47,882 bases of DNA, from the NCBI GenBank assembly GCA_035329185.1, contig DAOLHH010000002.1:1-47882 (forward strand), read 5' to 3'. The notes beneath the pieces were generated by a model. The model was not told where the DNA came from. It ran no database searches and saw nothing but the letters and a program-made list of their open reading frames with translations. Origin of the DNA: Candidatus Saccharimonadota bacterium (GTDB lineage Bacteria > Patescibacteriota > Saccharimonadia > Saccharimonadales > SZUA-47). The position numbers and the translations under genes were made by a program. Shown here in pieces: positions 1 through 47,882 of the stretch; the first letter of the stretch is position 1; every line of letters starts with the position of its first letter.

Positions 1-205
1 TAGCAAATGTATACAAAAATACTATATCTAGCGTAGCGGGTGAGTGCTACACTACTAAAGCTTAGAGGTACAAAAACCAAAAAGCATTAATAGTTACAGA
101 ACCGAAAGTAAGGTGTAATTCCTTCGCTGTGCCGCAACGGTTAAAGCCCGAAAGGTCAAAATTTCCCGAGCAGGAAGATGCACGTATAAAATATAGTTTT
201 TTACG

Positions 206-233
206 CCCTCTTTTTCGACTCAGGAAAAGAGGG
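206..233 (+). promoter_or_regulatory. Stem-loop CCCTCTTTT(206-214)/AAAAGAGGG(225-233) followed by TATTTCATTT. It looks like a terminator, and its 3' arm is the SD-like tract for the GTG at 244.
   Basis: Perfect 9-bp inverted repeat read directly. Positions 66-243 have stop codons in all three + frames (frame 3 is open from the window edge to a TAG at 63-65). Confidence 0.3.
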
Positions 234-243
234 TATTTCATTT

Positions 244-1827
244 GTGGAAACTGCAGTTTTAGAACGTGAAGTTGATGTATCGAAAGAGCGGTATGCTCAA
301 TCATTGACGAGTATAAGGCAACTTGGCTACCTCGCAATGGAGGGCTACGAGCTAGTCCCCCCTGATGCAGAAATCGCCGGTGTATCTGAGCGGGTCTGGA
401 ATGACTTTATAACTGCTGTTGAAGAAAATATTGCGACCGATCCTGAATATGGAGAAAAGCTTGTTTTTAATAAGTTGGTCCCACGGGAAATAGTCGACGG
501 TCATGTCGTTGACGAAAAAGGAAATCGCGCAGTTGATATGGTAAGGAATGGCGCCCGACTATCAGAACTTCTATCGAAAGATGATGAAGAGATGAAGGTG
601 CAAGCATATCGAGATCAAGGTGACGTGCTCATTGCAGAACGAGTTGACGAGCTTAAGGTGGGCGAACTACTTTGGGCTGTTAGTATGGACCCTAAAAAAG
701 CCATACGAAGCAACAGGGCATATTGGGAAGATAAGATGCACTACCGCGAAGGAATGGCTGTCATTCAGGTCTATTTTCGCTCAAGTAGCGACAAAATGAT
801 GACGGGAGCGTATGCGGTAAAGAAGAGCGACATAAAGGCGATGACCCAAATCTATAATGAGCATGGAAGAACAATCGTCGAGCCATTAGAGGATGCCGAC
901 TGGATACGGAACTTCTTCGTGAAAGAAGCGGATTTGCAAGAAGCGAAAACGATCGCGCACAAAGTTCGTGCTCGACATAACGAGCTTATCGGTAACCATG
1001 AAAAAGAGTATTCAGTCACTGATTTCTTATCTCGCCATCATCATACGGTTCAAGAGTATTTCGATACGTATACACCCAAGCTTGCTTTGGCGATTGCTTC
1101 GGGTAGAAATAACGAGCTCATGAAAGATTTGGCATCAAATCTTTCATATGTAACTTCGTTAAATCAACAAACACTACAAAGGCTTCAAAAAGTAGCCTCA
1201 AATCATGAATTTAGTCATGACGATGGCCGTTTAATGGAAGAGATGATCCGTTATGCGCTTGTGGAAGAGCTTCGAAAGTCCTTGCCGGCATATCTATCTG
1301 AACAAACTCGTTCGCTTTCAGAAACACCTCAGTTAAACGAATCTATCTCTCCTTATCAAGTCGTCCTTGCAGGGGTGTATGCTCGTCAACAAATGCAAGG
1401 TGATATGATTCATCGACGTCTTGCACAGAATATTGAAAGAGGCATGCAAGCCGGTAGAACATACGGCGGTTGTAGTGGCGCCGGAGCAGGCAAGCAGTTA
1501 CGAGATGGTCGCGAGGAAGATATATTTCTAGGAGGGCTTCAGGATGTGTTTGGTGGTCACCTATCCAAAAACAATCAAGAAGAAAGTGGCGAGCAAGACG
1601 AGTTTGGCCCGCTTGTATTTGAATGTAGCGAAGGCCATAGAAATGAGCGCAAAAAGGGTGAGCTTCTTACTGAATGTCAGAATAAACACTGTAAAAAAGG
1701 CTCCGTTGGCTGTGGTGAGCCAATGCCAGTAACAGAAAAGGTTAAAAAGCAATCAAAACCTGCTACGATGAATCTGTCTAAAAAGGATAAGAAGTATGGA
1801 CCAGTCACTCGAGCCGTCGCAGCCTGA
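244..1827 (+). CDS. Hypothetical cytoplasmic protein (527 aa) with a Cys-rich, zinc-ribbon-like C-terminus
   Basis: Long ORF with a GTG start 10 nt after AAGAGGG and no TM segment. The tail reads FECSEGH...ECQNKHCKKGSVGCG. No family recognised. Confidence 0.6.
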   Translation: METAVLEREVDVSKERYAQSLTSIRQLGYLAMEGYELVPPDAEIAGVSERVWNDFITAVEENIATDPEYGEKLVFNKLVPREIVDGHVVDEKGNRAVDMVRNGARLSELLSKDDEEMKVQAYRDQGDVLIAERVDELKVGELLWAVSMDPKKAIRSNRAYWEDKMHYREGMAVIQVYFRSSSDKMMTGAYAVKKSDIKAMTQIYNEHGRTIVEPLEDADWIRNFFVKEADLQEAKTIAHKVRARHNELIGNHEKEYSVTDFLSRHHHTVQEYFDTYTPKLALAIASGRNNELMKDLASNLSYVTSLNQQTLQRLQKVASNHEFSHDDGRLMEEMIRYALVEELRKSLPAYLSEQTRSLSETPQLNESISPYQVVLAGVYARQQMQGDMIHRRLAQNIERGMQAGRTYGGCSGAGAGKQLRDGREEDIFLGGLQDVFGGHLSKNNQEESGEQDEFGPLVFECSEGHRNERKKGELLTECQNKHCKKGSVGCGEPMPVTEKVKKQSKPATMNLSKKDKKYGPVTRAVAA

Positions 1828-1972
1828 AGTAGACGAAACAAACACCTGCAGTGCAGACTATTTTTGTGAGCTTTGTGGTCATTATCCACTTATCCCTGTG
1901 CATGGGCATTTTGAGTGCCCACAGTGCCACTACAAAACAAAGTGTTGTGAGGGAATGGCCCTCGATGTCTGA
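1796..1972 (+). CDS. Small zinc-ribbon protein (58 aa), absent from the ORF track
   Basis: ATG at 1796 lies 8 nt after AAGGA (1783-1787). Translation: MDQSLEPSQPEVDETNTCSADYFCELCGHYPLIPVHGHFECPQCHYKTKCCEGMALDV, with paired CxxC motifs (CELC, CPQC). It overlaps the upstream gene by 32 nt and the nadD ATG by 8 nt (ATGTCTGA). Confidence 0.5.
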   Translation: MDQSLEPSQPEVDETNTCSADYFCELCGHYPLIPVHGHFECPQCHYKTKCCEGMALDV

Positions 1973-2585
1973 TTTTGAAGATTCATGGAACGTTCGAAAA
2001 AATTCCCTCGTGGTATTCGCAGGAGTTTTTGACCCTGTGCATAATGGCCATCTGTCGGCTGCTCAAGGTGCGCTTCACTACGGCGATAAGGTCTTATTCA
2101 TGCCTGAGCGCGTTCCCCAGCATAAACATGGAACGGCAGATTATGACAAAAGACTAAACATGTTAAAAAAAGCGATAGCATCAAACCCAGATTTTGCTGT
2201 CGTTGATTATCCGGAAGACCATCACTGGGTAGTCGAAACATTTCAATGGCTTAAAGCACAGTACCCTGATAAGAAGTTTGTGTGGCTAGTAGGAAGTGAT
2301 GTCGCCCCACTCATGATTGAATGGCCAGGTGTTGAGCAGCTCGAAAGCCTTGGTGTAAGGAGTGTTCTCGTGATGAAGCGTGAAGGTAATGATACGGACC
2401 GCTTCGAAACGATCGGGGGCGTGCCAGCTCGCCACTTATATCGACCGATAGGTAAAGACGAAAAAATCAGCTCGACTACGATAAGAGAAAATGTCGAAAA
2501 GCATAAAAAGCATCTTTCCAAAGAAGTGTATGCGTATATTGTAGAGAACAAACTCTATTCGTTTGATGTTTCAACGTCGAAGTGA
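1965..2585 (+). CDS. nadD: Nicotinate-nucleotide adenylyltransferase
   Basis: Nucleotidyltransferase motif GVFDPVHNGH and C-terminal ISSTTIRE motif. ATG 1965 is preferred over the track's GTG 1851, whose extension is the zinc-ribbon gene read out of frame. Confidence 0.9.
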   Translation: MSDFEDSWNVRKNSLVVFAGVFDPVHNGHLSAAQGALHYGDKVLFMPERVPQHKHGTADYDKRLNMLKKAIASNPDFAVVDYPEDHHWVVETFQWLKAQYPDKKFVWLVGSDVAPLMIEWPGVEQLESLGVRSVLVMKREGNDTDRFETIGGVPARHLYRPIGKDEKISSTTIRENVEKHKKHLSKEVYAYIVENKLYSFDVSTSK

Positions 2586-4249
2586 CTTCGAATATATGCA
2601 ATATGCTTGTCATGAAACTTCTTGTATTCAACTTTTTTGTATTTGTTTTTCTTAATGAAAGCGCTAATTTTCTCGCTTCCAATGTAGTGAGGTAGCATGA
2701 CGTAACTGGCCCCGAGCGTATACAATTCTGCTGCCTCAGTGATATTTTCAGCATGACAAATGACGACGCAAGATGGGTTTTCGCGGTTCATGAGCTGAAG
2801 GATATATGCATTAGTTGAAAAATCCGTAATCGAGACGATGATCATTTTTAACTTAGAAATATCTAGTTCTTCAAGGAGTTCGGCGTCATTAACGTCACCA
2901 TAGAGGAAGTCAATATTCTGACGTGTTAGGATGTCTATAACATCAGGGTCATAATCGATGACTAGCATGCGACTGTGCATGGTTTGGAATGTTTTAACGA
3001 ATTCACTTCCGCCCTTTTTATAACCAAACACGATGGTTTCGTAGGCTCGCTTCTGGGCATGTTCACTTCTAACTTTGCGTCGCTCAAACAGAGTGAGATA
3101 AGTTTGCAATGTCGTGTATATACCATCCGAGTAGATAATCATGTAGGAAGAAATCGCAATCGTTATCAATGCAACGAGGGTCATCAGAGAAACGGTGCTC
3201 TCTGAAATTTGCTGGTTATCGGCTCCAAGTAAGATAAATATCAATGAAAACTCACTAATCTGAGTCATCGAAATCCCGGCTTTAAAGCTCGTTTTTTTCG
3301 TATACCCCAATAGACCGAGAATCGTCATGACTATAATCGGGTTACCTACTAACACGAGGACAGAAAGAATGATTGCCTGTCCGATTACAGAGCTCACTGC
3401 CGATAAATCAAGCGAGGCGCCAAGTACGATAAAGAAAATAACGACAAAGAAATCACGGAGGGGGCGTAGTTTTGATGCAACATCTTGAGCATAATGCATA
3501 CCAGCGAGGCTAACCCCAGCGGCAAGTGCGCCAATTTCCAGCGAGAAACCTGCTGCTTTGAAGATTGAACCTACTCCAAAACCCCAAGAAAGGGTAAATA
3601 GGAAAAGCATTTCTTGTGATTTTGATAAAAAGTGAGACATAGGTTTTATGACGTATCGACTTGCCAACCATAAACAACCGATGAGCACTAAGGCTTTCCA
3701 GAGCAGGGTAATGAAATCGGACATCTCAAGACTTCCGCTAGAAGAGGCCGATGCAACGACGAGAGCAATCGTCGCAAGTACATCTTGAATTAACAAAAAT
3801 CCTATCGTAATTTTCCCGTAAAGTTTGTTCTGTTCTTTTTTATCGTTGAGTAACTTAAGCACAATGATGGTACTGCTAAATGACATTGCAGCCGCGATAT
3901 AGAGGCTACTTGTCATGTCAAAACTCAAACCACGAACAATGAGGAAAGCGACACTTGAAGTGGTGAGCACTTGAGCGAGTCCAGCTATGAGCGCAGTTTT
4001 TCCAACTTCTTTTACTGCTTTATAGTTCAAGCCTAGTCCGACTATGAATAAAAGAAGCGCTATACCAAATGTACTGAACGATTCGATAATTTCGGGTTCT
4101 TTTAGCATATTAAACACAGCAGGCCCAATAAGTATTCCGGTTACAATGTAAGCGATAATAATAGGTTGTTTGAATAGTCTTAAAACAAGCGCAACAAGTG
4201 CAGCGATGCCAAGAACGATGCTTAGTTCGGTGAAGAGATCATGCGACAT
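2555..4249 (-). CDS. CPA2-family monovalent cation:proton antiporter (Kef-type) with a C-terminal RCK/TrkA-N-like domain
   Basis: Polytopic N-terminal exchanger domain plus a Rossmann-like tail (VFGYKKGG..VIDYDP..GDV). ATG 4249 is preceded by AGGGAAA; the track start at 4291 is also possible. Confidence 0.85.
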   Translation of the reverse strand: MSHDLFTELSIVLGIAALVALVLRLFKQPIIIAYIVTGILIGPAVFNMLKEPEIIESFSTFGIALLLFIVGLGLNYKAVKEVGKTALIAGLAQVLTTSSVAFLIVRGLSFDMTSSLYIAAAMSFSSTIIVLKLLNDKKEQNKLYGKITIGFLLIQDVLATIALVVASASSSGSLEMSDFITLLWKALVLIGCLWLASRYVIKPMSHFLSKSQEMLFLFTLSWGFGVGSIFKAAGFSLEIGALAAGVSLAGMHYAQDVASKLRPLRDFFVVIFFIVLGASLDLSAVSSVIGQAIILSVLVLVGNPIIVMTILGLLGYTKKTSFKAGISMTQISEFSLIFILLGADNQQISESTVSLMTLVALITIAISSYMIIYSDGIYTTLQTYLTLFERRKVRSEHAQKRAYETIVFGYKKGGSEFVKTFQTMHSRMLVIDYDPDVIDILTRQNIDFLYGDVNDAELLEELDISKLKMIIVSITDFSTNAYILQLMNRENPSCVVICHAENITEAAELYTLGASYVMLPHYIGSEKISAFIKKNKYKKVEYKKFHDKHIAYIRSHFDVETSNE

Positions 4250-4574
4250 GTTTATTTTCCCTACTAACAGATACAAGTGTACGAGAGTCATTGTTAAAAC
4301 ACAAGCGCTATTGACGCGGATTATATTGTTACGTTACTATAAAAGTACTTCTGTAAGTTGAGAGCATCCGTGTGTGCGAGCCGGATGTGCTTTACGGAAA
4401 GACAAAAACTATAATAAAAGAAAATGCGAGAGAAAGGCTGTTGTTCGCAACATGTCAGTGCAAATAGTAGTCGCACCGTCCCAGCTTGAGCGGATAGTTG
4501 TCACCGTACGACGTCCAAAATGGCAAGAATTTATCGCGTATTAGGGTAACGTGATGTAGTGAGTTTTGGGCGCA

Positions 4575-4612
4575 ACAAAAAACACGTCAGAGTGAGGCTC
4601 GACGTGTTTTTC
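4575..4612. terminator. Bidirectional intrinsic terminator hairpin AACACGTC(4581-4588)/GACGTGTT(4601-4608) flanked by A- and T-runs
   Basis: 8-bp perfect stem. On the minus strand a T-run follows directly after the dsbA-like stop (4619). On the plus strand TTTTTCTT follows. Confidence 0.75.
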
Positions 4613-4618
4613 TTAGTT

Positions 4619-5374
4619 TTACTCCTCGGTCTGAGAGGTGTCAGTACTTGTTTCTTGTTTATTTGAATCGTCTGTAGGTTGCTCGGCTTGAGTATCGGTA
4701 CTTTCGCTAGTAGCGGTATCTTCGCTCTTTATACCGAGTGCTTCATCAATTAATTTTGAAAGCTCTTCAACTGAATCAATTGTTGTGGAGTCTTCGATTT
4801 TTTTACCATTTAAGATAAAAGTAGGGGTGGAGTCGACCTTGTATGAATTTTTTCCTTCAGTCGTGTCAGCATTAATGGTTCCGACCGTACTACTTGCCAG
4901 TACATCTGCTCGGAATTGATCCATGTTAAGTCCAATTTCTTGCGCGTATTGCTCAAAAATCTTAATGGCATTTTCGGTACTTAATCCTACGGGATCTCGG
5001 CTTGAGGGGCCGTTCCAATCTTCTTGCTTGCCATAAAGATAATCATACATCTCCCAGAATTTTCCTTGTCGTCCCGCTGCTTCAGCCGCTCGATGTGCAG
5101 CAGTCGCATTTTGATGCGATTGGACAAGCGGGAAGTGTTTATACTGAAATGAAATCTGGTTTTTATATTTTTCTTTAACTTGGCTAATGATTGGATAGAA
5201 AAAACCACACGCAGGGCACTCAAAATCACCAAATTCTATAAGTTTTACCGATGCATCTGCCTTACCGTAAACATAGTTTGATGGTTGACCAGATGATTCT
5301 TTGTCTTTGCCGAATAGCACCGCTCCACCTATAATTGCGACGACCGCCAACACGGCGATAATAATTTGCTTCAT
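4619..5374 (-). CDS. DsbA-family thiol:disulfide oxidoreductase, membrane-anchored
   Basis: N-terminal hydrophobic anchor, thioredoxin-fold active site FGDFECPACGFFYP (CPAC), and an acidic S/T-rich C-terminal tail. Confidence 0.85.
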   Translation of the reverse strand: MKQIIIAVLAVVAIIGGAVLFGKDKESSGQPSNYVYGKADASVKLIEFGDFECPACGFFYPIISQVKEKYKNQISFQYKHFPLVQSHQNATAAHRAAEAAGRQGKFWEMYDYLYGKQEDWNGPSSRDPVGLSTENAIKIFEQYAQEIGLNMDQFRADVLASSTVGTINADTTEGKNSYKVDSTPTFILNGKKIEDSTTIDSVEELSKLIDEALGIKSEDTATSESTDTQAEQPTDDSNKQETSTDTSQTEE

Positions 5375-5448
5375 ACAACACTCCTTATTCTTATTTATTT
5401 TAACGTAGGAGTCTTGTACTTACCTAATAAACGCGTCACAATAACTGT

Positions 5449-6474
5449 ATGCAGACGCTATTCATATGTTTTCTTCTCGTGATTGCTGTAGTCAGTGTTT
5501 CGGTGCGTACCGGGTTACTTACCCTTAACCATTACCGGCTAAAGCAACTCGCTAAAGCGGGTGATAGACAAGCAAAGAATGTGTATCCACTGCATGCATT
5601 GCGCTATGAGCTCTATGTAGCCATGACCGTGCTCTATCTAGCAAGTGTAGCCACGCTCACTTTATTGTTTCGGATGGAGCTTGGAAGTATTCTCGCGGTC
5701 TGTATTGTCACGCTACTACTTGTAATTGTTGCCGAACTTTTACCGCTACTATATTTACGAAATAAGTCGATCCTTTTGCTATCTGTCTTGTCGCCGGCGC
5801 TTCGGAAGCTTGCCGGCCTTGTTGCACCGGTAACCAGACGAGTTGCACGTGTGATTGCTTCTGTTTTAGAGCGACAAGATAACGTACTCTATACGCGAGA
5901 ACAACTAATTGCACTGTTTGAAAATTCCCAAAAACATCATGAAAGTGATGTTTCTAAAGACGAATTACGAATGCTTCAAGGAGTTATGGAATTCGGTGAC
6001 AAATTGATACGTGATGTTATGACGCCGAGGCGTATGGTAAAACTTGTATCTCAAGATGCCGAAGTGGGCCCCTTATTTATGGATGAATTACATAAGTCAG
6101 GGCACTCACGATTTCCAGTAACAGTAGATAATAATCATCTGAATTTTGTTGGAACGCTCTACATGCGAGATCTTATCGGCCAAAAATCGTTGAAGAAAGT
6201 GCAGGATTTGATGAGTGAAGACGTTCGGTACGTACACGAAGAAGAAACGCTTGATCACGCACTTCGTGCTTTTTTGAAAACTCGTCACCACTTGTTTATC
6301 GTTGTTAATAACTTTGAGGAATTTGTCGGGGTACTTAGCATAGAAGATGTGCTGGAAGAAATTATTGGCACAGAGATTGTTGATGAATTCGATGCTCATG
6401 ATGATTTGCGAGCGGTAGCAGCTGGCATAGCAAACAAAGAGCGTGTGCGTCGAGAAAAAGACTCAAATAAGTAA
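5449..6474 (+). CDS. CNNM/CorB-type transporter (DUF21 membrane domain plus CBS pair)
   Basis: Four N-terminal TM helices followed by two CBS-like repeats (VMTPRRMV.., MSEDVRYV..IVVNNFEEFVGVLSIEDVLEEI). No C-terminal CorC/HlyC domain is visible. Confidence 0.8.
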   Translation: MQTLFICFLLVIAVVSVSVRTGLLTLNHYRLKQLAKAGDRQAKNVYPLHALRYELYVAMTVLYLASVATLTLLFRMELGSILAVCIVTLLLVIVAELLPLLYLRNKSILLLSVLSPALRKLAGLVAPVTRRVARVIASVLERQDNVLYTREQLIALFENSQKHHESDVSKDELRMLQGVMEFGDKLIRDVMTPRRMVKLVSQDAEVGPLFMDELHKSGHSRFPVTVDNNHLNFVGTLYMRDLIGQKSLKKVQDLMSEDVRYVHEEETLDHALRAFLKTRHHLFIVVNNFEEFVGVLSIEDVLEEIIGTEIVDEFDAHDDLRAVAAGIANKERVRREKDSNK

Positions 6475-6618
6475 ATGATGGTATAATATCTTTAACATGA
6501 AAAATACCAGTTTCTCTAATAGGAATTAGCGGCCTGCACCGTTTGCCAATAGCGGGCAGTCGGAGCATGGGCCGTACGAAGCTTTTAACTATTTTTTAAA
6601 GTGAGAAAAGAGACTGTA

Positions 6619-8373
6619 ATGAACAGAACATATGCTACCGACACGCCTAAACTAAGGGGAGAAAAAGTACGTGTCAAAGGCTGGGTACACTCAAGACGTG
6701 ACCATGGCGGGCTTATATTTATTGACCTGCGTGACCATACTGGGATTGTCCAACTGACCATTAACGCAGAAAGTATAGGATTTAAAAATGCTGAGTCATT
6801 ACGCGACGAGTATGTGATTGATGCGACAGGAAATGTCGCAGAGCGTGCTAAGGAACTTGTAAACCCTAACATTGCAACAGGTGAAATCGAAATAATGGTC
6901 GAAGAGCTCGCCATTTTGAACAAATCAGAGCCACTTCCAATTCTTGTAAATTCAACGCAACATATTAGTGAAGATAATCGATTGAAATACCGCTATCTTG
7001 ATCTTCGACGTGAAAAAATGCAGTATATGTTGAAAAAACGCGCCGAGCTGTATGCTTGGATGCGTCGCTATATGGACGCGCACGAATTTACTGAAGTAAC
7101 GACACCAATTCTTGCTAATTCAAGCCCTGAAGGAGCTCGGGATTTCTTGATTCCTGCTCGTCTACATCCGGGAAAATTTTATGCACTCCCACAAGCACCA
7201 CAACAATTTAAACAACTTCTTATGGTTGGCGGTATGCATCGCTACTATCAAATAGCAGGTTGCTTCCGAGACGAAGACCCACGGGCAGATCGTTGTTATG
7301 GTGAGTTTTACCAACTTGATATGGAAATGTCTTTCGTTGATGATGGAGAAGAAGTTCGAACGACTATCGAGCCACTCATAATTGATCTTGTGAAGAATTT
7401 TGCCGGCAAAACGCTCCTCTTTGATGCGGTGCCACGAATTCCATATCTTGAGGCGATGGAGCGATTTGGGAGTGATAAGCCAGATTTACGGTTTGGCATG
7501 GAGCTGATTGATCTGACTGAAACGCTAAAAGACTGCGGGTTTGGTGTGTTTACGAATGCCATCAAGGCTGGTGGTGCCGTCAAGGCTATTGCAGTTCCAA
7601 AACAGTTCAGTCGTTCAGAAATAGACATATTGACTGAACTCGTAAAACGAGATGGAGCAGGGGGCCTCCCATACATGACCGTTGAATCCGGTGTGGCAAC
7701 ATCATCAATTGCGAAATTCTTCAATAGTGATGAATTGACTGCAATTGTCGCACAGACGGGAGCGAAAGATGGTGACACTATTTTCTTTGGATCGGACGTG
7801 AGAGCTAAGGTCAACAAAGTACTGGGCGGGTTGAGGAGCCATTTAGGTGGTGAACTGGGCATGAAAGATTCAAATGTCGTCGCGTTGGCTTGGATTGTTG
7901 ATTTTCCTTTTTACGAGTGGGATGACAAAGCCAATAAACTTGATTTTGGGCACAACCCATTCTCGATGCCAAAAGGCGGACTTGATGCATTAAACGACGA
8001 TGATAAACTTGCAATTCTCGCCGATCAATATGATATGGTCATGAACGGTTACGAAATTTGTTCCGGTGGAGTACGAAACCATAACCCGGAAGTGCTCTAC
8101 AAGGTATTTGGCGTCCTTGGGTTTGATGCAGATTATGTTGAACAAAAGTTTGGCGGTATGCTCAATGCATTTAAATTTGGTGCACCACCACACGCAGGAT
8201 GTGCATTCGGTATAGACCGTATGTTTATGGAACTCATGAGTGAGGAAAACATACGTGAAGTTGTGGCATTCCCGAAGAATGGATCTGGCATGGATGTGAT
8301 GATGAACTCGCCAAGCCCAATTGATGATGCGCAACTAAGAGAATTGTCAATACAAGTAAAACTGCCTAGTTAA
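6619..8373 (+). CDS. aspS: Aspartate--tRNA ligase, bacterial type
   Basis: Class II aaRS motifs (FRDEDPRADR, SGGVRNH, GIDRMFM), an N-terminal OB-fold region and a GAD-type insertion. ATG 6619; in-frame GTG 6601 is the alternative. Confidence 0.95.
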   Translation: MNRTYATDTPKLRGEKVRVKGWVHSRRDHGGLIFIDLRDHTGIVQLTINAESIGFKNAESLRDEYVIDATGNVAERAKELVNPNIATGEIEIMVEELAILNKSEPLPILVNSTQHISEDNRLKYRYLDLRREKMQYMLKKRAELYAWMRRYMDAHEFTEVTTPILANSSPEGARDFLIPARLHPGKFYALPQAPQQFKQLLMVGGMHRYYQIAGCFRDEDPRADRCYGEFYQLDMEMSFVDDGEEVRTTIEPLIIDLVKNFAGKTLLFDAVPRIPYLEAMERFGSDKPDLRFGMELIDLTETLKDCGFGVFTNAIKAGGAVKAIAVPKQFSRSEIDILTELVKRDGAGGLPYMTVESGVATSSIAKFFNSDELTAIVAQTGAKDGDTIFFGSDVRAKVNKVLGGLRSHLGGELGMKDSNVVALAWIVDFPFYEWDDKANKLDFGHNPFSMPKGGLDALNDDDKLAILADQYDMVMNGYEICSGGVRNHNPEVLYKVFGVLGFDADYVEQKFGGMLNAFKFGAPPHAGCAFGIDRMFMELMSEENIREVVAFPKNGSGMDVMMNSPSPIDDAQLRELSIQVKLPS

Positions 8374-8416
8374 CTTCTCAGCTAAAAGTCAGATGGGAAG
8401 CGGTATACTATAAGTA

Positions 8417-8560
8417 GTTGGTCTTGGTCAGCAATAAGATTAACTGAATACTAATCGAACGGGAGCTCGATATCCGCGAAGAAGCCACCGCGCATCTTCC
8501 ATGAGAGCACCCACCTGTGTTTTGCAGGTTTAATCTCGCTGGCCATGTGCCAACTTTTTA
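8417..8560 (+). ncRNA. Candidate rod-shaped small RNA of about 144 nt; class unresolved
   Basis: TATACT -10 box at 8404-8409. The 5' arm 8417-8432 pairs with the 3' arm 8538-8554 (14 bp in two blocks). Further nested helices: 8437-8443/8530-8536, 8444-8446/8525-8527, 8447-8451/8517-8521, 8461-8468/8505-8512. A T-run sits at 8555-8559. No ORF. Confidence 0.35.
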
Positions 8561-8629
8561 TATGTATTTATTCATCAACATTTTATTCAAATTTACCCTG
8601 CTTAAACCGGTGATATAATAAGCTTAAGC

Positions 8630-10381
8630 ATGAATGATGATGAAAATAATTTTCAGATTGGCTCTCAGACGCCCCCGCCAAATGAAGGGGTCGTGCCCCG
8701 TCCAATAGACGCAGAGGTCGACGAGATTATAGTTGAAGAAGCGGATAAGTTAATGCGTGCCGAGGATCGGGCACGTGAGTTGCAATTTGCACCACCAAAG
8801 CGCAAACGAAGCTTGAAAGTGTGGCTAGGAGCTATTTGGACAGTCTGGTGGACTAATACAAGACTTCGAAATACAACACTCATAGGAATCTTTTTATTGA
8901 TTCTTGTAGCCGTTTTTGTTCCATACACGCGCTATGGGATACTCAACTCTGCTGGTGTGCGCGTCAGTGCCAGTACCGTTGTAGTAGATTCACAAAGCGG
9001 TAGACCACTAAAAAATATACCGGTCACTCTACAGGGCAAACAGCAACGGACTAATGATGATGGCTATGCTCATTTTGATGGGCTTAAACTTGGTTCAAGC
9101 CAACTTAAAATAGAAAAAAAAGGATTCGCACCGTATGAAAAGTCCATAACACTTGGGTGGGGGAGTAATCCATTAGATAATCAACGTATTCTCGCTACTG
9201 GCGCACGGTTTACTTTTACGCTAAAAGATTGGTTGAGCCAGTCAATTATCAAGGAGGGTGAAGCTTCAAGTGGTGAAGATGTAGGACAAGCTGATGATGA
9301 AGGTACAATTGAGCTCGTCGTCGGTGAAGTAGATGATGATGCTGACGTGATGATTACGCGTGAAGGGTATCGATCAGAATTGCGAAAACTCGGAAGTTTA
9401 AATGCTGACAATGAAGATATATTGATGGTCCCCGATAAAAAACACGCCTTTGTGAGCAATAGAAATGGTCAATATGACCTTTATGCAATCGACGCAGATG
9501 GACAGCAGGAAAAACTACTTTTAGAAGCAACTGGAAAAGAACGTGAAATTCCATATGTTGTCCCACACCCGACGAGGGATGTCATTGCTTATTTAAGCTC
9601 ACGAGATGGAGATACAAACACAGAAAAGTTTATTCTCGATGGGCTTTTTATCGTTACGACTAACGGCTCAGAAGTCTATAAAGTGACCCGATCTGAACAA
9701 ATCCAAGTCGTCGGTTGGTCGGGAAATAAACTTATCTTTGTGTCCGTGATCGAAGGGGTGAGTGCAGGAAACTCACAACGCAGTAAGTTAACAAGTTATG
9801 ATTTAGACACACGTAGTCGTACTGACCTTGCTACTTCTAACTATTTTAACGATGTGAAACTTATTGGAGATAAAGTTTATTATGCTGTTTCAAGCTATGC
9901 TGTACCTCGCGATCAAGCAAAATTATTTTCCATCAATGTTGATGGGTCAGATAAACGCACACTTCTCAGCGATCAAGTCTGGTCCATTGTAAGAGAAGAT
10001 TACGCGACAACGCTATTTGATACTGAAAAAAGTGAATGGTATGAACAATCTAACGGAGGAGATCTCCAAAAACTCGACGCTCAACCGGCACAGCACGTAC
10101 CACGCATATTCACAACTAATCGGACGAATACTTATGCATCATGGATTGATGTTCGAGACGGAAAAGGCGTCTTGCTATCACATGAAATTGAGAAAAATGT
10201 CGACACGGTAGTAGTGACCGAATCAGGCATTACTGATCCCGCATATTGGATAAGTGAATGGCAAATTATTTATAGAGTTAATACTTCGCAAGAAACTGCG
10301 GATTACGTCGTCGATATACGAGGCGGAGAACCCAGAAAAATCGTCGATGTTATTGGTAATCGTTCCCGTTATTTTTACTAG
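8630..10381 (+). CDS. Membrane-anchored protein with a carboxypeptidase-regulatory-like beta-sandwich and a TolB/PD40-like beta-propeller region
   Basis: Cytoplasmic N-terminus, one TM helix, and the segment VVVDSQSGRPLKNIPVTLQG..DDGYAHFDGL..G. Repeated NGQYDLY/SRDGDT-type blades follow. Confidence 0.5.
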   Translation: MNDDENNFQIGSQTPPPNEGVVPRPIDAEVDEIIVEEADKLMRAEDRARELQFAPPKRKRSLKVWLGAIWTVWWTNTRLRNTTLIGIFLLILVAVFVPYTRYGILNSAGVRVSASTVVVDSQSGRPLKNIPVTLQGKQQRTNDDGYAHFDGLKLGSSQLKIEKKGFAPYEKSITLGWGSNPLDNQRILATGARFTFTLKDWLSQSIIKEGEASSGEDVGQADDEGTIELVVGEVDDDADVMITREGYRSELRKLGSLNADNEDILMVPDKKHAFVSNRNGQYDLYAIDADGQQEKLLLEATGKEREIPYVVPHPTRDVIAYLSSRDGDTNTEKFILDGLFIVTTNGSEVYKVTRSEQIQVVGWSGNKLIFVSVIEGVSAGNSQRSKLTSYDLDTRSRTDLATSNYFNDVKLIGDKVYYAVSSYAVPRDQAKLFSINVDGSDKRTLLSDQVWSIVREDYATTLFDTEKSEWYEQSNGGDLQKLDAQPAQHVPRIFTTNRTNTYASWIDVRDGKGVLLSHEIEKNVDTVVVTESGITDPAYWISEWQIIYRVNTSQETADYVVDIRGGEPRKIVDVIGNRSRYFY

Positions 10382-10401
10382 AAATTTAGTATCATAACCG
10401 T

Positions 10402-11208
10402 ATGACTAATCATCGCTTTTTGGTAATGCTCTTTCATTTTTATGGAGCAAGCGCGCGGATACTTCCATGGCGGCTCCCCGAAAAGGACGGTACATTTAAC
10501 CCATACAAAATTATGTTGTCAGAGTTGATGCTACAACAAACTCAAGTTGAACGAGTTATACCAAAATACGAAGCTTTTATCAGCCGTTTTCCTACGATTG
10601 AGTCGCTCGCACAATCACAGCTTTCCGAAGTGGTTTCGTTATGGCAGGGGCTTGGTTATAATCGACGTGCAAAGTACATCCACGAGAATGCGCAATTGTT
10701 ATCCAATAAACCATTTCCGCGCACCATTGAAGAACTTACCAAGCTGAAAGGTGTAGGTTCAAATACAGCAGCGGCAATTTTGACGTATAGTTTCGACGAA
10801 AAACATGTTTTTATAGAGACAAATCTGAGGACGGTGCTTATAGAATCATTTTTTGCCGGTGAAAAGGATCAAGTATCAGACGCATTACTTGAAAGGAAAC
10901 TTCAGGAAATCCTGAATCGGTATAACGGTTCTATGCGTGATTTTTACTGGGCAATAATGGATTATGGATCGATGTTAAAACGTCAAGGCAATATAGCTCA
11001 TAGAAAAAGTAAATCATATAAAAAACAAGCGTTGTTTAGCGGTTCGGTACGTCAATTACGTGGTGAAATAGTGCGAAGAGCGATAAAAGGTGAATCGATG
11101 CATATTTTAAAAAGCGATATTGAAGACTCACGAATCGATGCAGTCATAGAGAAACTTATTGCCGAGAAAATTATCGTCGTCCATAACGGAAAACTACAAA
11201 TATTTTAG
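10402..11208 (+). CDS. MutY-like HhH-GPD DNA glycosylase with no cysteines (no Fe-S cluster loop) and no NUDIX-like C-terminal domain
   Basis: Matches LPWR..PYKIMLSELMLQQTQVERVIPKY..F.. and WQGLGYNRRA, with helix-hairpin-helix LKGVGSNTAAAIL. There are zero Cys in 268 aa. Confidence 0.75.
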   Translation: MTNHRFLVMLFHFYGASARILPWRLPEKDGTFNPYKIMLSELMLQQTQVERVIPKYEAFISRFPTIESLAQSQLSEVVSLWQGLGYNRRAKYIHENAQLLSNKPFPRTIEELTKLKGVGSNTAAAILTYSFDEKHVFIETNLRTVLIESFFAGEKDQVSDALLERKLQEILNRYNGSMRDFYWAIMDYGSMLKRQGNIAHRKSKSYKKQALFSGSVRQLRGEIVRRAIKGESMHILKSDIEDSRIDAVIEKLIAEKIIVVHNGKLQIF

Positions 11209-11261
11209 GCTCAACAGAAATGGTTATGGTACAATAACCTTAAGTAAAGTGGGGAATCTTT

Positions 11262-11987
11262 ATGGGTAAAAGAATAAAAACCCTGATACTCGCATTGAGT
11301 TTATTTATTGCGAACATCATGGTATTGCCTGTCGCGGCAGTTGACACAACTGACCAAACAACAACAAACGATGAGTCAATGCAAACGACTGCAGTGCCTG
11401 AGTCTACCGAAACAACTGCAACACAAGCTGAAGATTCACAAGAAACGACACCCGTCGACAAGTCTGCGGGACGTGATGAAAGGCTAAAAGTATACAAGGA
11501 AAAAATCGCAGAGAAGCTAACGGCGTTTAAAGAAAGAAAAATAAAAAACGGTTGTAGCACAATCAAAGGCAAAATAACATCGCTTCGAACACGAATTACC
11601 ACGGTAGTAGCTAACCGAAAAAAAGCCTATAAAGAAATTGGCGAAAAGCTAGATGTATTAATTGAAAAATTAAAAGCTGCGGGTGCAGATACGACCAAAA
11701 TAGAGACTATTAGAGAAGATATACGTGGTGACCTCGCGACGCTCGAGGAAAGTATGAATAGTTACGATACAGTGCTCGCAGATTTAGAAGTGATGGATTG
11801 CGAAGCAGATCCAGCTACCTTCAAGTCAGCGGTACTTTCTGCGCGTGAAATGCAGAAAGTACTACGCGAACAAGCTCAAGCATTCCGCGCATTTGCCACT
11901 GGGGAACTCAAGACAGCTCTCCAAGAAATAAGAGATCAACTTAAGAGTTCTACAGAACAGACTGACACTACAGGAGCGAATGAATAA
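11262..11987 (+). CDS. Secreted coiled-coil protein, unknown function
   Basis: Signal peptide (LILALSLFIANIMVLPVAA), a T/E-rich linker, then heptad-like K/E-rich helices. GGGGA RBS. Confidence 0.5.
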   Translation: MGKRIKTLILALSLFIANIMVLPVAAVDTTDQTTTNDESMQTTAVPESTETTATQAEDSQETTPVDKSAGRDERLKVYKEKIAEKLTAFKERKIKNGCSTIKGKITSLRTRITTVVANRKKAYKEIGEKLDVLIEKLKAAGADTTKIETIREDIRGDLATLEESMNSYDTVLADLEVMDCEADPATFKSAVLSAREMQKVLREQAQAFRAFATGELKTALQEIRDQLKSSTEQTDTTGANE

Positions 11988-12760
11988 TGGACGAACAGCA
12001 AAGTACTAACGACTCTCAAGAAAAAGAATCATCTAAGCCAGTTTCCATACCGATTGTAAATGATATAACACCGCCTCCTGCGCCTACTAAGAAAATATCC
12101 ATAGAAGATACTGCGCCAGATGATAATTCAAGTGAACCAGATGAGGTTGAATCGACGAATCCAGAAGCTGAGGCAAGTGAACCTGAAGTAGCCTCCAGTG
12201 AAGAGGAAAAATCCGAAATAACGCCAGAAGAAGAACCATCTATGGCTGAAGTTCAAGATGTTGAGCCCGCACCAGAGGTTGATGAAGAGGCTTCGATCGA
12301 TACAGATGCTGGGAGCGAAGAGGTTCAAGCAAATGCTGAGCCTGTATCCGAGGAAGATCAGGCGCAATCTGTATCACCAGTTGATGTAACCCCGGCACAA
12401 TTTCCAGTGTCGAGCACCACAGGAGAAGAGGCACAGACGGCTACAATTGGCGTGTCGGCATCTCAAATGAATAAACCACCACATCGTAATAATCGAAAAC
12501 TTGCTGCCATCGTTACCATTATTGTTGCGGTACTACTTGCAGGTACGGCTGTCTATGTTTATCTCGGAGCGCAAAGTAACACTAAAAAAGAAACAACAAA
12601 TACGTCAGAACAAACTGGTGAGACTCAAGAACCTGTGACGCCAGCGACTGCATCAGATGTTGACCAAGCAAATAGCGAAGTAGAAGCAGCTATTAATGCA
12701 CTTGATGAGTCAGCTGACTTTGCAGAATCAGATTTAAGCGACGCGACGCTTGGTCTTTAA
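11987..12760 (+). CDS. Highly acidic low-complexity protein with a single TM helix near the C-terminus
   Basis: TAATG junction with the upstream gene. About 170 aa rich in E/P/S/D, then the TM helix LAAIVTIIVAVLLAGTAVYVYL. Confidence 0.5.
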   Translation: MDEQQSTNDSQEKESSKPVSIPIVNDITPPPAPTKKISIEDTAPDDNSSEPDEVESTNPEAEASEPEVASSEEEKSEITPEEEPSMAEVQDVEPAPEVDEEASIDTDAGSEEVQANAEPVSEEDQAQSVSPVDVTPAQFPVSSTTGEEAQTATIGVSASQMNKPPHRNNRKLAAIVTIIVAVLLAGTAVYVYLGAQSNTKKETTNTSEQTGETQEPVTPATASDVDQANSEVEAAINALDESADFAESDLSDATLGL

Positions 12761-12773
12761 AAAAACTGACCAA

Positions 12774-13658
12774 TCACTTTTTCTTTTGTTGGCTTGATAG
12801 TAAAGATGGAGTAATCGCTAGGTCGATACCCTCTTTATCGAACGCGTTCTTTAATTTCCGGTAAAAGATACTTTTTATTTCTAGTTGTTTACCGCCCGTT
12901 GTTTTACCGAGAACTTTGACAGTTATCGCGCTTCCAGTGAAATCTGAAACGCGGCTAAACTGAGGCGCTTCAATTATTTCATCTGCAAGTTCTGGGTCTT
13001 CGGCGACTGCTTTACCTACGAGATCTATCACAGACTCAAGTTTTTTGAGATTAGTTTTTGGGTCTACGGCGATATCTAAGTTTATTTGCCCAAATCCCAT
13101 TGAACGATTAGTGCTTACAACGATTGCGCCATTCGGGACATGATGGACAGCGCCATTCAAATCACGCAAAACAGTAGTTCGTATTGTCACGTCTTCAACA
13201 GTTCCAGATACACCTTCTAGCTCGACAAAATCACCAACTCGGTATTGATTTTCAAGAATAATAAAGATTCCAGATACGAGATCGTTAATTAGTTTTTGAG
13301 CGCCAAAACCTAATGCGACTCCTAGGACGCCTGCGCTTGCCAGAAATGGTGCTGTGTTGACGCCGAGAATATTGATAATGGATATTCCACCGGTCACCCA
13401 TATTACGAATCTGATAAGCGCTGATCCCAACCCAGACAGTGTCTTAACACGCTTTTCCCGGTCATTTTTCGTTGGGTATAAATCTCGTCGTATAATGCGT
13501 TTTAATAACCGTGACAAAAGCCCGTGAGCTAGTCTACTCAATATCCAGCAAAATAGAAGAATGATACATATGTGCAATAAGGCCTGATAATTGCGCGTGA
13601 ACCATTCATCGGCATCTTGGCGCGATAGTGTATCGGCGACTAACGTAAGCAGTATCAT
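12774..13658 (-). CDS. Small-conductance mechanosensitive channel (MscS family)
   Basis: Three TM helices plus the conserved core LINDLVSGIFIILENQYRVGDFVELEGVSGTVEDVTIRTTVLRD. ATG 13658 sits 6 nt after a TATACT box; the track start is 13682. Confidence 0.85.
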   Translation of the reverse strand: MILLTLVADTLSRQDADEWFTRNYQALLHICIILLFCWILSRLAHGLLSRLLKRIIRRDLYPTKNDREKRVKTLSGLGSALIRFVIWVTGGISIINILGVNTAPFLASAGVLGVALGFGAQKLINDLVSGIFIILENQYRVGDFVELEGVSGTVEDVTIRTTVLRDLNGAVHHVPNGAIVVSTNRSMGFGQINLDIAVDPKTNLKKLESVIDLVGKAVAEDPELADEIIEAPQFSRVSDFTGSAITVKVLGKTTGGKQLEIKSIFYRKLKNAFDKEGIDLAITPSLLSSQQKKK

Positions 13659-13715
13659 GTAGCTAGTATAGCAATGAACCATATATACTACATATCAAGG
13701 AGTAAAAAAACTTTT

Positions 13716-14060
13716 ATGACATTTGACGAATATCAGAAGCGCGCTATATCAACAGATGTGTTCGGAGGAACGCCACAGCCGATTACCAGCATGGCGTTTA
13801 TGGCAAAGCTTCTAGGACTTGTGGGAGAAGCTGGTGAGGTCGCAGATAAGTTTAAGAAAATATACCGCGATGATAATGGAATTATGTCGGATGAGAAGCT
13901 ACAGATGATGGAAAAAGAAATCGGGGATGTACTGTGGTATGTCAGCGTTGTATCAAGTTATTTAGGCTTAGATCTTGATACCGTCGCATCGAATAATCTT
14001 GCAAAGCTTCAAGACCGCAAAGAACGAGATGTGCTACGTGGCACAGGAGATAACCGATGA
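13716..14060 (+). CDS. MazG-like nucleotide pyrophosphohydrolase (small all-alpha type)
   Basis: Motifs LGLVGEAGEVADKFKK and EIGDVLWYV. AAGGAG lies upstream of ATG 13716. Confidence 0.8.
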   Translation: MTFDEYQKRAISTDVFGGTPQPITSMAFMAKLLGLVGEAGEVADKFKKIYRDDNGIMSDEKLQMMEKEIGDVLWYVSVVSSYLGLDLDTVASNNLAKLQDRKERDVLRGTGDNR

Positions 14061-14527
14061 AATTTAATGACATTTATGAGTCGGCTCGACCTTATATCGC
14101 TTGCTTTGTAATCCTTCGCAACAAAGAAGGTAAGATAGCGATGCTTCGGCGTAAAAATACCGGTTGGATGGATGGATATTATGGTCTTCCTGCAGGCAAG
14201 GTCGAATACGGAGAAACGTACTTGCAGGCATCAATAAGGGAAGTAGCAGAGGAGGTAGGTGTAACCGTTTCTGCATCTTCTCTTTCGCTCGCTCAAATTG
14301 TTCACCGCCACGGAATCGAAGGTAAGGGATTTATGGACTGGGTAGATGTGTATTTTGAAGCAAGTGACTGGCAGGGAGATCCGTATGTCGCAGAGCCCGA
14401 AAAAGCCTCCGCTTTTGGCTGGATAGATTGTGAAGTGGAAGGTGAACAAATTGTTCCAGCGCAGTTGAATGCGCTTGAATCAATAAGTAGGGGAGAACGC
14501 TATAGCGAATTTGGTTGGGATGCTTGA
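14057..14527 (+). CDS. NUDIX hydrolase
   Basis: Nudix box GLPAGKVEYGETYLQASIREVAEEVGV. ATGA overlap with the MazG-like gene. Confidence 0.85.
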   Translation: MKFNDIYESARPYIACFVILRNKEGKIAMLRRKNTGWMDGYYGLPAGKVEYGETYLQASIREVAEEVGVTVSASSLSLAQIVHRHGIEGKGFMDWVDVYFEASDWQGDPYVAEPEKASAFGWIDCEVEGEQIVPAQLNALESISRGERYSEFGWDA

Positions 14528-15801
14528 AAATTCAATCGAAGCCACTCATCAAGACTACCTGCGCCGCCCGCTGAAAAGCAAAGTACGAGCTGGCCATTGG
14601 TTCGGTGTTTTTCAATCTGTTCTTTGAGTAGACTCCCGAGTGTCGTTGCGTGTACATCTAGAGGCTCTATAATAAGTAACCGTAATTTTTCTGGTGTAAG
14701 TAACTCAAGTGAAGTATCTTCTCGTGCTAAATAACTGGGAACAATGTAGAGTTCCTGAACTCCGGCAAAGAGCGTGGGTAGTTTATCTTTTATAAAATGT
14801 TGTCTTGTGTTGTGTAGTCCCTCGTATACGACCACAACTCTATCTTTAGCGACTTCATGTGCTAACTGTAGGGCTCCTTCAATTTTTTCCGGTGTATGTG
14901 CATAATCGGTATATACATTCTCGGTAATCTTTTCGAAACGCCGGCTCACTCCTGGAAATGAATCCATCTTTTTATAAAGTTCTACTACATCTTGACCGGT
15001 TATTGAAGCTACTGCATAAGCGACAAGTAATGCGTCTTTACGATTTACGCTCCCTAATAACTGAGAAGTTGCGGTTAATTTTTCGTCTATTGATTCGGTT
15101 GAGTCTGGTGCGTATATCTTTTCAAGATCTTCATCAAATATGTACACCTTGCCATCTCCTTCGAGTACTCCACGTATAAATGTCGTGAATGCTTCGCGAT
15201 ACTCCTGCTCCGTCGGGTATGTGTCGGGGTGGTCATAAGCTACGCCAGAAATGATAGCTATTTTAGGGTCGAAGCTGAGGAAATTACGGTCATATTCATC
15301 GGCTTCGTAAATAAAATACTCACTCTTCTCATCAAATTCACCCATATCACCAAAATTAAGTTTGGCACCTACTGAGTAGCTAATAGGAATACCGAGTTCT
15401 TTCATAAGCCAAATCGCCATTGAGGTTGTGGTGGTTTTGCCGTGCGTTCCAGCAATAGCAAACATTTTCAGATTTTTTGCTTTCAACAAATAGTTTAAAA
15501 ACTCATCACGCTTGGACATTTTTAACCCCAGTTGCTGAGCAGATACGAGCTCTGGATGATTGGGATTTTCTTTTGGAAGTGCGGAAGAATACACAAACCA
15601 ATCAATCGGCATCTTCTCATGTACTTGTTTAAGCGTATCTCCGTCTTGACCGATTATGACGCGTATGCCTCGTTTTTCCAGATTGTGTACATACGAACTT
15701 GACTGCTTATCAGATCCAGAAATGGTGAAACCAGCTTGTTGGGCTACTAATGCAAGGGGACCAATGCCTGCGCCACCTATGCCAGAAAAAAATATGTGCA
15801 T
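14500..15801 (-). CDS. murC: Mur ligase, UDP-N-acetylmuramate--L-alanine ligase type
   Basis: N-terminal GIGGAGIGPLA..SGSD Rossmann region, P-loop AGTHGKTTTTSM, and EADEYDRNFL..DHPDTY. At 433 aa it is slightly short for MurC, and Mpl is not excluded. Confidence 0.75.
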   Translation of the reverse strand: MHIFFSGIGGAGIGPLALVAQQAGFTISGSDKQSSSYVHNLEKRGIRVIIGQDGDTLKQVHEKMPIDWFVYSSALPKENPNHPELVSAQQLGLKMSKRDEFLNYLLKAKNLKMFAIAGTHGKTTTTSMAIWLMKELGIPISYSVGAKLNFGDMGEFDEKSEYFIYEADEYDRNFLSFDPKIAIISGVAYDHPDTYPTEQEYREAFTTFIRGVLEGDGKVYIFDEDLEKIYAPDSTESIDEKLTATSQLLGSVNRKDALLVAYAVASITGQDVVELYKKMDSFPGVSRRFEKITENVYTDYAHTPEKIEGALQLAHEVAKDRVVVVYEGLHNTRQHFIKDKLPTLFAGVQELYIVPSYLAREDTSLELLTPEKLRLLIIEPLDVHATTLGSLLKEQIEKHRTNGQLVLCFSAGGAGSLDEWLRLNFQASQPNSL

Positions 15802-15866
15802 ATACCTCAGTTTACAGCATGAGCGAGTCTCACGTATACTGAGTCAAGAATAATGCAAAAAAAGAT

Positions 15867-17075
15867 ATGCTAAAAAAAATCATTCATATGTTCATACGCA
15901 AACGTCATCCGTGGCGTGATATACAATTTGATGAACTTGCAGAAATCTATACGTCCATGAGCTTGCGAAGCCTTGGTTTTGGGATTATCGGAATCTTTGT
16001 GCCAATTTACTTATTCCATAATGGCGTGGATTTATCGAGTATTTTTTGGTTTTTTATGTGGGTATTTTTGCTACGGATACCCATAGCTATTATGGTTGCC
16101 TATACCGTTGGTAGGATTGGCCCAAAACATAGTATTGCGCTGAGTACATTACTGTTTATCCTCTTTCTCGGCATGTTACTTTCGTTTAAACAACTGCAGT
16201 GGCCCTTGGTATTACTTGCATTCGCATTCACCGTACCTAATGGGCTATTCTTTACTGCGTATCATACGGATTTCTCAAAGATTAAGGACAGTAACCATGG
16301 CGGAAAGGAGCTTGGGTGGCTCTATATATTTGAGCGAGTTGGCGGTACGCTGGGTCCTCTTGTAGGTGGGTTGCTCGCCAGCATTGTTGCTCCTGAGCTT
16401 TCTATACTCCTTGCTATCCTTGTACTTATTGGTTCGCTTGTGCCACTATTTCTGACAAACGAGCCGGTACGTCTCCACCAGAAGATAAGTTTTATAGGGT
16501 TCCCATGGCGTAGGCACACCTTTGATTATCTGAGTATGGGGGCACTACATATTGATAATGCGGCTAGTAAATTTGTTTGGCCGTTATGTATTGCTGTAAT
16601 TGTTTTTAAGACTGACTCATATGCTAAGGTTGGGAGTATCGTTGCACTTGCAACAGCTGTTTCTTTGTATAGCGCCCATATGTTTGGTAGTTTCATAGAT
16701 AAATCAAAAGGCCGGCAACTACTTAACTATGGAGTGGTTTTGAATGCGCTGGTTCATCTTATGAGACCGTTTGCATTAAGTGGCGCATCCTCAACAATAG
16801 TGAGTACGTTAAATGAGCCCGCAACACTCAGTTATCAAATGCCCTTAATGAAGGGGTATTACGATGCAGCCGACAGTGAGGAAGGCTACCGTATTGTGTA
16901 CCTGTCACTGGTAGAAATAGTGGGTTCTATCACAAAAGCAGGTTATTTCATCTGTTTGTACGTGAGCACTTTGTATCTTGACAGTGAATTTGTCCTAAGG
17001 TGGAATTTTATATTTGTCGCATTCTTAAGTCTCGGTATTGGCTTGCAACGATTTACTGCACTAAAAAAGCCTTAA
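15867..17075 (+). CDS. Polytopic membrane transporter, MFS-like
   Basis: About 12 hydrophobic helices and a GRIGPK motif after TM2. Confidence 0.55.
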   Translation: MLKKIIHMFIRKRHPWRDIQFDELAEIYTSMSLRSLGFGIIGIFVPIYLFHNGVDLSSIFWFFMWVFLLRIPIAIMVAYTVGRIGPKHSIALSTLLFILFLGMLLSFKQLQWPLVLLAFAFTVPNGLFFTAYHTDFSKIKDSNHGGKELGWLYIFERVGGTLGPLVGGLLASIVAPELSILLAILVLIGSLVPLFLTNEPVRLHQKISFIGFPWRRHTFDYLSMGALHIDNAASKFVWPLCIAVIVFKTDSYAKVGSIVALATAVSLYSAHMFGSFIDKSKGRQLLNYGVVLNALVHLMRPFALSGASSTIVSTLNEPATLSYQMPLMKGYYDAADSEEGYRIVYLSLVEIVGSITKAGYFICLYVSTLYLDSEFVLRWNFIFVAFLSLGIGLQRFTALKKP

Positions 17076-17093
17076 GCGATATAATACAACTAT

Positions 17094-17696
17094 ATGAGCG
17101 GTGAAAATAATCAAGAAAGAAGCGAGCAATTACGAATCGCATTATTAGGTGGTTTAAGCATCGTAAGCGGTGCCTTGTTTGTATATGGGATGAAGCAAAA
17201 TGGTGCAGGAGCAGTGAAGAGGTACAACGCGCTACTAGCAACTGATGAAGCTGGGGGCGATGTTGACTCTGCATTAAATGATCTAAGATCCTTTATCTAC
17301 GCACATATGAATACAGAAATAGGTGGCGAAAATAGTATTTACCCCCCCATTCAACTAAAAGGCACCTACGAGCGGCTTAAGCAAGCGGAGGAAACTCGTG
17401 TAAAAACATCAAACGATAATCTATACACCGAGGCACAATTATGGTGTGAGCAGAATGGAAATCAAGGATTTTCTGGGCGCAATAGATTGGATTGCATTAA
17501 CGGATATATAGATGAACATGGAACCAAAGCCGGAGTTATTCAAGACTCGCTGTACAAGTTCGATTTTGTATCTCCACGCTGGTCGCCTGATCTTGCTGGC
17601 TTTAGTTTAATTGTTTTTGCGGTTAGTATACTTGCTATGGTCGTACAGCTAAGCATGTATGTACGTACACGCTATTTTATACATCTAGGCAACTAA
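17094..17696 (+). CDS. Membrane protein with N- and C-terminal TM helices, unknown function
   Basis: ORF whose ATG lies 8 nt after TATAAT (17080-17085). Ends at a strong terminator. Confidence 0.45.
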   Translation: MSGENNQERSEQLRIALLGGLSIVSGALFVYGMKQNGAGAVKRYNALLATDEAGGDVDSALNDLRSFIYAHMNTEIGGENSIYPPIQLKGTYERLKQAEETRVKTSNDNLYTEAQLWCEQNGNQGFSGRNRLDCINGYIDEHGTKAGVIQDSLYKFDFVSPRWSPDLAGFSLIVFAVSILAMVVQLSMYVRTRYFIHLGN

Positions 17697-17710
17697 AATG
17701 GGTAAATAAA

Positions 17711-17740
17711 AAAGCCCCTCGATATTTGAGGGGCTTTTTG
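17711..17740. terminator. Bidirectional intrinsic terminator AGCCCCTC(17713-17720)/GAGGGGCT(17728-17735) with flanking A/T runs
   Basis: Perfect 8-bp GC-rich stem between convergent genes. Confidence 0.85.
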
Positions 17741-17752
17741 GCTCAGTCATAC

Positions 17753-18442
17753 TTATGGTTGCTGAGTCGTAGTGGTATCCGTAGGCGTACTTGTGTCAGT
17801 AGTCGTCTGTTCGGTACTAGTACTGCTATCACTGCTGCTCTTACTAGAGTTAGTAGTGTCAGTTGTTGTGTTGTTTGTGTTGCCGCCATTCTTCTTGTAT
17901 TCAGTAATAGCTTTTACAACTTGCCCATCATCCTTAAGGTTTTCCCAGAATAATACTTTATCTCGTCGAATGAACATTGAATCTTCTGGCCCATGGAGTT
18001 CATTACCAAGTTTTGCAAGACTAATGTTGGCTTGCTGTTGTTGATTTTGACCTTCAGGTTGAACTGGATTCTCAACTCGTACGTAGTAGATATCCGTCAA
18101 AACATACATATCGCTATTGTAGATATTGAGTTTGCCAAAGTATACTTGACCATCTTGACTGTCTAAGAATACTGCTTGGTATTTATCGGCGTTAATTTGT
18201 TCGCCTTCCTTGTTTTTTGTGTCAGTGTCACCACCGCCAAATGCAAGTGCAATAATCATGAGGAGCGCTACAAGTGCAACTCCAATTAACACGACTATTG
18301 ATCCAGCTTTAGTAAGATCTATTTTCTTCTTGTCGCCTTTTTTTTCTGGAGCAGAAAACGAAGGCGTCGAATTATCGCTACTTCCCATCATAGGAGCAGG
18401 TTGTTGTTGCACAGGGCGGTTGCCTCGATTGGCAAAATCCAT
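17753..18442 (-). CDS. Single-pass membrane protein with a conserved-looking ectodomain and a Thr-rich tail
   Basis: TM helix IVVLIGVALVALLMIIALAF, ectodomain YQAVFLDSQDGQVYFGKL..LAKLGNELHGPED, and a T/S/N-rich C-terminus. Confidence 0.5.
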   Translation of the reverse strand: MDFANRGNRPVQQQPAPMMGSSDNSTPSFSAPEKKGDKKKIDLTKAGSIVVLIGVALVALLMIIALAFGGGDTDTKNKEGEQINADKYQAVFLDSQDGQVYFGKLNIYNSDMYVLTDIYYVRVENPVQPEGQNQQQQANISLAKLGNELHGPEDSMFIRRDKVLFWENLKDDGQVVKAITEYKKNGGNTNNTTTDTTNSSKSSSDSSTSTEQTTTDTSTPTDTTTTQQP

Positions 18443-18569
18443 CTTCCCACCTAACCTTTCACAATTAACTTTTTAGTTATGAATTAAGTTTAAAGCATAA
18501 GCAAAGTAAAGGCAATAATGTTTTAAGCAATTCGTTGTGGAAGAAATATGCAAAAAGTGACGAGAAAAG

Positions 18570-18599
18570 TTGACAAGGGTTTACTAGAGGGAGTATGGT
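18570..18599 (+). promoter_or_regulatory. Sigma70-like promoter TTGACA(18570-18575)-18 nt-TATGGT(18594-18599)
   Basis: Read directly; lies upstream of the small gene at 18641. Confidence 0.5.
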
Positions 18600-18640
18600 G
18601 AATTTACCAACTAATGTTTAAAGAGGGGAAAGGTGTAAGC

Positions 18641-18841
18641 ATGGCTTATAAGCATCAAAACTCAAAGGGTGTAACGTACTACCTTAATTCAAAGGACGTT
18701 GTACTCCGTGGCGGAAAGACTCAAACCATTTATTATTTCAGTAAGGATGAGCGCAAAGAAGCTGTTCAAGATCTTCCTGCTGGTATGCAAGTCAATGAAA
18801 ACCCACGCAATGGTTTCTTGACCGTCAGCCGCAAGAAATAA
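18641..18841 (+). CDS. Small basic protein (66 aa), unknown function
   Basis: GAAAGGTG RBS before ATG 18641. Has its own promoter and terminator. Translation begins MAYKHQNSKGVTYYLNSKDVVLRGGKTQTIYYFSKDE... Confidence 0.5.
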   Translation: MAYKHQNSKGVTYYLNSKDVVLRGGKTQTIYYFSKDERKEAVQDLPAGMQVNENPRNGFLTVSRKK

Positions 18842-18862
18842 TTCTAAAAAGAATAATTGAAA

Positions 18863-18895
18863 AACTCCTAGTAATACTTCTAGGAGTTTTTTTAT
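18863..18895 (+). terminator. Intrinsic terminator AACTCCTAG/CTAGGAGTT plus a T-run
   Basis: 9-bp stem (18863-18871/18880-18888) followed by TTTTTTTATTTT. Confidence 0.85.
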
Positions 18896-18926
18896 TTTAC
18901 GAACCGTGCCTACAAGGTATTATTAA

Positions 18927-19685
18927 ATGATGAGTAGCATAATATCTGTAAAAAATGTAACGAAACGATACGGCGATAAAACTGCGGTAAACGGCATCTC
19001 TTTTGAAGTTAAAAAAGGCGAAATATTTGGCATTTTGGGACCAAATGGTGCTGGTAAGACTACGACACTAGAGATGTTGGAAGCATTGAGGCCAATTGAT
19101 GGAGGTGAGGCAATCTTAGACGGGGTAAATGTTGCAAAGGAACCCGAACGGATTCGTTCTCTCATTGGGGTGCAACCACAGACCCCATCTTTTGAAGAGA
19201 AAACGAAACTAACTGAACTCATAGATTTTTTTGCGAGTACTTACGGTGAAAAGGTAGATGCGCTCAAATTTCTTGCCGATGTCCAACTGACGGATAAAGC
19301 AAATGCATATGTTGAACAGCTTTCTGGTGGCCAAAGACAACGATTCTCAATTGCCGCAGCATTAGTACACGGTCCAAAAGTTTTTTTCCTCGATGAGCCG
19401 ACGACGGGTCTTGATCCTCAGGCACGTCGTAACTTGTGGGAATTAGTAAAAGAAGTACGAGACAGGGGCGTGACGGTGGTGCTGACGACCCATTATATGG
19501 AGGAAGCTGAACTACTTTGCGACCGTGTCGCGATTATGGATAATGGCAAAATTATTGCGCTTGATACCCCAAAGCAACTGATACAGAGCCTTATTAAGAA
19601 AGGGTTCAAGAAAAAACAGCATGTAGAACAGGCAAACTTGGAAGATGTATTTATTGAAATGACAGGAAAGGACTTGCGCGAATAA
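18927..19685 (+). CDS. ABC transporter ATP-binding protein (ABC-2/DrrA-like)
   Basis: Walker A GPNGAGKTT, signature LSGGQRQR, Walker B FFLDEPTTGLD. Confidence 0.9.
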   Translation: MMSSIISVKNVTKRYGDKTAVNGISFEVKKGEIFGILGPNGAGKTTTLEMLEALRPIDGGEAILDGVNVAKEPERIRSLIGVQPQTPSFEEKTKLTELIDFFASTYGEKVDALKFLADVQLTDKANAYVEQLSGGQRQRFSIAAALVHGPKVFFLDEPTTGLDPQARRNLWELVKEVRDRGVTVVLTTHYMEEAELLCDRVAIMDNGKIIALDTPKQLIQSLIKKGFKKKQHVEQANLEDVFIEMTGKDLRE

Positions 19686-19686
19686 T

Positions 19687-20805
19687 ATGAGTAATCTACA
19701 AAAACAATTATTACCGGTGATAACTTTCGCCAAAATAGACTTCAAGCGCTTGTTCCGCGATAAAGTGGCTATTTTCTTTGTTTTCTTATTTCCGCTGATT
19801 TTTTTGTTTGTTTTTGGCGGTATTTTTGGACGTAACTCTGACGTTTCGTTCAATGTAGCGCTCTTTAATGAGTCTCAAAACGAGACTGCAGTGCAAATAG
19901 AAAAGCAGCTCAAAGAAAGCAAAGTCATAAAGGTTAACGAGAAAGTAACGACACAAGAAGAAGCAAAAGAAAAAATGACACGTAGTGAGCTTGATGCATT
20001 AATTATCCTGCCAAAAGACTTTGGGAGTGAAGTTTCTGGCGACAAAACACCTAGTGGGCAATTGCAAGTATTCTATAACCAGAATAATGAGCAGGGAGCT
20101 CAAACGCTTGCAGCCATTCTGCAGGGCTTTTTCAAAGAGGTCAACAAGCAATACGTAGATACATCTGAGCCATTCACGGTCAAAACAGAGTCGACAGCTT
20201 CGTCGAGCCAACGTCGTTTCGACTACGTATTTGCTGGTTTGCTTGGCTTTAGCGTTATGTCGCTTGGTATCTTTGGACCGACGAATGTCTTTCCGAAGCT
20301 TAAAAGTAAGGGAGTTCTCAGGCGATATAGCACCACTACGCTGAAAGTGTGGCAGTATTTCATCGGAAACGTCATCTCGAACGCTGCAGTAGGCATTTTA
20401 TCCGTTGCAAGTATGTTTATCGTGTCCCTGGTCGTGTTTGATTTACATATGCAGGGTGATTTTATTAGCCTCGGGCTGATGGTAATTCTTGGCGTCACGG
20501 TGCTCTTTGGAATTGGTTTGGCAGTTGGTGGTTGGGCGAAGAACGAAAACCAGGCAGCGCCACTTGCAAACCTCGTCACGTTTCCAATGATGTTTCTATC
20601 AGGGACGTTTTTCCCCCGCTATGCTATGCCAGAATGGTTGCAGCGCGTATCCGACTTCTTACCACTCACACCGGTCATTGACGGTATACGGTTGATTGTC
20701 ACTGAAGGCAAAACAATACTCGATCTGGGTACGCAGGTAGTTCTTCTCGTCGCGTGGGCGGTCATTATCTATTTTGTTGCTTTTAAAGTGTTCAGGTGGG
20801 AGTAG
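19687..20805 (+). CDS. ABC-2 type transporter permease
   Basis: One N-terminal TM helix, a large loop, then five C-terminal TM helices. Starts 2 nt after the ATPase stop. Confidence 0.8.
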   Translation: MSNLQKQLLPVITFAKIDFKRLFRDKVAIFFVFLFPLIFLFVFGGIFGRNSDVSFNVALFNESQNETAVQIEKQLKESKVIKVNEKVTTQEEAKEKMTRSELDALIILPKDFGSEVSGDKTPSGQLQVFYNQNNEQGAQTLAAILQGFFKEVNKQYVDTSEPFTVKTESTASSSQRRFDYVFAGLLGFSVMSLGIFGPTNVFPKLKSKGVLRRYSTTTLKVWQYFIGNVISNAAVGILSVASMFIVSLVVFDLHMQGDFISLGLMVILGVTVLFGIGLAVGGWAKNENQAAPLANLVTFPMMFLSGTFFPRYAMPEWLQRVSDFLPLTPVIDGIRLIVTEGKTILDLGTQVVLLVAWAVIIYFVAFKVFRWE

Positions 20806-20811
20806 AAAATC

Positions 20812-21051
20812 ATGCAAGGAGAATTCGAGGTATATACGGGTTGGGAAGAAACGGGTCCACGTATTCCGTTGTCTGCAAGAGTTAGCGAAGAAGCAATCCG
20901 TGTGAGACTTGCTCGAATGGCTGAGCGCGGCGTTTTAATATCTCCTGCAGATATAGATACCACTCAGGCACAAGCAAGAGACGAAGCACTGGCTCGAGGT
21001 GCTGCGCTCCTTGAAGACTTGCGCTCGCGAGGAGTCATACCTCGGCTATAA
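20812..21051 (+). CDS. Hypothetical small protein (79 aa)
   Basis: GGGAG RBS. Arg/Ala/Glu-rich helical sequence. No family recognised. Confidence 0.45.
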   Translation: MQGEFEVYTGWEETGPRIPLSARVSEEAIRVRLARMAERGVLISPADIDTTQAQARDEALARGAALLEDLRSRGVIPRL

Positions 21052-21092
21052 TAATTGCAAATAAAGCGTAAGTGTGATATAATAATTGCATT

Positions 21093-21638
21093 ATGGCATC
21101 TACGACCCCTTCTCATAATCAGCATCAAGGTGAACTCCTCACATTTTTGCCACAAACTGGACAGCATATAGTTGCTGACGTATACAAAGAGCCCGTTCCT
21201 GAAGACGGAATATCAGTAAAAATTGATGAGAGAGCGATTGCACTTGGCACGGTAGTAACCGAGCTGGCTAATGCAAGTAAACTTACTGGATTCGAAATTG
21301 CAACTTCGCACGCAGTATCTCCTGAGATGAGAGCATCAATAGAAAAGCGGTATGATGATGTGGATCGTATCAGCGGTAATGCACATGATAAAAGAGCTCG
21401 GCATATATTAAGCGCCAAGCAGGCATTCGCACGTGCAACAGGATTGCCTCAAATGATTACGGCAGAGACTGACGTTAGTAAGCACGATGACATAAAAGCT
21501 GGAGTTGCAAAAGATTTTGACCGTTTTTTGCAGACGTATGCAGATGCTAAAGGCGCGCGACCCAGAAAAGATCTACGAAAAACATTAAAACGGACAGAGC
21601 GTGAACTTGCAAAAGCGAGTCGCAATCGTTCATCATGA
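21093..21638 (+). CDS. Hypothetical protein (181 aa)
   Basis: ATG lies 9 nt after the extended -10 TGATATAAT (21075-21083). No family recognised. Confidence 0.5.
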   Translation: MASTTPSHNQHQGELLTFLPQTGQHIVADVYKEPVPEDGISVKIDERAIALGTVVTELANASKLTGFEIATSHAVSPEMRASIEKRYDDVDRISGNAHDKRARHILSAKQAFARATGLPQMITAETDVSKHDDIKAGVAKDFDRFLQTYADAKGARPRKDLRKTLKRTERELAKASRNRSS

Positions 21639-21644
21639 TAATAG

Positions 21645-22445
21645 ATGAGAACGAGACACTTTCCTTTTGCCAAATACAGAGACTGGGGACCCACTCCTGA
21701 AATTAAACCTGATCTTGATACAGATCTTGTCGCAGACTTAGCTAGCTTCCAGTCTGACGTATATAAGAAGCCTATTTTGGATGATATCACCGGATATTAT
21801 CAATTTTATCCCTCGATGAATGGTGCCACGAGCTACGTTACTCGTGCAGCGCAACGAAGAAAAGTACTTATAGAAAATATTGAGCCTGGCGATACCCTGG
21901 AAGAAAAACGAAAACGTCAAATTCTACACATTGCTGAGAGTACAGAAATTGCAACTGCAGTATTTTGGGCTACCGCCACAATGCGATACGACGTTGTAAG
22001 TCATGCATTGGGAGCAATTGCCGACATCGCAGAAGAAGGAAGGGAGGAACGGTTACCTGACGATATTGCTGCTTATGCTGCTGACGCAATTGCCGATTAC
22101 GGATATTGCCTCATGCATCCTGTGCAAATTGACCATATTGGCAACGATCACGGTGAGTATTTGAGAGCACAGATTGAACGTGTAGCCCCAGAAACAGGAC
22201 GTGCGCTTTTGGAATTTGGCATATACTCAGATGAGCACTCGGATGCACTGCAGTCCTACGATGGCGTTACCGCACTTCAAGCAACAGTTTTAGAACAAGA
22301 AAGACGAATCGCTCATTGGGCACCAAGACATCACGCAGTCATGGACGCGTTTCCCGATATCGAAATCTCCAGAGAAGTGCTTAATCTAGGCGTGGATTTT
22401 CCCGAACTATTCTCTCTTCATAAATCGATAAAGCGAGAATTGTAG
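21645..22445 (+). CDS. Hypothetical protein (266 aa)
   Basis: Starts immediately after TGATAATAG. No family recognised. Confidence 0.5.
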   Translation: MRTRHFPFAKYRDWGPTPEIKPDLDTDLVADLASFQSDVYKKPILDDITGYYQFYPSMNGATSYVTRAAQRRKVLIENIEPGDTLEEKRKRQILHIAESTEIATAVFWATATMRYDVVSHALGAIADIAEEGREERLPDDIAAYAADAIADYGYCLMHPVQIDHIGNDHGEYLRAQIERVAPETGRALLEFGIYSDEHSDALQSYDGVTALQATVLEQERRIAHWAPRHHAVMDAFPDIEISREVLNLGVDFPELFSLHKSIKREL

Positions 22446-22447
22446 CT

Positions 22448-23386
22448 TTGGCGTTTTTCATACTTGCACCGATGGATGATGTGACTGATACGGTTTTCCG
22501 CCGTATTGTGGCTGATTGTGCTGCGCCAGAGTTTACCATGACGGAATTCGTGAATGTCGATGGGCTCACGAGTGCCGGTCGACCGAAGCTGATGCATCGT
22601 CTAGCTGTTGATCTCGATACGGCTCCGGTCATCGCACAGATATGGGGTAAAAAGCCAGAAAACTTTAAAGTAATTGCAGATGAAATTGCAAGCGGGGTCA
22701 TACCTGGTTACGTTGGAGTCGATCTGAACTTCGGTTGCCCTGATAAATCCGTACTCAAGAATGAGTGTTGTTCAGCACTTCAACAATCACATCTGCGAGA
22801 TAAAGCAGTCGCGATTATTCAGGCGACAAAAGACGGGCTCGATGGTCGCTTACCGCTGAGTATCAAGACGAGACTCGGATTCGATAAGATTGACTATTCG
22901 TGGCACCAACTCCTGTTAGAGCAAAAGCCGAGCATGCTAACTGTACATGTACGTACAACAAGACAAATGAGCAAAGTGCCGGCGCAGTGGGAAGCAATTG
23001 AGCCGATTGTGAAACTTCGCGACGAGATATCGCCAGAAACGAAAATTGTTATGAATGGTGATGTCCAGAATAAATCGCAAGGCATTGAGCTTGCAGAAAA
23101 GCATGGCGTTGATGGCATTATGATTGGTCGAGGGATATTTCACGATCCATATGCGTTCTCTGAATCAAGCCCCTGGGAGCAGATGACAAAGCAAGAGCGT
23201 ATCAATTTACTCATTCATCATATGACCTTGCATGATAAACAGTACCCGAATGGCGAGCGCCCTTATAATCCACTAAAGAAATTCGCCAAGATTTATATCA
23301 ATGGTTTTGATGGCGCGTCGGAGCTTCGTGACAAAATCATGCACACGAATACAGTTTCCGAAGCACTACTTTTAATACGTAGTTAA
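22448..23386 (+). CDS. dus: tRNA-dihydrouridine synthase
   Basis: LAPMDDVTDTVFRR, VDLNFGCP (catalytic Cys), KTRLG, LTVHVRT, IMIGRG. A TTG start is needed to retain the conserved N-terminus. Confidence 0.85.
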   Translation: MAFFILAPMDDVTDTVFRRIVADCAAPEFTMTEFVNVDGLTSAGRPKLMHRLAVDLDTAPVIAQIWGKKPENFKVIADEIASGVIPGYVGVDLNFGCPDKSVLKNECCSALQQSHLRDKAVAIIQATKDGLDGRLPLSIKTRLGFDKIDYSWHQLLLEQKPSMLTVHVRTTRQMSKVPAQWEAIEPIVKLRDEISPETKIVMNGDVQNKSQGIELAEKHGVDGIMIGRGIFHDPYAFSESSPWEQMTKQERINLLIHHMTLHDKQYPNGERPYNPLKKFAKIYINGFDGASELRDKIMHTNTVSEALLLIRS

Positions 23387-23450
23387 TTGGGTACACCCAA
23401 TTAAATGCTTATGCTTGCATAAACGTTATTGGGCAGGTTTAATGGTATAA

Positions 23451-24866
23451 ATGTCAGAGTTTAGCGGTAAAAATCAAATTCTCACTACAGCAAGAGAGCT
23501 TACAGGAATACAACACGAAAGCGCTTTAGGCTATGCCGATACACCAATGACCGTTACGCGCACAGGTACAGTCTATGAAGTAAAGTTCGAATTACCTCCA
23601 ATTTCTTCACAAGAATTCATACAGTTTTTGAATCAGACTGCACCAGATCAGAGAACGCAAACAGCTGGCGGTATACGTGCAGACTGGGTATTCGCCCTTC
23701 CGGACCATGCTGATAGAGAGCTCGCTAAAAGTCACTCTAAGATTCCTGCTTGGGGCGATTTTACAATTAGAGCAAGTAATTATGTAGCGCTTGCTAATGA
23801 TGCAGAAATTCCGTATTTCTTAAGTAATCCTCTTCAAAGTGAAAGGGCATTTCAGAGCTGGAAGGCGCAGCTACCAGCCCCACAACCTACATCAATGATC
23901 GTGAGCAGATGGGTAGATGATCTGAGGATTTTAGATTCAGATAGTAATCTTGATGCTGAAACAAGGTTAGCAGAGATTACTAAGGATCAGATACTTAATA
24001 GATTTGCCAATAGTCCTGTATCGTTAATGCTTAAGCAGCTTTCTCGTGCAGGTTTTAGAGATGTCGAGGATATATTTAGGTGTGTTATTGAAACTTCAGA
24101 AGGTAGAAAATATAGGAATAGTGTAACGAAAGAAGTAATTAGAAGATTTTCAAAAAAACCGTTTGAACATCGAGTTGATGTACAAAAAGCTTTTATTGCT
24201 GTCCTTGCCGATAGGGATGATATTAAAACACGCGAAATTTTAGAAAACTTGATAAGCAATGGTCTAAGTAAGATGGCGGTCGCAAGAGGACTTATACCAG
24301 TGACTGATGATAACGGAAATCCGTCTTATGTCCACCCAGATGACTTGCCTAAGTGCGAGGATTATTTTGGTAGTTTTAGAACAGATACTGTTCCTGCGGA
24401 TTACAGAGAATTAGCAAAAGAGCCTGAAGTACTTGAAAGTGGAGGCATATTCTATAAACGACGTGATATGACGCTTAGATATAATTCGAATAAAAGAAAA
24501 ATTACAAGTTTCAGCACTTCCTCGTATGAGTTAGTTGATAAGCCGTGGAAATTTTTTGCAGAACCTATACTTCGGTGGACAGTAGATGGCTCTAGGAAGA
24601 GAGATCTAGAATTGGTGAGTGAGGTTAAGCATGACAGCATCGATGGTACTCAGATTGTGCAGGATGGTGTGTTTGGCTTGATGATCGCAGCACATTTATC
24701 AGATGATGTGGAACTACCTCAAAAATTAGGGCTAAGAATAAACGGCGCTCAGTTTCGACAAGAACAAAGAATGGGAGCAGCACAATTACCATTACTGGCC
24801 CTTATGCTAAAAAACAAAATAATGAATGGTTCATTTATTGAATCAGCGGAACGCGCTGTTTTATAA
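23451..24866 (+). CDS. Hypothetical cytoplasmic protein (471 aa)
   Basis: Long ORF with no TM segment or signal peptide. No family recognised. Confidence 0.55.
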   Translation: MSEFSGKNQILTTARELTGIQHESALGYADTPMTVTRTGTVYEVKFELPPISSQEFIQFLNQTAPDQRTQTAGGIRADWVFALPDHADRELAKSHSKIPAWGDFTIRASNYVALANDAEIPYFLSNPLQSERAFQSWKAQLPAPQPTSMIVSRWVDDLRILDSDSNLDAETRLAEITKDQILNRFANSPVSLMLKQLSRAGFRDVEDIFRCVIETSEGRKYRNSVTKEVIRRFSKKPFEHRVDVQKAFIAVLADRDDIKTREILENLISNGLSKMAVARGLIPVTDDNGNPSYVHPDDLPKCEDYFGSFRTDTVPADYRELAKEPEVLESGGIFYKRRDMTLRYNSNKRKITSFSTSSYELVDKPWKFFAEPILRWTVDGSRKRDLELVSEVKHDSIDGTQIVQDGVFGLMIAAHLSDDVELPQKLGLRINGAQFRQEQRMGAAQLPLLALMLKNKIMNGSFIESAERAVL

Positions 24867-24875
24867 CTACCAACT

Positions 24876-25217
24876 CTAGCTTCCGTACTTCTCACCCCAC
24901 TCAGCCATCGAAACGAGAATATTGCTGAGGCCTTGGCCTTTTTCAGTGAGGTGGTATGTGTAGCGGGGTGGGTGTGCGTTGTACTGGCGCTTTTCTATGA
25001 TGCCGTCTTCTTGGAGCTTCTCAAGCCGGGCGCTCAGTGTGCGCGGGCTGATGCCTGATAACATCGTTTCGAGATCGCCAAACGTTCTAGGCTCGGTCAC
25101 AAGCTGACCGACGAGCAAGGGGGTCCATTTATCACCCAGAACGCAGAGCGCAGCCTGAATACAGCCAGGCTTTGTCTCCACGGTGTCACAAGCAGGTTTT
25201 GGGGTAGTAAAAGACAT
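24876..25217 (-). CDS. HxlR-family winged-helix transcriptional regulator
   Basis: GDKWTPLLVGQL..PRTFGDLE..GISPRTLSARLEKLQEDGII.R..Y...PPRYTYHLTEKG. Confidence 0.9.
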   Translation of the reverse strand: MSFTTPKPACDTVETKPGCIQAALCVLGDKWTPLLVGQLVTEPRTFGDLETMLSGISPRTLSARLEKLQEDGIIEKRQYNAHPPRYTYHLTEKGQGLSNILVSMAEWGEKYGS

Positions 25218-25306
25218 GAGTGGTGGTCCAATTAGGTTACTTCCCTACCATTGTACCATATTAAGACTTTACAAAGTATAGTATGTGCAAGTATACTAGT
25301 AATAAT

Positions 25307-25335
25307 CTTGTAACTATACAAAATGTAGTTACAAG
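25307..25335. promoter_or_regulatory. Perfect inverted repeat CTTGTAACTA(25307-25316)-9 nt-TAGTTACAAG(25326-25335); candidate HxlR operator
   Basis: 10-bp arms read directly. It lies just downstream of a TATACT box (25292-25297) in the divergent hxlR/FMN-reductase intergenic region. Confidence 0.5.
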
Positions 25336-25406
25336 GGGAGAGTTCGCTTTCAAGAACTTGTCAACTGATTGAATTTATGTAAAACATTAATTACTAGGAG
25401 AATAAA

Positions 25407-25952
25407 ATGAGCAAAAAACTTAAACTCATCGTGGGCTCTGCCCGACAGAATCGTCAAGGAAAAACAGTTGCTGATTGGCTCGCAATGCAGGCAAAAGATG
25501 CAGGCTATGATATAGAGCTTCTCGATCTCAAAGAAATTAATTTGCCTAAGTTTGATGCTGGCGTATCACCGATGTATATGCCAGTCGATACTCCCGAGGC
25601 GAAAGCATGGGCAGCGCAAATTACCGATGCAGATGGACTTATTTTCTTAACCAGCGAGTATAACCGTAGCATCCCAGGTTCACTCAAAGATGCGATTGAC
25701 TACCTGTACGCTGAGTGGAACGGTAAAAAGGCAAGTATTGTAAGTTATGGTTACATTGACGGCGGTGGAAGTGCAACGAAGCACCTAACCGATATTCTGA
25801 ATTGGGTAAAAATCGAATTAGTAGGTCCTCAAATTGCCATACCTTTTACGCAGGCGACGTTCAATGAGCAGGGTGCATTTAATGATATTGAGGCCGCTTT
25901 AGGTGGCATTAAAGAAGATTTTATAGCTCAGTTGCAGGCTTTAAGCGAATAA
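25407..25952 (+). CDS. NAD(P)H-dependent FMN reductase family oxidoreductase
   Basis: LKLIVGSARQNRQGKTVA and LIFLTSEYNRSIPGSLKDAIDYL. AGGAG RBS. Confidence 0.85.
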   Translation: MSKKLKLIVGSARQNRQGKTVADWLAMQAKDAGYDIELLDLKEINLPKFDAGVSPMYMPVDTPEAKAWAAQITDADGLIFLTSEYNRSIPGSLKDAIDYLYAEWNGKKASIVSYGYIDGGGSATKHLTDILNWVKIELVGPQIAIPFTQATFNEQGAFNDIEAALGGIKEDFIAQLQALSE

Positions 25953-25972
25953 TCTATACAAAAGCAAGAAAA

Positions 25973-26005
25973 AAGAACCGATTTTTGTCATATCGGTTCT
26001 TTTTA
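25973..26005. terminator. Bidirectional terminator GAACCGAT(25975-25982)/ATCGGTTC(25992-25999) with flanking A/T runs
   Basis: 8-bp stem between the convergent FMN-reductase gene and the tRNA. Confidence 0.8.
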
Positions 26006-26025
26006 TTTGTTGCACATCATCTTAG

Positions 26026-26101
26026 TGGTGGGGCTGGTTGGAATTGAACCAACGACCAATCGGTTATGAGCCGACTGCTCTAACCTCTGAGCTACAGCCC
26101 C
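26026..26101 (-). tRNA. tRNA with anticodon CAT (elongator Met or lysidine-modified Ile2), CCA encoded
   Basis: Hand-folded cloverleaf: GGGGCTG-TA-GCTC-AGAGGTTA-GAGC-A-GTCGG-CTCATAA-CCGAT-TGGTC-GTTGG-TTCAATT-CCAAC-CAGCCCC-A-CCA. Confidence 0.9.
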
Positions 26102-26164
26102 ATCATTAAAACGATGTTTCTTATGCATCATTATAACAATTAGTTGGTGTAAACTATAGAGGTT

Positions 26165-26614
26165 ATGGCAATCTTGCAAGACAAAATACACGAACTACGC
26201 GTCGTCGCTCACAAAAAAGGAGTAGATGACCCGCGAATTATCGGCGTTTTTGTATTAGCCTTTATCGGACTTAGTGTCGTGTGGAATGGAGCCCGTGTCG
26301 TTCAGCAAAATTACGCCCTACTTCAGAAGATTGTAGTGTTACAAGAAGAAAACCGAATCCTAGAACTTGAAAATAGGAATAAACAGATACAAAATGAGTA
26401 TTACAAGACGCCCGAATACGCCGAGCTCAAAGCACGACGTGTGAACGGTAGGGCGGCTTCTGGCGAGCAGGTTTATATAGTTACTCACGATACGGCTCTT
26501 GAGGGGTTAAAAACACCCGAAACTGAACCAATAGCGACGATAGCTCGCTCTGAAAAGCCTCTGTATCAACAAAATTTTGAAGACTGGATAGATTTCTTTT
26601 TTGGCAAGAAATAA
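26165..26614 (+). CDS. FtsB/DivIC-like septum formation initiator
   Basis: One TM helix, a coiled coil (LLQKIVVLQEENRILELENRNKQIQNE), then YYKTPEYAELKARRVNGRAASGEQVYIV, which is typical of the family. Confidence 0.55.
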   Translation: MAILQDKIHELRVVAHKKGVDDPRIIGVFVLAFIGLSVVWNGARVVQQNYALLQKIVVLQEENRILELENRNKQIQNEYYKTPEYAELKARRVNGRAASGEQVYIVTHDTALEGLKTPETEPIATIARSEKPLYQQNFEDWIDFFFGKK

Positions 26615-26622
26615 ATAAAGTA

Positions 26623-29079
26623 CTACTGCGATTCTATGGCAGACTTTACTGCACCTGCGAGCCAACGTGCTTGTGTTTGTGATCCCTGATTAGAATAGTG
26701 CACGTAATCACCATCGGGTGGAATCATCTCTCCTCTGCCAATTGCTCCTTCAAAATCTATGAGGGTCGCGTCTATGCCATTTGATTTTGCCGATGCTACT
26801 CCCGCAGCAATTACAGGATTCGTGTAAACATGGAGAAGTTGACCATCCTGAATAACCCACCACTGTCCATCATCAACAAAAAAGGTGTTTACCCAGAATA
26901 TCTTCGCATTTGGGCTGTAGCCCTTCAGGGTGTTCATGAATGCTACCATGCGGACATCGTAGTTCTCTGTAATAGGGCTATCGTTTGTTCCTATGGCAAC
27001 AACGATGTAATTTGCGCTCGCTAAGTCATCTTTATGGCTATCGACAACTGCCTCGACATCGGATAATTTCCATCCACCCTTTGCCCTTATTGAATTCCCA
27101 ATGAATTCACCACTATTATCGGTGTATTCAGTATCAACACTAAAACCAGTTTCGTTAAATATTGGGAGAAGTCCATTGGCTGCCATGCCAACAGTGAGGG
27201 AGTCTCCAAACATGAAGAGCCTGTTTCCCGTTGATGGGAGTGGTGTAGGAGTGGGAGTAGGAGTGGTTGGGCTCGGTGCTGGTTCAGGAGTTGTAGGAGG
27301 TTCTTCTGAACTTTGCGTAGCTTCAAATGCAACGTATGAAATTGTAGCGTCAGCATCAACCCCTGTTGTTGCATTTGATGGCAGTGTTGATTCGGAGAGT
27401 CGGTAAATGTGCCCTATATTTGCAGCGTAGCTTTGATGAGGCGCAAAGAAAAATACAGCGGTAGCTGCAAAAATAATCGCCATCGAAGCACCTGCATAAC
27501 CGGTGTAAGGGTTTTCAGGCTGAACGTATGTGTAGTCCATCGTATTGTGCGCATATTCAAACGATCGAGTCTGTTTGTAGTGCCTTACTGCATAAATACC
27601 ACCAAAAATTATGCCAAGAATTACGAGGGTAGATAATACATACACCGACCATCTGCTCTTCACTTTTCCTGTAGTGGCAGCAACTTTATTATTCTGTATA
27701 TTCACCGTTGAACTGTAGGTCGCAATTTCACCACTTTTCTTGGTAACGCGCATGGAAAGCACAGCGCTCCCATTTTTAATTTTTGTCGTATCAAACGAGA
27801 AAGATGTAGGGGTGTCTTTGCTCTCTATGTCTATAGTATCGATAGTCTTCCCGCTCACTAGCAGTTCAAGCTTATCACCGGCGCTTAAAGAAATGTTTTT
27901 TGGAGCAGCAACTACGACGGTACCGCTAATATCTCCCTTCAGGTTTAGACCTGCAACGACCGCAGATTTAACCGGGCTGACCGTTTTAGTGTTTTTCGTT
28001 GTAGTTGATTGATTTGAGGTATTTGACGTTTGCGGGGTTTGTGAATTATTGGTAGGAGTTGCCGATGGGGCGTAATACGTATATTGGGGAATGGTCGTAG
28101 ATTGACTCGGTGTTGATGATGCATTCGAAGTGGGTTGTGGTGTGGGGCTAGGCGAGGGACTTGGTGCAGGCTGCGTACTAGCTGGTTCATTGCTGTCTGT
28201 ATTTGTATTATTTTGCTCAGAATTTTGATTTTCTGGTTTTGTTGTGGTCGGTTTAGTGTTCGTTGTTGGTTTCGTCGTCGTCGTTTCTTCTGTTGCGGGT
28301 GAGGGTGGGGTTGGCGTGGGTGATGAAGTTTCTTCCGAGTTATTAATGGTAAATTCTAGGGTTTTTTCTGTGACCCCACTTTCGCTAATAGCTCGTACGG
28401 TCAAAGAATGTTTGCCGTCTGATAGAGATTCGCTCGGCCAGCCTGCGCAATCACTATCAGTCAAGACAAGACAGTAAGGGGCAGTGGTCGAAGTTGAAAA
28501 AGCAGTACTTGCTTCATCAAAATAAAATTCCACGCGCACCGCTGGATTACTGCTATTCGAAAGTACTGTTTCCACAACGGGACTACCGGATACATTTTTA
28601 TTGAGTCCAACAATACTGAAATCTAAGGGTTCTTCGACACAATTTGTACCGTCGCCCGTAGGTACACACTCCCCGTCAAGCGTAAAAAGCAGTTTAGATA
28701 CTTTCAGCGCTCCGTCGCTTATATATACTCTAAATTGGCTAGTATCTTCACCTATTGTGATGCGCTTATTCGCGTCACTTAACCGAGTCCAGCTCCATGT
28801 ATCAGAATTATCCGGACTATTAAACTGAGTGCAGGAATTGCCTTCATCTCCACTGATATACGCCAGCGAACTATCATTACTTGGCTTATTTTGCTCTAGC
28901 CAAACGCTATATTCGCCTGGTACATCTATTGCATTTTGAACTGTGATGTAAGTTGATGGACAGGCATTTGCCTGTGCAGAGACACTTTCTATGATACCTT
29001 GTGCGCAAGCTAGTATTACGAGGCTTCCTACGAGCGTTAGGTTTGCAATTTTATATTTCAAAATTCCTTGTATCTTCAT
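26623..29079 (-). CDS. Large surface protein (818 aa). Order: signal peptide, Cys-containing beta module, Ig-like, PT linker, Ig-like, TM hairpin, PT linker, C-terminal SGNH/GDSL hydrolase
   Basis: SGNH blocks FMFGDSLTVG, VAIGTNDS and DYVHYS. Paralogous to the next gene over the first ~550 aa. Confidence 0.7.
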   Translation of the reverse strand: MKIQGILKYKIANLTLVGSLVILACAQGIIESVSAQANACPSTYITVQNAIDVPGEYSVWLEQNKPSNDSSLAYISGDEGNSCTQFNSPDNSDTWSWTRLSDANKRITIGEDTSQFRVYISDGALKVSKLLFTLDGECVPTGDGTNCVEEPLDFSIVGLNKNVSGSPVVETVLSNSSNPAVRVEFYFDEASTAFSTSTTAPYCLVLTDSDCAGWPSESLSDGKHSLTVRAISESGVTEKTLEFTINNSEETSSPTPTPPSPATEETTTTKPTTNTKPTTTKPENQNSEQNNTNTDSNEPASTQPAPSPSPSPTPQPTSNASSTPSQSTTIPQYTYYAPSATPTNNSQTPQTSNTSNQSTTTKNTKTVSPVKSAVVAGLNLKGDISGTVVVAAPKNISLSAGDKLELLVSGKTIDTIDIESKDTPTSFSFDTTKIKNGSAVLSMRVTKKSGEIATYSSTVNIQNNKVAATTGKVKSRWSVYVLSTLVILGIIFGGIYAVRHYKQTRSFEYAHNTMDYTYVQPENPYTGYAGASMAIIFAATAVFFFAPHQSYAANIGHIYRLSESTLPSNATTGVDADATISYVAFEATQSSEEPPTTPEPAPSPTTPTPTPTPLPSTGNRLFMFGDSLTVGMAANGLLPIFNETGFSVDTEYTDNSGEFIGNSIRAKGGWKLSDVEAVVDSHKDDLASANYIVVAIGTNDSPITENYDVRMVAFMNTLKGYSPNAKIFWVNTFFVDDGQWWVIQDGQLLHVYTNPVIAAGVASAKSNGIDATLIDFEGAIGRGEMIPPDGDYVHYSNQGSQTQARWLAGAVKSAIESQ

Positions 29080-29093
29080 GCGGGGATCAGCCT

Positions 29094-32072
29094 TTATTGT
29101 GGCGGTACGCAGTAAGCATACGCGTAGACTGAAGCGTTGTCAGGAAGCGGAGCTTGTGGACAGATTTCTTGGTGCAGTGTTTTAGCAGATACTTTGTCAT
29201 AGCCTGGGTCTGGCTGGATAGCTTTAAGTGCTTTCATTTCCATACCGCTTGCGTATTGATCGCAGTTTAAGCTTGAATTAGCAACGATACATGGGACAAG
29301 CGAGCCAAATCCACAGTCGCCACCAGTTGAAGTACTAACAGGCATATTGTTAAGACATTTGTCTAAGAATTCTTGATTTACTTGTGGATTCCACGCTCCA
29401 AACCAGTCACCGTGTGAACTCCCACCGTTGAAGGTTGACAAGGTACTTGTTGCACGATCGACATCAGAAGATAAGAACCATGTGCTCGAGTCTTCTCCAG
29501 CATCTGCAAAGTAGAAAATATTAAACTCCAGCAGAGGAAGAGTGATCGTGCCGGCAGGACATTCTGAATACCACCAACCACCGGTTGAATCTTCCCAAGA
29601 GTTTGCATAATCAGTAAGGTTTGCGTTCTCTTTAAGACATGTAGGGAAGGCGACAATTTGATGCAGGCGCATGTATGTGCCCCCGCAATTGACCATTTCG
29701 TTGCTATGAGGCGCATTATATTCGCAGTTCCATGGTGATGCTCCAGCTTTTTGAACGGTGATACGCTCTACAGGAATTACGAAACGAAGTCCGGCTGGGT
29801 ATGGCTGTACTTTACCGGCAATCGGTCCGGAGGCCTTGTAGTAGATAAGCATACGATCGGGGACGCGTACGTTTCCTTCCATATCCATGACGGCGGGTGC
29901 CCAATAGCCTGTACGATTCAATTCCATCCCCGAGCATGTACCATTTCCAGAACCAAGCAATGTCTCATATGTTGAAAAAGCGTTAGTATGCGTATTACCA
30001 AAGTTCATGTGCATATGAGCAACACCAGGCTGGTTCGGGTATACAATTGGGTCATCATAGCTAAAGTGTGAAAAGGCACATTCAGTTCTAAACATGACCT
30101 GTCCAGGCCCAATGGTATCCGGATTATAGGCTCCATGACCGGCGTAGTCGTCAGGATGTCCCCAGTTGTCAGGGTTGGTATACAAGGCTTCGGGTGACAT
30201 ATTTTCGCGAGCGGAATTATCAAAATTTTTATTACGAGATGATGCCGCACGGAGTAACGCTAACTGAGAGTTATAGTCAGCAGTCGTTGCTGGTGGAGGA
30301 GTCGGAGTCGGTGTGGGGGTCGGCGTTGGCGTTGGTGTCGGTGTAGGAGTTGGTGTGGGGGTAGGCGTAGGAGTTGGTGTTGGAGTAGTTCCTCCGTCGT
30401 CGTCCGGATCGTACCCAGTTTCTGGAGACTCATTTGGCCCTGTGCCCGAATCAGTATCGCTCATCAAGATATAGCTTATATTTTTTGTGGTGTCCTTTCC
30501 TTTTTGGAACTCAGTCGGTATCGCAGCGGTGGTCGAAGGTATGATATAGCCGACGTTTGCTGCTTGACTCGCGCTAACTCCCAAGAAAAGCACAGCCGTC
30601 ACACCGACGAGTATTGCCATGGTGGCTCCACCTGCTGCCATGTAGGGGTTTTCTGGCGCGACATACGTGTAGTCCATCGTATTGTGCGCAAAGTCGTACA
30701 TGCGACGCTTCATGTAATAACGGTAGCCGAATGCCGCACCTGCAATTAGCCCAATTACCAGGATGAAGGTGAGTAACATTGTTGGCCATTTTTGTTTTAC
30801 AGATCCTGTTGTAGCCGATATGGTACCATTTGAAATCTTAACGGTTGAGCTGTAAGTAGATATTTCGCCATTTGATTTTTTTGTAACGCGCAGAGAAATC
30901 ACGGCGCTCCCATTCTTGAGTTTTGTAGAGTCCAATACGAATGAAACAATTGCTGATGGATCGGTAATTTCTTTGGTTTCAATCACCTTACCGCTTGCGA
31001 GGAGCTCGACCTTATCACCTTTAGAAAACCTAATAGATTTTGGTGCGGTGATGATGACATTACCACTAATCTCGCTGTCTAGATTAAGGCCAGCAACCAC
31101 CGCAGATTTAACCGTGGTATTGGTTTTGTTGTCATTTATTTTAGATATAACGCCGTTTGATGAGGTATTTGAGCTGGAACTAGAGCTAGTGGAACTACCA
31201 GTGTTTGTATTTGTAGCATTGCTGGTGATTTGGCGTATGGCTCGTACCTCATTAGAATTGCTCCCAGGTGCCGTGTAAGGAAGAGTTGGCGTGCTTGATG
31301 GAGTCGGGGTAGGGGTTGGTGTTGGAGAAGGCGTCTCCGAAGCCGATTCGTTTTTTATAGTAAAGCTGATCACTTTTTCTGTCGGTTCTGTACCGCTCAC
31401 TGCGCGAATTGTTAGTTTGTGTGAGCCGTTAGACAGTGAGGAGCTTGGCCAGCCTGCGCAGTTTCCAGCAGTCAGCACAAGACAATAGGGTGAGCTTGAG
31501 CTTGTTGAAAACGGTTTACTTTCTTTATCAAAGTAGTATTCAACACGTACAGGGTCAACAGTTTTAGTATTTATGTACGTTTGGATAGTGACACTCCCTG
31601 AAATAGTTGAACCAGAATCGATTCCCTTGACACTCATACTTATAGGTTGTCGAACGCAGTTACTGCCATCTCCAGTCGGCGTACATTTCGTATCAAGAGT
31701 CAGGAGGAGGTTTGATAAGAGGGTAACACCGTTGTCGATGTATAAACGAATGCTGGCTTCTCCTGCACTAAAACTCTTTTTTAAAGTTCCACTAGACCCG
31801 GTCTTCCACGCCCAATCACCACCTGAACTTTTTGCAAAACTGCTACAACTTTTTCCACCATCATTACTTATTGAAACAACAGCTTTGGAGGTCGATTCTC
31901 GTTTTTCCTGTATCCATACCGCATAGTCACCCGACACATCAATAGTAGGAGAAACAGTCATGTAAGGTTTATCTGGGCATGAAGCTGCTTGAGCCTTAGG
32001 AACATGAATCGGTGCTAGTAACGCAATACAGCCAAGTACCAAAATACTAATAAAAATACCAATTCTCTTCAT
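29094..32072 (-). CDS. Large surface protein (about 992 aa), paralog of 26623..29079, with a C-terminal DUF1996-like domain
   Basis: Same N-terminal architecture. The C-terminal FRTECAFSHFSYDDPIVYPNQPGVAHMHMNFGN matches the DUF1996 signature as I recall it. ATG 32072 gives a clean signal peptide; the track start is 32111. Confidence 0.7.
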   Translation of the reverse strand: MKRIGIFISILVLGCIALLAPIHVPKAQAASCPDKPYMTVSPTIDVSGDYAVWIQEKRESTSKAVVSISNDGGKSCSSFAKSSGGDWAWKTGSSGTLKKSFSAGEASIRLYIDNGVTLLSNLLLTLDTKCTPTGDGSNCVRQPISMSVKGIDSGSTISGSVTIQTYINTKTVDPVRVEYYFDKESKPFSTSSSSPYCLVLTAGNCAGWPSSSLSNGSHKLTIRAVSGTEPTEKVISFTIKNESASETPSPTPTPTPTPSSTPTLPYTAPGSNSNEVRAIRQITSNATNTNTGSSTSSSSSSNTSSNGVISKINDNKTNTTVKSAVVAGLNLDSEISGNVIITAPKSIRFSKGDKVELLASGKVIETKEITDPSAIVSFVLDSTKLKNGSAVISLRVTKKSNGEISTYSSTVKISNGTISATTGSVKQKWPTMLLTFILVIGLIAGAAFGYRYYMKRRMYDFAHNTMDYTYVAPENPYMAAGGATMAILVGVTAVLFLGVSASQAANVGYIIPSTTAAIPTEFQKGKDTTKNISYILMSDTDSGTGPNESPETGYDPDDDGGTTPTPTPTPTPTPTPTPTPTPTPTPTPTPTPPPATTADYNSQLALLRAASSRNKNFDNSARENMSPEALYTNPDNWGHPDDYAGHGAYNPDTIGPGQVMFRTECAFSHFSYDDPIVYPNQPGVAHMHMNFGNTHTNAFSTYETLLGSGNGTCSGMELNRTGYWAPAVMDMEGNVRVPDRMLIYYKASGPIAGKVQPYPAGLRFVIPVERITVQKAGASPWNCEYNAPHSNEMVNCGGTYMRLHQIVAFPTCLKENANLTDYANSWEDSTGGWWYSECPAGTITLPLLEFNIFYFADAGEDSSTWFLSSDVDRATSTLSTFNGGSSHGDWFGAWNPQVNQEFLDKCLNNMPVSTSTGGDCGFGSLVPCIVANSSLNCDQYASGMEMKALKAIQPDPGYDKVSAKTLHQEICPQAPLPDNASVYAYAYCVPPQ
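30291..30383 (-). repeat. In-frame (Thr-Pro)n tandem repeat linker (about 14 TP units plus PPP)
   Basis: Plus strand reads (GGNGTN)n. It translates to TTPTPTPTPTPTPTPTPTPTPTPTPTPTPTPPP. Confidence 0.9.
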
Positions 32073-32142
32073 AACGATACAATAACCCCCGTTTGGTTTC
32101 AGATGTAGCATAACAGAAGTTGCTTATGTTTTCTAGAGGTAT

Positions 32143-34701
32143 TTAGTCGTGGTAAATAGCTTTTAAAATATCCATTCGTGCAGCTTTTCGTGCTGGCCAC
32201 GCTGCAGCAATAATGCCCGCAATTATCGCGAGTACAAAATAGAGAATGATTTGTGTTGTCGGGAATACGTACCCTTCAATACCCTGTGACGCAAGCGCTC
32301 GTAACACAGCCCATGCAAAGAATGCCCCCATAGCAACACCGAGTACCGCACCAAAGAGTGCAATGATTATAGATTCGTAGCGAATCATTCGACGCATCTG
32401 ACTTCTTGTCATGCCAATCGCCCGAAGCATACCAAGTTCCCGTGTTCGCTCGCTTATGGAAAGCATCAGGGTATTGGTTATACCGAGCACAGCAATGTTA
32501 ATTGCAAACGCAAGCAACCCCCAGAAGAGCGCTAAAATCTGGTCAATCTGTTTTTTAGCAGTTTCAAACAAATCACCCTTGTCCTGTACGCCAATTTGCG
32601 GATATCCTGCAAGGGCTGTTTTAATTTGTTCTTTTGCGACACTTATCTCAACATTATCTTGAACTTTTATGAGAAGCATAGTGAGAACATCTACCGGGAT
32701 ATTTTTCAGGTACGTTTCGTTCGATACGATAAGGTCTGAGTCAAATGCCTCGTTAAACGTACCTGCAATTTCAAAATTTTGAGTTCCGTTTGTTGGAAAT
32801 TCTATTGCAATTTTCTCACCTACTGTCCACCCTTCTGCATCAAGTCTCTTCTTGGAAACGAGTATTCCGCCATCCGCAACTCTTTCATAAGCCTTTTCAG
32901 TTTCATCTAGTTTCATGACAGAGCCGAATGTTTCAGCGTCGACACCTGCAAAAAAATCTTCAGTGATGCCATTTATTTTAACTCCTTGAAATGCATAGCG
33001 AACACGAACGATAGTTTTTAGATCAGCAATATCCTTAATCTGATCGTATACGTTAACACTAAATCCGCCTGTCCCCGGTCCGCCCTGGCCAATATTATTA
33101 GAGTAGACAGTTAGATCAGCGGGGAAGCTATCATCCAATACCCGTGTAATTTCAGATTTAAAGGTCGTAGCCATGATGGAGAGCATCGTTACGAGAGATA
33201 CGCCAATCATGAGTGCTGCGGCAGTTGATGCAGTCCGACGTGGCGTTCGTTTCGCATTATCGCGCGCTAGTCGAGCAGGGATGCCACGAAGTTTGACAAG
33301 CGGTGCACCGATAAAGCGAGTCAGGGGTATCGAGAGTAATGGCGCAATAACCGAAACGCCAATAAACATTAAAACCACTCCCGCACCGACCGCGTAGAGT
33401 GGGTTGTCAATATCGCCATTCAAACCATAAATAAGTGCGAATGCACCAATCGATGCTAGCAATATACCACTGAATCCTCGCTTGAAGAGTGATTTACGAT
33501 TTGGACCACTTGCTTCGTTGTCTCTCAGTGCTTCAACTGGAGAAACTTGAGAAGCTTTAATAGCAGGTAAGAGCGCAGCAACCAGTGTCACTATGACGCC
33601 GACCGAAAGTGATATATAAACCGTTCGGGGCGCGATGGTGAGATCTCCGCTCGGGATGCCAAAACCAAACCCATTCATGAGCGCACGGACGGCTGATGAA
33701 ATGATTAAACCTGCAAAAATACCAATGGTCGAAGACAATAACGAAACAGCAATCGCCTCATATATAACGAGGCTAACCACTTGAAAGCGTGTCGCTCCGA
33801 TGGCACGTAGCAAGGCAAGTTCTTTCGAGCGCTGTGCCACAATAATTCGAAACGTATTTTGGATAATAAAAGATCCAACAAAAATAGCTATACCAGCGAA
33901 CGCGAGCAGTGCCGTATTAATAAACCCTAGATTTTGATTGATGTCGCTAATTTGTTCATTTGACTGTTGTTCACCTGTGACAGCCTCCAGCTCCGAGGGT
34001 ATTGCTTGTGCGACTCGATCTCGAAGTGTGTTTGCGTCTACTCCTGTCTGAGCTTTAATATTAATTTCGCTAAATTTTCCTTCTTGACCAAATAGGCGCT
34101 GGGCCTCTTTGAGTTCGAATGCCGCAAGGGTGGCTCCCCCAAGGTTGTTTGCTTGTCCGAACGTGGCAATACCTGTAATAGTGAACTCTTCCGCTGGCCC
34201 GTTTGTGACTATTTTAACGCTATCGCCAACCTTAAAATTATTTGAAAGCGCAGTCGCTTTGTCCATTACGACTTCGCCGGCTTTTTCGGGAGCCTTTCCG
34301 CCATCTTCAATCTTTAAGATGCTTAATCCGGCCTCAGAAGTCCATGAAGAACCAATTGTCGGTGGTCCTTGGCCACCAATGGGTTTGCCTTCGCGATCCA
34401 GAAATTGTGCCGTTCCACCAACGCCCCCGCTTGCGACACTTACTCCTTCGACTGTTCGAATCGTGTCTATAACTGACTCATCAAACGCAGCGGTATTTTG
34501 CCCAAATTCTGCCTGTTGAGGACGTACCGTAACATCAACTCCAGAAAAAACATCCTTAAAGAGGTTTTTAAAGGTCGAACTTATGCTATCGGTGAAAATG
34601 TAGGTGCCAGATATAAAACTAACCCCAAGAATAATCGAGAAACCGGTGAGGAACATTCGTAGCTTGTGGCCAAGAAGGTTTTTAATTGCTGCGCGTAACA
34701 T
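32143..34701 (-). CDS. MacB/FtsX-type ABC transporter permease, duplicated (two FtsX modules, two large extracytoplasmic domains)
   Basis: Repeated conserved loops ELALLRAIGATRFQV and ELGMLRAIGMTRSQM. ATG 34701 lies 7 nt after AGGAG; the track start is 34740. Confidence 0.85.
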   Translation of the reverse strand: MLRAAIKNLLGHKLRMFLTGFSIILGVSFISGTYIFTDSISSTFKNLFKDVFSGVDVTVRPQQAEFGQNTAAFDESVIDTIRTVEGVSVASGGVGGTAQFLDREGKPIGGQGPPTIGSSWTSEAGLSILKIEDGGKAPEKAGEVVMDKATALSNNFKVGDSVKIVTNGPAEEFTITGIATFGQANNLGGATLAAFELKEAQRLFGQEGKFSEINIKAQTGVDANTLRDRVAQAIPSELEAVTGEQQSNEQISDINQNLGFINTALLAFAGIAIFVGSFIIQNTFRIIVAQRSKELALLRAIGATRFQVVSLVIYEAIAVSLLSSTIGIFAGLIISSAVRALMNGFGFGIPSGDLTIAPRTVYISLSVGVIVTLVAALLPAIKASQVSPVEALRDNEASGPNRKSLFKRGFSGILLASIGAFALIYGLNGDIDNPLYAVGAGVVLMFIGVSVIAPLLSIPLTRFIGAPLVKLRGIPARLARDNAKRTPRRTASTAAALMIGVSLVTMLSIMATTFKSEITRVLDDSFPADLTVYSNNIGQGGPGTGGFSVNVYDQIKDIADLKTIVRVRYAFQGVKINGITEDFFAGVDAETFGSVMKLDETEKAYERVADGGILVSKKRLDAEGWTVGEKIAIEFPTNGTQNFEIAGTFNEAFDSDLIVSNETYLKNIPVDVLTMLLIKVQDNVEISVAKEQIKTALAGYPQIGVQDKGDLFETAKKQIDQILALFWGLLAFAINIAVLGITNTLMLSISERTRELGMLRAIGMTRSQMRRMIRYESIIIALFGAVLGVAMGAFFAWAVLRALASQGIEGYVFPTTQIILYFVLAIIAGIIAAAWPARKAARMDILKAIYHD

Positions 34702-34711
34702 AGCTAATCTC

Positions 34712-35476
34712 CTAAGACCCAAGTTTCTTGAAGTGTTCAAGAATCGTATCGACAGAAGGATTCTTTATCTCATCAACAATATTGCCATCTTTAAGCATCA
34801 CTACGCGGTCTGCGTATGCTGCTGCATTAGGATCGTGCGTTACCATGACGATTGCTTGCCCATATTCATTGGCTGCCTTACGCAAGAATTGCAACAAGCC
34901 TGCTGCTGACTTTGAGTCCAAGTTTCCACTTGGTTCGTCGGCGAATATAATATCTGGACGGCTCACTAATGCGCGGGCGACGGCAACACGCTGTATTTGT
35001 CCACCAGATAATTCCGTTGGGGTATGGTTGAGCCTGTCTGCAATGCCAAGTAGGGTAACAAGATCTTTGAACCATTTTTTATCAGCTTTACGACCAGCAA
35101 TAGATAAGGGAAGGAGGATGTTTTCTTTCGCAGTGAGTGTCGGTACTAAGTTGAATGATTGAAATATAAAACCAACTCGTTTGCGACGTAACATCGTTAA
35201 TGATTTATCTTTGAGTTTACCGAGATTATGCCCTGCAATTTCTGCCGTTCCCTGAGATAGTTTATCGAGTCCTGCCGCACAATGAAGCAGTGTCGATTTA
35301 CCAGAACCCGAAGGGCCCATGATGGCTGTAAATACCCCTTTTTGAAAATCAATAGTCACGCCATTGAGCGCACGTACTTCCGTATCATTTTTCCCGTAAA
35401 TCTTATAAGCGTCAACAACACGTGCCATTGTAGTGCTGTCTTGGGTCTTTTTAGGTAATTCTGCTTGTTTTTGCAT
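34712..35476 (-). CDS. ABC transporter ATP-binding protein (MacB/LolD-like)
   Basis: Walker A GPSGSGKSTLL, signature LSGGQIQRVAVARAL, Walker B IIFADEPSGNLD. AAGGAG lies 7 nt upstream. Confidence 0.9.
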   Translation of the reverse strand: MQKQAELPKKTQDSTTMARVVDAYKIYGKNDTEVRALNGVTIDFQKGVFTAIMGPSGSGKSTLLHCAAGLDKLSQGTAEIAGHNLGKLKDKSLTMLRRKRVGFIFQSFNLVPTLTAKENILLPLSIAGRKADKKWFKDLVTLLGIADRLNHTPTELSGGQIQRVAVARALVSRPDIIFADEPSGNLDSKSAAGLLQFLRKAANEYGQAIVMVTHDPNAAAYADRVVMLKDGNIVDEIKNPSVDTILEHFKKLGS

Positions 35477-35563
35477 TCGGTCGCTCCTTTATGTATCAGT
35501 ATACGTTATTAGAGAAGCTCACGTACAGTGAGGCACATGCAAAACGAGTTATACTAAGAAGTA

Positions 35564-36673
35564 ATGGGTAAGAAAAAATCTACGCACGCTCGAGCGTTAA
35601 GGTATGTTCGTAAAAACTGGCTCTCATTCCTGTTTATTTTTGTGGGATTGCTTTCAGCAGCAACCATATTATTGGTCCCCAAAGCACAACAAAAAGTTGA
35701 AGATGAAAAGCCGGCAGAATTGGTGAATTGTGATGGCGATAAAAATCTTGATTTTGATTGTTGGACCGAGCATTTTACCGCGCTTGTTCAGCAACAATCA
35801 GTAAAAGCGGCGATGGATGATATAAAATCTCGTTACACATCAAACGGATATCTAAGAGGCGAGTGCCATCAGGTGACACATGTTATTGGACGCGCCGCTG
35901 TTAAATCGGGCATGTCGCTCGGTTCAGCTTACCAACAAGGTGATAGCTATTGCGCTTCTGGATATTATCATGGCGCGGTTGAAGAAATTGCAAAATCTAT
36001 GGGAAAAGACACTTTTATAGCTCAAGTTGATTCCGTTTGCCAAGATATTATCAAGCAAAGCAAGTATTCTATCAATCATCATAACTGTACGCATGGTATA
36101 GGACATGGGCTTATGTTAATAACCGAAGATGAACTTTTTGAGTCAATCAATGCATGCGATAGCATTGTGGATAGTTGGAGTAAGAGCTCATGCCTGGGTG
36201 GTGTTTTTATGGAAAATGTCATCGCAGACCCCTCGACGAATCCAACTCACGCCACAAAATATCTTAAGCCAGAAGACCCCATGTATCCTTGTAATTCGGT
36301 AGAACAAACGTTCAAAGAGCCATGCTACCTAATACAGACTGCATATGCCTTACGACAGACGGGTCAAGATTTTGCCAAGGTGTTCGATATGTGTGGAGCG
36401 GTCGAAGAAGATATGCGTGATACGTGCTGGCAAAGTCTCGGTCGAGACGCATCTGGTAATAGTGTGAGTAACATAAGTATTACGCGCGAACGTTGCGAGT
36501 TAGGAAAAACAATCGAAGCTCAGATGAATTGTGCCATTGGTGCGGCAAAAGACTTCGTGTATCATTACGCAGATGATGCAGAGGCATATAAACTGTGTGC
36601 AACATTTTCAGAACAAGAAGTCGAAAATACTTGTAACGCAACAACGGCATCGTATATAAAGAGTTTTAGATGA
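35564..36673 (+). CDS. Membrane-anchored Cys/His-rich repeat protein (369 aa, 16 Cys), unknown function
   Basis: TM anchor followed by a recurring Cys-led motif (CHQVTHVIG, CASGYYHGA, CTHGIGHGL, CLGGVFMEN, CWQSLGRD, CAIGAAKD). Confidence 0.5.
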   Translation: MGKKKSTHARALRYVRKNWLSFLFIFVGLLSAATILLVPKAQQKVEDEKPAELVNCDGDKNLDFDCWTEHFTALVQQQSVKAAMDDIKSRYTSNGYLRGECHQVTHVIGRAAVKSGMSLGSAYQQGDSYCASGYYHGAVEEIAKSMGKDTFIAQVDSVCQDIIKQSKYSINHHNCTHGIGHGLMLITEDELFESINACDSIVDSWSKSSCLGGVFMENVIADPSTNPTHATKYLKPEDPMYPCNSVEQTFKEPCYLIQTAYALRQTGQDFAKVFDMCGAVEEDMRDTCWQSLGRDASGNSVSNISITRERCELGKTIEAQMNCAIGAAKDFVYHYADDAEAYKLCATFSEQEVENTCNATTASYIKSFR

Positions 36674-37005
36674 ACAAGAAACTATTATTAGTGAGTTTTG
36701 TAATCGCAGGAATACTTGTCGGCACCGCTACTGTCTTACGGCAATCAAAAGATCAGTCTGCGGGGTCTAAAACTTATGCTCAACAAGAATTAGCAAGCGC
36801 TGATGGTAAAGACGGCCGTGATTGCTGGCTTGCGGTAGATGGTGTTATTTATGAGATTGAACAAGGATACAAATGGGTAGAAGGAGAGCATACTGAGTCT
36901 TCTACAGCATATTGTGGCGCAGATATGAGCTCCGTTATAGATCAAGCACCGCATGGTCGAACAAAGCTTTCTCAATTAAAGAAAATCGGTACTCTGCAAC
37001 GTTAA
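36670..37005 (+). CDS. Membrane-anchored cytochrome b5-like heme/steroid-binding domain protein
   Basis: LASADGKDGRDCWLAVDGVIYEI..W..GEH...CGADMS..IDQAPHG. ATGA overlap with the upstream gene. Confidence 0.65.
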   Translation: MNKKLLLVSFVIAGILVGTATVLRQSKDQSAGSKTYAQQELASADGKDGRDCWLAVDGVIYEIEQGYKWVEGEHTESSTAYCGADMSSVIDQAPHGRTKLSQLKKIGTLQR

Positions 37006-37012
37006 ATGGTGA

Positions 37013-38056
37013 TTAGTTGGTCACTTTTAAGTGGGCGTCATAGATAAGGCCGCCTGTTTGCTCGGAGAAATCTCCGTAGAATAGGTGAATGGTGTCATCA
37101 GATTCAAAATAGCCGTCGACATCAGCGCCGTGAAGCCCTATTTTGCCAAGCTTTTCCCAAGTTATGCCATCAGTTGATGTTGCAGCGAATACCTCGGAGT
37201 GTGCGTTATATAACATAATATATCCACCTTTAGGATTGGCGAGTACGAATGGATGTAATACCTGTGACCATGCTCCCTGTGATCCGAGGGCGTCTTTTTC
37301 GATCTGGTCATAAACAATCGTTGCGCTTGTATCTCGTGTCCAAGCCAGTCCATCTGTTGAACCTGCCCCCCAGATCTGGCCATCACGTTGGTTACCTGAA
37401 GCGATAGAATTTTCATCGAAGTACATACGCCATGACTTATCGGCAAGCTGAAAGGCAGTTGGGCCTTCAAGGTAATATGAATCTCTAGGTTCAACACGAT
37501 TTCCTGAATCTTTGGTGAATACTTTGCCGTCGGTACTCGTTGAGCTTTGTATAGCAGCTGGTGGGTCGCTTGGCCTGATAGGCTGTGCGCCAGGGTAGTA
37601 GAATCGAACTCCAGTCTCTATTGGTACTGCACGTCCTGTCGCAACACCAGGGAATATAACGTCTAGTTCTTTTTCCCACGTGTCGCCGTCAGTGGAGGTG
37701 TAGGTGAGGTATCCACCTTGACCCCCCGATTGTCTGTTTATATACATTCGGAATCCGGTGTCGGTTTTAATGACTGAGGGGTCAGCGAGACCGTCTGTCA
37801 GTATTTTATTGCCTGAATCTATTACGCTGATTTCAGTCGATTTTTTGTTTTTTTCTTCTGACGATTCGGGTGTTGTCGAAGAAGTAGCTGTTTCTATCTT
37901 GTCAGATTTGTTGCTTACAGTTTTCCACGCCATGAATATGACGCCGGCAACTATTAAAATGCCGAGTAAAAGTATAATGTGCCCAATGCCCTGTGGTTCT
38001 TGTGTTGTATTTTTAGCCATAAGCATTACTATATTGTTTTTATACGATTCGAGCAA
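37013..38056 (-). CDS. Membrane-anchored BNR/Asp-box beta-propeller protein (sialidase-like or glycoside-hydrolase-like)
   Basis: Asp-box repeats STDGDTWEK, STDGKVF, STDGLAWTR and STDGITWEK, plus ADPSVIK. The start is uncertain (ATGs at 38056, 38026, 38020). Confidence 0.6.
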   Translation of the reverse strand: MLESYKNNIVMLMAKNTTQEPQGIGHIILLLGILIVAGVIFMAWKTVSNKSDKIETATSSTTPESSEEKNKKSTEISVIDSGNKILTDGLADPSVIKTDTGFRMYINRQSGGQGGYLTYTSTDGDTWEKELDVIFPGVATGRAVPIETGVRFYYPGAQPIRPSDPPAAIQSSTSTDGKVFTKDSGNRVEPRDSYYLEGPTAFQLADKSWRMYFDENSIASGNQRDGQIWGAGSTDGLAWTRDTSATIVYDQIEKDALGSQGAWSQVLHPFVLANPKGGYIMLYNAHSEVFAATSTDGITWEKLGKIGLHGADVDGYFESDDTIHLFYGDFSEQTGGLIYDAHLKVTN

Positions 38057-38092
38057 TACAAAATATCACCAGCATGGTGAGATAATGACAGC

Positions 38093-38809
38093 ATGGGTGC
38101 CCAACAATTAATACATGAATTATCGCAACATGCTGATGACCAGCGAGCCATTCATGCGCTTCGGTTTTTTAAGACCGCTCCGGGTCAATATGGCGAAGGT
38201 GATGTCTTTATCGGTATTACGATGCCCGATTTGCGCAAGGTGTGTAAAAAATATCATGATTTGCAGATGTCCGATTTTGAAAAACTCCTTGCGAATCCAA
38301 TTCACGAGCATCGCATGGCCGCTGTAGTCATTCTGTCTGATATGTTTAAGAAACAGGACGAAGCAGGGAAGCGCGCGTTTTTTAATCTGTATATCAAGGC
38401 AACGAAAGCTAATCAAATTAACAATTGGGATTTAGTCGATGTATCTGCACGCTATGTTGTTGGTGCGTACCTACTCGATAAACCACGAAAAATTTTGTAC
38501 GAGTTAGCGCGCACTGATCATCTGTGGTCAAAGCGCGTTGCCATACTTGCTACTCCTGCATTCTACGTTCGTGGCGATGCTTCAGACACCCTAGCGCTTG
38601 CTGAGATACTTTTATATGATACGCACGATCTCATGCACAAGGCAGTAGGTTGGATGCTTCGAGAGGTCGGTAAGTACGTCGACGAATCGCTTTTGACGTC
38701 TTTTCTTGATGTCCATGCAAAGACGATGCCTCGGACAACACTCCGTTATGCGATAGAACGACTAACACCAGAACAGCGGGCACACTATATGCAACTTAAA
38801 GCGCGTTAA
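38093..38809 (+). CDS. DNA alkylation repair protein (AlkC/AlkD-like HEAT-repeat glycosylase family)
   Basis: LRFFKTAPGQYGEGDVFIGI.MP.LRKV...NNWDLVD...GWMLRE. Confidence 0.75.
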   Translation: MGAQQLIHELSQHADDQRAIHALRFFKTAPGQYGEGDVFIGITMPDLRKVCKKYHDLQMSDFEKLLANPIHEHRMAAVVILSDMFKKQDEAGKRAFFNLYIKATKANQINNWDLVDVSARYVVGAYLLDKPRKILYELARTDHLWSKRVAILATPAFYVRGDASDTLALAEILLYDTHDLMHKAVGWMLREVGKYVDESLLTSFLDVHAKTMPRTTLRYAIERLTPEQRAHYMQLKAR

Positions 38810-38825
38810 TAGTGCTAGCTGTGTT

Positions 38826-40049
38826 TTATTTATTACGTTCAACAAAAGTCAGCGCGTAGCCGATTTTACCTGCACGACCAGCACGACCTATGCGGTGCAC
38901 GTAATCATCATATGTCTGAGGAATAGAGAAGTTGACGACATGTGTAATATCTGCAACATCGATTCCACGAGCAGCCACATCGGTCGCAACAAGAATTTTA
39001 GTTTCGTTGCGTTTGAAGCTTTCAAGTGCGCGACGTCGCTGACCAAGATTCTTACCGCCGTGAATCGAGCCAGCAGAAAAACCACGTTCTACAAGTTCTT
39101 TGCTGAGCTTCTCGACACCACGCTGTGTTTCATCAAACACAATCGCCTTGGTGGTAGCTGGATTGATGAGCAGGTCATGTAGCTTATCGATTTTTTCATG
39201 CGAATGGTCATAGTGAATAACATCTTGATGGACATTATCACTCGCTGCACTAGCCTTGAGCGAAATACTGACTGGATTGCTCGTGAAACTCTCAATAAGT
39301 GTTCGAATCCGGGTATCCATGGTCGCAGAGAAAAATAGAGATTGATGAGGCAGTGTAACGGATTCGAGAATAAATCGTACATCTGGCAAGAAGCCCATAT
39401 CGAGCATACGGTCAACTTCATCAAGTGCAACGATAGTGACGCGGTTGAGCTTTAAGCTTCCACGTTTCAAGTGATCTTTAATACGTCCTGGTGTACCGAT
39501 AATGATACGCGGGTTACGTTGCAAGCTACGGAGCTGATAGCTCATGCTGGCGCCACCAATGAGTAAGACGCCAAATAAGTTACTGCCACGTGCCAAATCT
39601 TGCATTTCTTTTTCAATTTGCTGAGCGAGCTCGCGAGTCGGAGCCACAATAATTGTTGCAGCTTTTTGATCGGTGAGCAGCTTCTGTAGTATCGGTAATG
39701 CGAAAGCAGCCGTTTTTCCAGTCCCGGTACTTGCAAGACCAACAATATCCTTACCAGTGAGTGCAACGGGGATTGCTTGATCTTGGATTGGTGATGGGGT
39801 GATGTAGTTTTTCGCGATAAGATTACGTTGCAAAGTGTCAATAAGATTAAAATCGGCAAATGTGTGCATTGATTCGTACGGTTCTTCTTCTTTGAATGTT
39901 GCAACTTGAACGAAGCGGGCAGGGTCGATATATTGACCGGCTGGCCGTCGTGACGAGCGATTTGTGTTTGTGCGACGTTGCCCTGAACGGTTTCGTGCAT
40001 ATTTTTGCGCAGCTGAAGAGCCACGACTTGATTTATAAGAGTATCCCAT
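38826..40049 (-). CDS. DEAD-box ATP-dependent RNA helicase with an N-terminal R/S-rich tail; motif II reads DEVD
   Basis: Q motif (PSPIQ), motif I ASTGTGKTAAF, PTRELA, DEVD, SAT, VATDVAARGIDV, HRIGRAGRAG. Confidence 0.9.
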   Translation of the reverse strand: MGYSYKSSRGSSAAQKYARNRSGQRRTNTNRSSRRPAGQYIDPARFVQVATFKEEEPYESMHTFADFNLIDTLQRNLIAKNYITPSPIQDQAIPVALTGKDIVGLASTGTGKTAAFALPILQKLLTDQKAATIIVAPTRELAQQIEKEMQDLARGSNLFGVLLIGGASMSYQLRSLQRNPRIIIGTPGRIKDHLKRGSLKLNRVTIVALDEVDRMLDMGFLPDVRFILESVTLPHQSLFFSATMDTRIRTLIESFTSNPVSISLKASAASDNVHQDVIHYDHSHEKIDKLHDLLINPATTKAIVFDETQRGVEKLSKELVERGFSAGSIHGGKNLGQRRRALESFKRNETKILVATDVAARGIDVADITHVVNFSIPQTYDDYVHRIGRAGRAGKIGYALTFVERNK

Positions 40050-40243
40050 TAAAAAAGGATCCTTTCGATTTTAGGTTTTTACTCGTGATTGTCTATGTTG
40101 AAGACGAGTAAAAGTTTCTAAAACGACCCGGATCCAATAATGAACAATAAAAGAATATTAGCATAATAAATTTTAAATGTCAATAACAGAGCAATCAAGA
40201 AGTTAGTAGTTGCCTTGTGCTACTATCTTAAAAAGGACTTTCT

Positions 40244-41092
40244 ATGAATAAAAAAATAATCTTCAGCATCATTACGGTCGTAACTATCATCAGTGCATTT
40301 TATGTGTATAAAACCCAGGAAAACGTAGCAGATGAGTCAGTGACCATGCAGAAGCCTCTGTATGTTGCTATGGGTGATTCAGTCGTAGCCGGGATAGGGT
40401 TGGGCGCGGGAATACCTGGTACGTGTGGGCGCACAGACCAAGCCTACTCAAACAAGATTGCTGAAGTAAAAAACTATGAACTAAAAAATATCGCTTGCTC
40501 CGGCGCCACGATTGAGCGAGGTATCATCGGAGTACAAAAAGTCGGCGATAATATAGAGAAATCTCAACTCAAACAGCTCAAGGAAATACCAGAGCCAGAA
40601 CTCATCACTATTACAATTGGCGCGAACGATATAGGTTGGGTAGAATCGGTCGCTCGATGCATTACTGCGACGTGTGGTTCTGAAGCTGAAACTCAAACTG
40701 TTGCAGATTCGATTGCAAACGTACAAACGAATCTGTCAAAAGTATTTGGTGAATTATCTTCAATGTATAGTTCGGACGCGAAACCCAAAATAGTGGTTAC
40801 CAATTATTATCAGGTTATTCTGGAGTCAGAGGCAGAATGTCCGGCATTAACAGGAGTGAGCGATACCGAACTTGCGTGGATCAAAAGTCAAATACAATTG
40901 TTCAATGCGAGCATTGATGCAGTAGTTAAAGACTATGCTTTCATCACAGCGGTGCCTATCGATTTCAGTGGTCATGGTCAATGTAGTCAAGAGAGCTGGG
41001 TTCAGGGACTCACGGATAAAGCACCATTTCATCCGACTGTTCCAGGGCAACAGGCTATCGCAGACGCGGTTTTGGAAGTGTTTGAAAAGTAG
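40244..41092 (+). CDS. Secreted or membrane-anchored SGNH/GDSL-family hydrolase
   Basis: VAMGDSVVAG, ACSGAT, IGANDIG and a C-terminal FHPT. N-terminal hydrophobic anchor; AAGGA RBS. Confidence 0.75.
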   Translation: MNKKIIFSIITVVTIISAFYVYKTQENVADESVTMQKPLYVAMGDSVVAGIGLGAGIPGTCGRTDQAYSNKIAEVKNYELKNIACSGATIERGIIGVQKVGDNIEKSQLKQLKEIPEPELITITIGANDIGWVESVARCITATCGSEAETQTVADSIANVQTNLSKVFGELSSMYSSDAKPKIVVTNYYQVILESEAECPALTGVSDTELAWIKSQIQLFNASIDAVVKDYAFITAVPIDFSGHGQCSQESWVQGLTDKAPFHPTVPGQQAIADAVLEVFEK

Positions 41093-41144
41093 TGCCTGAA
41101 AAGATTTGCTTATTTCTTGGCTTCACTTATCAAACAGAATAGCT

Positions 41145-41732
41145 CTAAAAATTGAACGTGCGTACGAAAGTATCGATAGTGTCGGTATACTTCAGCTCTC
41201 CACCTTCACCTGCGTAGTAGGTCACGCCTTTTCCTGAGTTATTTTTAAATTCATAGGTAAGGTTAAGCCCTCCACCATAATCTCCAATACTCTTCACAAC
41301 CTTATCGCCATTGATGTCCAACTCTTCACAGGTGTAATCGCTAATCGGCTTACTTTTCTCAATGTTCTCTATTTCTGCTTCAATCAAGCAAGCAATCGTT
41401 TCGTCTGCAGGCTCTGCTCTTGTATAAATAAGCATGCTATTTGAGCGATCATCACAATCAACAGCTTTGTCATCGTCTGGATAAGCAAGCATCATCTTTG
41501 AGTCTATAGAGTCGCAGTTCATTTCACTCCAGCCGTCTGGTAGTGTGTATGCTGATTTTTTCTCCGCCACTTCTGTTTTCGTTGTATCGTTGTTTTGCGT
41601 TGCTTCGCTCTTTGAGCTAGTGTTTTCATCGTCTTGGTTCGCGACATACCAGCCTGCTGCCCCCACGACGGCAACTATAAGAAGGAGCACTAATATCCCT
41701 GTTAATCCGAATCCGTTTTGCTTCATTTTCAT
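41145..41732 (-). CDS. Membrane-anchored protein with a prepilin-like leader that lacks Glu5
   Basis: MKMKQNG/FGLTGILVLLLIV..., followed by a Cys-containing acidic ectodomain. Confidence 0.5.
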   Translation of the reverse strand: MKMKQNGFGLTGILVLLLIVAVVGAAGWYVANQDDENTSSKSEATQNNDTTKTEVAEKKSAYTLPDGWSEMNCDSIDSKMMLAYPDDDKAVDCDDRSNSMLIYTRAEPADETIACLIEAEIENIEKSKPISDYTCEELDINGDKVVKSIGDYGGGLNLTYEFKNNSGKGVTYYAGEGGELKYTDTIDTFVRTFNF

Positions 41733-41839
41733 CTCACCACCCTCACTTTAAAATATAAAAAACTGATTTCATAGTAGCAATAGTACTCTATAAGTCCAAT
41801 TATTTTTGTGAATCAAGGATTTGCTGAGTTACGATTTAG

Positions 41840-42532
41840 CTATTCTGAAATTCTTACAGAATTAATGATGTCATCAAATACTGGTTTGTATATATGATAA
41901 TCAATGCCAGATACGTTCTTTGCGGAGTAATAATCACCTTTGTACAGTGTCGTTTTTATAAGTACTCCATATTTTTTACCGAGAATACCCACCGTAAGTC
42001 GCTGTTCATTACTATCAGACCCAGTAGCACCATAGGCTGAATAATCAGCAATTTCATAAAATGCGGGCAAAGCGTTAATCTCATAGACAATATGCTCACT
42101 GTCGCCACCTCCTAATTCAAACAAAAAATCTTTAACCCAGTTGTATACGTCGGTATAGTTTTCTGCCTCAAAAGCATAGATGTCGATACTAAACTGATCA
42201 AAGTTTGTGTAGGTTTCACCTACTGGATTCAGTACGACGCAGTCCAATATATGAGCACTACTATATACATTTATGGTAGCCCCCTTCAACTTAGAACAAT
42301 CTTCCGCAACTTTAAAAGTGTCTGGTAGTTGAAACGAAATTTTCTCATCAAGAATAGTAAGAGTTTTTCCGTTTTGAATTCTGTTATTATCTTCTTGCTG
42401 AGTTGTTTGTAGCTCTTTATCGTATTCAATTTTCATTGTCACTATATTCCATGCCGCAACAGCCACTAGAGACAAAACTAGAACCACAAACAAAATTTCA
42501 AGCGTACCAAAGCCGGATTTAAGTTTTTTCAT
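41840..42532 (-). CDS. Type IV pilin-like (class III signal) protein
   Basis: MKKLKSG/FGTLEILFVVLVLSLVAV has Gly-1, Phe+1 and Glu+5. AGGGGGAA RBS. Confidence 0.55.
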   Translation of the reverse strand: MKKLKSGFGTLEILFVVLVLSLVAVAAWNIVTMKIEYDKELQTTQQEDNNRIQNGKTLTILDEKISFQLPDTFKVAEDCSKLKGATINVYSSAHILDCVVLNPVGETYTNFDQFSIDIYAFEAENYTDVYNWVKDFLFELGGGDSEHIVYEINALPAFYEIADYSAYGATGSDSNEQRLTVGILGKKYGVLIKTTLYKGDYYSAKNVSGIDYHIYKPVFDDIINSVRISE

Positions 42533-42670
42533 GAGTTAGTTCCCCCTAATAAACATAAGTATTGCATAGGTTTGGGGTAAATGCACTTTGTTTGGGGGTA
42601 TTGCTTGGTAGCGCAGTTAAACACGATTAGAGCATCATCCAAAGTGTCATACCTAGATGGTAGTAACTAT

Positions 42671-43054
42671 TTAATAATGAAGTAACGACCTAAGCCTACT
42701 TTTAAACGGGTGATTTAAGAAAATATGCAGATCAGAATCGGACTCGAGCAAATAGTCCACTACATGCCAGAATTCATTTATTTTTTCGTGCTTTAACCCT
42801 TCGGTTCGTGTTAATTTTTGTCCCGATAGCGAGTTTACGAATGAATTTGGCACATCTGTAAGCGTGCACGCAAGTTCTGATTGACCCACTACTTCACCAT
42901 ATCGGCAAGCGAAAGTTACATGGTCATTTTGGTCGTTTTCATCATCCCATGAACCTAAAATACAAGTAAAATAAACTTCTGGCTTGTTGTTGTGGCGGTG
43001 AGCTTCAAGAAAAGCGACTGTGAACGCCTCGCCCCTATCCAGAATAAACCTCAT
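42671..43054 (-). CDS. Hypothetical protein (127 aa), third gene of the divergent operon
   Basis: TGATGAATG junction with the upstream gene. No family recognised. Confidence 0.55.
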   Translation of the reverse strand: MRFILDRGEAFTVAFLEAHRHNNKPEVYFTCILGSWDDENDQNDHVTFACRYGEVVGQSELACTLTDVPNSFVNSLSGQKLTRTEGLKHEKINEFWHVVDYLLESDSDLHIFLNHPFKSRLRSLLHY

Positions 43055-43057
43055 TCA

Positions 43058-44041
43058 TCAAACTGTCATTAATTGATTGAATACCGCAACATTATCATCG
43101 AATAATTTCGCAAGATCTTGAGTTGGATTGCTTGCAACAAGTCTGCCATCAGCAACCCGAAGACCAGTTCTATGCCAGGCGCACTGGCTAGCGTAACTGT
43201 TAGTCAAAGTAAAACTACCTACAATCTGGCGCAATTCAGCAATCCTGCTCGGAGCTACTGGACCAGTAATAATAAAGTGAATCTGCCTTGTGAGTAGTCC
43301 TTTAAAAGCTCGCAATTCGTCGGCAAAAGTAGCCCAGTCCTTCGCTTTAAGTGTCTGTACATCCATTGCGATAATCTGAACGGCAACGTTTACATTCAAC
43401 CAATTAGCCCACATAACCAGGCTCTTTCGGCTGTACCAATAAATATGCGGAACAGTAGTTATACCCAGAGCTTGCATCTCTTCGTAGACAACTAGGCTAC
43501 GCTTCACATTAAATATCTTCTCCGGGTGGGGATGTATATCCCATATCGAGTAATTGATCGATGTCACCAGATCAAAACCTAATGCCGCTAATCGGCGTAA
43601 AACATTGCCTCGTTTTGGCCAGATATTCTCTATGAGTCGGTCTTTACCATAGGCAAGAAGTAATAGCTTCGTCTCTGCAGGCACACCCATACGCATATGC
43701 ACATCAGCTGGGGTCAAAAGTTTGTCACGCGACACGACCTCACCAAGATGAACACCAACCCAAGCAGGCCTAGTGTGGGCAAGTAGCTTACTGCTCCCCT
43801 TTTGAATCCCAGGCACATATACGGGCAGGCGTGGCAGTTGTTGTTCAACTGCCGTAACCGTATTAAGGTACGGCCCTTCAACCGATGCCATCTGAAACTG
43901 ATGATCTTCCGAATCTTCGGCAAGAGGCTGATATTCAACACTTGCCATCTCGTAGTTATTGCAATGACCATCTTCATCGTCAATAAAATCCATATATGGA
44001 CAAATCTCGCTTCGCACAGAGTCTAGCGTTAGCTGAGTCAT
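43058..44041 (-). CDS. Hypothetical protein (327 aa); the C-terminal ~230 aa resemble DUF4417 from memory, unverified
   Basis: ATGA overlap with the upstream gene. The segment LVTSINYSIWDIHPHPEKIFNVKRSLVVYEEMQALGITTVPHIYW resembles the DUF4417 core as I recall it. Acidic, Cys-containing N-terminus. Confidence 0.5.
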   Translation of the reverse strand: MTQLTLDSVRSEICPYMDFIDDEDGHCNNYEMASVEYQPLAEDSEDHQFQMASVEGPYLNTVTAVEQQLPRLPVYVPGIQKGSSKLLAHTRPAWVGVHLGEVVSRDKLLTPADVHMRMGVPAETKLLLLAYGKDRLIENIWPKRGNVLRRLAALGFDLVTSINYSIWDIHPHPEKIFNVKRSLVVYEEMQALGITTVPHIYWYSRKSLVMWANWLNVNVAVQIIAMDVQTLKAKDWATFADELRAFKGLLTRQIHFIITGPVAPSRIAELRQIVGSFTLTNSYASQCAWHRTGLRVADGRLVASNPTQDLAKLFDDNVAVFNQLMTV

Positions 44042-44439
44042 AGTTGACCCAGCCCTTGTACCGAAATTATCACGATACGTGTATCGGCACTGGTCACCAC
44101 GACTGAATCAATCGTTCCCTGGTAGACATATTTCTTGCGCATACAACGCAATATCTGAGTAACGTACTCGCCCTCGTACACGCCCAGGTGGGCACCATTA
44201 CCTGCCGTAATTATAAGTTCGCCCCTTATAGCACTAGGCATCAGGGTAATAGCTTGACCTGCATGGGCAGACATTGCACTAGCTCCATCGAGAACCACTT
44301 CTTCAGTGAAAGCGAATAAACAACCCGCCGCCATTTCTGGCGCCGGGCCCGAACCACCTCCAACTGCTACCGGATCACTACTGTACGACGGTTTGTGTCG
44401 CACCACCCCTGTTTGATTTGTACTACTACCTTTACCCAT
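44038..44439 (-). CDS. Hypothetical protein (133 aa), first gene of the divergent operon
   Basis: ATG 44439 lies 4 nt after GGAGGT (the track's TTG start at 44451 is inside the SD). Gly/Ser-rich N-terminus, then a beta-rich region. No family recognised. Confidence 0.55.
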   Translation of the reverse strand: MGKGSSTNQTGVVRHKPSYSSDPVAVGGGSGPAPEMAAGCLFAFTEEVVLDGASAMSAHAGQAITLMPSAIRGELIITAGNGAHLGVYEGEYVTQILRCMRKKYVYQGTIDSVVVTSADTRIVIISVQGLGQL

Positions 44440-44443
44440 TTTA

Positions 44444-44497
44444 ACCTCCAACGGTCAGTTATGTTATATTGGAGGTAGACGAAAACTCGTCGACCTC
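44444..44497 (-). promoter_or_regulatory. Alternative-hairpin translational control element (SD / anti-SD / anti-anti-SD)
   Basis: In the transcript, TTGGAGGT (44451-44444, contains the SD) is complementary to ACCTCCAA (44476-44469). That ACCTC is also the 3' arm of hairpin GAGGTCGACGA/TCGTCTACCTC (44497-44472). Confidence 0.55.
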
Positions 44498-44619
44498 AGA
44501 ATCGCTAGATTGCCTTGGCCTCTAAACTAAAGCAGCTAGCGATTTTTGTTTGCTGGGATTTGTGTCTGTGCTTGCGCCACTGTATTCCCTCACAGCCGGC
44601 TCTCAAGGAGTTACTACTG

Positions 44620-44648
44620 ATTATAAAGATTCAGATCAGTTCTGTCAA
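44620..44648 (-). promoter_or_regulatory. Consensus sigma70 promoter TTGACA-17 nt-TATAAT for the three-gene operon
   Basis: Plus strand shows tgtcaa at 44643-44648 and attata at 44620-44625, exactly 17 nt apart. Confidence 0.7.
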
Positions 44649-44740
44649 GATAATAATACACTAAAATTAAGCATAAGAGAAATAACTGTCATAAATGTTA
44701 AAAAATCTTTACATAAGTTATAAAAAATCAATAAAAACTA

Positions 44741-44769
44741 TTGACAGTTGCATAAAAAATTTATACACT
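44741..44769 (+). promoter_or_regulatory. Promoter TTGACA(44741-44746)-17 nt-TACACT(44764-44769) for the XRE-Panacea gene
   Basis: Read directly. AAAGGAG RBS at 44804-44810. Confidence 0.6.
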
Positions 44770-44814
44770 TGGATTATCAAATGAGTCTGGTGGAATTACA
44801 ACGAAAGGAGTCTT

Positions 44815-45507
44815 ATGATATCTGTTGCAGATAACATTCGTGAGCTACGGGAGGGAAAGGGCTTAAGCCAATCTGAGGTAGCTCAGATAATAAATCTAAG
44901 CAGGCCTACCTATAATGCTATTGAGACTGGTCGCCGTGAACCAACCATCAAAGAATTGAATGCGATTGCTGGCATCTTAGGAACAACTCTAGAGTCAATA
45001 CTATTTAATTCCCAGCAAACTGGCATTACTAACTCCAGATTAAATAAGTTCAAGCAGTTAATACTAAATTGCTTACAGTATGGTTCTGACCAGCATGATC
45101 AGCGAATTACTAAAACCAAATTAGCAAAGCTTGTTTATTTAGCTGACTTTGCACAGTTTCAACGTACAGGAGAGCCCATGACGGGGCTTAGTTATAGGGC
45201 TATTCAGCAAGGACCTGTTCCGGACGCATATTTCAGGATTATCGATGAGTTGTTTGAAAATGGATCAATCACTATTGAACAGCGTGGTACAGCGATGATG
45301 ATTCGTGCGAATGAATCTGCTCCTACTTCATCACTTTCGACAGGTGAACTCGATTTGATTAAAGAGGTTTGCGCAAAGTGGCAAGGTAAGTCAACTCAAG
45401 AAATTGTTGACTATACACATAATCAAGCTCCTTGGAAGGCTACAGAGGCAGGGGCTGTAATACCTTACGAGCTAATAACTCTTGAAAGTCCTGACAATAT
45501 CTTCTGA
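44815..45507 (+). CDS. XRE-family HTH fused to a DUF4065/Panacea (SocA/GepA-like) antitoxin-type domain
   Basis: HTH: IRELREGKGLSQSEVAQIINLSRPTYNAIETGRREPTIKEL. Panacea-like core: ITKTKLAKLVYLADFAQFQRTGEPMTGLSYRAIQQGPVPDAYF. Confidence 0.8.
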   Translation: MISVADNIRELREGKGLSQSEVAQIINLSRPTYNAIETGRREPTIKELNAIAGILGTTLESILFNSQQTGITNSRLNKFKQLILNCLQYGSDQHDQRITKTKLAKLVYLADFAQFQRTGEPMTGLSYRAIQQGPVPDAYFRIIDELFENGSITIEQRGTAMMIRANESAPTSSLSTGELDLIKEVCAKWQGKSTQEIVDYTHNQAPWKATEAGAVIPYELITLESPDNIF

Positions 45508-45707
45508 ACTGGTATTCTCCTTACTGTAAAATAGTTTAATATTTGACTAATCATTGTCTTAATACATTTAGTAAAGTTGGTTGGCTACAGCCTGCTATTC
45601 AGGAAGTCCATAGTTGCAAAGGCTGATATGCTAACACTTGCGACGGTCGTGCAAGGGAAAAGAGGTCGGACCTACGTAAGTATTACTTTGTGTCAGATAA
45701 TGATGTT

Positions 45708-45764
45708 GGCAGAACTCGACTATGAATGCTCACTCGGCAACGTGCTTTTCAAGCACGCTCGCTC
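45708..45764. repeat. Repeat element X, copy 1 (copy 2 at 46523-46581)
   Basis: Shared blocks ACTCGACTAT, ATGCTCACTCGGCAACGTGC and GCACGCTCG. The internal hairpin is GTGCTT-ttc-AAGCAC here and GTGCC-tag-GGCAC in copy 2. Confidence 0.7.
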
Positions 45765-45828
45765 AGCCCAAGGGGTATCGAATGATACCCAAGCAATGAT
45801 TCCTCAACATGCCACTGGCATGCCTCAG

Positions 45829-46410
45829 TTATCGAGAAAATAGTTCTTTTATCATCTCATAATCAGGACGCGCTACTTCACGCTCATCGTCAAAAGAAAT
45901 CTTATTATTCAGGTCTCTTTCGATTTTTTTTAAAACCCAATTTTTTAGCTCTTCCAAGCTTATAGTCTTGCCAAATGACCATGCCGCATAAATATAAAAA
46001 TCAGTCTGTAAATGTGCTAGCGAATCTGCTGTCGCAAGTATTAAACCTTCCTTGCTTTTAGGACGCTCGTCGCCATGACAACTGTGGTAGCGAATGGCAT
46101 CATCCACAACTAAGGCAATTTCTCCGTCAGTATAGCCAACCTCTAGCATCAGTTCCTTCGCAATAGCAAGACTCCTTTCTTCATGACCAGCGATTGCGCG
46201 CGCCATCTCGATATCCGCTATATCGTGCAATAAAGCTGCAATTTCACAAAGCTCTTCACTAGCACCGTACTTTTCAGCTAACTCATGAGCGCTCTTGGCT
46301 ACCAAAAGCACATGATTCTTGTATAACCAGTCGCTCCACTCGTCACGGTGAGGATTATTGCTTTGGTATAGTTCCTGAACTTTAGTGCGCACTAGCTCCA
46401 ATTTATTCAT
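45829..46410 (-). CDS. HD-domain metal-dependent phosphohydrolase
   Basis: H..(30)..LLHDIADIE...RYH..HG...D. ATG 46410 lies 6 nt after the extended -10 TGGTATGAT; the track's TTG start is 46449. Confidence 0.7.
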   Translation of the reverse strand: MNKLELVRTKVQELYQSNNPHRDEWSDWLYKNHVLLVAKSAHELAEKYGASEELCEIAALLHDIADIEMARAIAGHEERSLAIAKELMLEVGYTDGEIALVVDDAIRYHSCHGDERPKSKEGLILATADSLAHLQTDFYIYAAWSFGKTISLEELKNWVLKKIERDLNNKISFDDEREVARPDYEMIKELFSR

Positions 46411-46522
46411 GGCATAATCATACCACTTGTGTACTGGGTAAAATCCCAAGACACAAAAAATAGTTCCATTTCTGGAAGCATTTCTGATCTGGCAATCTGA
46501 ATTGATTGCGGGTCCGCCAGCT

Positions 46523-46581
46523 GGCGGAAGGACTCGACTATCTGATGCTCACTCGGCAACGTGCCTAGGGCACGCTCGTTC
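46523..46581. repeat. Repeat element X, copy 2, preceded by the 16-nt perfect palindrome TCCGCCAGCTGGCGGA (46513-46528)
   Basis: See copy 1; aligned by eye. Confidence 0.7.
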
Positions 46582-46585
46582 GGGT

Positions 46586-46659
46586 AGCGGGGGCACTCCA
46601 ACGCACGATGTTAGACTAGCTGGGAGCTATTCCAACATCTAACTAAATTCTGTACAAAT
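46586..46659. repeat. Repeat element Y, copy 1 (74 nt)
   Basis: Identical to 47654-47727 except one base (T at 46611, G at 47679). Weaker similarity continues for about 40 nt (ATTTGAC.AATT.CGAACC...GGCTCG.AGTC). Confidence 0.9.
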
Positions 46660-46768
46660 CAGTTGATTTGACTAATTTCGAACCTTTTTGGCTCGAGTCA
46701 TGACTTCTTGGTTGCTAAGGTAGTTTTAGAACAAACTATTAGCTGTGTTGAGCGGGTGGAAACTTGAA

Positions 46769-47443
46769 TTAATTTAGTTTCACTGACTTGGAGATAATTT
46801 CACTAAAGTTCTCAATAGCTTTTCTGTCGTATGTTGATTGCTTAGAACATTCGTTACCACTACAAACGTCTGGAAGTACTACTTTAACCATATTTACACC
46901 AGACACGAAGAGCAAAGTAGTAGCAGAAAACGGACCATCTCCAACGGTATAGTCGTAAACAACTACACCTGAGTCACTAGTCCTGCTGAATAAATCAAAC
47001 TCATCACCAACTTTTGTGCCGTCAGGGAATCGTCCAAGCTTTGTGATCGTCCAATTTTCATTCAATGTACTGTACGATATTGTCGGACCAAATCCACCTC
47101 CAAATTCGTATCCATCTGCACTGTGCGTAATCGCAGGGTGCCAGTTATCATTTAAATCATCAATGTTTTTCCATTCAGTAGGATATACAAAACTGAATTC
47201 ATCACCTTGATACAGTTCATAGCCATCAGGGGTATTCGCAATCTGATCCATGGTCTGCGGATTATCATTAGCTTGCACTTTGCTGTCATGCTGTGGGGTC
47301 TCCTTTTGTTGAGTCTCGACATCTTGATTCTGCGACCACACATAATAACCTGCAAACCCAAGTACAGGGACGATCAGTGCTATTAGCAACCCCTCTACTA
47401 ACGTAAATCCTTTTTGACCGTTCATTTGGTGCTTCTTGATCAT
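46769..47443 (-). CDS. Type IV pilin-like (class III signal) protein
   Basis: MIKKHQMNGQKG/FTLVEGLLIALIV has Gly-1, Phe+1 and Glu+5. The track's 62-aa N-terminal extension has no support. ATG 47425 is also possible. Confidence 0.6.
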   Translation of the reverse strand: MIKKHQMNGQKGFTLVEGLLIALIVPVLGFAGYYVWSQNQDVETQQKETPQHDSKVQANDNPQTMDQIANTPDGYELYQGDEFSFVYPTEWKNIDDLNDNWHPAITHSADGYEFGGGFGPTISYSTLNENWTITKLGRFPDGTKVGDEFDLFSRTSDSGVVVYDYTVGDGPFSATTLLFVSGVNMVKVVLPDVCSGNECSKQSTYDRKAIENFSEIISKSVKLN

Positions 47444-47653
47444 CTTATTGTATGTTAGCACAAACAAAGTAAGTCTCGAACCTGAATTACAGAGGTAGAA
47501 ATACGTAAACCAAAAAGAGATTGGCATGAAAGTTTGATTAATATCTGTAATTCTTACTTGGTAGCGTTGGCAGGAAATATGGTAATTTGACGGGCTTTCG
47601 CGTGAGCAAGCTCCCAAGGTCCCGTACAAATTAGCGAATCTGCGACCTTTTCA

Positions 47654-47727
47654 AGCGGGGGCACTCCAACGCACGATGGTAGACTAGCTGGGAGCTATTC
47701 CAACATCTAACTAAATTCTGTACAAAT
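47654..47727. repeat. Repeat element Y, copy 2 (74 nt)
   Basis: See copy 1. Confidence 0.9.
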
Positions 47728-47792
47728 ATGAAATTTGACAGAATTCGAACCTCCCGCTGTGCGGGACGGCTCGGAGTCGTGCACCAGATGCC

Positions 47793-47819
47793 AAAATAAA
47801 AAGCCCTCATCTAGAGGGC
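47793..47819 (-). terminator. Intrinsic terminator GCCCTC/GAGGGC plus a T-run, downstream of the tRNA
   Basis: Stem 47803-47808/47814-47819. On the minus strand it is followed by TTTTTATTTT. Confidence 0.7.
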
Positions 47820-47828
47820 GTCTTATTT

Positions 47829-47882
47829 TGGTAGCGGGGGCAGGACTCGAACCTGCGACCTTGTGGTTATGAGCCACACGAG
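47829..47882 (-). tRNA. tRNA with anticodon CAT, 3' part only (truncated by the window end), CCA encoded
   Basis: The reverse complement reads ..TGTGG-CTCATAA-CCACA-AGGTC-GCAGG-TTCGAGT-CCTGC-CCCCGCT-A-CCA. Confidence 0.85.

What the first reader, a model, noticed from the sequence alone, without database searches (positions are those of the whole stretch)
26623..35476. MacB/FtsX-type ABC system followed by two giant paralogous surface proteins that carry different enzyme domains
Seen: four same-strand genes with short gaps. They are an ABC ATPase, an 852-aa permease with two FtsX modules and two large outside domains, and two paralogs of about 992 and 818 aa. Both paralogs share a signal peptide and a ~230-aa Cys-containing beta-rich module (CP..Y.TV..IDV.G.Y.VW; C.PTGDG.NCV). 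Next come an Ig-like module (YFD...PYCLVLT..CAGWPS.SLS.G.H.LT.RA), a PT linker, a second Ig-like module, a TM hairpin and a second PT linker. The C-termini then differ: an SGNH/GDSL hydrolase (FGDSLT, GTNDS, DYVHY) versus a DUF1996-like domain (DDPIVYPNQPGVAHMHMNFGN). Known: MacB/FtsEX-type ABC machines act as mechanotransmitters that control extracytoplasmic hydrolases (FtsEX with PcsB, CwlO or RipC) or expel substrates. SGNH enzymes cleave esters in lipids and O-acetylated glycans. DUF1996 has no assigned function. Inference: this is one envelope module that displays interchangeable enzymes on a common stalk, possibly powered or regulated by the ABC machine. In a reduced epibiont-like genome it is a plausible host-surface or own-wall remodelling device. 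I do not know this domain architecture to be described.
Basis: partly seen in the sequence, partly recalled or inferred. Interest (0 to 1): 0.75.

Follow-up and report, generated by a model that had tools for sequence, protein, structure and literature searches.

The report
Membrane-hairpin surface enzymes with swappable heads
Two large genes of a Saccharibacteria genome belong to an undescribed family of surface proteins that carry a sugar-binding arm and an exchangeable enzyme arm on either side of a membrane hairpin; the ABC transporter next to them is an older, widespread system whose functional link to them is unproven.

Summary
Four tightly packed minus-strand genes encode an ABC ATPase, an 852-aa MacB/FtsX-type permease, and two paralogs of 992 and 818 aa that share a stalk but end in DUF1996 or SGNH domains.

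The paralogs belong to a rare family: about 30 clusters among 1.84 billion representative proteins. Where an organism is named, it is Saccharibacteria. The shared plan, in order:
- a Sec signal peptide;
- a divergent CBM35/CBM6-like module;
- a Big_7 Ig domain and a P/T linker;
- a second Ig-like domain;
- a TM hairpin with a K/R-rich cytoplasmic loop (HNxxxYxYVQP);
- a signal-peptidase-like small-x-small site and a second linker;
- an exchangeable head.

Heads across the family are DUF1996 (most common), SGNH, GH5, GH16 and GH18, some with CBM60, CBM6 or PA14. One genome has two copies with identical 1.7-kb stalks and different heads.

So "interchangeable enzymes on a common stalk" is strongly supported, and the heads look like carbohydrate-active enzymes.

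The ABC link is only partly supported. Family members flank the ABC pair in six related loci. But the pair occurs without them in four other Saccharibacteria loci and at about 46% identity in Actinobacteria, and family members occur without it.

The DUF1996 head folds confidently, with no match in the PDB.

The parts
34712..35476 (-). ABC ATPase, 254 aa, of the MacB/LolD/FtsE-like nucleotide-binding type.
   Evidence: ABC_tran 1.7e-30. The best NCBIfam hits are DarD, LolD, MacB, YbbA and FtsE, all below their equivalog cut-offs.
32143..34701 (-). Fused type VII ABC permease, 852 aa: two FtsX 4-TM modules, two MacB periplasmic core domains and two linker TM segments (about 10 TM in all).
   Evidence: Pfam FtsX x2 and MacB_PCD x2. 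Hydropathy. PDB relatives are Spr0695, MacB, YtrF and LolC/E/F. The start was chosen from the AGGAG Shine-Dalgarno and the 852-aa homologs.
29094..32072 (-). Paralog A, 992 aa: a stalk protein with a DUF1996 head.
   Evidence: The start was chosen from the Shine-Dalgarno and from the 992-aa gene call in GCA_035329265.1.
31986..32072 (-). Paralog A signal peptide (aa 1-29, ...PKAQA|ASCP).
   Evidence: Hydrophobic N-terminus. An A-x-A site directly before the conserved CP motif is seen in all relatives.
31647..31979 (-). Paralog A N-module (aa 32-142): a CBM35/CBM6-like beta-sandwich with four conserved Cys.
   Evidence: A profile of 28 N-modules hits PDB 8zvk_A (E 1.2e-8, two repeats), the C-terminal repeats of GH31 entry 5x7o (9.2e-5), and CBM35 entries 2w3j, 2vzp and 2w1w. 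Foldseek on the model (pLDDT 74-82 in this part) returned the same CBM35 and CBM6 entries at E about 1e-2.
31407..31616 (-). Paralog A first Ig domain (Big_7).
   Evidence: PF17957, 28.3 bits against a threshold of 24.1, in 6 of 6 relatives.
30561..30788 (-). Paralog A TM hairpin (aa 429-504): TM1, a K/R-rich loop with HNTMDYTYVAPENPY, TM2, then SASQA|AN.
   Evidence: The DNA of the loop is the best-conserved stretch between the two paralogs (75% over 76 nt).
29097..30290 (-). Paralog A DUF1996 head (aa 595-992).
   Evidence: PF09362, 69 bits. AlphaFold2 model with pLDDT 89.7 and pTM 0.90. No neighbour in the PDB or BFVD. Invariant residues H75, H92, H94, H293, D80, D276 and 8 Cys.
26623..29079 (-). 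Paralog B, 818 aa: a stalk protein with an SGNH head.
28630..28962 (-). Paralog B N-module (aa 40-150), CBM35/CBM6-like.
   Evidence: Aligned with paralog A. Included in profile A6.
27424..27654 (-). Paralog B TM hairpin (aa 476-552), ending in HQSYA|AN.
26626..27228 (-). Paralog B SGNH/GDSL hydrolase head (aa 618-818).
   Evidence: Blocks I (GDS), II (G), III (GxN) and V (DxxH) are invariant in four heads. Lipase_GDSL_2 matches 4 of 4, best 8e-10. Nearly all profile hits in the PDB are SGNH-fold or GDSL-type proteins.

Best explanation
The two large genes are members of a rare, previously unmodelled family. Where an organism is named, it is Saccharibacteria. I read them as double-armed, membrane-anchored, extracytoplasmic carbohydrate-active proteins.

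How each protein is built (inferred from sequence):
1. It is exported by a cleavable Sec signal peptide.
2. The N-terminal arm is a disulfide-bonded CBM35/CBM6-like module, a Big_7 Ig domain, a P/T/S-rich spacer and a second Ig-like domain.
3. TM1 stops transfer. A K/R-rich cytoplasmic loop of 30-40 aa carries the motif HNxxxYxYVQP. TM2 re-exports the chain.
4. The C-terminal arm is a conserved ~40-aa beta segment, a second P/T spacer and an exchangeable head.

In this window the heads are a DUF1996 domain and an SGNH esterase with a complete Ser-Asp-His set. Elsewhere in the family they are GH5, GH16, GH18 or DUF1996, some preceded by CBM60, CBM6 or PA14.

Inferred mechanism: the hairpin fixes both arms at the cell surface, so that a glycan caught by the CBM-like arm is cut or de-esterified by the head. 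The products stay close to a sugar-dependent cell. The substrate could be an environmental polysaccharide or the wall of the host bacterium.

New heads appear to be acquired by recombination within the second P/T linker.

The upstream ATPase and permease form a type VII (MacB-fold) ABC machine. It is probably co-transcribed with the paralogs in this lineage. It is older and much more widespread than the paralogs, so it is best treated as a neighbour with a possible, unproven functional tie.
For: Architecture and paralogy.

Family survey: an HMM of the second Ig plus hairpin, run against 1.84 billion representatives, gave 121 hits. About 25 further clusters matched the whole profile in one stretch. 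Their heads are DUF1996, GH18, GH16, GH5, SGNH, CBM60, PA14 and CBM6. The N-module profile also matches members from other subfamilies at E 1e-40 to 1e-50.

Topology: in all 33 members listed there is a hydrophobic pair, K/R directly after TM1, and a conserved loop motif. The N-module has four conserved Cys (three invariant, one nearly invariant) and the DUF1996 head has 8 invariant Cys.

N-module as CBM35/CBM6-like: (E 1.2e-8 and 9.2e-5, then known CBM35 entries), with the same PDB entries from Foldseek.

SGNH catalytic blocks.

Head exchange: P0006 (GH5) and P0007 (SGNH) share 576 identical residues and about 1.7 kb of near-identical DNA. The breakpoint lies in the second P/T linker.

DUF1996 as a glycan-active head: it is interchangeable with GH heads on the same scaffold and is combined with CBM60, PA14 or CBM6. 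In fungi it often occurs with CBM1, CBM6 or WSC domains (PMC7679414).

Probable co-transcription: gaps of 10, 70 and 14 nt, each start with a Shine-Dalgarno.

Organism: a relative's record is titled Candidatus Saccharibacteria, and permease homologs are named so.

A further membrane-anchored GH32N-like gene lies nearby at 37013-38056.
Against: - No biochemical data exist for any member.
- DUF1996 has no known activity, and its confident model has no solved structural neighbour. Calling it a carbohydrate-active enzyme is guilt by association.
- The CBM-like assignment rests on weak-to-moderate profile scores, and no ligand residues were checked.
- The full-length model was poor (pLDDT 39.8). 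The relative arrangement of the arms, and any contact between the post-TM2 segment and the stalk, are unknown.
- Topology is inferred from hydropathy and charge only. No dedicated predictor was available.
- The repeated placement of members of three subfamilies on both sides of the ABC block may mean the ABC tie is tighter than I assume.
Confidence: 0.6

Rival explanations
1. One reading: the ABC machine and the stalk proteins form one device. ATP-driven movements of the permease ectodomains would activate, release or insert the stalk proteins, as FtsEX does with PcsB, CwlO, RipC or EnvC, or as LolCDE extracts lipoproteins.
For: - The genes share a strand with gaps of 10, 70 and 14 nt.
- A family member lies directly downstream of the permease in the window, L007/L008, L010, L016 and L017. 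In L016 it is from another subfamily, only 29-31% identical to paralog A, while the permease is 83% identical.
- In L017 and L021, members of a further subfamily sit just upstream of the ABC block.
- Precedent from the literature: the Rv0986-0988 / AttE-H operons pair a MacB-like ABC with two ectodomains and an exported protein, and are implicated in adhesion (PMC7761784 and PMC3982062).
Against: - The ABC pair has no family member within about 8 kb in L011, L012, L013 and L020. L011 keeps the same DivIC-like, FMN_red, HxlR and Dus neighbourhood, so the paralogs look like an insertion.
- More than 6000 permease homologs exist, full length at 44-47% identity in Acidimicrobiia and Actinomycetia.
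- Family members in L014 and L015, and the third copy in L007, are not in an ABC operon.
- FtsX equivalog models score 33-49 bits against cut-offs of 225-255.
- The weak model shows no coiled-coil adaptor in the stalk.
- All positive loci come from one clade, so shared ancestry can explain the synteny.
Confidence: 0.2
2. TM2 is an internal signal peptide rather than a permanent anchor. Signal peptidase I would cut after the conserved small-x-small site (SQA|AN in paralog A, SYA|AN in paralog B). Each gene would then yield two chains: a type I anchored CBM-Ig protein, and a released enzyme head. The head might be retained non-covalently through its conserved ~40-aa N-terminal segment.
For: - By my reading of the sequences printed, all 33 members have A or G at -1 and a small or neutral residue at -3. 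The site lies 5-9 residues after the hydrophobic core, after a polar, helix-breaking stretch. It is followed by a conserved G-x-G-F/Y segment.
- This resembles a signal-peptide c-region more than a typical helix end.
- A signal peptidase S26 gene lies near two members in L014. This is weak support.
Against: - No experimental or predictor-based support was available.
- The residues just before TM2 are not positively charged.
- Keeping the two halves fused in every member, with a conserved cytoplasmic loop, is equally compatible with a stable hairpin.
Confidence: 0.35
3. The proteins act mainly on the host bacterium rather than on environmental polymers. They would be adhesion and wall-remodelling tools of an epibiont: the CBM-like arm binds the host envelope glycan, and the SGNH, GH18 or DUF1996 heads locally de-O-acetylate or cut it.
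For: - Saccharibacteria context.
- SGNH relatives in the PDB search include the peptidoglycan O-acetyl enzyme PatB and sialate O-acetylesterase.
- Members diverge fast and differ in copy number between close genomes, as expected for host-interaction genes.
Against: - The accessory modules are CBM60 (annotated as xylan-binding), CBM6 and PA14. The GH5 and GH16 heads also suggest plant, fungal or algal glycans.
- A GH32N-like gene lies nearby.
- No LysM, SH3b or peptidoglycan-binding domains were found.
Confidence: 0.3

Closest known systems
Modular surface or secreted CAZymes of monoderm bacteria (CBM, Ig/Fn3, P/T linker and catalytic domain, for example the multidomain cellulases and chitinases of Firmicutes and Actinobacteria)
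   Same: - A CBM35/CBM6-like module, Big_7 Ig spacers, P/T-rich linkers and GH5, GH16, GH18 or SGNH catalytic domains.
- Domain shuffling at the linkers.
   Different: - Here the connection between the binding arm and the catalytic arm runs through the membrane as a TM hairpin with a conserved cytoplasmic loop.
- Pfam found no dockerin, cohesin, SLH or LPXTG element.
- The N-module and hairpin have no Pfam or NCBIfam model.
MacB / type VII ABC transporters (MacB, LolCDE, Spr0694-0695, YtrEF, YbbP/ADOP duplicated permeases)
   Same: - FtsX 4-TM modules with MacB periplasmic core domains, and a LolD/MacB/FtsE-type ATPase.
- The two halves are fused into one ~10-TM chain, as in ADOP and YbbP.
   Different: - Scores are far below every curated equivalog cut-off: ADOP 104 against 622, YbbP 23 against 999, MacB 81 against 966.
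- There is no membrane fusion protein gene in the locus.
- The substrate is unknown.
FtsEX with its hydrolase partners (PcsB, CwlO, RipC, EnvC)
   Same: A type VII ABC next to genes for extracytoplasmic hydrolases, which raises the idea of mechanotransmission.
   Different: - The permease is duplicated and carries MacB_PCD ectodomains, not the FtsX ectodomain.
- FtsX models score 33-49 bits against cut-offs of 225-255.
- The partners are integral membrane proteins with no coiled-coil adaptor detected.
Rv0986-Rv0988 of M. tuberculosis and AttE-H of Agrobacterium (from the literature, not compared by sequence here)
   Same: An ATPase, an ~855-aa permease with two extracellular domains, and a downstream exported protein. 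The operon is linked to host-cell binding (PMC7761784, PMC3982062).
   Different: - Rv0988/AttH is a ~386-aa exported protein (size from memory) and is not described as a stalk-plus-head protein.
- Homology to the window's permease was not tested.
Fungal DUF1996 proteins (PF09362)
   Same: - The head domain passes the Pfam threshold.
- It keeps the DPIxxP head signature (DDPIVYP) and nearly keeps the HxDxxxGW tail signature (HGDWFGAW) described in PMC4738358.
- It is associated with CBMs (PMC7679414).
   Different: - This is a bacterial, membrane-tethered form, interchangeable with glycoside hydrolase heads.
- The fungal proteins studied were localised to vacuoles, and their biochemical function is unknown.

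Membership tests
Type VII (MacB-fold) ABC transporter | ABC ATPase with a MacB/LolD/FtsE-type nucleotide-binding domain | tested here: met
   ABC_tran 1.7e-30. Top NCBIfam hits are DarD, LolD, MacB, YbbA, DevA and FtsE.
Type VII (MacB-fold) ABC transporter | FtsX 4-TM module with a large extracytoplasmic domain between TM1 and TM2 (MacB_PCD) | tested here: met
   FtsX x2 at 2.1e-35 and MacB_PCD x2 at 1.4e-22. Hydropathy pattern 4+2+4. PDB relatives are MacB, Spr0695, YtrF and LolC/E.
Type VII (MacB-fold) ABC transporter | Membership of a characterised equivalog (MacB, LolCDE, FtsX, YbbP, DevC) | tested here: not met
   All scores are far below the curated cut-offs.
FtsEX-hydrolase mechanotransmission system | FtsX-type permease | tested here: not met
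   FtsX_actino 49 against 250, FtsX_Gpos 48 against 225, FtsX_Gneg 33 against 255.
FtsEX-hydrolase mechanotransmission system | Partner with a coiled-coil or adaptor domain that docks on the permease ectodomain | tested here: inconclusive
   The full-length model shows only beta domains and the two TM helices in the stalk, but the model is poor (pLDDT 39.8). No multimer prediction was possible.
FtsEX-hydrolase mechanotransmission system | Co-occurrence of the ABC pair and its partner across genomes | tested here: inconclusive
   Six loci of one clade have them adjacent. Four Saccharibacteria loci have the ABC pair alone. Two loci have family members and no ABC pair on their short contigs.
SGNH/GDSL hydrolase | Conserved blocks I (GDS, nucleophile Ser), II (Gly), III (GxN) and V (DxxH) | tested here: met
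   G8, D9, S10, G51, G80, N82, D174 and H177 are invariant in four heads.
SGNH/GDSL hydrolase | Pfam gathering threshold for Lipase_GDSL_2 | tested here: inconclusive
   28.0 bits for the whole protein and 32.6 bits for the head, against 32.9. Relatives reach 8e-10. Nearly all PDB profile hits are SGNH-fold or GDSL-type proteins.
DUF1996 (PF09362) | Pfam gathering threshold over the full model | tested here: met
   69 bits against 27, model positions 1-237. Relatives score 60-156 bits.
DUF1996 (PF09362) | [quoted passage not shown] | tested here: met
   DDPIVYP is present. The tail is HGDWFGAW, with A in place of G at one position. D79, D80, P85, H293, D295 and W300 are invariant or nearly invariant.
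CBM35/CBM6-like carbohydrate-binding module (N-module) | Sequence-profile or fold similarity to known CBM35 or CBM6 modules | tested here: met
   Profile A6 hits 8zvk_A at 1.2e-8, 5x7o at 9.2e-5, then 2w3j, 5x7g, 2vzp and 2w1w. Foldseek returns 2vzp, 2w3j, 2cdo and 2w1w at E about 1e-2. No Pfam CBM model matches.
CBM35/CBM6-like carbohydrate-binding module (N-module) | Ligand- or calcium-binding residues and demonstrated glycan binding | not testable with these tools
   No coordinates or binding data are available.
Cellulosome, S-layer or sortase-anchored CAZymes | Dockerin or cohesin, SLH, or an LPXTG signal | tested here: not met
   Pfam scans of the two paralogs and 27 relatives found none. 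The C-termini end in ...YCVPPQ and ...AIESQ.
Rv0986-0988 / AttE-H operon | Orthology of the permease and of the downstream exported protein | not tested
   Known to me only from the literature. No sequences were compared.

The most novel reading that the evidence does not exclude
The locus could be a dedicated surface glycan-processing island with four linked features:
- DUF1996 is a new metal-dependent class of polysaccharide-cleaving enzyme. It has four invariant His, invariant Asp residues and a fold with no solved relative.
- The scaffold proteins are cut at the internal signal-peptide-like TM2 into an anchored CBM chain and an enzyme chain held on it.
- The MacB-type ABC is the machine that releases, positions or actuates these hairpin proteins.
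- Its conserved divergent neighbours, a secreted cytochrome b5-like protein and a Cys-rich membrane protein, take part in the same process.
Probability: 0.1. Interest if true: 0.85.

Novelty: new variant of a known kind. Interest (0 to 1): 0.6.

Why it matters
- It defines a compact scaffold by which ultrasmall, wall-attached bacteria display exchangeable enzymes. This bears on how Saccharibacteria feed on or remodel what surrounds them.
- It gives DUF1996 a testable hypothesis: a glycan-active, probably metal-dependent enzyme. DUF1996 is a large domain family, also frequent in fungi, with no known activity and no solved structure. Here it is used interchangeably with GH5, GH16, GH18 and SGNH domains and is combined with CBM60, CBM6 or PA14.
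- It shows a natural cassette-exchange point (the second P/T linker) that could be used for engineering.
- It raises a specific, checkable question: can a MacB-type ABC machine service hairpin-anchored surface proteins?

Tried and rejected
- A full-length homolog search was swamped by the P/T linkers. Only 16 hits passed among 8000 candidates. I switched to linker-free sub-alignments.
- Pattern-based scans of genome and metagenome contigs found only close relatives: one and two loci.
- The word-indexed search with the N-module profile returned only fragments.
- The full-length AlphaFold2 model was poor (pLDDT 39.8). Its Foldseek hits are only weak hints.
- The DUF1996 model found nothing in the PDB or BFVD, and its sequence profile found nothing in the PDB.
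- Promoter and terminator scans were no better than shuffled sequence.
- Cluster look-ups gave no organism names, so the taxonomy of distant members stays open.
- I considered a lipoprotein anchor, because of LVLGC in paralog A and ILAC in paralog B. I rejected it because that Cys is absent from the signal peptides of relatives.
- I considered that the identical stalks of P0006 and P0007 are an assembly artefact. Both copies lie on one 261-kb contig with distinct flanks, so I treat them as real, with that caveat.
- Literature searches found no description of this architecture.

Full report
**1. Observation**

The region holds four co-directional genes on the minus strand.

| Gene | Coordinates | Length |
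|---|---|---|
| ATPase | 35476->34712 | 254 aa |
| Permease | 34701->32143 | 852 aa |
| Paralog A | 32072->29094 | 992 aa |
| Paralog B | 29079->26623 | 818 aa |

The shorter starts are the right ones for two reasons. Each is preceded by a Shine-Dalgarno sequence (AGGAG, GGGGG, AAGG). Homologs and public gene calls also have these lengths. The gaps are 10, 70 and 14 nt. Promoter and terminator scans were uninformative.

Pfam confirms four assignments:
- ABC_tran on the ATPase.
- Two FtsX and two MacB_PCD domains on the permease.
- DUF1996 on paralog A, at 69 bits against a threshold of 27.
- A borderline GDSL hit on paralog B.

The two paralogs are 42% identical over the N-terminal 234 residues (E 1e-56). 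They are 40% identical over the second Ig plus hairpin region (E 6e-55), and then diverge.

**2. The two heads**

*SGNH.* The head of paralog B and three related heads keep blocks I (GDS), II (G), III (GxN) and V (DxxH) invariant. All four match Lipase_GDSL_2, best at 8e-10. Nearly all hits of their profile in the PDB are SGNH-fold or GDSL-type proteins: PAF-AH Ib, CE2, PatB and sialate O-acetylesterase.

*DUF1996.* The assignment is secure.
- An alignment of 18 family heads has these invariant residues (head numbering): R68, H75, Y78, D80, H92, H94, D276, H293, W300 and eight Cys.
- With that alignment, AlphaFold2 gave a confident model (pLDDT 89.7, pTM 0.90).
- Foldseek found no neighbour in the PDB (best E 0.28, TM below 0.15) or in BFVD. 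The sequence profile found none either.
- In the held literature DUF1996 has no biochemical function. One study places three fungal members in vacuoles (PMC4738358). Another notes frequent fusion to CBM1, CBM6 or WSC domains and suggests a role in polysaccharide degradation (PMC7679414).

**3. The stalk**

The order of parts is as follows.

- *Signal peptide.* It ends in A-x-A directly before a conserved Cys-Pro.
- *N-module (~111 aa).* It has four conserved Cys (three invariant, one nearly invariant) and no Pfam model. A profile of 28 family N-modules hits PDB 8zvk_A twice (E 1.2e-8). It also hits the C-terminal repeats of a GH31 enzyme (5x7o, 9.2e-5), and then the CBM35 entries 2w3j, 5x7g, 2vzp and 2w1w. 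Foldseek on the first, weak model (N-module pLDDT 74-82) returned the same CBM35 and CBM6 entries at E about 1e-2. I therefore read it as a divergent CBM35/CBM6-like module. Binding itself is untested.
- *First Ig domain.* Big_7, 28.3 bits against a threshold of 24.1, in 6 of 6 sequences.
- *P/T/S linker, then a second Ig-like domain.*
- *TM hairpin.* Described next.

The hairpin has the same features in all 33 members examined:
- TM1 is followed immediately by several K/R residues.
- The loop is 29-44 aa (by count of the printed sequences) and carries HNxxxYxYVQP.
- TM2 is followed, 5-9 residues after its hydrophobic core, by a small-x-small site. This is SQA|AN in paralog A and SYA|AN in paralog B.
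- A conserved G-x-G-F/Y segment and a ~40-aa stretch ending in Y-V/A-x-M/L come next.

Three features place both arms outside the cell, with the loop in the cytoplasm:
- the signal peptide;
- the positive-inside pattern of the loop;
- the conserved Cys pairs in both arms.

Whether TM2 is cut by signal peptidase I cannot be decided here. I give it 0.35.

**4. The family**

The full-length search was dominated by the P/T linkers. It still found close relatives with DUF1996, SGNH and GH5-like heads.

An exhaustive HMM search with the linker-free second-Ig-plus-hairpin profile gave 121 hits among 1.84 billion cluster representatives. About 25 further clusters matched the whole profile in one stretch.

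Their heads:
- DUF1996: 15 of the 25.
- GH18: three.
- GH16: one.
- GH5: one here, plus P0006 among the close relatives.
- An SGNH-like domain preceding DUF1996: one.
- CBM60, PA14 or CBM6 inserted before DUF1996: several.
- A propeller-like head: one.
- No Pfam-recognised catalytic head: P0148, P0169 and P0171. P0152 and P0154 end soon after the hairpin.

The N-module profile also matches members from other subfamilies at E 1e-40 to 1e-50. The whole scaffold is therefore conserved, not only the hairpin.

In locus L007, two copies (P0006 with GH5 and P0007 with SGNH) share 576 identical residues and about 1.7 kb of near-identical DNA. They diverge inside the second P/T linker. This is direct evidence for head exchange at that point.

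The family has no Pfam or NCBIfam model for its N-module or hairpin. I found no description of it in the literature.

**5. Organism**

- A relative's genome record is titled uncultured Candidatus Saccharibacteria.
- Permease homologs of 56-65% identity are named Candidatus Saccharibacteria.
- The window's own proteins occur in MAG GCA_035329265.1 and in several metagenomes.
- The taxonomy of the most distant members could not be established.

**6. The ABC pair and its link to the stalk proteins**

The permease is a fused type VII ABC permease (4+2+4 TM, two MacB_PCD domains). It is far below every curated equivalog cut-off. Its solved relatives are Spr0695, MacB, YtrF and LolC/E/F. It has more than 6000 homologs, full length at 44-47% identity in Acidimicrobiia and Actinomycetia.

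Context of the ABC pair and of family members:

| Locus | Permease identity to window | Family members nearby |
|---|---|---|
| Window | 100% | Two directly downstream |
| L007/L008 | 75% | Two downstream; a third copy sits beyond an opposite-strand gene |
| L010 | not measured | At least one downstream |
| L016 | 83% | One downstream, only 29-31% identical to paralog A |
| L017 | 65% | A paralog-A ortholog downstream; two members of another subfamily upstream |
| L021 | 62% | One upstream; the contig ends after the permease |
| L011 | 64% | None within about 8 kb; same DivIC-like, FMN_red, HxlR and Dus neighbours as the window |
| L012 | 61% | None within about 8 kb |
| L013 | 56% | None within about 8 kb |
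| L020 | 64% | None within about 8 kb |
| L014, L015 | no ABC pair on the contig (10-14 kb) | Paired family members |

The loci with adjacency also share a divergently transcribed pair: a Cys-rich 369-aa membrane protein and a 111-aa cytochrome b5-like protein. This pair is absent from the loci without adjacency.

My reading is a clade-specific island built around an older, autonomous ABC pair. The repeated placement of different subfamilies on both sides keeps a functional tie possible (0.2). The data are equally explained by inherited synteny or by a hotspot for surface-protein genes.

The FtsEX analogy fails on the permease type. No coiled-coil adaptor is visible, although the model is poor. 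The Rv0986-0988 / AttE-H operons are the nearest literature precedent, but I did not compare them by sequence.

**7. Mechanism**

*Shown:*
- The domain content.
- The paralogy.
- The family-wide scaffold.
- Head exchange.
- The tight gene packing.

*Inferred:*
- The out-in-out topology.
- Glycan binding by the N-module.
- Catalysis by the heads on a polysaccharide or its acetyl esters.
- Anchoring of both arms by the hairpin, so that products are released at the cell surface.

*Open:*
- The substrate, whether an environmental polymer or the host wall.
- Cleavage at TM2.
- The role of the conserved cytoplasmic loop.
- The role of the ABC machine.

**8. Verdict**

- The "common stalk, interchangeable enzymes" idea is strongly supported and extended to a family.
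- The ABC coupling is not established.
- Novelty: a new variant of modular surface CAZymes, with an unusual mid-chain membrane hairpin.
- The family also gives a useful handle on DUF1996.
- Interest: 0.6.

Noticed in passing
window 37013-38056 (-): A 347-aa protein with an N-terminal TM segment and a GH32N-like beta-propeller (26.1 bits against a threshold of 22.1; weak GH43 hit). It is another membrane-anchored glycosidase-like gene, on the same strand just upstream of the ABC block.
   Followed up: partly
window 35564-36673 (+) and 36670-37005 (+): A Cys-rich 369-aa membrane protein with no Pfam match, and a 111-aa protein with a weak cytochrome b5-like hit (20.3 bits against a threshold of 23.7). 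They are transcribed divergently from the ABC operon. By tblastn the 369-aa protein is conserved next to the ABC pair in L008, L016, L017 and L021, and the 111-aa protein in L017 and L021. All four loci hold stalk-family members. Neither protein is found in L011-13 or L020.
   Followed up: partly
L007 5857-8331 and 10001-13207: Two family genes share about 1.7 kb of near-identical DNA (576 identical residues) and then carry SGNH or GH5 heads. This points to recent duplication or gene conversion with head replacement in the second P/T linker. An assembly artefact was not formally excluded.
   Followed up: yes
window 32143-34701 (-): The permease is 44-47% identical over its full length to proteins of Acidimicrobiia and Actinomycetia, the phylum that supplies known Saccharibacteria hosts. 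This could reflect old gene transfer between host and epibiont lineages.
   Followed up: no
window 23451-24866 (+): A 471-aa ORF with no Pfam match lies between the HxlR-type regulator and the Dus gene. It is absent from the same position in L007, which suggests a lineage-specific insertion.
   Followed up: no
window 104-154 (+): An AdoCbl-II (cobalamin) riboswitch aptamer match (38.3 bits against a gathering score of 36.5) lies upstream of the ORF at 244-1827.
   Followed up: no
window 26029-26101 (-): A tRNA gene (75 bits) lies between the FMN reductase gene and the DivIC-like gene, just beyond the end of paralog B.
   Followed up: no
L014 (GCA_964467745.1), 2939-7300: Two tandem family members lie downstream of genes for signal peptidase S26, a LytR-CpsA-Psr protein and an HtrA-like protease. 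This is an envelope-biogenesis neighbourhood with no ABC pair.
   Followed up: no

Follow-up and report, generated by a model that had tools for sequence, protein, structure and literature searches.

What does a Panacea-domain protein do when its conserved partner genes stand opposite it on the other strand? The question is raised by a locus of Candidatus Saccharimonadota in the window (the whole 47,882-nt stretch of DNA that was analysed), in which a regulator gene faces a tightly coupled operon that the initial annotation had proposed as the toxic or effector part of a toxin-antitoxin (TA) or defence-type module. We give roughly even credence to the view that the locus is a compact, horizontally shuffled module in which a sensor-repressor controls a silenced two-gene effector cassette by the mechanism set out below; we take it for a probable new effector system that responds to stress or phage, with an activity that is predicted. 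Few defence or stress systems have been described in Saccharibacteria, which are reduced episymbionts, and a dedicated, mobile, tightly gated effector in this group would be informative.

Gene content and distribution of the module

The regulator is a genuine Panacea/DUF4065 domain protein. Pfam matched HTH_3 (E 9.6e-16) and, over the full length of the profile (1-113), SocA_Panacea (PF13274; E 7.8e-20; 72.3 bits against a gathering score of 25.7), in agreement with the XRE-type HTH fused to DUF4065/Panacea that had been read from the letters; the HTH was also matched by the PADLOC models HTH_VI, control-protein and capH. The claim that this gene has no credible same-strand partner was borne out by the region on its 3' side, where tRNA-like repeat fragments carry only ORFs that are short or not conserved, and by the lack of any same-strand neighbour conserved across the compared loci.

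Three genes, encoding the HTH-Panacea regulator, a 133-aa protein and a 327-aa DUF4417-like protein, form a conserved 2.45-kb unit (Table 1) that travels together in six different genomic contexts, with homology ending at both stop codons. Regulator orthologues adjoin the cassette in L001, L004, L005, L006 and L008/9, and a PanAT locus test found HTH-Panacea plus cassette conserved in the six contexts at 48-88% regulator identity. The divergent operon is the sole conserved partner of the Panacea gene, as had been proposed, and recurrence of the arrangement in other genomes extends to these three genes, whereas the fourth joins them in the window only. This fourth gene, a 127-aa ORF, was found in none of the other modules. 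Its homologues (P0017, 153 aa, 62% identical; P0018, 152 aa, 58% identical) occur singly where the module is lacking, and are longer by about 26 N-terminal residues, which include a CPxC motif missing from the ORF. By this comparison it is a local passenger, N-terminally truncated and outside the conserved module, and the three-component partner set originally described is reduced to two genes. The coupled junctions were as annotated (an ATGA overlap between genes 1 and 2, TGA-TGA-ATG between genes 2 and 3).

Table 1. Positions of genes, promoters and leader elements in the window.
Feature	Position	Strand	Basis or remark
127-aa ORF	42671-43054	-	abuts cassette with 3-nt gap; without own RBS
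327-aa divergent DUF4417 protein gene	43058-44041	-	
133-aa protein gene	44038-44439	-	ATG preceded by GGAGG
5' leader RNA, ~173 nt	44440..44612	-	conservation, covariation, folding
Leader SD UUGGAGG	44445-44451	-	
Leader anti-SD CCUCCAA	44469-44475	-	overlaps P2 3' strand
Leader P2 hairpin	44472-44497	-	
Leader P1 hairpin	44501-44543	-	
Operon promoter TTGACA-17-TATAAT	44620..44648	-	promoter scan; perfect match
Inverted repeat ATGTAA-N8-TTACAT, candidate HTH operator	44695..44714	no strand	conserved, five close loci in alignment A3
Regulator promoter-like site TTGACA-17-TACACT	44741..44769	+	promoter scan, 10/12 match; putative function
AT palindrome ATAAAAAATTTAT	44752-44764		between hexamers of regulator promoter-like site
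HTH-Panacea regulator gene, 230 aa	44815..45507	+	Pfam HTH_3 residues 8-60, SocA_Panacea residues 103-208

The module is rare and patchy, with 11 close clusters only among the 5.8 billion searched and with differing insertion sites. In the Saccharibacteria group the regulator always accompanies the cassette. Genes for R-M, Mrr, Fic or DUF2188 proteins adjoin some loci, a C5-methylase adjoins the module in L004 and L008/9, and several loci, including L006 and L025, have housekeeping surroundings (GroES/EL, PGI and TsaD among others); PADLOC returned no match to the effector proteins. Trees of the regulator and of the cassette disagree (PanA proteins 91-94% identical are paired with DUF4417 proteins only 60-80% identical), as expected if the regulator, together with its operator region, and the cassette were exchangeable blocks.

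The two-gene core (133-aa protein plus DUF4417) is kept at 36-42% identity in L021 and L025-L031, and in more distant relatives the place of HTH-Panacea opposite the cassette is taken by CapH/CapP-like, LexA or unknown regulators. In L021 and L029 it faces HTH_3 plus Peptidase_M78, with CapP as the best PADLOC match (2e-31 and 3e-30) and CapH matched in addition; the regulator of L031 is CapH/CapP-like by ORF sequence resemblance only, and that of L028, represented by one 4.3-kb contig only, consists of LexA_DNA_bind plus Peptidase_S24. CapH/CapP-like or LexA proteins facing the sister cassettes place the Panacea protein in the slot of a DNA-damage-sensing repressor of a defence or effector operon. 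Lau et al. (bioRxiv 10.1101/2022.04.27.489752) describe this same opposite-strand layout for CapH/CapP, and count most of the operons found with it as known or putative defence systems. Panacea and ImmA have been described as parallel hub domains and a sensory role has been proposed for Panacea (Ernits et al. 2023, PMC10440598), so that Panacea as a sensor is a hypothesis already in the literature. On these sequence comparisons, a sensor-repressor role would fit the pattern at least as well as toxin neutralisation, and a Panacea domain in the slot of CapP, ImmA or LexA would test the idea that Panacea is primarily a sensor.

Toxin neutralisation would make the locus a type II TA system of the PanAT kind, in which the toxin is the DUF4417-like enzyme, the 133-aa protein or a complex of both, Panacea binding neutralises it and the HTH only autoregulates. 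We regard this as unlikely. PanAT loci were delimited as two- or three-gene co-directional loci whose genes lie no more than 100 nt apart, and some half of the DUF4065 proteins are outside TA-like loci (Kurata et al. 2022, PMC8832971), whereas the present locus is divergent, with a 375-bp gap and no shared operon. The genuine Panacea domain and its N-terminal HTH do speak for such a system, since 343 described PanAs carry such an HTH and dozens of unrelated toxins are known as PanA partners (PMC8832971, PMC10440598); however, in the published dataset the Saccharibacteria HTH-PanAs have overlapping downstream toxins (T14), unlike the window, and DUF4417 was not found in the available portion of the PanT supplementary tables. 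The constant pairing of regulator and cassette in the Saccharibacteria group, the R-M, Mrr, Fic and DUF2188 neighbours and the heavy gating described below, which suggests a harmful product, would also suit neutralisation. Against these stand the lack of co-divergence between PanA and DUF4417 proteins and the pairing of the same cassette with CapH/CapP-like or LexA partners, which act on transcription.

Divergent promoter region and leader RNA

The start codons of the regulator and of the first operon gene lie 375 nt apart on opposite strands. The perfect operon promoter noted in the initial annotation was recovered at 44648..44620 of the minus strand; it is the single occurrence in the 47.9-kb window, where 0.02 were expected by chance, and its TTGACA box is kept across five loci (alignment A3). 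Its -35 box is 167 nt from the Panacea gene ATG, which corrects the spacing of about 120 bp given before. In the regulator's own promoter-like site the -10 shares bases with a GTGTAT box, and alignment A3 shows no variation in the -10/GTGTATAAA segment. The inverted repeat is located between the two promoters, upstream of the operon -35.

The operon has a long leader, with about 180 nt between the -10 box and the start of the first gene, and in alignment A3 the leader sequence is conserved more than the promoter region. Nine leader instances, five of them from close relatives, were analysed in loci whose enzymes share only 39-87% identity. P1 and P2 fold in all nine, compensatory changes were found in 7 of the 18 pairs, and 89.5% of cells are paired (33-45% in slid controls); the covariance-model match spans 44430-44553. 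Rfam 15 gave no match at the gathering threshold, and at E up to 10 on 44380-44830 it gave two noise matches only. The leader is a candidate new cis-regulatory RNA that, judged by its complementary SD and anti-SD segments, can sequester the RBS and so may add translational gating. A perfect promoter combined with a covarying leader that has an SD-sequestering alternative supports the earlier description of the operon as strongly promoted and heavily gated.

Predicted folds and possible activity of the cassette proteins

The 327-aa protein matched Pfam DUF4417 (PF14386) with E 1.1e-6 and 28.7 bits, 0.2 below the gathering score of 28.9. An identical protein is named 'DUF4417 domain-containing' at NCBI, precomputed Pfam v12 hits also give DUF4417, and the model is matched by 37 of 61 sampled relatives (best 4.9e-11); the near-threshold Pfam score and the NCBI name agree with the resemblance noted in the initial annotation. 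An N-terminal Cys pair (C14, C27) is followed by a (beta/alpha) barrel with conserved D134, E138, S165, N178 and Q229 at the strand C-termini. With the AF2 model (pLDDT 84.6, pTM 0.86), the top 50 Foldseek PDB hits were all tRNA-guanine transglycosylase (TGT; E 2e-6 to 3e-5, TM 0.49-0.57), and BFVD matches include phage TGT/queuine ribosyltransferases and one ParB/Srx protein. PDB HMM searches returned no TGT match, and hhalign of a 61-sequence family profile against E. coli Tgt gave a probability of 0.1. TIM barrels can match each other generically, and phage enzymes annotated as TGT or queuine tRNA-ribosyltransferase are often DpdA-type DNA transglycosylases. We describe the protein as a predicted TIM barrel closest, at the fold level only, to TGT and phage DpdA-type enzymes.

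DUF4417 is common on phages, on conjugative plasmids and in CPR bacteria, and we know of no function assigned to it. A DUF4417 gene overlaps a ParB-N gene in transfer/replication operons of Streptomyces plasmids, C. perfringens plasmids have the gene order dcm-small-DUF4417-amidoligase, and ParB-DUF4417 fusions are enriched in phages; the ParB-N, Dcm and amidoligase neighbours of the plasmid relatives point to DNA as the likely substrate. Relatives of the window subfamily were not found in IMG/VR, nor relatives of the window 327-aa protein in INPHARED, in which the L021 protein had one weak and partial match.

The 133-aa protein begins with a near-invariant, predicted-disordered basic/Gly-rich tail (residues 1-33, starting MG[KR]G), followed by a predicted HIRAN-like beta domain (residues 34-133); C40 and C99 are invariant in family alignment A6. 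Its AF2 model has a pLDDT of 76 overall and of about 90 for residues 40-130, and the top 15 Foldseek PDB hits were HLTF HIRAN and lp_0118, at marginal E (6e-3 to 3.5e-2) with probability about 1.0 and TM 0.42-0.57. Pfam HIRAN did not match and hhalign with an approximate HLTF HIRAN sequence was negative, which places the predicted likeness at the fold level only. In the compared loci the gene is always immediately upstream of the DUF4417-like gene, with an ATGA overlap or 0-1 nt between them. Such constant, translationally coupled order, kept whatever the regulator type, and the conserved, predicted-disordered segment would be in keeping with a two-gene TA of small upstream antitoxin and larger downstream toxin, to which HTH-Panacea is a third-component regulator. 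We consider this highly improbable: no DNA-binding antitoxin domain is recognisable in the 133-aa protein, the closest likeness of its ordered part is to the nucleic-acid-binding HIRAN fold, and its invariant Cys pair together with the reduced Cys pair of the enzyme suggests an obligate structural partnership, not inhibition.

The same two folds could alternatively serve non-toxic, damage-inducible DNA repair, tolerance or modification within an SOS-like regulon, the HIRAN-like subunit finding 3' ends or stalled forks and the DUF4417 barrel removing or replacing damaged bases or marking DNA (self-protection or anti-restriction). LexA and IrrE/CapP-type regulators classically switch genes in response to DNA damage, and a HIRAN-like fold in the 133-aa protein, a TGT/DpdA-like fold in the 327-aa protein, the dcm, amidoligase and ParB-N neighbours on plasmids, the adjoining C5-methylase and the housekeeping surroundings of L006 and L025 all accord with this. 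It is nevertheless doubtful, in that rare, patchy occurrence at varied insertion sites speaks for an accessory mobile function and against core repair, two tight silencing layers on a consensus promoter would be unusual for a harmless repair enzyme, base-precursor synthesis genes were not found with the cassette, and CapH/CapP-associated operons are mostly defence systems.

For the sensor-repressor module that we favour, the HTH-Panacea protein would bind operators in the 375-bp divergent region and hold the very strong promoter off, with Panacea as the signal-sensing (or partner-binding) part in the manner of the CapP peptidase or LexA S24 domain of the sister loci. A trigger, for example DNA damage or infection, would lead to transcription of the operon, and the leader RNA would decide whether the RBS is free (P2 formed) or sequestered (CCUCC-GGAGG pairing). 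The two translationally coupled products would form a complex, in which the conserved tail of the 133-aa protein and the N-terminal Cys segment of the enzyme fold together, the HIRAN-like subunit binds DNA ends or ssDNA, and the TGT-fold barrel acts on DNA bases by excision, exchange or modification, to the harm of the cell or of an invader; the 127-aa gene would be co-expressed here by accident of position. Weighing against this view are the lack of PADLOC matches to the effector proteins, the IMG/VR and INPHARED results, the housekeeping surroundings of several loci, the likeness to TGT and HIRAN at the fold level only, the single short contig behind the LexA case and the small leader sample. 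A narrower version, which we offer tentatively and think less likely than not, is a DNA-directed effector system not described before: the TGT-fold DUF4417 enzyme, completed and targeted by the HIRAN-like subunit (with a possible shared Cys4 metal site), would, once freed from interchangeable damage-sensing repressors, excise or exchange bases at DNA ends or ssDNA, with Panacea in Saccharibacteria as the sensor of the repressor and not a toxin-binding antitoxin, and with a new riboswitch-like leader as second checkpoint. If true, this would be a first function for DUF4417 and a new role for Panacea. The module offers a testable context for DUF4417 by virtue of a DNA-binding-type partner, damage-type regulators and a base-exchange-linked fold.

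Comparison with known systems

Like PanA/PanT pairs, including SocAB, the module is a mobile unit that has Panacea with an N-terminal HTH, partner genes of unknown function, and partner or regulator swapping across lineages. It differs in a partner that is divergent across a 375-bp regulatory region, that is a two-protein cassette (HIRAN-like plus DUF4417) not found in the available portion of the PanT tables, and that does not co-diverge with the regulator.

The CapH/CapP operons resemble it in an upstream, opposite-strand repressor whose promoter region is shared with the effector operon, and L021 and L029 (L031 by ORFs only) carry CapH/CapP-like genes in that same position; the position of the candidate operator, upstream of the -35, matches that given for the CapH site (Lau et al., bioRxiv 10.1101/2022.04.27.489752). 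In contrast to those operons, the window module has no M78/CapP peptidase gene, Panacea being fused to the HTH instead, Panacea has no known ssDNA-sensing or cleavage mechanism, and the effector genes match no known defence system. Systems related to CapH/CapP are ImmR/ImmA, DdrO/IrrE and RosmerTA RmrA.

DpdA pairs with the ParB-like DpdB in 7-deazaguanine DNA modification. The predicted 327-aa barrel is closest to TGT and phage TGT-annotated enzymes, and the repeated fusion or adjacency of DUF4417 to ParB-N mirrors the DpdA-DpdB partnership; however, the protein has no sequence or profile similarity to Tgt, preQ0 synthesis genes were not found near the module, and its partner is HIRAN-like, not ParB-like. 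HIRAN domains (HLTF; lp_0118) are the best and a consistent structural match for residues 34-133 of that partner, although at marginal Foldseek E (6e-3) and without Pfam or profile similarity. The phage and plasmid proteins of Pfam DUF4417 probably belong to the same family, relatives at 22-31% identity being so annotated on 104 plasmids, whereas the subfamily in the window forms a divergent branch from CPR bacteria, with 2 N-terminal Cys where 3-5 or more are usual, and with a dedicated small MG[KR]G partner.

The conserved unit and its surroundings

The initial annotation had placed an XRE-HTH/Panacea gene opposite a tightly joined three-gene operon, and this layout was borne out by Pfam matches and ORF coordinates. 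The 133-aa and 327-aa genes are joined by an ATGA overlap and the 327-aa and 127-aa genes by a TGA-TGA-ATG junction, and the perfect promoter claimed for the operon was recovered by scan. Its distance from the regulator had been put at about 120 bp; the -35 box is actually 167 nt from the regulator ATG, and the -10 box lies about 180 nt from the start of the 133-aa gene. The 327-aa protein, for which a resemblance to DUF4417 had been suggested, scores 28.7 bits with the Pfam model, just under the threshold of 28.9, and the NCBI name of the identical protein is DUF4417.

Features of the module and its surroundings (the window, 47,882 nt, spans one entire contig from a Candidatus Saccharibacteria MAG; the last two rows refer to metagenome loci)
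Feature	Position	Strand	Remarks
HTH-Panacea regulator	44815-45507	+	230 aa; Pfam HTH_3 residues 8-60, E 9.6e-16
SocA_Panacea domain of regulator	residues 103-208		E 7.8e-20; 72.3 bits vs gathering score 25.7
Operon promoter TTGACA-17-TATAAT	44648..44620	-	sole perfect match in window; 0.02 expected by chance
5' leader RNA	44440-44612	-	~173 nt
P1 hairpin	44501-44543		formed by every copy when folded
P2 hairpin	44472-44497		formed by every copy when folded
133-aa gene	44038-44439	-	starts at ATG behind GGAGG
327-aa DUF4417-like gene	43058-44041	-	
127-aa gene	42671-43054	-	
Repeat blocks	45640-45830; 46460-46700; 47590-47770		three, partly overlapping, between module and tRNA gene
tRNA 3' part	47832-47882	-	gene cut by contig end
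Genes with type IV pilin-like N-termini	41840-42532; 41145-41732; 46769-47629	-	several nearby genes; e.g. KSGFGTLEIL, QKGFTLVEGL, then hydrophobic helix
AdoCbl-II (cobalamin) riboswitch aptamer match	104-154	+	38.3 bits vs gathering score 36.5
88-111-aa protein, L025	4035-4370	-	homologous to L026 protein (...YTEEARRERFKRIAEKRTNRILN...)
88-111-aa protein, L026	3766-4032	-	homologous to L025 protein

The 327-aa, 133-aa and 127-aa proteins are rare, with 11, 4 and 3 clusters at 90% identity, respectively, among 5.8 billion. All contigs with 327-aa homologues (comparison loci L001, L004, L005, L006 and L008/L009) carry a 229-230-aa HTH-Panacea gene and, opposite it, a 128-134-aa gene followed by a 326-331-aa DUF4417-like gene (for the small gene, some callers picked a shorter 98-99-aa version). 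This three-gene unit measures 2,364-2,468 nt at every locus, and homology ends at both stop codons. The flanks vary by locus: GroES/EL and PGI in L006, Ldh_2 and EamA in L001, and a C5-methylase with an NspV-like gene in L004 and L008/9, accompanied by Fic and DUF4325 (L004) or Mrr (L008/9). A scan of GTDB species-representative genomes returned one locus only. The conserved 133-aa/DUF4417 pair might itself form a toxin-antitoxin system, a reading that we regard as very improbable.

The three-component partner set that had been proposed did not survive this comparison, and the 127-aa gene was rejected as a module member. It occurs in none of the other modules. Its homologues, of 153 and 152 aa and 62% and 58% identical, stand alone among unrelated neighbours and have about 26 extra N-terminal residues, whose CPxC motif is missing from the window copy. 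The gene is thus a truncated local passenger, co-translated in the window only because the cassette abuts it. An element of about 60 nt (GGTTCCAWTYCGWTTGCACGTACTCAACCA...) lies 3' of the DUF4417 stop in L001 (~9000-9110) and L004 (~6290-6380), two loci with otherwise different flanks. The window, with its directly abutting 127-aa gene, does not have this element, which may represent a small RNA or the end that the cassette transcript originally had. In L005 (8164-8403) and L024 (852-1091), the next gene after the DUF4417-like one is DUF2188-like and encodes 79 aa; DUF2188 has been noted in other CapH/CapP-associated putative defence operons (Lau et al., bioRxiv 10.1101/2022.04.27.489752).

A same-strand toxin downstream of the Panacea gene was likewise dismissed, in agreement with the earlier view that this gene has no credible same-strand partner: no downstream gene is conserved, and an 88-aa TTG ORF overlies repeat fragments. 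The repeat blocks there include one pair of 74 nt at 99% identity, have no Rfam match and, on the minus strand, contain pieces resembling tRNA 3' ends (T-arm-like GGTTCGA/GTCGAGTCC motifs and CCA-like ends); they resemble the att-type remnants that successive integration events at the tRNA would leave.

Regulator exchange and the leader RNA

The two-gene core is kept at 36-42% identity in L021 (labelled an uncultured Gammaproteobacteria MAG, with a large serine recombinase 3 kb away) and in metagenome loci L025-L031, where the gene directly upstream of the DUF4417-like one encodes 127-142 aa beginning with MG[KR]G. The gene at the divergent regulator position differs among these loci. HTH fused to Panacea in the window, L001, L004, L005, L006 and L008/9 is replaced by HTH_3 plus Peptidase_M78 in L021 and L029 (best PADLOC models CapP, 2e-31 and 3e-30, and CapH), and by the same type in L031, judged by ORF sequences only. 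L025 and L026 carry 88-111-aa proteins that match nothing in Pfam, NCBIfam or PADLOC and may constitute a fourth, undescribed regulator type of the cassette. In L028 the regulator is LexA (LexA_DNA_bind plus Peptidase_S24). That the cassette serves damage-inducible repair or modification and is not toxic is conceivable, if rather unlikely. The same geometry has been described for CapH/CapP genes, which sit upstream of their operons on the opposite strand and share the promoter region; the operons that they accompany are mostly established or putative defence systems (Lau et al., bioRxiv 10.1101/2022.04.27.489752). Panacea and ImmA-type peptidases have been described as parallel hub domains, with the proposal that Panacea may be primarily sensory (Ernits et al., PMC10440598).

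Exchange is also apparent within the Saccharibacteria group, where the regulators group in a tree as ((window, L001), (L004, L005, L009)) and the cassettes as ((window, L004, L009), L001, L005). Enzymes only 60-80% identical accompany regulators 91-94% identical, and the operator region groups the loci as the regulator does. The regulator with its operator and the cassette with its highly conserved leader therefore behave as separate recombining blocks.

In L004 (1572-3744), L008 (1457-3629) and L009 (1365-3537), the C5 DNA methyltransferase and NspV-like restriction gene follow HTH-Panacea on the same strand, the methyltransferase after about 68 nt, and the other side is taken up by Mrr_cat in L008/9 and by Fic and DUF4325 in L004, a setting that is defence-island-like. 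We considered a restriction-modification control protein because of this arrangement; as a general role it was discarded, since such neighbours are confined to this sub-lineage, in which HTH-Panacea might also serve as one.

The leader RNA is conserved above the level of the promoter region and was found at nine loci; among these are L025-L027, with enzymes that share only 39-42% identity with that of the window. Compensatory changes affect 7 of the 18 modelled pairs, 89.5% of cells are paired vs 33-45% in slid controls, and the covariation score observed was not reached in any of 500 shuffles. An alternative pairing is available between the 3' strand of P2 (CCUCC) and the ribosome-binding site (GGAGG), as is visible in the sequence and in the minimum-free-energy fold of L008. 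The leader had no match in Rfam, and a CM search found no copies past the nine loci and none in the CapH/CapP and LexA variants. In two of the loci with CapH-like genes, a conserved 67-aa ORF (MAKTYKSGQIVPKSSQ...; L029 4407-4610, L031 1135-1338) lies between that gene and the small cassette gene, taking the place of the structured leader of Saccharibacteria-type loci.

The two cassette proteins

Residues 1-33 of the 133-aa protein are predicted to be disordered, yet are almost invariant, and AF2 confidently models residues 34-133 as a beta domain whose best 15 PDB matches are HLTF HIRAN and lp_0118 (E 6e-3 to 3.5e-2). Sequence-level tests against HIRAN or any solved structure were negative, as were PADLOC, PHROGs and NCBIfam for this and the 127-aa protein.

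The AF2 model of the 327-aa protein (pLDDT 84.6, pTM 0.86) is an eight-stranded beta/alpha barrel with a poorly ordered N-terminus. All 50 PDB matches listed by Foldseek are tRNA-guanine transglycosylases (E 2e-6, TM 0.5-0.57), and BFVD matches include phage proteins annotated TGT or queuine ribosyltransferase plus one ParB/Sulfiredoxin protein; profile and sequence searches gave no link to Tgt or any solved structure. A profile search for relatives retrieved 1,304 clusters at E <= 1e-3. Across 61 diverse members P77, D134, S165 and G260 are invariant, and conservation is 90% or higher at C14, C27, P73, E138, W141, N178, P198, W214 and Q229. In the model, most of the barrel residues in this set (D134, S165, P198, Q229 and G260) would lie at or just past the C-terminal ends of the barrel strands, the usual catalytic face. 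PADLOC, PHROGs and NCBIfam returned weak PHROG matches only; IMG/VR held no relatives of the cassette subfamily, and INPHARED no relative of the window protein and one weak partial match for that of L021.

Most relatives have 3-5 or more N-terminal Cys, spaced CxxC-x5-C-x8-C in many and CX3CX2C in some. Such Cys-rich N-termini precede the barrel in L035 (2634-3656), L033 (5743-6858) and the relative P0145, and some plasmid and other relatives show radical-SAM-like CX3CX2C spacing (CGRDCNSC, CGLSCNTC); with such motifs, members of the family at large might carry an Fe-S cluster. The subfamily with the small partner has two N-terminal Cys only, C14 and C27, and the partner two invariant ones, C40 and C99, which we hypothesise could form a common metal site.

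ParB-DUF4417 fusions are reported to be enriched in phages and prophages (2025 preprint). Relatives at 22-31% identity occur on 104 plasmids: on linear plasmids of Streptomyces it overlaps a gene for a ParB N-terminal domain within a replication/transfer operon, and on C. perfringens pCW3-like plasmids the order is dcm, a 57-aa ORF, DUF4417 and amidoligase. The TGT-like DpdA partners the ParB-like DpdB, a partnership that the ParB association of DUF4417 mirrors.

Proposed mechanism and comparison with known systems

The overall explanation that we favour, a repressor-gated and leader-gated DNA-acting cassette, has in our judgement an even chance of being correct. The three-gene unit, the consensus promoter, the structured leader and the exchange of regulators are observed; the steps that follow are proposed. 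HTH-Panacea would repress the operon from candidate operators in the divergent region (inverted repeat 44695-44714; GTGTAT boxes 44656-44661 and 44763-44768), and its Panacea domain would sense a signal or bind a cassette product. After derepression the leader would gate translation, and the two cassette products would assemble into a complex whose targets are DNA bases, either at ends or in ssDNA, and whose effect is harmful or defensive.

In the literature searched, where four papers mention DUF4417, neither the cassette of HIRAN-like protein and DUF4417, nor its leader, nor a function for DUF4417 is described, and DUF4417 was not found in the portions examined of the published PanT supplementary tables. 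PanAT loci, the published Panacea toxin-antitoxin class, are co-directional and spaced by 100 nt or less; the window module is neither and thus falls outside this locus class. A PanAT system of the classical type, acting by direct neutralisation, appears unlikely. The proposed gated cassette would work like the effector operons gated by CapH/CapP or LexA, with Panacea replacing the peptidase.

Follow-up and report, generated by a model that had tools for sequence, protein, structure and literature searches.

Among the systems described so far, symE/SymR of E. coli is probably the closest analogue of the leader system reported here. According to PMC1891008, symE/SymR comprises a cis-antisense RNA encoded opposite the 5' end of the mRNA for a toxin-like, nucleic-acid-targeting protein, and this antisense layer acts on top of a transcriptional repressor and of protein-level control. 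The locus analysed here lies in a window of 47,882 nt (the whole stretch of Candidatus Saccharimonadota DNA that was studied), and it is similar in that a cis-antisense RNA of ~75 nt is predicted opposite the leader, in addition to an XRE-Panacea repressor. SymR is reportedly of similar size, and it is said to overlap both the Shine-Dalgarno sequence (SD) and the start codon of symE and to block them directly. Unlike SymR, the antisense RNA predicted here halts before the anti-SD, and its effect would come from a change in the fold of the leader. The repressors also differ (XRE-Panacea here, LexA for symE), and the product does not have the AbrB/MazE fold of the symE product.

Antisense control by leader refolding is known from plasmid replication, where it takes the form of attenuation in pT181 and pIP501 and of sequestration of the rep SD in the case of pSK41 RNAI. 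The present leader resembles these systems in that pairing upstream of the SD would select between two mutually exclusive leader helices, but it is located on the chromosome or a mobile cassette of a CPR bacterium with no replication gene, it has no sense-side terminator, and it shares no sequence similarity with them. It is also like hok/sok-type mRNAs, since mutually exclusive folds would gate a harmful product and an antisense RNA (here a predicted one) targets the leader. In contrast to hok/sok, the locus encodes no small hydrophobic toxin peptide and shows neither a fold-back of the 3' end nor a processing step; a mok-like reading frame is also missing, because the leader contains no ATG. 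Type I toxins are small, hydrophobic peptides, usually of less than 60 aa, whereas the first gene of this operon encodes 133 aa with a HIRAN-like fold; the locus is therefore not a classical type I toxin-antitoxin system.

Two further systems are related to the regulator. In PMC8832971, fusion of an HTH to a Panacea domain is reported for 343 PanA sequences, and PanA-PanT pairs are recognised as co-directional neighbours no more than 100 nt apart. The regulator of the present locus is like PanA in having its HTH fused to a Panacea (DUF4065/SocA) domain. However, the two genes diverge from each other across a gap of 375 nt, instead of being bicistronic within 100 nt, and therefore do not form a canonical PanAT pair. 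The main text of PMC8832971 mentions neither DUF4417 nor HIRAN, and the part of it used here contains no RNA layer for PanA-PanT. With the CapH/CapP operons (bioRxiv 10.1101/2022.04.27.489752), the distant relatives of our locus share a divergent XRE HTH accompanied by an M78 peptidase, and the HTH in the window matches the PADLOC capH model at 1e-8. The window and its close relatives, unlike CapH/CapP, have no M78 peptidase, and hence do not represent a CapH/CapP unit; their HTH is fused to Panacea and a structured leader is present.

Table 1. Features of the locus; positions are counted along the window.
Feature	Position	Strand	Remarks
Third gene, 127-aa ORF	42671-43054	-	starts 4 nt after the DUF4417 stop; no Pfam match
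Gene 2, 327 aa, DUF4417, TGT-like barrel	43058-44041	-	Pfam and AF2 model
Gene 1, 133 aa, HIRAN-like fold	44038-44439	-	AF2 model
Operon mRNA 5' leader	44440-44613	-	174 nt; start predicted from the promoter
SD region UUGGAGGU	44444-44451	-	GGAGG at 44449-44445, 5 nt upstream of ATG 44439
Predicted antisense promoter	44441-44470	+	-35 TTAACC 44441-44446, TG 44462-44463, -10 TATATT 44465-44470
Anti-SD ACCUCCAA	44469-44476	-	perfect complement of the SD octamer
Hairpin P3	44472-44497	-	10 bp, one C/U mismatch; arms GAGGTCGACGA/TCGTCTACCTC
Predicted cis-antisense RNA, ~75 nt	44477-44551	+	hairpin GACGA-AAAC-UCGUC, single-stranded GACCUCAG, terminator
Hairpin P2, predicted antisense terminator stem	44500-44544	+	can also form in the sense leader
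U-run UUUGUUUGCU	44545-44554	+	directly after P2; equivalent in the sense RNA is the A-rich linker CAAACAAAAA
Hairpin P1, GCCGGCUGU-GAGGGAAU-ACAGUGGC	44600-44576	-	RNAalifold prediction
Mini-hairpin P0, CUC-loop-GAG	44610-44600	-	in the 5' part of the leader
Sense promoter, TTGACA-17-TATAAT	44620-44648	-	12/12 consensus positions; -35 at 44648-44643, -10 at 44625-44620
Divergent regulator, XRE HTH fused to SocA/Panacea, 230 aa	44815-45507	+	Pfam

The operon promoter and conservation of the leader

The first-pass annotation had placed a consensus promoter upstream of the operon, and TTGACA and TATAAT, separated by a 17-nt spacer, were indeed found there on the - strand. In a promoter scan of positions 40000-47882 this site (44648-44620) scored highest and was the sole 12/12 match; six close homologues preserve TTGACA at the -35 and the pattern nATAnT at the -10. 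In the homologue alignment, conservation sets in ~4-5 nt past the -10, which suggests that the sequence matters from approximately the transcription start onward. From this onset and from the position of the promoter, transcription would start at ~44613. The leader from there to 44440 has the annotated length of 174 nt and an ATG count of zero, as had been claimed. For gene 1, ATG 44439 is favoured over the alternative start TTG 44451: the family shares the N-terminus MG(K/R)G, and in an alignment of 49 family members M1 and G2 hardly vary (at least 90%). A search of Rfam 15 with both strands of 44380-44830 gave no match, either at the gathering thresholds or with E values of up to 10 allowed.

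The leader recurs in six other metagenomic loci. The resulting sample of ~7 sequences, 6 of them close relatives, comprises seven distinct loci (the window, L012, L001, L002 (=L006), L003 (=L004), L005 and L018), which share the architecture XRE-Panacea gene, 300-380 nt, 133-aa gene, DUF4417 gene. Sequence identities were compared among five close loci (the window, L001, L002, L003 and L005), where the leader is 75-89% identical and 4-fold degenerate sites, which are near saturation, are 21-55% identical. The corresponding values are 55-84% for coding DNA and 58% for the promoter segment (hexamers and spacer), and 83% for the P2 segment and 89% for the segment with P3 and the anti-SD. The leader thus appears to be under purifying selection, its identity exceeding that of both the 4-fold sites and the promoter segment.

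A covariance model spanning P2 to the ATG detected all seven XRE-Panacea loci, L018 at E ~0.002, and matched no XRE+M78 locus and no second copy within the window. The leader accompanies the XRE-Panacea regulator in 7/7 loci and occurs in 0/6 loci in which XRE is followed by a second gene (M78-type). Among these six distant loci, an M78 peptidase is encoded in L007 (=L008), L009, L010, L011 and L017; L016 differs, having an XRE HTH gene and a 103-aa gene with no Pfam match on record. The six loci have either short leaders or an extra first gene. In some loci of the XRE+M78 type this extra small gene lies between the promoter and the 130-aa gene, at the position that the leader occupies in the window: it encodes DUF3892 (93-94 aa) in L016 (984-1268) and L017 (1710-1991) and is an unannotated small ORF in L010 (about 3795-3990). 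Descent of the leader from a decayed DUF3892 gene was rejected, as tblastn gave no similarity (best E 0.35, in a tiny database).

In GTDB species representatives, the leader DNA pattern had 0 matches and a protein-alignment scan found no relatives, and metagenome contigs yielded only two extra loci, one of which duplicates L002. A protein scan of viral contigs found nothing. The P3/anti-SD DNA pattern matched viral contigs 32 times; the covariance model accepted none of these matches (best E 0.63), and they were therefore attributed to chance.

Competing helices around the SD

The SD octamer TTGGAGGT (44451-44444) pairs perfectly with ACCTCCAA (44476-44469) across 17 nt, just as annotated. When the upstream leader was shuffled 20,000 times with its dinucleotides preserved, 0.4% of the shuffles contained an 8-mer perfectly complementary to the SD octamer and 2% contained any 7-mer complement. 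The ACCUC within the anti-SD is at the same time the 3' arm of P3, the 5' arm of which (GAGGU) represents the anti-anti-SD; the earlier description of this upstream hairpin (10 bp, 44497-44472, with one C/U mismatch) was confirmed. Minimum-free-energy folding, which the first-pass annotation had proposed as a check, contained P3, as did the centroid fold, and RNAalifold recovered P1, P2 and P3 on the sense strand. In the sense RNA P2 is formed by ATCGCTAG/CTAGCGAT and extends to 9 bp (44544-44500).

The three-part layout of SD, anti-SD and anti-anti-SD is real, and the check in related loci showed that all three elements are kept in 7/7 of them. The GGAGG of the SD is invariant among the homologues, and so are 8/10 pairs of P3, one pair varying as U-A, U-G or A-U. 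L018 keeps P3 as GAGG-U-GACG/CGUC-U-CCUC despite its diverged surroundings, together with an anti-SD UCCUCC and an SD GGAGGA, which are complementary over 6 bp. The SD:anti-SD helix can form in 6/6 close loci (48/48 cells). Position 44476 can pair with both of its partners throughout, being A/G/U opposite U/U/A and opposite U/U/G, and with the base after GGAGG it would form A-U, G-U or U-G across the loci. Covariation, which had also been suggested as a check, was not significant for the SD:anti-SD helix, as 83/500 shuffles reached the observed value. The P2 stem is compensated in L018, where 12/15 pairs are changed on both sides and 0/500 shuffles reached the observed value; this result comes from the single lineage L018 and from an alignment fitted to the model.

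The two pairings from which conditional gating of translation had been proposed are mutually exclusive, and forcing the SD:anti-SD helix costs 0-4.2 kcal/mol; left to itself, however, the RNA would be 'on' according to the folding predictions. In 5/7 homologues the P3 (open SD) state accounts for at least 90% at equilibrium, and the SD:anti-SD helix is populated to at most 9% in 5/7. Since P3 wins at equilibrium, the SD would be open by default, and with the open state dominant in 5/7 homologues a trigger would be needed to open P3. In the open state, 44457-44453 pairs with 44446-44442 in a weak local hairpin, which covers the last two G of the GGAGG. In silico partition-function folding of the seven homologues from 10 to 45 C revealed no consistent trend of occupancy with temperature, and most of them retained the P3 state at all temperatures. 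The layout does resemble that of SD-sequestering thermometers, but given this lack of a consistent direction we regard an RNA thermometer, in which the SD:anti-SD helix melts or the balance between P3 and its alternative shifts with temperature, as very improbable. A riboswitch-type expression platform is present in the seven loci, the 8-bp SD:anti-SD helix competing with the outer stem of P3. Nevertheless, the analogies that had been drawn with riboswitches and thermometers fail, because the RNA is mostly open, its folding has no consistent temperature dependence and it contains no aptamer known to Rfam 15; a new class of aptamer in the leader is conceivable.

The low population of the SD:anti-SD helix in 5/7 homologues, its lack of significant covariation and the weak local hairpin that already covers part of the SD would all be compatible with a constitutive structural leader, in which hairpins stabilise the mRNA or fix a low rate of translation and the SD:anti-SD helix is rarely or never used. 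We consider such a leader unlikely. It has to be reconciled with a perfect 8-nt complement to the SD that only 0.4% of shuffles contain and that is kept in six loci, and as 6 bp in L018, and with a conservation of the leader that exceeds that of the coding sequence, beyond the needs of hairpin stability.

In its 5' part the leader contains P0 and P1 (44576-44610), both of which are missing from L018. P1 has the form CTGT-N8-ACAG, like the LexA box of E. coli, its loop carrying GAGGGAAU. A LexA-type operator was ruled out: its spacing would be fixed, whereas the homologues have 6 to 8 nt here, and a loop of such variable length fits an RNA hairpin. RNAalifold and minimum-free-energy folds joined the 5' CUCC over a long distance to the SD or to codons 3-6. 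This pairing was set aside, since GAGG/AAGG motifs abound in the region, different runs gave different partners, and the 5' part does not exist in L018.

A predicted transcript of the + strand

A model of the sense RNA alone leaves three features unexplained, namely the invariant loop between the anti-SD and the SD, the A-tract before P2 and the mismatches in P2, and all three would make sense when read on the + strand. The loop is unpaired in both states of the sense RNA; only its 3' half varies among the loci, the 5' half (AUAUAACAU) being invariant. On the + strand, an extended -10 (TGnTAnnnT) is found in place of the loop and is kept in 7/7 loci; the promoter scan lists the site 44441-44470 (+) with its TG extension. 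In the sense RNA this antisense promoter corresponds to the loop and the spacer between SD and ATG. In 7/7 loci, TGn and a -10-like hexamer sit 0-1 nt before GGAGG, the spacer varying and the -35 being weak (poor in L003, L012 and L018). The -10 reads TGT-TATATT in the window, TATAGT or TATTCT elsewhere, and TGC-TACTAT in L018. The invariant loop thus seems better explained as the extended -10 promoter of a + strand transcript, which is conserved at this place.

The third hairpin noted in the first-pass annotation, P2, is present where it was described, but it is better read as the intrinsic terminator of the predicted + strand transcript, because a U-run follows the stem on that strand only. 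The A-rich tract that precedes P2 in the sense RNA is a U-rich tract after the stem in the antisense RNA in 7/7 loci; in the sense direction the sequence after P2 is UCUGAGG, which lacks a U-run. In L001, L002, L003 and L005 the sense form of P2 contains two C-A or A-C mismatches, which become G-U pairs on the + strand, so that a contiguous 13-14-bp stem results. In these four loci P2 is 8-10 kcal/mol more stable on the + strand (-20 to -23.6 kcal/mol antisense versus -11.5 to -13.4 kcal/mol sense), and in the other three its stability is about equal on the two strands. The asymmetry of wobble pairs in favour of the antisense strand amounts to ~4 independent events versus 2.

The predicted antisense RNA folds with -27.1 kcal/mol, and RNAalifold gave the same architecture across the seven antisense sequences. 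Our preferred reading, which we hold tentatively and with slightly less than even confidence, is that the leader is a conserved post-transcriptional control region in which a cis-antisense RNA refolds the leader and closes the SD. A small RNA gene inside the leader would be transcribed on the + strand from near 44477 and would end at P2 and the U-run near 44551. The anti-SD could pair alternatively with the SD or with the GAGGU of P3. Every base of P2 and of the 5' arm, the loop and the inner 3' arm of P3 would have its complement in the antisense RNA, which would end one base short of the anti-SD. Pairing with the mRNA would strip away the anti-anti-SD, and the released anti-SD would close the SD and block translation of gene 1 and, via the ATGA overlap, that of gene 2. 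Cleavage of the duplex by RNase III or interference between the facing promoters might add to the effect, and the XRE-Panacea protein would provide transcriptional control on top, perhaps with control at the protein level.

When the segment complementary to the antisense RNA was masked, the probability that GGAGG is unpaired fell from 0.13-0.59 to 0.00-0.12 in 7/7 homologues. This result is partly built in, because removing the competitor lets the anti-SD pair, and it may be taken as a consistency check for the antisense mechanism, short of proof. The sequence itself shows that the leader is conserved, that two alternative pairings exist, that the energetics favour an open SD by default and that the + strand carries signals like those of a promoter and a terminator. 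The two promoters, their transcription starts and the terminator as such are predicted from it. We infer that the antisense RNA is expressed, that it pairs with the mRNA and affects its translation, and that the product is toxic. The conserved P0 and P1 (44610-44576) would fall outside the account that the antisense model gives.

A trans factor other than an antisense RNA could also toggle the sense RNA between the P3 and SD:anti-SD states. Candidates are a CsrA-like protein, the 133-aa product, the XRE-Panacea protein or a small ligand, and a protein would bind the 5' arm of P3 or loops that contain GGA/GAGG. In favour of such a switch, the three-part layout is conserved and little energy separates its two states. 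Loops or arms expose four GAGG-like motifs, the sense RNA folds into P1 and P2, and some G-U pairs form on the sense strand only. However, it leaves unexplained the invariant unpaired loop with its variable 3' half, the U-run beside P2 and the better fold of P2 on the antisense strand, and no known aptamer was found in Rfam at E up to 10. We therefore consider a switch that operates on the sense RNA only to be rather doubtful.

The conservation could alternatively reflect a function of the DNA, either as operators for XRE-Panacea or, on the + strand, as a second, attenuated XRE-Panacea promoter that gives no discrete small RNA. The whole divergent intergenic region is conserved, including its untranscribed parts (73% identity), HTH dimers bind inverted repeats, and the + strand promoter faces the XRE-Panacea gene, which lies 260 nt past the terminator. 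Yet the arms of P2 are 27 nt apart and in L018 change by compensation, without the sequence of a half-site being kept, and the P1 loop varies in length (6-8 nt). Conservation starts at the predicted sense start, the promoter segment being only 58% identical, and the U-run behind a hairpin speaks for termination. A function at the DNA level is, in our judgement, quite improbable.

If the antisense reading is confirmed, the leader would join a very small number of regulatory RNAs known from Saccharibacteria and other CPR bacteria, and it would provide a clear case of an antisense RNA that represses translation indirectly, through release of an internal anti-SD. The leader would represent a new RNA family of a regulatory kind that is already known; the effector module is uncharacterised and possibly more interesting.

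The protein-coding genes and their surroundings

Gene 1 had no match in Pfam or PADLOC, and clustering of 1.84 billion proteins at 50% gave 65 representatives of its 133-aa family. Its AF2 model (pLDDT 80) has HIRAN domains as top PDB matches (E ~2e-3, TM 0.45-0.57). Gene 2 scored 28.7 bits against Pfam DUF4417 (PF14386), the cut-off being 28.9; an identical protein is named DUF4417 by NCBI, and PF14386 is precomputed for 9/11 homologues. The top PDB matches of its AF2 model (pLDDT 85) are all tRNA-guanine transglycosylases (TGT; E 2e-6, TM ~0.5), a likeness at the level of the fold only. The two genes overlap by ATGA, which makes translational coupling plausible. The proposal that the whole operon is gated through coupling is thus plausible for genes 1 and 2, but it does not extend to the third gene, which is missing from every related locus for which downstream genes are listed and for that reason is probably outside the module.

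The regulator matches Pfam HTH_3 (1e-15) and SocA_Panacea (PF13274; 7.8e-20) in addition to PADLOC capH (1e-8). It has a promoter of its own, TTGACA-17-TACACT (44741-44769), the hexamers of which are conserved. The 375-nt gap separates it from gene 1 in divergent orientation, and the same layout is found in six related loci. Between the divergent promoters, an inverted repeat ATGTAA-N8-TTACAT (44690-44715) and a repeated TTATGC (44662-44675/44741-44755) are conserved; both are candidate operators for XRE-Panacea.

The pair of a HIRAN-like protein of ~130 aa and a TGT-like DUF4417 protein recurs across CPR (window, L007, L009, L011, L016, L017 and L018). It is always located beside a divergent XRE regulator, either M78-paired or Panacea-fused, and often adjoins restriction-modification genes (MmeI-type, Bpu10I, methylases, NspV). 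Because the flanking genes differ and often belong to restriction-modification systems, the module appears mobile and defence-island-like. In L016, a gene for a 533-aa fusion of a reverse transcriptase and a trypsin-like protease (RVT_1 + Trypsin; 2921-4522, - strand) adjoins the module and is likely another defence gene. The suggestion that the operon encodes a harmful product fits with HIRAN-like and TGT-like DUF4417 proteins encoded beside an antitoxin-type regulator with a Panacea domain.

The HIRAN-like/DUF4417 module is a candidate for an uncharacterised toxin or defence effector. Under its defence- or toxin-type regulators it could be a new toxin or anti-phage effector, one that may act on nucleic-acid bases. 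A more elaborate and rather speculative proposal, to which we assign a low probability, is that of a mobile three-gene CPR cassette with a TGT-like effector that exchanges or excises bases and a HIRAN-like partner, held by two locks, a repressor-Panacea protein and an SD-sparing antisense RNA, the RNA having replaced, in this lineage, the ImmA/CapP-type peptidase sensor of an ancestral form. Loci with XRE and an M78 peptidase and loci with XRE-Panacea and an RNA leader would offer a natural comparison of how the module is silenced.

Several other features were observed in the window. One tRNA gene is complete (26029-26101, -) and another (47832-47882, -) is cut by the window end; the latter lies ~2.3 kb from the module and may bear on the possibility of a cassette in a tRNA-integrated island. 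A partial match to the AdoCbl-II (cobalamin) riboswitch aptamer is found at 104-154 (+), with a score of 38.3 bits and an Rfam gathering score of 36.5 bits. Three ORFs on the - strand (41145-41732, 41840-42532 and 46769-47629) have no Pfam match and carry type IV pilin-like N-termini, in which G-F-T/G-L...E is followed by a hydrophobic helix.
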